A DNA stretch of 34,907 nt from Macrostomum lignano (GCA_002269645.1 NIVC01004796.1:1-34907); one strand, 5' to 3'. Numbered from the stretch's first letter, positions 1 through 34,907 are shown. A program made the numbers and translations. The notes: generated by a model not told the origin, from the letters alone.

Positions 1-1087
1 CATGGAATTCTAAGAGTGTATTCTTACTAAATATTCTTTTCATTGATTGATTTCAAAGTTCACAAGGAAGTAAAGTTTGGAAGGCAATAAATTCAATAGA
101 ACTAAGATCTGAGATCTCAAATTACCCAACCTAAGTTTGTATCCCAGGGAAGAAAAATACTTAAAACCAAAAATACAAATATGTAAGAATCTGATATCCT
201 TTAAGTGTTGTCTACTACCTAAAATGATCTTAAAAATGAACATGCTTTGAAATTTTATTTGTAGCCATGTAGCCAGTTAGCTAGCTAGACTGACTGCTCT
301 AAGTGAAAGTAGCAACTTACCTTTGATTGGGCAACATCTCAGTTTACAGGTTTATAGGTAGATTGAACAATTCAAGGCTGGCTAACAATATGTTGCCAAC
401 TTACCCAAAAGTGGTTGGCAAAAGTTAGGATACATGATAGGAACAAGTCTTGCAGCTATTGTCTTGAAACTCTGTGCTTGATCAGCTTTACTTGTGGTTC
501 TCTTTTAAATAAACATAGAAGCATTATGCGGTATGTATTTCTATGGCTAAGAGTATGCAAACAAATGCATGCTGCTTACAATAAAAGCCCTTATAAAAAA
601 TTAGACTCTTGTGCTATAATTAGTATAAAAGCTAAAATAAGCCACTAACTTTTAAGGCATATGATTTTTTAATACATATTAAAACTTTACAAGCAAGCAA
701 AAGTGACATTACAACTAGGATATCCCTTGTAAAATAGTAAAACAGTAGTGTTAAAATAGTTCTTTACCGAAAAATAAAAAGATTAAAATAACAAATAATA
801 ATCATTATTTTTATTATTGATTTTTTACATTGCCTTATGACAATATGATGACAATTGTCACTTTATTACACATTATTTTTTTGAGTAGGCCCAATGTGTC
901 CATCACTGCCTAGAAAATATAAAACACTTATATAAAGATCTTTACCCATAAAGTCAAAGATCTTTATATGTAAAATATATATTATAGGCCTAGTCCAAAT
1001 CTATAAATTGCCAATACTAGGCCAATATAAAAATGATTCTGCTGTAGCAACATTTTTTATTATATTTTCAATGATACAGATATTTAT

Positions 1088-1118
1088 ATTTATATATATA
1101 TATATATAGTTATATATA
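1088..1118. repeat. (TA)n microsatellite
   Basis: tatatttatatatatatatatatagttatatata, in an AT-rich non-coding region. Confidence 0.8.
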
Positions 1119-2199
1119 AAAATAGGCCTAGATAAAAATTTATGAATTATATTAGTCTAGCTGATCCTATAAATAATAGGTTAGGCTTAGCCTAGCTGCC
1201 TAGAAGTCTATGACTCTATGCTAATTAATAAAGTCAAGAAACTGAAGAATTGGTATACTGGATTTGGAACTAATAGACCTGCATTAAATATACCTATGGC
1301 TATAGGCAACTTGCCTATAAGTATAACAAACTAAAATTGCCTAAGCTTAATAGTCCTAATACCAAAGGCAACATCATAATAGGCCTATATTATGGGTGGG
1401 GGTTATTTTTATGGCTAAGCCATAGATATAGCCTGAATACAGTAAATACTAATTTTTTATGGCTGGCCGACGGCCATAGAAATGTCAAAAGTTGTTATAA
1501 TTATGGCTGAGCCATATTATAGCCATAGGCTTATATTATATATATTAACTGGACTGCCTGTCAGTTATTGCTAGTAAATTAATAAAGAAGTAAAAATAAT
1601 GCTTTCTTGAATTTAATAGGGCGTAGGAACTTAGGAAGTATAAATAACAGCAAATAAAAGCATAACATAAAAATAACATACAGCCATCATCTGCCATGCA
1701 ACTCAGTCTTGACCAAAAACGCAACAAAGTTTCAGTTCATTTGCTCCTGTAAAGAAAAGAAGAGAAAATTCTCTAACTTGAGTTAAAACGAAAACAAACA
1801 CTCCAAGTAGGGCACACGGGCCCAAATAGTTATATTGTCTCTTGATAGCACAGTTACCAGCGGACGCTTGAGATGCATTGAGGATGATGAGATCGACTTA
1901 CAACTTGATAAGTTGCGCATGTTTTGAATCATCACATTTTTCGCTTTTTATATGTGATCTCATAAATTTATTAAAATTAAGAACATACTTTTGCCTACGA
2001 ATTCTTCAAACGTTAAGATACGATTTCGCGGCTCTACAAAGTGCGAACTATATAGTTTTTGTTTTAACTGATTACTTTTGCTTAACATTAAGCAAATAAA
2101 GTAATGAGCTACGAATCTTATAACAGGGACTGCCATACTGTTATTAGAAAGACAAGATGGATAGATGGATTTATAGATGGATAGACAGATAGATCTCTG

Positions 2200-3900
2200 C
2201 TTGGGATGAGCTCAAATTGACGCCTGCCGAGCTGAGCGAGGTACATGTAGCATAATCATAATTCTCTGACGGGGGCGAAAGCAGCGCATTCCGCTAAACC
2301 TGGCAGTCGACTCTGACGAGCGCGGGAACGAGCTACATGAGTTTTTCGCCGCCATTGTCAACGCGCCGCTATCCCCGCTGCCAGACAGTCTGACGCTGCC
2401 GCCGGAGATGCCGTTGCCGGCAGAGGAGAGTTTCAGCCTAGCATCAGTCAGCACAGCCGACGTTGTGAGGCTCGCCCAACAGTCACCGGGCGGGTAAGCG
2501 CTGGGTCCGGACGAGGTGCCCATCGAGGCGCTGCGCATCCACTGTGTGGCCAGTGAGGTCGCCAGAGTGATTAATCGCGTACGCTCTTCGGTGAGGATCG
2601 AGGCACCTAACGAATGGACCACGGCGCACATCGTCGCAGTTCCTAAGAAACCGGGCACCACGAGGCTTGAGGAGCATCGAGGTATCTGCCTTCAGTCCTG
2701 CTCTGCGAAGTTGTTCAACCGGATGCTGTTATCGCGGTTGCAGCCCGTGCTGGATCCGTACCTGCGTCCTTGAGCAGATCGGCTTCCGGCCCCATCGCGG
2801 CACAGCTAGTGACGCAGATCAGCTGGCTCTTCGGCGAGTCATCGAGGAAGCACAGATATGCCAGTCGATCCTATTGTTATCTTCATAGATTTCAAGAAAG
2901 CATTCGACTCGGTCGTCAGGTCTGAGCTCCCAAAGGTGCTCCGTGCGTACAACGTGCCAGAGCAGCTGATTTCCGCCATCATGGCGATGTACCGTGATAC
3001 GAAAGCTGCTGTTTAAACACCGGACGGCCTATCGGACTTCTTTAAGACATCCTCCGGGTGCTACAGAGAGATACGCTTGCGCCATTCCTGTTCGTTCTGA
3101 TGCTTGACTGGGTGCTGCGGACCGCTCTTCCTATCAACGACGACAACTTTCTGTTTCTGTTTGCTTGGCTACGCCGACGACTTCGCCCTGCTGTCCTCAA
3201 CTGTCGAGGGCGCCCAGCGACAACTGGACAAGCTAGTTGCTGTTGGGAAAGTGTCGACCTGGTGGTCAACACGTAGAAGACCGTCATGCTCTGCGTGCCG
3301 GACGACATCGAGGCTGCGATTTTGAGACGAGGTGCTGATGGACGGGCAACAGAGCTTCCGCGTTGTCAGCAGTTCGTCTACCTCGGCGGTCTGGTTCCCG
3401 CGGCGTGTGCGAGGATTTGCAGCGTCGACGCGGGCTTGCCTGGGCTGCCTTTCGTTCTGTGAGGGCAGTCGTGCAGTCCGAGGCCTTACCTGACCGCCAG
3501 AGGGCGGCGTCGTTCCAGGTGGTGATCGAGACCGTCCTGCTGTACAACGCCGAGACCTGGACGCTGACGGAGTAGCTCGAACAACAAGTTGACGCGGCGC
3601 ACGCTGGCCTGCTGCGCGCCGCCTTCAAGATCGGCTACGAGCGAGTGGACCAACGCGGCTTTGTATCACCGCGCCGGCCTGGTCCGTCCAAGCGGCGACC
3701 TGTTGCGCCGTCGGCGACTCCAGCTGGCAGGCCAAATCATCCGCGCCGAGTCGTACTGCCCAGAGCCGGTGCAGGAGGTGCTGCTGCTAACGCTGCAGTC
3801 ACCCTACCGGCGGGGGTAGGCGCGCACTCGGCGTTTCGTCGATTTCCTGCTGGCTGACGCCGGCGCCCCGGATTCGGCCGGCGGCGTGGCGTTCATTCGC
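2200..3900 (+). mobile_element. 5'-truncated, decayed RTE-like non-LTR retrotransposon (reverse transcriptase pseudogene)
   Basis: RT motifs are spread across frames: (K>stop)ALGPDEVPIEAL, EWTTAHIVAVPKK, RGICLQSCSAKLFNRMLLSRL, EQIGFRP, FIDFKKAFDSV (~2880), G.LQRDTLAPFLF, LGYADDFALL, VLLYNAETWTLT, LLRRRRLQLAGQIIR. There are several stops and frameshifts and no endonuclease domain. A GATA/GATG simple repeat precedes it at ~2155-2195. Confidence 0.9.
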
Positions 3901-4685
3901 GACCTGCCCGTGACGCCAATCGCGTATTCTGTTGTTGCATAACCATCATAAACTTCCTCTTCGCAAAACAGATGGGTGGGAAATCTGCTTGCAGCTATTA
4001 GGGTTACTATCTATGACATGGGCATACTTGTCAAATGTACAAGTAGTCTAAGGAGCTTTTATCCTCATAATTTTTGCGACAATTCAATCAAATGGAAACG
4101 ATGAACTAACATAGAAATATTTTCAAATTTGGGTCTTATGGTCGGATATTCTATATAGGTTCTTAATTAAAAGCATGTGAGGCATTATTTTTTCCAAACT
4201 TTACTGATCAAATATCTGTAATGTTGAAATAAAGATGGGTAATATTATGCACTTATGTGACATGAAAGTGCCAATTTTCCGTGAACTAAGGTGGATCTGC
4301 AGCTGCATGATGCATGCGTGACAAGGACTTCTCTCAAGTACTCAAAGCATGGTTTGTGCGTTCGTACGTGATGAACGTGCATTCAATGTGGGGTGCAGAC
4401 CACATATACGATCAGCGCCTATGCGGGACAGCGACCCTAAATGTAGCTGTACATATATGCAAAATTTAAGTTTTTTACTAATTCACTACTCACAAAATCG
4501 CAAACATCTCAAGACAAGCCTGGTGTTGCGTTGATATATATATAGGGAGCACATCCGGATCGACATGCGTCAGGCTAAGGGTTTTTTTAAACGAATAATG
4601 AAAGTAGAACCGTTATCACATAGGGCCTCAAATACGAAATTGACTCTTTAAATAGCGCGTTTCCCATATCCATTAAAACTGCTTT

Positions 4686-5366
4686 TCAGACAATATGATC
4701 CATGTAGATCAGCAGATGGTCGGCAAAGCCCACAACTTTCTCCAAGTACGGGGCGTCGTACTTTGCGTAGAAAAAAATAGGGAGCTTTGTGAAACCAGCC
4801 TTGTTGGCAAACGGCATTAGACAATCGTCTTTGTCGCTTTCTACAATCCCCATAAAGCCGCGATCATTGTCGCAGTCGCGATCATCGAACTTGTGGATGT
4901 AAAACGTCCTGTTGGAGGAGCTGCTGCGGTTGTGTCCAGCGATGCTGAAATGAGCGAATTTCGGCGCCGAGCGGCCGTTGTTGTACATCCAAAACGGGAT
5001 GGTGTACAGGAGCCGCTCCGGACTGAACCAGTTGGAAGTATTCAGCCCGGTCTTGTCGCTAACGTCAAACCACGCCGAAGCTACTCGGTTGGCTTTCTGC
5101 CGCAGTTCAACCACAATGATATCGGCGTTGTACTGCAGCAGAGCGTTGCTCAGGTCGTCCAGCAAGGCAGAGCGGTAAATTGTTTCAATTTTTGTTGCGT
5201 TGGTCCGATTCCCGCTCGCAGCGCCGTCACCGTAGAAAAATACCGTCGAAGGTTCTTCGTCGGTACCGCCCTCGGCCGAAAACAGCACCATCTCGGGCTT
5301 GGCTGAAAGGGGTGGAGTATATTTAAAACTTTGCGCGGTAACACATTCCAGGATGTTGCTTCCTGT
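4686..5366 (-). CDS. Terminal exon of an uncharacterised, probably extracellular invertebrate protein
   Basis: 228-aa ORF with a TTG 'start' that overlaps an acceptor (aagttgcag|acagga), so it is probably an internal or last exon. The motif string YRS.LLD, NWFSPERLL, FSIAG, RTFYI, C.NDRGFMGIV, C, PIFFY, ADHLLIYM resembles an unnamed domain I recall from marine invertebrate proteins. Upstream exons are unresolved. Confidence 0.7.
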   Translation of the reverse strand, partial: TGSNILECVTAQSFKYTPPLSAKPEMVLFSAEGGTDEEPSTVFFYGDGAASGNRTNATKIETIYRSALLDDLSNALLQYNADIIVVELRQKANRVASAWFDVSDKTGLNTSNWFSPERLLYTIPFWMYNNGRSAPKFAHFSIAGHNRSSSSNRTFYIHKFDDRDCDNDRGFMGIVESDKDDCLMPFANKAGFTKLPIFFYAKYDAPYLEKVVGFADHLLIYMDHIV

Positions 5367-6272
5367 CTGCAACTTTTGTGCCGGTAGTTCATTTCTTCTT
5401 TTTTCATTATTTTGTTATCTTCAATTATTCTTCGCTTCAAGGATGCATTCGCTGTATTAACCTTTAAATTTTTCAATTGAATTCCGGTGCAATATGACAA
5501 TGCTTAATATTTTTTATTAATATTCCATAACGATGTTAATTCATTTTTATGAAATGAAATGACGGATTTTATTGCTTTTGTTCTCACATTTACAATTTAC
5601 TCACTTCATAAAACACATTGTATACCAACAAACCAAATTATACTTTAAACTATGTTTCTCGTTACTAATCTGTTCCATGCAATAGTACGTACGTCGTTTC
5701 ATGCAATAGTTTGCTTTTTCTTTTACTCAAGTTCAACAATTTCATAGAAAATATTCGTCTAGACTCATTAGACTACAAAGATTCAGTAAACAAAATGACG
5801 CAGTTTCTTTCGTATTGGCCAACCAGCTCAGGCTGTCTTCTCTAGCTGAGCCATTGCACTTCATTACTACTACTGTCTCCAGACTTGCAACCAGAAAACT
5901 AACAAACTTCAATCCAATATATGCATACACGCGCATTACTCACGGAAAGCAAGTGTCGCCACGGCAGCGCTGATGAGAAGGACGAAAGGTGGAATAGTTG
6001 ATCGCGCATCATTTTTGTTGCCTTGACAACTCCACACTCATGCCTAATGCATTTGCGTTAACATTTATAGCTCAAACGCGTGGGATAGAATCTTGTCTGA
6101 GAGCTTTGTTTTTGTGACATTTGCCATAGAGATAGCTACATATTCTTTGACCGGGCCACTCAATCAGTCATAAGATTATAACCATGGATGAAGGAATACA
6201 CTGGATTGCTCATCTGAAATAGTCTATGGTCGAGTTCTTTCCTCCAAACTTGGAATTTACCCCCCTAGGAAT

Positions 6273-6947
6273 CTATTGGCTGATGAAAGTTAAAAATAAT
6301 CCCCTGTAGGACGTGATTGGCTGCTGAATCAGTCTATCAAATACATCTTTGGATTTCCCTCAAATTTTCAGCAGCTAGACATGCTTGTAGGTAGAAAAGC
6401 CTAAATAAAGCATCACGCTGTTGCCTGCGGACGTCTCACCAGCCCTGATCATTAATCACAAAGAGACTGGAATGGGCGACCGGTCTGAGCCTTAACTGGT
6501 TTTGTTTTTTATTTAGCAGCGAGGGTTGAAATTACGTCTCCTATTGCTGTCAGGGATAATCCTCTTGGGCAAGGATTTTCCTCTTTAACACTAAGGTTGA
6601 AGTGATAACGAATGTTACCGATTTCAAACGACCACTGTATCGTTATCGGAGCAGTACATAATTATTAAGATGCCGATTATTAATACAGCTAGCTCTAGGT
6701 GCATAAAATTCCAAAATTATGAATTCTTGATTATGGTCGCTGCCACCAGTCCAATGTTCCTACTATTAAGATGTAAATATAGAGTTAACAGGTAACACAG
6801 AGACACAGAGACAGAGACATACTGCTACAATATTCTACGAAAACACTCAAAGTCAAACTCACACCCCGATCTTCGAATTCCCCCTGACTGATTCAGCAGC
6901 CAGTCAAGTCCTACAGGGAATTATTTTTAACTTTCATCAGCCAATAG
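6273..6947. mobile_element. Putative MITE/foldback element with ~62-bp terminal inverted repeats
   Basis: 6273-6334 (ctattggctgatgaaagttaaaaataatcccctgtaggacgtgattggctgctgaatcagtc) is the reverse complement of 6886-6947 with about 3 mismatches. The ~550-bp interior has no ORF. Confidence 0.6.
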
Positions 6948-7599
6948 CAACTCAAACACACACTCACACAGGGTCTTCGAATTCGAATTGATTTCGACAA
7001 GAAGCTCTAGTCAAACTTTGCACACTTCGTGACTTTGTTAAACAGAAAGGTTTCATCTTTTATTGCATTTCTTGGAAAAAAGCACGACTAAAAATCGCAC
7101 GAACAGCCACTGAAGTTATAAATTAAAATAGTCGATAATAGTACCGTGACTATGGCTTTAGAGCTATTATTATGGTAGATTAAATTAACTGATTGCACAA
7201 CACAAATTTAGTAACCTAATATGGATTTAAAGGTACCAAAGCATTCTGCGCCTTGGAAATGCCTTTGCGCGAAAAGTGCAATAGTACGAAGTAATTAGAA
7301 TAATAAATTGAAATTCGCTTTGGGAACTGTGCGAGCATACGCTACAAAGGCACAAAGTACAGGGACAATGAGCGTGGATCCAAGGCAGGGGGAAGTTTTA
7401 ACCGCGCAATATTTGAACCCGTTGAAAAAATCCTAAATTCAGAGACAAAACGCCTGAAAGAATAGCAAAGATAAAGACCCCTGGGACCCAATTGGTTATT
7501 TTTCTTAACTCTGTGGCATTCAAAGCTCATTTTGGCTACTTGATGCTTCGGTTTGTTCCACAAGGTGAGACTGTGTCTGGTTCCGAATTTAGACAATTA

Positions 7600-8793
7600 T
7601 TGATTTTTGTCTATGGTTCCAGAGTTAGACAATGGTAGATTGTGTCTATGGTTCCGGAGTTAGACAATGGTAGATTGTGTCTATGGTTCCGGAGTTAGAC
7701 AATGGTAGATTGTGTCTATGGTTCCGGAGTTAGACAATGGTATAGATTGTGTCTATGGTTCCGGAGTTAGACAATGGTAGATTGTGTCTATGGTTCCGGA
7801 GTTAGACAATGGTAGATTGTGTCTATGGTTCCGGAGTTAGACGATGGTAGATTGTGTCTATGGTTCCGGAGTTAGACAATGGTAGATTGTGTCTATGGTT
7901 CCGGAGTTAGACAATGGTAGATTGTGTCTATGGTTCCGGAGTTAGACAATGGTAGATTGTGTCTATGGTTCCGGAGTTAGACGATGGTAGATTGTGTCGA
8001 TGGTTCCGGAGTTAGACAATGGTAGATTGTGTCTATGGTTCCGGAGTTAGACGATGGTAGATTGTGTCGATGGTTCCGGAGTTAGACAATGGTAGATTGT
8101 GTCTATGGTTCCGGAGTTAGACGATGGTAGATTGTGTCTATGGTTCCGGAGTTAGACAATGGTAGATTGTGTCTATGGTTCCGGAGTTAGACGATGGTAG
8201 ATTGTGTCGATGGTTCCGGAGTTAATGGTAGATTGTGTCTATGGTTTCGGCGTTGATGTTAGATTGTGTCTATGGTTTCGGCGTTGATGTTAGATTGTGT
8301 CTATGGTTTCGGCGTTGATGTTAGATTGTGTCTATGGTTTCGGCGTTGATGGTAGATTGTGTCTATGGTTTCGGCGTTGATGTTAGATTGTGTCTATGGT
8401 TTCGGCGTTGATGTTAGATTGTGTCTATGGTTTCGGCGTTGATGGTAGATTGTGTCTATGGTTTCGGCGTTGATGTTAGATTGTGTCTATGGTTTCGGCG
8501 TTGATGTTAGATTGTGTCTATGGTTTCGGCGTTGATGGTAGATTGTGTCTATGGTTTCGGCGTTGATGGTAGATTGTGTCTATGGTTTCGGCGTTGATGT
8601 TAGATTGTGTCTATGGTTCCGGAGTTAGACAATGGTAGATTGTGTCTATGGTTCCGGAGTTAATGGTAGATTGTGTCTATGGTTCCGGAGTTAGACAATG
8701 GTAGATTGTGTCTATAGTTCCGGAGTTAGACAATGGTAGATTGTGTCTATGGTTTCGGAGTTGATGTTAGATTGTGTCTATGGTTCCGGAGTT
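7600..8793. repeat. Composite minisatellite, 35-bp and 31-bp units
   Basis: Unit A tagattgtgtctatggttccggagttagacaatgg (35 bp) flanks a block of unit B tagattgtgtctatggtttcggcgttgatgt (31 bp, ~8230-8610). Confidence 0.97.
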
Positions 8794-9046
8794 ACGTGGT
8801 ATTCAGTAGATAGTGTCCATTGTTCTGGAATCATACTGTACGATACGACACGGATATGCTTTACTGATTCCATGTACTTTTCCGAGGCAATTAAAATTTT
8901 GAGGCTGTTGTGCTGCGCAGTTGCGGATCGCTTCGAGTATCGCTTGTTTCTAAGAACAAAGAGAAGCAATCCGTCGCGGACTACTTAAATTTTTCTGCAT
9001 TAGCGGTGCATGGGACAGACGTGCAGAGCACATATTTACGATCTAC

Positions 9047-9616
9047 TCAGAGCAACCAGCGAAAGTCCCGTTGAACCCAAAGCACATTATCTGGCCAGGT
9101 TAGGGTCCACCCCTGATTCAATTGTGTTTTCCCGTCTACAGAGTGGGCCGTGTAGCCGTGCGAGTTGAAGAAAGCCAGGACATCGGCGGAGTCCGTGCCC
9201 GTGAGGTGCCTGCTGAGCCACTCCATCTGGACGGCCGCCACTTTCCTGTCTTTGAAGAGGCGGCCGGCCGTGCGCAGGAAGTCGGCCTCGCCGCCTTCGG
9301 CGTCCAGCTTCAGCAGCACCATCCGCGTGGGCACCAGCTGGACGAGCTGGTCGGCGGCCAGCGGCATCACCTCCACGGGGTCGGGCACCGAGCGGGCGAA
9401 CTTGGTGGCGCCGCCGATGTTGCAATCAGCTGGATAGTTCAGCCTGGCCAAGCGGCTCCTGTCGGAACTGATGAAGCTCCACAGGAGGCTGACGGAGCCG
9501 TACGGAGCGGCAGAGCTGCTGGCTGATGGTGACTCGGACGGGTTCGCCGACGTAGCTTCGCGCAGGGCCATGCGAACTCGCATCAGATTGCGGGCGTTGG
9601 CGTCCACGGCGATCAC
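9047..9616 (-). CDS. FkbM/Methyltransf_21-family methyltransferase, coding exon 3 (last)
   Basis: Acceptor cctccacag|GTG at 9617, phase 0. Carries the motifs VIAVDAN..N, LLKLDAEGGE (family KIDVEGxE) and QMEW. Stop at 9047. Confidence 0.88.
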   Translation of the reverse strand: MIAVDANARNLMRVRMALREATSANPSESPSASSSAAPYGSVSLLWSFISSDRSRLARLNYPADCNIGGATKFARSVPDPVEVMPLAADQLVQLVPTRMVLLKLDAEGGEADFLRTAGRLFKDRKVAAVQMEWLSRHLTGTDSADVLAFFNSHGYTAHSVDGKTQLNQGWTLTWPDNVLWVQRDFRWLL

Positions 9617-9685
9617 CTGTGGAGGAGGTTGAAGATCAAGCTCAAGTTCAGGTATATTTATTTCTAAATGCCAAGTTTTTTACAT

Positions 9686-10200
9686 TCTTCTTCTTCTTTA
9701 CAGTAGCTGTCATGGCCGTGGGCGCGCCCATTCATGCACCAGCTTCCTCCACCACTGCCTGTCCTTTGCTGCTCTTCTTAGCCTCTCCATTTGTCCACCC
9801 GGTCCATTCTTTCAGGTCATCTTCCCACTGTCTTTTTGGTCTTTCTCTTCTTTCTTTCACCCTCCATTTTTCCTTGAATACAGACATCTGCCATGGCTCC
9901 CTTTCTTGTCTGATGTCCGTAATATTTGAGCTTTCTCCGCTTGATGATCGCCTCCAAAGATCCTGGTTCCTTTCCCAATACCTCCGTAACTTTTCTCTAA
10001 ACCCAGGCATTTGTCTTTTTCTCTTTCCGTGAAAAACTTCTTCTGTAAGATTTCATTTCAAACGGTTTGAATGTCTCCATAATTTTCTTCCCAGAGTCCA
10101 GCTCTTGCACCCATGTGACCGCCTTTGTAATCTTAAGGCGATTCTTCAAATTGACTCCTTTGAGCCGCCAAAGTTCCTCAAGCCTTATCATTTCTACATT
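9686..10200 (-). mobile_element. Decayed 3' fragment of an RTE-like retrotransposon inside FkbM intron 2
   Basis: Residual RTE C-terminal motifs LWRLKGVNLKNRLKITKAV, FEMKSYRR and RERPKRQWEDDLKEWTG, ending in a (GAA)n tail at ~9686-9698. Frameshifted. Confidence 0.7.
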
Positions 10201-10229
10201 ACTGTAAGTAGAAATGCTCGACTATTTAC

Positions 10230-10604
10230 CGGGAAACCCAGCGCCGCCGCCTGCAGCGTGTAGGTGCCAATGTTGCAGCCGATATCGATCAGCGTAGCGT
10301 TGCCAACGCCAAGGCGCAGCAGGCGGTCTAGCAGCGGCGCAACCAGCGACTCCTCCCAGGCGTGATCAGCGACCAGCTTCTCGGTGATGAAGTCGCCTCC
10401 CGTGTGGCCCCAGATGGGAACTCGGCGCGGCGCTGGTGAGCCTGCCGCAGGTGATGCAATTCGCAGCCAGGTTCGGACGCTGCTTTTGCGAAGTCGGCGC
10501 TGCAGCCAGGCGGGCGGGTCGGACAGGCGGCACAGCGGGAAGCCGCCGCCCGGCAGGTGTTTGTACAGCCGGACACCGTCCAGACAGACGGCCGAGTGGT
10601 TGTC
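10230..10604 (-). CDS. FkbM-family methyltransferase, coding exon 2
   Basis: Branch-like gactaat, acceptor ctttccag|GAC and donor CCG|gtaaat, all phase 0. Contains DFITEKL...AWEE and SAM motif I LIDIGCNIGTYTL. Confidence 0.88.
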
Positions 10605-10739
10605 CTGGAAAGCCACATTTTCAAAGTTCATTAGTCACGTGATGATCTAGCCACACGTGTTAGTTGCGCCAGCCCTGCTTGTTCCCTCGGTTAGTAGAAG
10701 GAGTTTGATATTTCTCAGCGCAATCTGATATCTATATAA

Positions 10740-11110
10740 TCTGTATATAATCTACCTCAATTCATATCTAATCTACCTCAATTCATATCCAATCTACCTT
10801 AATCCATATCGAATTTATCTCAATTCATATCTAATCTAACTCAATCCATATCCAATCTACCTCAATCCATATCTAATCTATCTCAATTCATATCCAATCT
10901 ACCTTAATCCATATCGAATTTATCTCAATTCATATCTAATCTAACTCAATCCATATCCAATCTACCTCAATCCATATCTAATCTATCTCAATCCATAGCT
11001 AACCTACCTCAATCCATAACTAATATACCTCAATCCATATCTAATCTACCTCAATCCATATCTAATCTAACTCAATCCATATCTAACCTTAACCTGCATC
11101 TAATCTATTT
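10740..11110. repeat. 21-bp minisatellite (atatccaatctacctcaatcc) in FkbM intron 1
   Basis: Tandem 21-mers, with a 105-bp (5-monomer) block duplicated at ~10785-10995. Confidence 0.93.
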
Positions 11111-11934
11111 CAATCCGTATCTATTACTAATACCTACTAACCATTACTCGTATCCGTTGTTTTTGTAAAGATTAATAGAAACGTTTAAACAAAAAAAACA
11201 ATTACTACTGAAACCATGCTTTCTAGCCTAGATATCTATATATGCAGATATCGCGAAGAACGAGCACCCCCAGCGAGCCTTGGCATCTCAGCAACTCCAC
11301 CATGACCCTTTGGCATCTCAATAACTCCCCCGCCATTTATCCTTTGTCATTTATTTGTCATTTATCCTTAGGGCCCTGCGCACTGTAAAGGCGAAAATGC
11401 GACTATTGCATATTCAAAGAGCCTTTGGCAATCAAAGGCAATCGATTATCCAGCAATAAACAACAGCTTGAATGCTTCCAAAGAGATTAGGCAGTCATGC
11501 ACAGATTCTAGCGCAGATTCCCTGTTTTAAGCAAAGCCACCCCAAGGCAGGTGTAGGCAGGACTCTGCTGGCGGTCATTTGCAACAGGAAAGAGCAAAGG
11601 AGGGTAGGAACACAGCCCTGTGCCGGTCGGTTTGTTTAGCAACACAAGCGCAGGGCAGCACAGAATGAGGCGAGCCTTGTTTAATTTGTGAGGCATTTGA
11701 CTGTTTTCAGATACTGCATGCTGAAACCATGCTTGACTAGCTGTGTTTTGCAGACTTCACAGCTACAGTATAATAGGTAAAAAAAGGGTTAACAGTTTAG
11801 CCTGTAAATCCTGTAACTTCACAGTTGTAACATATATCAAGACGCAGCACAAGTACTGCTGACGCAAAAATCATATCATGCAACCCAGGGTTGGGAATTT
11901 TGGCCGAATAGTTCTTCCGAATTCTTACCGAAAC

Positions 11935-12795
11935 CCAGTAGATCCAATAGTAGATCTACCGAATCCCAGTAGATCCAATAGTAGGTCTACCGAGTCCCAG
12001 TAGATCTAATAGTAGGTCTACCGAGTCCCAGTAGATCTAATAGTAGGTCTACCGAGTCCCAGTAGATCTAATAGTAGGTCTACCGAGTCCCAGTAGATCC
12101 AATAGTAGGTCTACCGAGTCCCAGTAGATCTAATAGGTAGGTCTACCGAGTCCCAGTAGATCCAATAAGTAGGTCTACCGAGTCCCAGTAGATCCGATAG
12201 TAGATCTACAGAGGCCCAATAGATCCGATAGTAGGTCTACCGAGTCCCAGTAGATCTAATAGGTAGGTCTACCGAGTCCCAGTAGATCCAATAGTAGGTC
12301 TACCGAGTCCCAGTAGATCTAATAGTAGGTCTACCTAGTCCCAGTAGATCTAATAGTAGATCTACCGAATCCCAGTAGATCCAATTAGTAGGTCTACATA
12401 ATCCCAGTAGATCCGATACCATGTCTACCGAATTCCATTAGATCCGATAATAGGTCTACCGAATACCAGTAGATCTAATAAAGTAGATCTACAGAATTCC
12501 AGTAGATCCGATAGTAGATCTACAGAATCCCAGTGGATCGAATAGTAGATCTACAGAATCCCAGTAGATCCGATAGTAGATCTACAGAATCTCAGTAGAT
12601 CTGATATAGTAGATCTACAGAATCCCAGTGGATCGAATAGTAGATCTACAGAATCCCAGTAGATCCGATAGTAGATCTACAGAATCTCAGTAGATTTGAT
12701 ATAGTAGATCTACAGAATCTCAGTAGATCCAATTGTAGATCTACAGAATCCCAGTGGATCGAATTGTAGATCTACAGAATTCCAGTAGATCCGAA
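11935..12795. repeat. ~31-bp minisatellite (agtagatctaatagtaggtctaccgagtccc) in FkbM intron 1
   Basis: Tandem array that drifts to a ...gtagatctacagaatccc variant towards the right and ends about 25 bp from the exon 1 donor. Confidence 0.95.
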
Positions 12796-12819
12796 TCCGT
12801 GCAGCGCACAAGAACTCAC

Positions 12820-12987
12820 CTGCTCAACCCACATGGCCAGGTCGCCCAGACTCCGCAGACATTCGCCCCGACCAGACAAGCCAGTTGCAGTGAAGTTTCG
12901 CATCGCGGCCCAGTGCACGATGGCAACCGTCAGTGCAACCGCTATGGAGAACACCAGCAGCTTCTTCCAACGCATATTGCTCAACAT
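12820..12987 (-). CDS. FkbM-family methyltransferase, coding exon 1 (type II signal anchor)
   Basis: MLSNMRWKK + LLVFSIAVALTVAIVHWAAM (basic tail followed by a TM helix). Donor CAG|gtgagt is phase 0 and in frame with exon 2. The spliced product is 370 aa. Confidence 0.8.
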
Positions 12988-13371
12988 GAGTGGAAAAATA
13001 TTCGATCAGCTGTAGGGCAGCTTAGGTTAAACTTATCTCTCAGCTTGATTGAAAGCTGGGCAGAGTGACAGAGTCGATAAGGCCGAAAGCATTGGCACAG
13101 TCACTTTTTGTGCGCTCTGGATGATGCTCGGTGAAAGCGCGCGGAGCTCCTATTGGCCAGAATGTCCCAAACCAATTTGCCGTGTTTGCCTGCCTGTCTC
13201 CAAAAGTAGGGGGGTTTGCAAAGGCTTGTTTGCTTTGCTGTGAGTGTAGAGCCATGGGGCGGATTTCTATAGCAATATGGAGACCAAAGGGCAAGTTGTT
13301 TGTTTTACATGCATTCACATTTCCGCTATGGAATTGCTTCAGTCGGCATGTGGCAACCAGCTTGAATGAGA

Positions 13372-14517
13372 CTTAGGTTCTGTGAAGCTTAGGTTTGTGA
13401 AGCTTAGGTTTGTTAAGCTTTTGGATTTGTGAAGCTTTTGGGTTTTTGAAGCTTGGGGTTTGTGAAGCTTAGGATTTGTGAAGCTTTTGGGTTTGTGAAG
13501 ATTTTGGGTTTGTGAAGATTTTGGGTTTGTGAAGCTTAGGATTTGTGAAGCTTTTGGGTTTGTGAAGCTTGGGGTTTGTGAAGCTTAGGATTTGTGAAGC
13601 TTAGGGTTTGTGAAGCTTAGGTTTGTGAAGCTTTGAGTTTGTGAATCTTAGGGTTTGTGAAGCTTTGAGTTTGTGAAGCTTAGGATTTGTGAAGCTTGGG
13701 ATTTGTGAAGCTTGGGGTTTGTGAAGCTTAGGGTTTGTGAAGCTTTGAGTTTGTGAAGCTTAGGGTTTGTGAAGCTTAGGATTTGTGAAGCTTTTGGGTT
13801 TTTGAAGCTTGGGGTTTGTGAAGCTTAGGATTTGTGAAGCTTTTGGGTTTGTGAAGATTTTGGGTTTGTGAAGATTTTGGGTTTGTGAAGCTTAGGATTT
13901 GTGAAGCTTTTGGGTTTGTGAAGCTTGGGGTTTGTGAAGCTTAGGATTTGTGAAGCTTAGGGTTTGTGAAGCTTAGGTTTGTGAAGCTTTGAGTTTGTGA
14001 ATCTTAGGGTTTGTGAAGCTTTGAGTTTGTGAAGCTTAGGATTTGTGAAGCTTGGGATTTGTGAAGCTTGGGGTTTGTGAAGCTTAGGGTTTGTGAAGCT
14101 TTGAGTTTGTGAAGCTTAGGGTTTGTGAAGCTTGTGATTTGTGAAGCTTGGGATTTGAGAAGCTTAGGATTTGTGAAGCTTAGGGTTTGTGAAGCTTTGA
14201 GTTTGTGAAGCTTGTGATTTGTGAAGCTTGGGATTTGTGAAGATTTATGAAGCTTGGTGTTCGTGAAGCTTAGGGTTTATGAAGCTTAGGATTTATGAAG
14301 CTTGGGATTTGTGAATCTTAGAATTTGTGAAGCTTTGAGTTTTTGAAGCATAGGATTTGTGAAGCTTTGAGTTTGTAAAGCTTTGAGTTTGTGAAGCTTT
14401 GAGTTTGTGAAGCTTAGGGTTTGTGAAGCTTGGGATTTGTGAAGCTTTGAGTTTGTGAAGCTTAGGGTTTGTGAATCTTAGGGTTTGTGAAGCTTAGAGT
14501 CTGTGAGGTTTGTGAGG
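13372..14517. repeat. 16-18-bp minisatellite (gtttgtgaagcttagg)
   Basis: Most monomers carry an aagctt site. A 356-bp higher-order duplication is visible: the rare variant ggtttttgaa occurs at ~13441 and ~13797. Confidence 0.96.
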
Positions 14518-15025
14518 CCATGCCAAATAGATTTCTAGCATCGGGAAATTTGGAGTTAACGATAAAGATTCGAGCTTTAGTTTTGGGATCCCGTTATCGA
14601 GTATGCAAATGAAAACTACCCCCCCCCCACACACAACACATTTATAATAGTGGCAATGCAGTATACTCATTAGTCATTGTTATACCTTGATGCGCTTCTT
14701 TAATCCTTAAATACTTAACTCAAATTCCGTTATCGATTTTTCTGTTATTGATCCTGGGGGGGGGTAAGAAGTGGTTGTGCGATAGTTAGTTCCCACGGTA
14801 AATTGTATTAGTGCAATATGCCAATTTTCGGTGCTTGCCAATGACTTGAGAGCATTGGGTTGGAGACTGATTTATGGCTGGAGGGGCCCGGGCTCGCATT
14901 GGAAATTCAGAGATTTACTGTGCGGCCCCATGACTGACCGATCGAAGCCATGCAGATCCGGTTGAATAAACACAGGCCAAGAACAGGGAGCAAATGTTAT
15001 GACTGTTTGTGCCTTCCACGGGAGT

Positions 15026-15382
15026 CAGGTATTCAGGTATTCAAGTATTCAGGTACATGTATTTTGGCATTCAAGTATTCAGGTACATGTATTCAGGTAT
15101 TCAAGTACATGTATTCAGGTACATGTATTCAGGTATTCAGGTATTCAGGTACATGTATTCAGGTATTCAGGTATTCAAGTATTCAGGTACATGTATTCAG
15201 GTATTCAGGCCTTCGGGTATTCAGGTATTCAGGTATTCAGGTACATGTATTCAGGTATTCAGGTACATGTATTCAGGTATTCAGGTACATGTATTCAGGT
15301 ATTCAGATATTCAGGTACATGTATTCAGGTATTCAGGCCTTCGGGTATTCAGGTACATGTGTTCAGGTATTCAGGAATTCAG
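15026..15382. repeat. Simple repeat of gtattcag / gtacatgtattcag
   Basis: Interspersed 8-mer and 14-mer units. These explain the spurious IQVFRYSG-type ORFs. Confidence 0.95.
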
Positions 15383-15594
15383 GAATTGTGGACAAATTGT
15401 TTTCTACTTCCTTTAATTAATTTATGCTGACTTAAGTCATTGACTAACGCAGATATTAGATAAAAAGACAATAAATCAGAATGAAAATTTTAGCGCTGTC
15501 AGCTAAAATGCGCAGGTATTGAGGCGCAGATATTGAAATAGTGCAGTGCGCTAAAAGAGCGCAGCAAAGGTCACAATGCCGCTGCACTCTAACG

Positions 15595-18258
15595 TTTTGA
15601 ATTAGGCATTTACACCTGCACCAATGTTCTGAATTAGGCATTTTTAATTGCACCAATGTTCTGAATTAGGCATTTTTACTTGCACCAATGTTCTGAATTA
15701 GGCATTTACACCTGCACCAATGTTCTGAATTAGGCATTTACACCTGCACCAATGTTCTGAATTAGGCATTTACACCTGCACCAATGTTCTGAATTAGGCA
15801 TTTACACCTGCACCAATGTTCTGAATTAGGCATTTTTAATTGCACCAATGTTCTGAATTAGGCATTTACACCTGCACCAATGTTCTGAATTAGGCATTTT
15901 TAATTGCACCAATGTTCTGAATTAGGCATTTTTACTTGCACCAATGTTCTGAATTAGGCATTTACACCTGCACCAATGTTCTGAATTAGGCATTTACACC
16001 TGCACCAATGTTCTGAATTAGGCATTTACACCTGCACCAATGTTCTGAATTAGGCATTTACACTTGCATCAATGTTCTGAATTAGGCATTTACACCTGCA
16101 CCAATGTTCTGAATTAGGCATTTACACCTGCACCAATGTTCTGAATTAGGCATTTACACCTGCACCAATGTTCTGAATTAGGCATTTTCAATTGCACCAA
16201 TGTTCTGAATTAGGCATTTACACCTGCACCAATGTTCTGAATTAGGCATTTACACCTGCACCAATGTTCTGAATTAGGCATTTACACCTGCACCAATGTT
16301 CTGAATTAGGCATTTTCACTTGCACCAATGTTCTGAATTAGGCATTTACACCTGCACCAATGTTCTGAATTAGGCATTTACACCTGCACCAATGTTCTGA
16401 ATTAGGCATTTACACCTGCACCAATGTTCTGAATTAGGCATTTTTACTTGCACCAATGTTCTGAATTAGGCATTTACACCTGCACCAATGTTCTGAATTA
16501 GGCATTTACACCTGCACCAATGTTCTGAATTAGGCATTTACACCTGCACCAATGTTCTGAATTAGGCATTTACACCTGCACCAATGTTCTGAATTAGGCA
16601 TTTTCACTTGCACTAATGTTTTGAATTAGGCATTTAACTTGCACCAATGTTCTGAAGTAGACATTTTTACACCTGCACCAATGTTCTGAATTAGGCATTT
16701 ACACCTGCACCAATGTTCTGAATTAGGCATTTACACCTGCACCAATGTTCTGAATTAGGCATTTACACTTGCATCAATGTTCTGAATTAGGCATTTACAC
16801 CTGCACCAATGTTCTGAATTAGGCATTTACACCTGCACCAATGTTCTGAATTAGGCATTTACACCTGCACCAATGTTCTGAATTAGGCATTTTCAATTGC
16901 ACCAATGTTCTGAATTAGGCATTTACACCTGCACCAATGTTCTGAATTAGGCATTTACACTTGCACCAATGTTCTGAATTAGGCATTTTCACCTGCACCA
17001 ATGTTCTGAATTAGGCATTTTCACCTGCACCAATGTTCTGAATTAGGCATTTACACCTGCACCAATGTTCTGAATTAGGCATTTTCACTTGCACTAATGT
17101 TTTGAATTAGGCATTTACACCTGCACCAATGTTCTGAATTAGGCATTTACACCTGCACCAATGTTCTGAATTAGGCATTTTTACTTGCACCAATGTTCTG
17201 AAGTAGACATTTTTACACCTGCACCAATGTTCTGAATTAGGCATTTACACCTGCACCAATGTTCTGAAGTAGACATTTTTACACCTGCACCAATGTTCTG
17301 AATTAGGCATTTACACCTGCACCAATGTTCTGAATTAGGCATTTACACCTGCACCAATGTTCTGAATTAGGCATTTACACCTGCACCAATGTTCTGAATT
17401 AGGCATTTTTACTTGCACCAATGTTCTGAATTAGGCATTTACACCTGCACCAATGTTCTGAATTAGGCATTTTTACTTGCACCAATGTTCTGAATTAGGC
17501 ATTTACACCTGCACCAATGTTCTGAATTAGGCATTTTCACCTGCACCAATGTTCTGAATTAGGCATTTTTACTTGCACCAATGTTCTGAAGTAGACATTT
17601 TTACACCTGCACCAATGTTCTGAATTAGGCATTTACACCTGCACCAATGTTCTGAAGTAGACATTTTTACACCTGCACCAATGTTCTGAATTAGGCATTT
17701 ACACCTGCACCAATGTTCTGAATTAGGCATTTACACCTGCACCAATGTTCTGAATTAGGCATTTACACCTGCACCAATGTTCTGAATTAGGCATTTTTAC
17801 TTGCACCAATGTTCTGAATTAGGCATTTACACCTGCACCAATGTTCTGAATTAGGCATTTTTACTTGCACCAATGTTCTGAATTAGGCATTTACACCTGC
17901 ACCAATGTTCTGAATTAGGCATTTTCACTTGCACTAATGTTTTGAATTAGGCATTTACACCTGCACCAATGTTCTGAATTAGGCATTTTCACCTGCACCA
18001 ATGTTCTGAATTAGGCATTTTTACTTGCACCAATGTTCTGAATTAGGCATTTGCACTTGCACCAATGTTCTGAATTAGGCATTTACACCTGCACCAATGT
18101 TCTGAATTAGGCATTTACACCTGCACCAATGTTCTGAATTAGGCATTTTCACTTGCACCAATGTTCTGAATTAGGCATTTTTACTTGCACTAATGTTCTG
18201 AATTAGACATTTTTACACCTGCACCAATGTTCTGATTTAGGCATTTTTACACCTGCAC
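15595..18258. repeat. 32-bp satellite (gcaccaatgttctgaattaggcatttacacct), ~80 copies
   Basis: A constant ~26-nt core plus a 6-8-nt variable segment drawn from a few recurring variants. Internal duplications of ~705 bp and ~388 bp. Confidence 0.98.
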
Positions 18259-19702
18259 TGTTGCGCTCCAATTTCTGAATCATGTCGACAATCGACGGAT
18301 CGCTAATTGAAGCTTGCGTTTTTTCAGCCAAACTTTCTACGAAAGATTGCAGGCAGACTGCAGGCGGATGATACTTCACATTACGAGCTAATTACATAGT
18401 CTACTAATGTGACTAAACTCTGATTCGGTTTCGCATTACTCGTAGTTGGTTTATTTATAAAGATCGAATACTAAAGTCTTCAGAATACGATGAGAAAAGT
18501 GGCTATGGCAATTTTTGTAAAAAAAAGTTTTCTATAGTGTCCCCTGAAGTTCCAATCCATTTGTATTGACAATTTACAATTAAAGCATGCCTGTGAACAG
18601 GACGGTGATGTTGACAGGTTACATATACGCTCGTAGTTTTGAGAAAGTTGGCACTAATTTCAAAAGCAGAGGCGGCCTACGAAACGAGGATTTTCAACCA
18701 TTCGCCACCCTAAAAATACGATTATACGAGTCAGTTGGCGCGTTTACAGGACACGCGGGATATGCTACTAACAGTAGAGCACGTGTAAATGTGGCATTAA
18801 TTTAACTCACTCCTTAATTGTCTATCAAGAATCAAAGTAATGTTGCAAAGGAGGAGAGGCTGTGAGCGACACACTTAACTCGGCATTGCTTCAGTTCACC
18901 CAGCTGTAAAATGTGTACCAGCATTAGCTCGGGTAATTGAGGCTGTGTGGCGACCCCCCCGTTCTTGTCGCTGAGCTAATTGGAGCAGGTGTGATCAATT
19001 ATTATTAGTGTTGTTGTTGTTGAAGTCAAATGATTTCATAATTAAAACGAAAAGAAAAGAATGCAAAGTCTGAGTTATATGTATCAGGTTTTTATAGAAT
19101 TTTTGCTTAGCATTTTATTGAACGCCCAAGTGACGCAAAGCATGCTGGTTATATTTCTCTTAGAACAGAACACACGCCAGACTAATGCCTTCTCTCTGTA
19201 CAGTATCGGTGCCACTGATAAAATTAATTTAAACACATGTTTAATCAGATATAACCATATTTTATATGAACAATGAAAGGGACAACAGCGGCGCGAGCCG
19301 AACACAGACACGTTGGGGTCAGGGTGAGGGGAGCAGGACAAAAAACACAAAATAAACTATTCATAAACGCAGAAAATAAACAGGGTTTAAACACAAAACT
19401 ACAGTGGGCCGCTAACTGGGCCAGACGGTGCGAGGCTAATGGAAAACAAAAAAGCACACAAACCGAACCGATCAAAACAAGAATGGCGGATTTGGGGCGA
19501 GGATTAACCGGAAACACGACTGGAGGATTCGAGGAAGAATAAAACGGATCAAGCGAGCGGACGACTGATTGCAGGTCGGCGAACCGATTAGAAGCTGCGA
19601 CAAGCAAAAATATGAAATTCAAAGAGAGGTTCTGCGCGAACAGGAGATGAGAAAAATGAGAGAAAAAAAAGCCACGCTCGAATTCGATAAGCGGACTATC
19701 AA

Positions 19703-20515
19703 TCAATCACTGTTAATGTCCAACAGCGCGCTGAGGTCGTCGGAGTCCGGGGACGCCGCCGACGCCAGGCCGGGCATCAGGGGCGCGTCGGAGAAGACGC
19801 CGGACTCGCTAGACGGAGCGTCCGGACTGTCGCAGAGCAGCAGCGAGTCCAGCTGGTTGAGCGCCGACTGGTCGAACAGCAGGTCGCCGAGGCCGGCTAG
19901 GAGGTCGCCGCCATCAGCACCGGCGGGCTCGGCAGCGACAGGCCAGTCGACGTCTGGAACTGCAAAGGCCGGAGTGTCGAGGGTGCCAGCGCAGGCGGTT
20001 TCGGCGCCAGCGCCGGCGGCGGTGGCCAGGTGTCGGCCATCCAGGCCTGACACTTGCGCCGGCTGGCCAGAGTCGCCTGCAGTCGCCGCCGGAGCCGGTC
20101 GGCCGCCACGCGAGCTGCCGAGCGGCAGGAGGCGCCGGTGCTGGTTCTGGGACTGATTTTGCCGCTGTGTGCAGCCGGTCGAGCCAGCTGCAGCGCGAGC
20201 GCCAGCGTCATGAGAAGGCGCGCCAGACCCCGACCCTGCTGCTGAGGGTTGGCCACAGGCACTGCTGTCCTGTCTGCCGGGGTCGAGCGCGCGCCGCTCA
20301 GAGCTGAAACGCCCTGGCCGCAGCCGCCCTCCAGCTGTACAAGCAGGTGGTTCAGCCTGCTGCCCAGCTTTTCCAGCTTCTCCTTAAGCTCAGAGTTCTC
20401 GCAGCGCAAGTAGCGATTCTCAACCTCCAGTCGCTGCAACGCCGACTCCATCTTTTCCATTTTCTGCTTCTTCCGATCGCGAGCCTGCTGAGCCGCGATG
20501 CGGTTCATTACTTTC
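19703..20515 (-). CDS. XBP1: XBP1 exon 2, IRE1-spliced (XBP1s) reading: leucine zipper plus acidic C-terminal region after removing 20242-20264
   Basis: Acceptor tttccag|G AAA GTA ATG gives KVMNRIAAQQARDRKKQKMEKME. After the 23-nt deletion the new frame is open to TGA at 19703 (...DLLFDQSALNQLDSLLL...DDLSALLDINSD). The predicted protein is 466 aa. Confidence 0.88.
19897..20515 (-). CDS. XBP1: XBP1 exon 2, unspliced (XBP1u) reading
   Basis: The same exon read without splicing gives a hydrophobic HR2-like stretch GLARLLMTLALALQLA and a stop at 19897. The predicted protein is 409 aa. Confidence 0.85.
20242..20264 (-). other. XBP1: 23-nt unconventional (IRE1-type) intron
   Basis: Two stem-loops with 7-nt CNG|CNGN loops: ACAGGA-CAG|CAGT-GCCTGT and ACCCT-CAG|CAGC-AGGGT. 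The excised sequence is CAGTGCCTGTGGCCAACCCTCAG. Confidence 0.88.
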
Positions 20516-20663
20516 CTGGAAATTTGTTAACGAGAATAGAATAGAATTATTTACTATGACGTTTTGTTTGCAACAGACTACTTAAAGTAGACAAGTAAGT
20601 AGGATCGCAGGAATGACTTCCGGGTGAGTCTTAATTTACAACAGATTTAAATTCAAAGCTTAC

Positions 20664-21274
20664 CGTCGGGTCAGTTTCTCGTCAGCGGTCAGGTGGTTGA
20701 GCCGAGCCCGCTTCCGGCCGTAGATTGACGAGCCGAGCAGGTCGTCGTCATCCTCGAACTCGTCGAAGGACAAAGTCGAGTAGGTCGACGAATCTAGTGG
20801 GGCCTTCTGCAGAACCAGATTCTCCGATTCGGTGCGAATCTTCGAGTCTGCAGCAGCCACTGACGAAGACGACGATGTTGAAGTCGACAGGGCCGGGGAC
20901 AAAGCCGACGCCGGATTTGTCGAGCCGAGGACGATGCGCGCAGGCTGGGCGTCCTCCATGTCGAGCAGGCGCGGCTCCTGCATCATCTTGCGCTTGCGAA
21001 AGTGCTGCTGCGAGCTGTCGGCTGGGCTAATGATCTTAGTCCCGCTGCCGCCGCCGCCGACAAAACAAGTCGACGCGGGAGGCGCGGCCGACTCCGAAAC
21101 ATCGACGAAGTCGGCCGACGCGTCGGCTCGCTTGAACAGCTGCTGCTGTTGTTGTTGGGTCAGCGCCAGCTTACCGTTGCCGCCAGGGACTTCAACCAGA
21201 CACATCTGCGGCCCGGCGATGCCCGCCTTCTGCAGCAGGGCGTACACGACTTTCGATGACGCGTTGATAGTCAT
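20664..21274 (-). CDS. XBP1: XBP1 coding exon 1
   Basis: First in-frame ATG at 21274. Ends RKRARLNHLTADEKLTR(R), compared with XBP1 RKRQRLTHLSPEEKALRR. Phase-2 donor CG|gtaagc, with a 148-nt intron at 20516-20663. Confidence 0.88.
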
Positions 21275-21482
21275 CTCTGCGTTACAAAGCGAAGCAGGAT
21301 GTGTTATGTTCTTCTGATGCAAGAGATTGATGATGAAATATTTAAGACTGGGAGAGTTGTCTAACCCATTACAAAGCCATGCGGCGATGCTTATATAGGA
21401 TGATCAGTACCAAAGGTAATCGGTCAATTCAGTCCAAGATTGTATGACGAAACTACCTCAGAAAAAACCGCTTGAGAAACTT

Positions 21483-21490
21483 CCACGTCA
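21483..21490 (-). promoter_or_regulatory. UPRE-like element TGACGTGG
   Basis: Exact TGACGTGG on the XBP1 sense strand, just downstream of a TATA-like tatttaaa (21502-21509). Confidence 0.55.
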
Positions 21491-21527
21491 GCAGTCCGTT
21501 GTTTAAATAAGGCTGACTGTAACGCGT

Positions 21528-21546
21528 CGTGGCGTTTTCCTATTGG
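21528..21546 (-). promoter_or_regulatory. ERSE-I element CCAAT-N9-CCACG upstream of XBP1
   Basis: CCAAT-aggaaaacg-CCACG is an exact match with 9-nt spacing, ~20 bp upstream of the TATA-like motif. GC boxes lie at ~21766 and ~21798. Confidence 0.75.
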
Positions 21547-22985
21547 TCCGCGACCCGGTAGAACGCCAGAGCAAGAGAGCATGAATTGCAATGTTGGAAC
21601 ACGGGGCAATGCTGTACATTTATACGCCTGTACATTTCGATACGCACGCCCACTATGAAGCACGTGACCCATTGCGGGACAGGATTGTACAGTGATCCCA
21701 GTCTATTTTTAGAAATCACGCAGGGGCTGAGTGATGTTACTGTTCAAAAAACCCGTCCTATCCACCCGCCCCCTCTTACTGCCAGCGTGGAGGCAAACCC
21801 GCCCCCTCCCCGGTTCCAAACTGCGATTCCAGCGTGGAACTTTGGGCATTGGGTGGGGCTGCCGGCTGTGCCTTGTGTTTAAACTCTAGCGAAATGCTGT
21901 TTCTCGTAATTTCAGCTGTTTACTAAGGCACGTTGCCATAATAAGACGGCCAGCGCCCCCCACCCCTACGAGGGTGAGAGAGGCGGAAAGAGCGGGGAGA
22001 GGCAGCCCGCCGAACCCGTAGCAGCCAAAGCTCACGCCCGGCATGACTAGGCAAAAAAGCACTGCCGATCAATAGGCGATAGTAAACGACGGTTTACACT
22101 GAGTAGTTGGATATTCAATATTCTCTCCAAAAGGGATCAGATACTCGATAGTTCCCAGCTAAGCTAAGCCAATCAGTAACTGCAGAAATAGAAACGAAGA
22201 GGAAAGAAAGGCCAAACCGGAGTTCTTAAATAAGAGTTGTTCTGACAATGTTCAGCCGACTGTAATTCACTTGCATTACAAGCCTTCCAGCTGGCAATTC
22301 GAACATAATGAATTGAAAACTGAAATCTGTACAACTTACAGATTTGATACAAAACATGGCATATCAGTACAAAACATGAAATGAACAGGCAAATAGAAAA
22401 GACAAAGAAGTACTCCGCAGCAAAACCATCAATTGAAGCCTAAAGTTAAAAAAATTAACTCTTTTATGCATAAATTTTGAAGAGCAAAAATTCAAAATTT
22501 TTGCCGTTTTTTATTTAGTGCTGCAATAACAGAAATTGTTTTCAGACTAGCACGAAACTGGAAAACGATGACAAATTATTAATGAATGATAAATTGATGA
22601 AGAATAATTGAAATATGAAGCAATCAACGCACTCGAGGTTGTGAAAGAGAATAGTTTTGAGTAGCAACCAACACATTTGGACACAACAATCATAGCAAGA
22701 CAGAACAACAGAAAAAGCATCATTGTGAATCGATATTTGTTAGTGAGCCTTTGCAGTGCAGACTGCAGTACTATAAATATCCAAAACAATGGGAAGCAAA
22801 CCAATGCAAATAAAAGCTAATAATATTATGAAGAAATAAAACAATGCCTACTAACAGTAGTTGGTAGGTAAGTACCGCATTAACCGAGTGTCACTAAATA
22901 TGATAAATAAAGATGAATCAATATAAAATTCTCAAACTAACAATAGAACTCAATTTGATAAAATGTCTGCTCACTAGCGCTCTGC

Positions 22986-23653
22986 TCACTGCAGAGCCGG
23001 CCCGCCGTGTCCAGAGGCTGAGGGCCGGCCGGTCCTGCAGTACACTGAGCCCTTGCTGCGCATATACTTGCTAATATAAGACTTCGCCTTGCCCTGCACA
23101 TTGGCGTTCACCTCCAGGTCTTCAATATGGCGCGTGTGCTTCAGCTCCTTCAGCAGGATTGCGTGAGTCATCTTCTTGACTAAGTACTTCAAGTCCTCTT
23201 GATTGGTGATGCGGCCAGTCTGGCAGGTGGCGGCGCAGTAGCGCTGCAGGTGCGCGTGGACGAACTCCTTCATCGAGGCGGTGAAGGCAGCCTTCTGCTG
23301 CAGCTCGCGCGAGCTGGCCACCTCGCGGCGCCTCTGTTCAACTTTTTCAACGCGCTCCCGGCGCCGGATTTTCACGGCGTTCCGGGTGATCATGTCCTGG
23401 ATCTCGTCGTGGGACACCTGGAAGCGCCAGGCTCCGTTGTACTCGAAGGCAGCCTCGGAGGCGGCCGCCGATGGCTCCGCAGCGGTCTCTTCGGGCAGGG
23501 CGTCCCACGGATAGGTGGGCTCCCAGGAGTGCTCGCTACCCGGCTGGTCGCGCCACACAGTCCGCCTGGTGCCCAGATGGTAAAAGTACACACGGCCGTC
23601 CGGATCGCGGGCCGAGCGCCATTGCGGCGGCAGGCCGCCCGAAGCTGCGACGG
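22986..23653 (-). CDS. SETD2: SETD2-like gene, last exon: WW and SRI domains
   Basis: Acceptor tcattttgcag|CC, phase 1. WW motif LPPQWRSARDPDGRVYFYHLGTRRTVW. SRI motif GRITNQEDLKYLVKKMTHAILLKELKH..EDLEVNANVQGKAKSYISKYM. Confidence 0.9.
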
Positions 23654-23762
23654 CTGCAAAATGAAATGCAAATACAATGCGAAAATTATACTACTTACTG
23701 CCGTGAGTAGACAGGCACAAAAAACATGAAAACTCGATGATCCGATAAAAAAACTGGCTCAC

Positions 23763-24555
23763 CCGCATCGCCTCGCTGCGTGACAGCCAGCAGTAGTCGG
23801 TGCACATTCGGATCAGCCGCAGCCGCATCGGCGAGATCCTCCTGGCTGACGCAGCCGGCCATAGCGGCGGATCTGGCATGGAAGCCGCCGCCGCCGCTGC
23901 CGCCTCGCAGTAGCATTGCCTCGAGCACGCGGCACAGGATGGCGTGCACCCCGCCGGACGAGCCGGCGAGGGCGGCCGCCTGCAGCTGCTTTCTATCGGG
24001 CTCCGTCATGCCTGCGTACGCCTCGAACAGCCGGTCGAATTCCTCGGCCGCCGCGCAACTGTCCGCCGTCGGCTGCGGCGTCGTCGAAGTCAAAGCCAAG
24101 GAAGCATCGGGAGCGGCTGCTTGGGTTGATGCTGTTGAAGACGCGGTCGCTGCCGCGCCGGAACCGGGAGCCGCTGTTTCGTTCGGCAGACGGTCCCAGC
24201 GGGCCAGCAGCTCGGCAGCCAGCTGACCGACTGCATCCCGGTCCCCAGACAGACGGCGGAGCAACTGCTGCAGGCTGTCAGCCACAGAGGCTCGGGCCAA
24301 CTGATCAGCCGATGCCAGCGGCACGCGGGCCATCGTACGCAGAGCTGCCAAGACCAGCTGAGTGTTCGGCGAGGATGACGAATTCGAGCAGCAGTTGGGC
24401 GCTGCCTCGGTCAGGCAGGCGGCGGTCAGTTGCAGCCCGTGGTGCCGCCGAAGAGTCAGTAGGCAGTCGGCGACAGCGGGGCCTGCAGCATCGGCCAGCA
24501 GCTGTAGCAGTCGGGTCCTGGCTTCGATCGGCAAATCTCGCTGGTGCAGCAGGGC
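23763..24555 (-). CDS. SETD2: SETD2-like gene, post-SET helical (AID-like) exon
   Basis: RTRLLQLL...LRRHHGLQL...LRTMARVP...AAELLARWDRL matches the Set2 post-SET helical region. Donor G|gtgagc at 23762, phase 1. The acceptor position is uncertain (24534-24587); a phase-0 site at 24555 is assumed. Confidence 0.75.
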
Positions 24556-24764
24556 CTTCAACAGCAATTCACGATAGCATGGGTTAGCTAGTTAGTTCGG
24601 AAATAGGGCTGTCTGTGGACGCTGCCGCAAATCATGGCAAGAGGTCAGTCCGCTAATCCCTGAGCACACACCCACACGGATACATACACAGGGTCAACAG
24701 CTGTACTGACTTTCTAATCAATTTGGGCTCAGACAACAGCAACACAGTTCATGAGCCAACTCAC

Positions 24765-26159
24765 CCTGAGCAAGCTTATCACTTCATTAGGCTGCGTCAC
24801 AGTCTCAAGCGTCAGCAGCTGGCTAGCATCGTGGCCAAAGTCGAGCGTCATTGAAGGCTTGCCGCAGCAGCTGCAGCGCGTCTCGGCCCCGACTGCGGCT
24901 GGCCAAGACAGAAACCGGCAGTCGATGACCAACTCCTCACCTCTGGCGATGTCGCGCCTAGCGAACAGGCCCAGCCGACGCTGGCCGCCGGTTACCCACA
25001 CCTGCGCTTCGGTGTTCGCCTCAACTCCGGCGCTGCCGCTGCAGCTGACAAATCTGGCCAGGTTGCCATTCGCAGTGGCATCAGCCACCAGACTGGCTCC
25101 CATCGGCATAAAGTACAGCCGCTTGCCAGCCGCCTTGTCCGCTGCACGACGCTGCCAAAACTCGCTCCAGTCGACCAGTTCGCCGGCGAATTCAATTAGA
25201 AAAGCGCCGGCGCCAACAGACGAGGTGGCGCGGACGCCCCAGTCGCGTCTGGCGCCCAGATACAGAGGCTCAAGCGGCAGGGCCGATGGCGGCAAGTCGA
25301 AGCGCCGATTTGTGCACATCTCGCCGCACGGACAGCGCCTGTTGTCGCATTCGACGCGCAGGGCTCGGTTGACGCAATCGGAGCCGCAGGCCTCGGCGCC
25401 TCTGGCTGCCTGGTCGGGCGTTGGCACGCTGCAATCGCAGGGCCAGCCGCAAGCCGGCTCAGTCGGGAGAAATTTTGCTAGCGGAACGCTTCGTTGCAGC
25501 AGCTCGTAGCTCGGCGGCGACATGCCCGGCGGCGCGGCCGGTTCGAGCGGCTCTAGGGCGGCCGCTGCAGCAGCCCGCTTAGCTGCGGCCTCAGCGGCGG
25601 CGGACGAATCCAGGGTGTCGTCGTGCGGCTCCTCCGGCTCGGCGACGTCCGAGGAGAGGCAGCCGGCCAGGAGGGACTGCCGGTCCTGTTCGTCCAGCTC
25701 GACCTCGTTGATGCTACGATCGCTGGCGCCGCCGCCGCCATCGCCGCGCATCGGCGAGGTAGACGAAGCCACCGACATGTCGCTGCTGCATCCGCCGCCA
25801 GCGGTATCGTCCGGCCTCGGCGCGGGCGGCGGTCGGCCCGGCGGAGTTGTCGGCACAACAGAGACGGCGGCAGTTGTGGGGCCGGAGTCGGAGGCACGCA
25901 GGCGGGACAGCTCCCGCTGCTGCATGGCCACCTGGCTCTGCATCTGCTTGGTGAAGTTAGTCAGCATGCCGAAGAAGTCTGTCAGTTGTTTGAAAGCGGC
26001 GTTGGCATCGGCGGAGCTGCCGGTTTTACTAGCGGGCTTACCGCCGACAGCTGCGCCGACTGTAGCCGCCACCGGCTGCTGCTTCGGCTGGTCAACCCGG
26101 ACCGGGGCCGCCTTTGACTCCTGGGGTGGGTAACAGTTCGGGATTGCTAGCTGGATGAG
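24765..26159 (-). CDS. SETD2: SETD2-like gene, AWS plus degenerate SET exon
   Basis: AWS motif CDC...CGSDCVNRALRVECDNRRCPCGEMCTNRRF. SET motifs WGVRA, IEFAGE, YFM, DAT.NGNLARF, RLGLFARRDIARGEELVID. Donor AGG|gtgagt. The acceptor could be 26159, 26129 or 26290. Confidence 0.85.
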
Positions 26160-26891
26160 CTGGGGCATGGCTTGTTAGCGATGGATTATTGGGCATCATC
26201 ATCCCCATGGTCATCATCATGATCAAAGTGGTCCCCATCAGCAGCTGGACATGTTGGCGAGTGAGCAGCTCCAGCTGCTCTATTTGGTTGCTGCAAAAGT
26301 GAAATGCAACGAGGCGGCGGGATGCAATGGTAGAACGTTTTTAATTAATGTTGACTAAACCAAATCCACGGGAACGCGCATTCACCATACTACTAATACT
26401 AAGTAGATTGAAATCCTTAGAGCTCTCATGACTAGAATATCTGGAAAACTTCAAACAACCCAGTTGCTTAAATAGAAACCCGCCTATTAAATAGGGAAGC
26501 CCCAGAACCCAACTGAAACCTTAATAGAGGCCTGGCAAATTAATAAAACAATGAGAAAAATATAAATTATTAATAGATCGCTCGGCAGTGTAAAAACAAA
26601 CTTATTGAAGCTTATTCGACGACGACCAACGGGATGGGGGGGGGGTAGTAGAGAGGAAACTGACGGGGTTGCTACGAATGCGACAAGCGGTTGTTTTGCA
26701 TTATTAATAAATATATTCGAGCTAAGCATATGCTATATAGTATTAGCAAGTTTGCCAGGTGCGAGAACGTTTGGAAGGGGGGGGCACACAAAATTCAAAG
26801 ACGAAGGAAAACCGGGGGGCGGCGGTCATGCAAATTCAGCAGTTCAGGCCGCAGGCAGGGCGGAATGCGCGGTACGCCGCCGGTCACCCAC

Positions 26892-29865
26892 CTGGCGCGT
26901 GGCGTGCAGGCGGTCGCCAGAGGCGCCAGCGTCGCCGTTACCGCTTCTGACTGCGCTACCGTCGTCTCCCGTATCGCCTCCGCCGCTGCGCTGCCGCTGG
27001 ATCATGGCGTCGACTTGGCGCAGCCGCTCCTTCACCTTCTGTCTCTCCAGGTGGCGCCGCTCGCGCTCTTCGGCTTTGCTGGCCGCGGAGGTCTCGTCGG
27101 CGGAGGGTTCAGCGGCCGAAGCTCGCTTGCTCTGGTGGTGCTGTCTGGACCGAGAGCCCGATCGGCTGCGGCGCTGACGGCTGCGACTGCGCTGCCGCTG
27201 ATTCTGCTGACGGTGACCGCCGCCTCCGCCTGGCGCAGCTCCGCTAACGCCGCCGCCACCGCCCCCTCCGCCTGCCGACCCGTCAGAGTCACCGGGGCTT
27301 CGCCGGCGTCGATGCCGCTGGGATCGATCTCGACGGCCGCTAGAGCTATCAGCCTCGCCGCTGCTAGCCGACCGGCTGTCGTCGTCATCGCGCCGGTGAC
27401 GCCGCTTTGACCGGCTTTTGCCGTGCCGATTCCGACCATTGTCGTCTCTTCGGCGACTGCCGCTATTGCTGTCGCCGTGTCGACGGTGCCGGTCCTTCTC
27501 GTGCTTCCCTTCCTTACCCCGATCGCCGTCTTCTTTGGCGTCTCGGCTGTTGCCTCGCGACCGATGTCGATGGCGCGACTGAGTCGGCGGCGTTGGGGAC
27601 CGTCGTCGTCGGCGCTCCTCCCGATGTCGCTCGCCGCTTTGGTCATTGGGCGATCGCTCTCTGACCCGGTCCTTAGATCGCTCCGATGAGCGCCGGCTCT
27701 CCGTTGCCTCCTGGGCGGTTGGGGCCGATCGCGAGGCCAGGCGGTCCTTCGAGAGGCTCCGGCGCAGCTGGGACTGCGGCCTTCGATCGTCTTCTCTCTG
27801 CGGCGCTTCTACAGGCTCCACCGCCGCAGACTTGGATTCGGCGGCCTTTGTTTCCTTCGACTTTTCATCGCCAGCTTTATCAGCTTCTTCACAACCGTCG
27901 TCATCGTCGTCCTCGCCGAACTCGGCTAGCGTCGACTTAAGCTGCCCTTTAGACGCAGAAGTGTTCCTTCTTTGAGTTGCGTTGGCGCCGCTTCCGGTGG
28001 CTGGCGCACCGGAGTCGCCGCCGGAGAAGCTCATGTGCACTTTCTCGCGAACCTCTGGCAGCTCACGCAGCTCAGTGCCAGCAGCCACGGCCGCGGCGCC
28101 GCGATTGTCAGCGTCGCTAAGCCCCATCTCGGTGTCAGTCAGCTGCTGCGGCTCCTCGTCCGACAGGGTCTCGTAGGAGCTTCCGCCAGACTCTCTGCGC
28201 CCGCCGCCGGGTTTGGCCGCGCCGCCGTCTCCGTTGTTTTTGCTCGCTTCGGCTGTTGAACGCCGACGCTCGCCGCCGTGATGTCTCTTCGGCGAGGCTC
28301 CCGGCGACGAGGCACGATGCGACCGGCGCGGAGACGACGAAGACTTTCGGTGCCTGCTGTGCCGATGGCGCCGGCTGTCTGGGGAGCGTGAGCCGCGCCT
28401 CCGCTTGCGGTGCCTGTGCCGGTGCCCGTGCGAGCCACTGGAGCGGCGACGGCGCCGGCTTCCTCCTCCTTCACCTCCTCCGTCGTCCTCGCCGGGATCG
28501 CGCTGCACATAGCCGTCGTCGCGCTGGTGCATCATGAGCAGTTCGCGTTCTCGCGAAGATCGCAACCGATCGGCCTCCTGGCGGGTCATCAGAGCGCCGG
28601 GAATGGGCGGCAGCGCGGCCGGATTCAGGTGCGACACGTCTGGCAGTGGCGGCGCCTCGGCTGCCTGCTTGGCGGCCAGCAGCAGGTTCGGCCGGTTATG
28701 CTTCGGCTTGCCCTGGGCTGATGGTTTCAAGCTTGGCAGGCCGAGGTTTGAAAGGGCACTGGAACCGCTGAGGCTGGAGATGCCGCCAAGACTGGACAGC
28801 CCGCCGACACCACCAAGGCCAGAGAGTCCGCTGAGGCCACCGACACCGCTTAGGCTGGCGAGGCCGCCAGAGCCAAGCGAGGACACGCCTCCAATGCTGC
28901 TGCTCATGAGGCTGGTTATGCCGCCAGCTGCGCTGGACTCGGTGACAACGGAACTACCGGATCTGTTTCCACTGTCAGCGCGGGTGCGACTACCGCTTGC
29001 AGATCCAGTCAGGGCGGCTCCTGAAGATGAGGCCGCCGTGGTGCTGGGCACCGAGGAGCCGCCAGATCCGGACTCGAACGGTTGGATTGGCGTCTTCTCG
29101 ATGTCGGCCGCGTTAGGTAGGAAAAGCTCTGCGCGTCGGTTGCCGATGGGCGCGGCGCCTCCACCGCCGCTGCCACCGCCGGCCTGTCCGGCATTGCTAG
29201 CTGGGCCGCTGTCCGATTCTGGCAGTTTCTTTCTTTTAGCCGGCAAAACGCCAGTCTGCAAGGTTAGCGGCTTCCGTTTGCCCGGTCCGGCCGGTGCTTG
29301 GACCGGCATTGGCTGCTTCCACTGCTGCTGTTGTTGCTGCTGCTGCTGCTGGGTGGGCGAAGTGGCACTCTGCTGCCCACCAGACTGCTGCTGCATTGAA
29401 GCAACCACAATTGACGGCTGCTGAGACGGTTGCTGCTGGGAGTAGGGCACAGCGGAGCCGCTCTTGGCGTAGCTGATCATGCCGAATGCGCTTTTCAATG
29501 CGAATTTCACCGGCCCGCTGCTGGCCGAATGGTGAGAGCCGGCGGACAGGTGCGACAAATCCGGCGGTGGAGGGGCCGCGGTGTGCTCCAGCGCCGGCAG
29601 CTGGTCCGGCAGGGGAATGTCGGCCACATTGCCAAAGTCCTTGTCGCCGTCGAAGTCGTCGTCAATGTCGGATCGGCTGGATGACGGCGGCGGCGACTTG
29701 CGGAGGTTTCGGGCCGGCGGCCGAGGCGGCGATGACGAAGGCGGCGGCGGTGGAGGCGGCGGCGGCGGCGGAGGGGGTGGCGGGGGAGGCGGCGGAGGCG
29801 GAGGGGGCGGCGGCGGCGCGGCTCTATTGACAGCCTGCACTGGCATCGGAATCTCGTCCAGCTCA
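26892..29865 (-). CDS. SETD2: SETD2-like gene, large low-complexity exon (poly-Pro, poly-Gln, Arg/Ser-rich)
   Basis: ~1000-codon ORF with acceptor ttttcag|T (phase 2) and donor CAG|gtgggt (phase 0). Linkage to the SET exon is inferred from splice phase and strand. Confidence 0.78.
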
Positions 29866-30029
29866 CTGAAAAGTTATTTGTTGATTGTTATTAATGTGGA
29901 AAATAAATTTCGCAACCATGGCTGCAATCATGGACCACTGAAACACATCTGGACTATTCAGTCTGAGTCTGCTCCAGTCCAGATAATAGTTTCAGTGATG
30001 CATGGTATCTGATGGAACAGCAAACTCAC

Positions 30030-30058
30030 TCGGTTGGAAAAGCGGGGTCGTACTCCAT
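30030..30058 (-). CDS. SETD2: SETD2-like gene, first coding exon (MEYDPAFPTD)
   Basis: ATG at 30058. The phase-2 donor GA|gtgagt fits the next acceptor. An upstream acceptor cttattgcag lies at 30151. Confidence 0.7.
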
Positions 30059-30342
30059 AGCTGTTGAAGCTATTCAAGCTTTGACGTCAGATTAGATAAT
30101 ATTTGGCCAGACAGTGTCCGGGTCACAGCATAGCAACTCCGGTCGGTCTGCTGCAATAAGAAATTTGGATTTTAGAAATTGTCCGTTTCAAAGAGCACTT
30201 AATTATATAATGACTGAAATACTAGCTTTTATGTCAGCATGATAGGATATACACAATTTATAGTTTAAAAGACTCCAGCGAGACAGGTCTGCTGAGCTTA
30301 GGCGAGATAGCACTACTGCGTTCACGTTACAACTGATAAGAC

Positions 30343-31315
30343 TAATGGACACAGGTGAGGTGGGACTAATGGACACAGGTGAGGTGGGACTAATGGGCAC
30401 ACAGGTGAGATGGGACTAATGGACAGGTGATGGAACTAATGGGCACAGGTAAGATGGGACCAATGGGCACAGGTAAGATGGGACTAATGGGCACAGGTAA
30501 GATGGACTAATGGGCACAGATAGATGGGACTACTGGGCTCAGATGAGATGGGACTACTGGGCTCAGATGAGATGAACAACAGGGCTCAGATGAGATGGGA
30601 CTACTGGGCTCAGATGAGATGGGACTAATGGGCTCAGATGAGATGGGACTACTGGGCTCAGATGAGATGGGACTACTGGGCTCAGATGAGATGAACAACA
30701 GGGCTCAGATGAGATGGGACTACTGGGCTCAGATGAGATGGGACTACTGGGCTCAGATGAGATGGGACTAATGGGCTCAGATGAGATGGGACTACTGGGC
30801 TCAGATGAGATGGGACTACTGGGCTCAGATGAGATGGGACTACTGGGCTCAGATGAGATGGGACTACTGGGCTCAGATGAGATGGGACTACTGGGCTCAG
30901 GTGAGATGGGACTACTGGGCTCAGATGAGATGGGACTACTGGGCTCAGATGAGATGGGACTACTGGGCTCAGGTGAGATGGGACTACTGGGCTCAGATGA
31001 GATGGGACTACTGGGCTCAGATGAGATGGGACTACTGGGCTCAGGTGAGATGGGACTACTAAGCTCAGATGAGATGGGACTACTGGGCTCAGATGAGATG
31101 GGACTACTGGGCTCAGGTGAGATGGGACTACTAAGCTCAGATGAGATGGGACTACTGGGCTCAGGTGAGATGGGACTACTGGGCTCAGGTGAGATGGGAC
31201 TAATGGGCTCAGATGAGATGGGACTAATGGGCTCAGATGAGATGGGACTAATGGGCTCAGATGAGATGGGACTAATGGGCTCAGGTGAGATGGCACTGCT
31301 GGGCACAGATGAGCT
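30343..31315. repeat. 24-bp minisatellite (gggctcagatgagatgggactact) between RRN3 and the SETD2-like gene
   Basis: Homogeneous 24-mers at ~30525-31290, with degenerate units at the left end. Confidence 0.97.
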
Positions 31316-31430
31316 AGGACCTACAAAAGCAAAACGACAAGAGACTTGAAATCGGTCAAGACTGCCAAAAACAATATTGAATGCAAGCATACGGTATGCA
31401 TTCACTTGCGTTCAATATTCAGTGCAGGAT

Positions 31431-31436
31431 TTTATT
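31431..31436 (-). promoter_or_regulatory. Probable RRN3 polyadenylation signal AATAAA
   Basis: The first AATAAA on the minus strand, ~180 nt after the stop at 31618. Confidence 0.5.
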
Positions 31437-31617
31437 AACAAAACTCCAGATCGCGGGTTAAAGATTTCACAGCAAGCCAAAGGACAGTTTAAATAAAAAC
31501 TAGCGAAAAATCTGCTGCTTATAACAGATTTACAAACAACTGTTGCATAGTTGAATCGAAGAGTCGAATTGATCAGTCAAATGCAAGAGAGTTTCGCTAT
31601 AAGCATCTCGCAGACAG

Positions 31618-32323
31618 TCAGGCCGATTCGCCAAACACAACGCAGTCGCTGCGTAGGCGTTTTCTCCGCCTGGCGAACAGCTGGCCCGGGCCCTGCAGCG
31701 CCTCGGCCAGCAGCGGCTGCGCAGGCGGCTCCGCTAAAATCGGCTGAGCCGGCGGCTGCGACTGGGGCTGCTTCGACGGCTGCTGCTGCGTCTCAACCGT
31801 CTCATTGGATGCCGTCGGCGGCGTTGGTGGCGGCGACGGCAGCGGCTCGTCCAGCAGAAGCAGCGGCCGGAGCAGCGGCTCGCAAAGGCCGAGACCCTCC
31901 AGAGAGGCGGACAGCGGCTCCTCGGCGGCGGGGGCCAGTGCTGTGGCCGACGCCGGGTCCAGGGTAGTCCGGCGCCGCTTCTTGTGCTTCTTCTTGGCGG
32001 ACAACGGCGCAGTAGCAGTGGCGGCGTCGGCAGCCTCGCAGCCGTCTGACAGGCTGGCTATGGCGCTAATGAAGTCGTCAAGGCTGTAGCGCCGGCACAG
32101 CAGGGCAAAGCGGGACCGAAGCTGCTGCGGCAGGGCGGGCCAAGGCTGCAGCGAGGACAGCAGCACGAGGTGGAAGTGCATGCCAGAGAGGCAGGCTCCG
32201 TCCTTGCCGGCTCCGTCTAGCAGCTCTCGGTGCCGGTGGACGGCAATGCGCACGACGGCCCGGACGCAGGCGTGGAACAGGCTGGCCTCGTCCGCGCCTA
32301 GCGTGCCGGCCCGCTTGTTGTAT
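31618..32323 (-). CDS. RRN3: RRN3/TIF-IA (RNA polymerase I initiation factor), last exon
   Basis: Acceptor ctctccccag|A, phase 2. LFHACVRAVVRIAVHRHRELL...HFHLVLLSSLQPW...RFALLCRRYSL parallels RRN3 FYSACQAVFYTFVFRHKQLL...NFERIVMSQLNPL...FAAITNKYQL. Basic NLS-like tail. Confidence 0.8.
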
Positions 32324-32384
32324 CTGGGGAGAGAGGGGCGTGGATTGGGAGCTGGGTGAGTGTTTTGAATTTTAAAACTAGTGC

Positions 32385-32818
32385 TTTTACAATTATGACT
32401 AGTGCTGTTGGAATCGCGACTCGTGCTGTTGGAATCGGGACTCGTGCTGTTGGAATCGCGACTCGTGCTGTTGGAATCGGGACTCGTGCTGCTGGAATCG
32501 GGATCGTGCTGCTGAAATCGGGACTAGTGCTGCTGGAATGGGGACTAGTGCTGTTGGAATCGGGACTAGTGCTGTTGGAATCGGGACTAGTGCTGTTGGA
32601 ATCGGGACTAGTGCTGTTGGAATCGAGACTAGTGCTGCTGGAATGGGGACTAGTGCTGCTGTAATGGGACTAGTGCTGTTGGAATCGGGACTAGTGCTGT
32701 TGGAATCGGGACTAGTGCTGTTTGAATCGAGACTAGTGCTGCTGGAATGGGGACTAGTGCTGCTGTAATGGGGACTAGTGCTGTTGGAATCGGGACTAGT
32801 GCTGTTGGAATCGGGACT
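32385..32818. repeat. 21-bp minisatellite (ctagtgctgttggaatcggga) filling an RRN3 intron
   Basis: About 20 tandem copies within intron 32324-32835. Confidence 0.95.
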
Positions 32819-32835
32819 CTGTAATCAGCACTCAC

Positions 32836-33403
32836 TTGGAAGCCATCAGCCTGGCGCGGTCAACCAGCAACAGCAGTACGGTGTGCAGCAGATGCTGGTG
32901 CACAAAGGCGCACCTGGCGCACAGGTCGCCAAGCAAAGAGAGGCAGCGCAATCGAAAATTGGCGCCAAGATGCGAATCAATAGCGCGCTTCCACAGGTAG
33001 TCCAGGAAGCCGTGAGCAATCCGATCATTTGCTGAGCAGGCCAGCGCCAGCAGCAGGTGCAGTCGGGACGGTCCAGCCAGATGGGCCAACTCCCTGTCGA
33101 ACACGGTCAGCAAGTCCTTGTACACAGCCTTGGTGCGCGGCCAGTCGCTGGGGTCCAGCTCGGCTCGCACGTAGCACAGCAGCGGATGAAGGCAGGCGTT
33201 GAGCTTCAGCCGCTGGTCGCAGGCGCGGCAACTGGCACCGCCAGCGGCAGGAGACGCGAGCAGCAACAGGCTGTGCAGCTCCGGGGTCAGCTTCCACCAG
33301 GTGTCAGTAGTTGCTGACGACTGACGACTGGCGAGACAGGCGGCTGACGCTTCGGCTGCGGCGGCCGATTGAGCGCAGGTGCAACGAGCCACCGAAGCGG
33401 TGC
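32836..33403 (-). CDS. RRN3: RRN3 internal exon
   Basis: TKAVYKDLLTVFDRELAHLAGPSRLHLLLALACS...FLDYLWKR...LCARCAFV parallels RRN3 TKDLYRDLINIFDKLLLPTHASCHVQFFMFYLCS...FLEHLWKK...LARAKFI. Acceptor actttcag|GC (phase 1) and donor AA|gtgagt (phase 2). Confidence 0.85.
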
Positions 33404-33570
33404 CTGAAAGTGCCCAGATTTGTACCAATAAACCCTGAAGGACTGAAAAACTGACTACTAGCAAGTCAGTAGCAAGATAAGAATTTGAAGTGAAGCATAT
33501 TGCTTATATAGAGAGTGCAAAATAGGGTTTCAACCAAACTTTTAAAAAGTATATTTTGTTAGCATCTTAC

Positions 33571-33860
33571 CATCGAAGCTTCGGCTTACGCCAGCCGTCT
33601 CATCAGCCAGGCTCTCCAGTTTAGCCACCGTTCGACAGGCGACAAACAGCAGACGGGTGCGCAAGCCACCGCCGCTGCCGCCAGCTCCCAGATAGGTGGC
33701 AGCGGCACGGAGCACATTGAGCAGGTAGCAGGCCAGCTGGCGGGTCGGCCGGCCCCACAGGCAGTGCGACTCGGCCAAGTCGCAGATTGCGCCAGGCGCG
33801 GAGGCTGGGAAAGCGGAAGCGAGAGCCTCCAGCAGCCGGTGGGCGAGGCTGAACTGGCGT
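33571..33860 (-). CDS. RRN3: RRN3 internal exon
   Basis: AHRLLEALASAFP...WGRPTRQLACYLLNVLR parallels RRN3 CHRALQIIARYVP...RKSERTLECYVHNLLR. Acceptor cattcag|A and donor G|gtaaga. Confidence 0.82.
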
Positions 33861-33896
33861 CTGAATGCGCGGAAATGTGGGGAAAATTACACAGGC

Positions 33897-34550
33897 TAGG
33901 ATAGAGACACACTGAAGGACTCAAAAGGAAGGGATAGAGGCACACTGAAGGACCTAGAAGGGAAAGGATAGGGGCACATTGAAGGACATAGAATAAAAAG
34001 GATAGGGGAACACTGAAGGACCTAGAAGGGAAAGGATAGGGGCACATTGAAGGACATAGAATAAAAAGGATAGGGGAACACTGAAGGACCTAGAAGGGAA
34101 AGGATAGGGGCACTTTGAAGGACATAGAAGGAAAAGGATAGGGGCACATTGAAGGACATAGAAGGAAAAGGATAGGGGCACATTGAAGGACATAGAAGGG
34201 AAAGGATAGAGGCACATTGAAGGACATAGAAGGAAAAGGATAGGGGCACATTGAAGGACATAGAAGGAAAAGGATAGGGGCACATTGAAGGACATAGAAG
34301 GAAAAGGATAGGGGCACATTGAAGGACATAGAAGGAAAAGGATAGGGGCACATTGAAGGACATAGAAGGAAAAGGATAGGGGCACATTGAAGGACATAGA
34401 AGGAAAAGGATAGGGACACATTGAAGGACATAGAAGGAAAAGGATAGGGGCACATTGAAGGACATAGAAGGAAATAATATATTAGAAGGATAGGGGCACA
34501 TTGAAGGATACAGAAAGGACAGGATGGAGGCACAAAGGAAAGGATAGAGG
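33897..34550. repeat. 34-bp minisatellite (gaaggacatagaaggaaaaggataggggcacatt) in an RRN3 intron
   Basis: Purine-rich tandem array. It explains the MCPYPFPSMSF-type spurious ORFs. Confidence 0.95.
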
Positions 34551-34728
34551 CACATGAAGGACCCCATGGGAGGGATAGTAACACACTAAAGGACCCAAAA
34601 AGAAAGGTAGTGGCACAGTGAAGGGCCCAGTGTGAGCGATAGTGACGCACTGAAAGACCCAGTGAGGATGTCGCAGCCCAGAAGCAAGAAGAAGCCGAAG
34701 CACACAAGCGACACAATTAAATCCGAAC

Positions 34729-34907
34729 CTGTCAGTCTTGAAGTCCTCAGCCTGGGCAGTTCCATCTGCAGAGCGGGAGAGAACCAGACACGGCAGATTG
34801 CATGGCCAGTTGGCGCAGGTCGGGATGCCGGCTAGCCAGGTGCAGGCAGAGCCGGCGGTACCTGTCCAGTCCGGCCGAGTCCAGCAGGCGACAGGGCGGC
34901 CAGTTGG
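34729..34907 (-). CDS. RRN3: RRN3 exon, partial at the window edge, with an apparent 1-nt frameshift near 34775
   Basis: NWPPCRLLDSAGLDRYRRLCLHLASRHPDLRQLAMQSAV resembles the RRN3 W...Y..F...L.S..P helix. ADGTAQAEDFKTDR and the phase-2 donor AG|gttcgg lie in a different frame. Confidence 0.6.

What the first reader, a model, noticed from the sequence alone, without database searches (positions are those of the whole stretch)
24860..25440. SETD2/Set2 homolog with a apparently dead SET domain but intact AWS, WW and SRI: a candidate pseudo-methyltransferase scaffold
Seen in sequence: every key catalytic element is substituted. The SAM-binding KGWG reads RDWG. EYCGE reads EFAGE. RFMNHSCEPN reads RFVSCSGSAGVEAN, so the NH and the zinc-binding Cys are lost. 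ELTFDY reads ELVIDC, replacing the catalytic Tyr with Cys. The post-SET CxCx4C reads CSCCGKPS, losing the last ligand. All AWS cysteines, the WW domain and the Pol II CTD-binding SRI domain are well conserved and the exons are open. Established knowledge: the NH motif, terminal Tyr and post-SET zinc site are required for SET activity. Inference: this is a protein under selection that rides elongating Pol II without writing H3K36me3, possibly a dominant-negative or scaffolding paralog.
Basis: partly seen in the sequence, partly recalled or inferred. Interest (0 to 1): 0.82.

Follow-up and report, generated by a model that had tools for sequence, protein, structure and literature searches.

The report
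Flatworm SETD2 gene with dead-looking catalytic site
The flatworm Macrostomum lignano has an expressed SETD2-type gene that keeps the parts that dock onto RNA polymerase II but has lost nearly every residue a SET enzyme needs to methylate histone H3, so it is probably a non-enzymatic scaffold; whether the worm also has a working copy could not be checked.

Summary
On the minus strand, 24852-25442 encodes the AWS-SET-post-SET module of a SETD2/Set2-family protein. The gene is Macrostomum lignano PAA52569.1 (954 aa, RNA-seq-derived model), followed by a helical middle region, a WW domain and an SRI domain.

Human SETD2 is the best solved match (2e-34). KGWG reads RDWG, HYYF reads RLYF, RFMNHSCEPN reads RFVSCSGSAGVEAN, ELTFDY reads ELVIDC, and the third post-SET cysteine is missing.

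Of 52 columns at least 90% conserved in 145 other SETD2-like representatives, 37 are kept, including all seven AWS cysteines. Fifteen are changed, mostly at cofactor, lysine-channel and post-SET zinc positions. No other of 272 SETD2-like domains loses more than one motif.

The frame has 0 stops in 954 codons. The same substitutions appear in three independent sequence versions. WW and SRI match human SETD2 well.

Best reading: an expressed, catalytically inactive SETD2 that still binds elongating Pol II.

Not settled:
- Purifying selection on the dead domain. No other Macrostomum sequences were reachable, and the two copies are too similar for dN/dS.
- Whether a canonical SETD2 paralog exists. 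None was seen, but absence is not shown.
- Actual loss of activity.

The parts
24765..26168 (-). First coding exon of the 954-aa model, from ATG at 26168. It holds a low-complexity N-terminal part, then AWS, SET and the degenerate post-SET. The donor is AGG|GTGAGT after 24765.
   Evidence: Splice sites read. The spliced translation is identical to PAA52569.1 (P0001) except A952T.
25299..25442 (-). AWS domain (protein residues 243-290). All seven conserved zinc-cluster cysteines are present.
   Evidence: Pfam AWS 5.7e-11. C1499, C1501, C1516, C1520, C1529, C1533 and C1539 equivalents are kept. AlphaFold pLDDT is 86-90.
24918..25274 (-). SET domain core (residues 299-417). The fold is retained but the catalytic motifs are substituted.
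   Evidence: Pfam SET 2.1e-11. Human SETD2 2e-34. The model matches SETD2 structures at TM 0.76, rmsd about 2 A.
25236..25247 (-). RDWG in place of KGWG. The invariant Gly of the GxG SAM-binding motif (human G1561) is Asp.
   Evidence: 0 of 145 other representatives have anything but Gly here.
25179..25193 (-). EFAGE in place of EYCGE/EYVGE (human Y1579 to Phe). This is a mild change.
   Evidence: Three otherwise canonical representatives also have Phe here.
25107..25124 (-). KRLYFM in place of (N)IHYYFM. H1603 becomes Arg and Y1604 becomes Leu. Y1605 and M1607 are kept.
25014..25055 (-). RFVSCSGSAGVEAN in place of RF(M/I/V)NHSCEPN. The NH motif is lost and there is a net 4-residue insertion. 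The zinc-ligand Cys is lost or displaced.
   Evidence: There is a local pLDDT dip to 74.
24918..24935 (-). ELVIDC in place of ELTFDY. The catalytic Tyr (human Y1666) is Cys.
   Evidence: 0 of 145 other representatives lack Tyr here.
24852..24878 (-). RCSCCGKPS, the degenerate post-SET. The C1678 and/or C1685 equivalents are lost, and the third Cys of CxCx4C is absent.
   Evidence: Post-SET pLDDT is 38-69.
24556..24764 (-). Intron 1 (GT...AG).
23763..24555 (-). Middle exon. Its start continues a helical region (residues about 451-516) that aligns with the conserved post-SET helical region of other SETD2 proteins.
   Evidence: Alignment A1 has invariant L254, R269, L273, L288, G296 and L297. Weak phmmer hits to other SETD2 proteins. 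No Pfam family.
23654..23762 (-). Intron 2 (phase 1).
22986..23653 (-). Last coding exon, holding WW and SRI. The stop codon TGA is at 22986-22988.
23541..23636 (-). WW domain (residues 739-770).
   Evidence: Pfam WW 1e-8. Human SETD2 WW structure 2mdi at 5.2e-8. Alignment.
23049..23291 (-). SRI (Set2-Rpb1 interacting) domain (residues 854-934).
   Evidence: Pfam SRI 4.7e-15. Human SETD2 SRI structure 2a7o at 5.6e-19. Alignment.
26847..29846 (-). 1000-codon ORF rich in Pro, Ser and Arg. It is probably the N-terminal disordered part of the same SETD2 locus. GenBank annotates it as a separate 652-aa gene, probably the first gene of the same transcriptional unit. A phase-0 donor CAG|GTGGGT at about 26892 could join in frame to the acceptor CCCCAG|GAG at about 26123.
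   Evidence: ORF. Two collinear short matches to the N-terminus of Mesocestoides SETD2 are individually not significant (E 0.46 and 0.70). Gene calls. Belonging to the same protein is inferred, not shown.

Best explanation
The locus is the Macrostomum lignano member of the SETD2/Set2 family. Its order is a disordered RS/Pro-rich N-terminus, then AWS, SET, a vestigial post-SET, a helical middle region, WW and SRI. It is transcribed and correctly spliced.

The SET domain keeps its fold and its AWS zinc cluster. It has lost the residues that bind S-adenosylmethionine and complete the lysine channel:
- the GxG Gly is Asp;
- the NH motif is gone;
- the catalytic Tyr is Cys;
- H1603 is Arg;
- at least two of the four post-SET zinc ligands are gone.

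The most likely working model is a pseudo-methyltransferase. The SRI domain docks on the phosphorylated CTD of elongating RNA polymerase II. The WW domain binds proline-rich partners. The protein then acts as an adaptor in the elongation complex without writing H3K36me3.

Shown: sequence, domain architecture, motif loss, uniqueness of that loss, open frames, and a transcript-based gene model.
Inferred: loss of SAM binding and activity, Pol II binding, and the scaffold role.
Unresolved: whether this is the only SETD2-type gene of the species or a diverged duplicate.
For: Identity and architecture:
- Pfam finds AWS, SET, WW and SRI.
- The full protein scores 2.6e-57 against human SETD2. The SRI scores 5.6e-19 against 2a7o and the WW 5.2e-8 against 2mdi.
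- The closest library relatives are flatworm SETD2 proteins from Taenia, Mesocestoides, Cichlidogyrus, Schistosoma and Paragonimus.

Motif loss:
- It is seen in alignments to human SETD2 and to 149 representatives.
- 15 of 52 highly conserved columns are changed. Eleven of these carry a residue seen in none of 145 others.
- The changes concentrate in catalytic, cofactor and post-SET zinc positions. The counts are 10 of 19 against 5 of 33 (p = 0.006), or 9 of 11 against 6 of 41 for a strict ligand list (p = 6e-5).
- Among 272 SETD2-like domains only this protein loses more than one motif.

Fold kept:
- All seven AWS cysteines and 37 of 52 conserved positions are retained.
- The AlphaFold model has mean pLDDT 83.5, with the SET core at 86-96. 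It matches SETD2 structures at TM 0.76.

Domain-specific divergence:
- SET mean identity is 0.367, the lowest of 55 SETD2 proteins. The next lowest is 0.465.
- SRI identity is 0.336. That lies in the range of fast-evolving lineages, whose SET identity is 0.47-0.55.

A live gene:
- There are 0 stops in 954 codons, against 11-28 in the other five frames and a minimum of 10 in 2000 Markov simulations. GC3 is 0.76 and intron GC is 0.45.
- The GenBank model equals my splice prediction. That annotation is built only from RNA-seq transcripts (PMC5730564).
- The same substitutions appear in three sequence versions.

Precedents:
- MLL5 lacks the XGXG, Y and NH motifs. It binds no SAM and has no activity (PMC5094779).
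- Mouse SETD2 has a catalysis-independent role in PAF1C-Pol II association (PMC13187324).
Against: - No biochemical data exist. Inactivity is inferred from motifs.
- No orthologs from other Macrostomum species were reachable, so purifying selection on the degenerate SET domain is not demonstrated.
- The two genomic copies differ too little to help: 5 of 5778 exon bases, with introns equally conserved.
- The SET-domain tree puts the protein on a very long branch (0.75). It groups with flatworm SETD2 in only 26 of 300 bootstraps. Orthology therefore rests on architecture and best hits, not on phylogeny.
- By my recollection of SETD2-H3 structures, the post-SET substrate-binding loop is also altered (QFQRY becomes RFLSW plus an insertion). 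A histone-tail-binding role for the dead domain is therefore not supported either.
- The list of 'active-site' positions used in the enrichment test came from my knowledge of SET-domain structures. It was not drawn blind.
Confidence: 0.6

Rival explanations
1. It is a diverged duplicate. M. lignano also carries a canonical, active SETD2 elsewhere in its highly duplicated genome. This copy has been freed to lose catalysis, by sub- or neo-functionalisation and possibly as a competitor for the Pol II CTD. This rival concerns whether the gene is the sole ortholog. It is compatible with the gene being a pseudo-enzyme.
For: The Mlig_3_7 assembly is highly redundant, and the karyotype shows duplication (PMC5730564). 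The very long SET branch is typical of a released duplicate. H3K36me3 by SETD2 is almost universal in animals (general knowledge).
Against: - Among the 150 best representatives of an exhaustive HMMER search (all at least 110 bits, the range where canonical SETD2 proteins fall) no second M. lignano protein was recognised. Both M. lignano proteomes are in that collection.
- About 30 representatives were named. All Ala/Gly/Arg/Pro-rich ones were checked and are algae, ticks, a tardigrade or unnamed environmental contigs.
- This is weak evidence only. The library is clustered at 50% identity, and most representatives carry no name.
Confidence: 0.3
2. It is a transcribed but functionless, decaying gene. 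The SET changes are early neutral decay, and the rest has not yet accumulated disabling mutations.
For: The SET domain is the most divergent of 55 SETD2 proteins and sits on a branch of 0.75. No cross-species constraint could be shown. GenBank splits the locus into two gene models.
Against: - There are 0 stops in 954 codons, and the 1000-codon upstream ORF is also open. The other frames carry 11-28 stops.
- Both introns have consensus splice sites, and these are used in the transcript-based model.
- WW and SRI match human SETD2 at 5e-8 and 6e-19. The WW+SRI region also scores better against non-flatworm SETD2 (about 1e-25) than against parasitic-flatworm SETD2 (about 1e-12 or weaker).
- All seven AWS cysteines and most structural Gly and hydrophobic positions survive, while 15 invariant positions changed. 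That selective pattern is not expected from neutral decay deep enough to replace 29% of the near-invariant sites.
Confidence: 0.12
3. It is still an active lysine methyltransferase with an unconventional active site, possibly with a changed substrate or product state.
For: The fold, R1625/F1626, Y1605, M1607, D1665 and C1680 equivalents are kept. Single deviations are tolerated elsewhere: H to S in an algal group, and Y1579F in some animals.
Against: Five independent hallmark elements are lost together: GxG, N, H, the catalytic Tyr, and post-SET zinc ligands. This occurs in no other of 272 domains. The comparable losses in MLL5 abolish SAM binding and activity (PMC5094779). An Asp in place of the GxG Gly should disturb the cofactor pocket (inference).
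Confidence: 0.07

Closest known systems
SETD2 / Set2 / HYPB (H3K36 trimethyltransferase that travels with elongating RNA polymerase II)
   Same: The domain order AWS-SET-(post-SET)-helical region-WW-SRI is the same. Human SETD2 is the best solved match for the SET module, the WW and the SRI. The long disordered N-terminus resembles that of other flatworm SETD2 proteins. The nearest library relatives are flatworm SETD2 proteins.
   Different: The GxG Gly, the NH motif, the catalytic Tyr, H1603 and two to three post-SET zinc ligands are replaced. There is a 4-residue insertion next to the former NH motif. The SET domain is the most divergent of 55 SETD2 proteins.
MLL5 (KMT2E) / SETD5 / UpSET / yeast Set3-Set4, and C. 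elegans SET-24: SET-domain proteins without catalytic activity
   Same: A SET fold is kept while the XGXG, NH and Tyr elements are replaced. These proteins act through other domains as chromatin adaptors (PMC5094779; the PMC12886896 abstract).
   Different: It is a different SET subfamily. There is no PHD finger and no similarity beyond the SET fold. Here the targeting modules are WW and SRI, aimed at Pol II. Inactivity is shown experimentally for MLL5 but only inferred here.
Catalysis-independent function of mammalian SETD2 (support of PAF1C association with elongating Pol II)
   Same: It shows that a SETD2 protein can carry a biologically important role that needs the protein and its SRI-mediated Pol II contact but not methyl transfer (PMC13187324).
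   Different: In mammals the same protein is also the active enzyme. The inactive form there is an engineered point mutant. Here the inactive state would be the natural one.

Membership tests
SETD2/Set2 family | AWS-SET-post-SET module most similar to SETD2 rather than to NSD, ASH1L or other SET subfamilies | tested here: met
   phmmer against the PDB gives SETD2 at 2e-34 (122 bits), ASH1L at 1.7e-28 and NSD at about 1e-22. The best library hits are annotated SETD2 proteins.
SETD2/Set2 family | C-terminal SRI (Set2-Rpb1 interacting) domain | tested here: met
   Pfam SRI 4.7e-15. Human SETD2 SRI structure 2a7o at 5.6e-19.
SETD2/Set2 family | WW domain upstream of SRI (metazoan SETD2) | tested here: met
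   Pfam WW 1e-8. Human SETD2 WW structure 2mdi at 5.2e-8. Alignment.
SETD2/Set2 family | Intact catalytic signature: GxG, NH(S)C, ELxFDY Tyr and post-SET CxCx4C | tested here: not met
   The motifs read RDWG, RFVSCSGSAGVEAN, ELVIDC and CSCCGKPS.
SETD2/Set2 family | Orthology shown by phylogeny (groups with flatworm or animal SETD2) | tested here: inconclusive
   In a neighbour-joining tree of the SET region the terminal branch is 0.75 and is attracted to the outgroups. The flatworm grouping appears in 26 of 300 bootstraps.
SETD2/Set2 family | H3K36 methyltransferase activity | not testable with these tools
   Needs an in vitro assay on nucleosomes, or H3K36me3 measurement after knock-down.
SETD2/Set2 family | Binding of the Ser2/Ser5-phosphorylated Pol II CTD by SRI | not testable with these tools
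   Sequence only. The positions I recall as CTD-contacting in human SRI (F2505, K2506, R2510, H2514) read L, K, K, H here (alignment; numbering from memory).
Pseudo-methyltransferase SET proteins (functional class; MLL5 as type case) | SET fold retained while cofactor-binding XGXG and NH and the active-site Tyr are replaced | tested here: met
   Fold. Replacements. MLL5 criteria: PMC5094779.
Pseudo-methyltransferase SET proteins (functional class; MLL5 as type case) | No SAM binding and no methyltransferase activity | not testable with these tools
   Needs ITC or thermal shift, plus a methyltransferase assay.
Pseudo-methyltransferase SET proteins (functional class; MLL5 as type case) | Degenerate domain conserved among orthologs (purifying selection) | not testable with these tools
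   No other Macrostomum sequences were reachable. The word-index protein search returned only proteins shorter than about 580 aa. The two genomic copies are 99.9% identical in the exons.
MLL5/SETD5 subfamily (by descent) | Homology to KMT2E/SETD5, with a PHD finger next to SET | tested here: not met
   There is no PHD hit in Pfam. All best matches are SETD2, ASH1L or NSD.

The most novel reading that the evidence does not exclude
Macrostomum lignano has no catalytically competent SETD2. Its only Set2/SETD2 ortholog is a natural pseudo-enzyme that still rides Pol II. Co-transcriptional H3K36me3 in this animal would then be absent or written by another enzyme. This species keeps DNMT1 and DNMT3. 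The conserved, selected function of SETD2 here would be its non-catalytic role in the elongation complex.
Probability: 0.3. Interest if true: 0.85.

Novelty: new variant of a known kind. Interest (0 to 1): 0.62.

Why it matters
SETD2 is treated as the universal writer of co-transcriptional H3K36me3 in animals. Separating its enzymatic role from its structural role normally needs engineered point mutants.

A natural SETD2 that has kept its Pol II-docking modules but lost its active site would be an evolutionary separation-of-function allele. It occurs in a transgenesis-capable, regenerating model animal. It would allow direct tests of what SETD2 does on polymerase II without methylation.

If it is the only copy, it also raises the question of how H3K36me3-dependent processes are handled in this lineage. 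Those processes include DNMT3 targeting, splicing and suppression of cryptic initiation.

If a canonical copy exists, the gene is still a clear example of a chromatin writer turning into a pseudo-enzyme.

Tried and rejected
1. Word-index protein searches.
- The SET exon and the WW/SRI exon found nothing.
- A mixed profile of this protein plus canonical SETD2 proteins returned only proteins shorter than about 580 aa and no Macrostomum entry.
- This tool therefore could not answer the paralog question or the other-species question.

2. dN/dS between the window and the Mlig_3_7 contig.
- There were 5 exon differences: 2 non-synonymous, 2 synonymous, and 1 in the SET exon that leaves the protein unchanged. 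There were 2 differences in 1078 intron bases.
- This gives no power.

3. Exact-protein look-ups.
- The unspliced 479-aa ORF is not on record.

4. Neighbour-joining tree of the SET region.
- Long-branch attraction made it uninformative for orthology.
- An earlier Biopython version timed out.

5. First AlphaFold run, with a 9-sequence alignment.
- Mean pLDDT was 52.9, so it was discarded and repeated with 35 sequences.

6. Literature and supplements.
- I searched for Mlig017137 or SETD2 in M. lignano papers. Nothing was found.

7. Alternative splicing rescue of the post-SET.
- I considered whether an alternative donor after CSCCG could restore a canonical post-SET. It was rejected because there is no GT nearby and the transcript-based model uses the donor at 24765.

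8. Sequencing or assembly error.
- Rejected because three sequence versions agree.

Full report
**What is there.** The window is eukaryotic genomic DNA with GC-rich exons and AT-richer introns. Between 22986 and 26168 on the minus strand lie three coding exons. I delimited them from consensus splice sites: donor AGG|GTGAGT after 24765, acceptor TTGAAG|GCC before 24555, donor G|GTGAGC after 23763, and acceptor TTTTGCAG|CC before 23653.

The spliced product of 954 aa is identical, except A952T, to GenBank PAA52569.1 (BOX15_Mlig017137g2) of the free-living flatworm Macrostomum lignano. Pfam finds AWS (5.7e-11) and SET (2.1e-11) in the first exon. It finds WW (1e-8) and SRI (4.7e-15) in the last exon.

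Against solved structures the full protein matches human SETD2 at 2.6e-57. Its SRI matches the SETD2 SRI structure 2a7o at 5.6e-19. Its WW matches the SETD2 WW structure 2mdi at 5.2e-8.

In the alignment to human SETD2 and to 149 library representatives the motifs read as follows:
- KGWG is RDWG.
- EY(C/V)GE is EFAGE.
- HYYF is RLYF.
- RF(M/I/V)NHSCEPN is RFVSCSGSAGVEAN.
- ELTFDY is ELVIDC.
- The post-SET CxCx4C is CSCCGKPS.

I took the 52 alignment columns that are at least 90% conserved in 145 other SETD2-like representatives. The flatworm protein keeps 37 of them. These include all seven AWS cysteines, R1625, F1626, Y1605, M1607, D1665 and C1680 (human numbering).

It changes 15: K1560R, G1561D, Y1579F, H1603R, I1615A, N1628S, H1629C, C1631V, P1633A, K1639V, V1642T, Y1666C, C1678S, C1685M and G1687L. 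Eleven of these carry a residue seen in none of the 145 others.

One caveat concerns C1631. A less parsimonious alignment, with NH deleted and a six-residue insertion, would keep a Cys there. NH is lost in either case.

**The changes are not spread evenly.** I used a list of cofactor, lysine-channel and post-SET zinc positions drawn from my knowledge of SET-domain structures. The list was not drawn blind.
- With the broad list, 10 of 19 such conserved positions are changed, against 5 of 33 others (Fisher p = 0.006).
- With a strict ligand list, the counts are 9 of 11 against 6 of 41 (p = 6e-5).

An AlphaFold model built on a 35-sequence alignment is confident for AWS and the SET core (pLDDT 86-96). 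It dips at the insertion (74) and is poor for the post-SET (38-69). It superposes on SETD2 crystal structures at TM 0.76 and about 2 A. The fold therefore looks kept, while the active site and the post-SET zinc site look lost.

**It is a live gene, not an artefact.**
- The coding frame has no stop in 954 codons. The other five frames have 11-28. In 2000 first-order Markov simulations the mean is 22 and the minimum 10. GC3 is 0.76 and intron GC is 0.45.
- The GenBank annotation of the Mlig_3_7 assembly was built only from RNA-seq transcript assemblies. These were cut at experimentally mapped trans-splice and poly(A) sites (PMC5730564). A model with exactly my splice junctions therefore implies transcription and splicing.
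- The same degenerate motifs are present in three sequence versions. These are the window, contig NIVC01003215.1 (97.7% identical over 12.5 kb), and the UniProt/WormBase protein A0A1I8HAG4, which differs by local indels.

**The divergence is domain-specific.** Among 55 SETD2 proteins that have both domains, this one has the lowest mean SET identity. It scores 0.367; the next lowest is 0.465. Its SRI identity (0.336) lies within the range of fast-evolving lineages (0.28-0.39), and those lineages have SET identities of 0.47-0.55.

The WW-SRI region scores better against non-flatworm SETD2 proteins (about 1e-25) than against parasitic flatworm SETD2 proteins (1e-12 or weaker). The alignment shows a WW and an SRI close to the vertebrate sequences. 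The start of the middle exon also aligns with the helical region that follows the post-SET in other SETD2 proteins.

**What could not be shown.**
- Selection on the dead domain. The two genomic copies differ at 5 of 5778 exon bases and 2 of 1078 intron bases, so dN/dS has no power. No orthologs from other Macrostomum species could be reached.
- Orthology by tree. The SET domain sits on a branch of 0.75 substitutions per site. It is pulled to the outgroups and joins the flatworms in only 26 of 300 bootstraps.
- Sole copy or duplicate. In the exhaustive representative search, the 150 best hits (all at least 110 bits, the range of canonical SETD2 proteins) contain no recognisable second M. lignano protein. 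About 30 were named, and all Ala/Gly/Arg/Pro-rich ones were checked. The library is clustered at 50% identity and mostly unnamed, so absence is not established.
- Inactivity itself is an inference.

**Mechanism proposed.** The protein most likely cannot bind SAM or complete the lysine channel. MLL5 is the documented precedent: replacement of XGXG, Tyr and NH abolishes SAM binding and activity there (PMC5094779).

With WW and SRI intact, the protein should still be recruited to the phosphorylated CTD of elongating Pol II. There it would act as an adaptor. A catalysis-independent role of mouse SETD2 in keeping PAF1C on elongating Pol II has been reported (PMC13187324).

By my recollection of SETD2-H3 complexes, the substrate-binding loop after the catalytic Tyr is also altered. 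I therefore do not propose that the dead domain still reads the H3 tail.

The 1000-codon RS/Pro-rich ORF upstream (26847-29846) probably belongs to the same locus. It has two collinear short matches to the N-terminus of a tapeworm SETD2. A phase-compatible donor-acceptor pair exists. GenBank calls it a separate 652-aa gene. Under that annotation's naming scheme, 'g2' is the second gene within one transcriptional unit.

**Comparison and novelty.** By descent and architecture this is a SETD2/Set2-family member that fails the family's catalytic-signature test. By function it resembles the inactive SET proteins (MLL5/SETD5/UpSET/Set3, SET-24) without belonging to their subfamily.

I found no paper describing this gene, or any naturally inactive SETD2 ortholog. 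I rate it a new variant of a known kind.

My estimates:
- About 0.6 that it is an expressed, retained, catalytically dead SETD2-type protein.
- About 0.3 that a canonical paralog exists as well.
- About 0.12 that it is merely decaying.
- About 0.07 that it is still an enzyme.

Noticed in passing
window 19900-21403, minus strand: The next gene downstream is a bZIP transcription factor (Pfam bZIP_2 8.9e-8, bZIP_1 2e-7). Its basic region reads like XBP1 to me. The UniProt/WormBase model A0A1I8HAG4 (P0151, 1394 aa) fuses this gene to the SETD2-like gene, which looks like an annotation artefact.
   Followed up: partly
window 31621-33503, minus strand; L001 1-3637: The upstream neighbour is an RRN3 (RNA polymerase I initiation factor) gene. 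Pfam RRN3 scores 5.1e-6 on one exon, and RRN3 is listed for the gene call in the Mlig_3_7 contig.
   Followed up: partly
window 26847-29846, minus strand (about 29730-29830 for the tract): The N-terminal ORF starts with a run of about 33 prolines. It also contains long Arg/Ser/His-rich stretches. A poly-Pro tract could be a ligand for the protein's own WW domain, as I recall being described for human SETD2. GenBank annotates only 652 aa of this 1000-codon ORF as a separate gene.
   Followed up: partly
window 26122-26300, minus strand: There are two candidate acceptors upstream of the SET exon. TTTTGCAG|CAACC (about 26291) fits the published trans-splice acceptor motif [T/C]TNCAG. CCCCAG|GAG (about 26123) is in frame with the upstream ORF's donor, and protein P0151 begins at this point. 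The M. lignano spliced leader ends in ATG (PMC8629364). The locus may therefore yield both a long cis-spliced mRNA and a shorter trans-spliced mRNA.
   Followed up: no
window 7578-8794, 10744-11086, 11926-12792, 13372-14506, 15025-15387, 15594-18258, 30340-31320, 32397-32818, 33898-34474: The window holds many long tandem-repeat arrays (periods 8-35 bp, up to 83 copies). Together they make up roughly a quarter of the window. The 24-bp array at 30340-31320 differs in copy number between the window and the Mlig_3_7 contig. This fits the reported 15% tandem-repeat content of the genome.
   Followed up: partly
window 9050-10634, minus strand: There is a two-exon gene for an FkbM-type methyltransferase (Pfam Methyltransf_21 2.8e-7). 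The intervening stretch (9735-10221) carries open frames rich in Lys, Glu and Arg with no Pfam match. It may be a transposon remnant inside the intron.
   Followed up: no
window 18871-31324 compared with L001 (NIVC01003215.1): The window is not the GenBank locus but a 97.7% identical copy. Divergence is about 1.2% in the flanking intergenic DNA but only about 0.1-0.2% across the whole SETD2-like gene, introns included. It may be an allele, a recent duplicate, or the result of gene conversion.
   Followed up: partly
window 2000-4000 and 4689-5414: A GC-rich block (up to 61% GC) has several 110-160-codon open frames on the minus strand and no Pfam hits. A 242-codon open frame at 4689-5414 also has no Pfam hit. 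Neither was identified.
   Followed up: no
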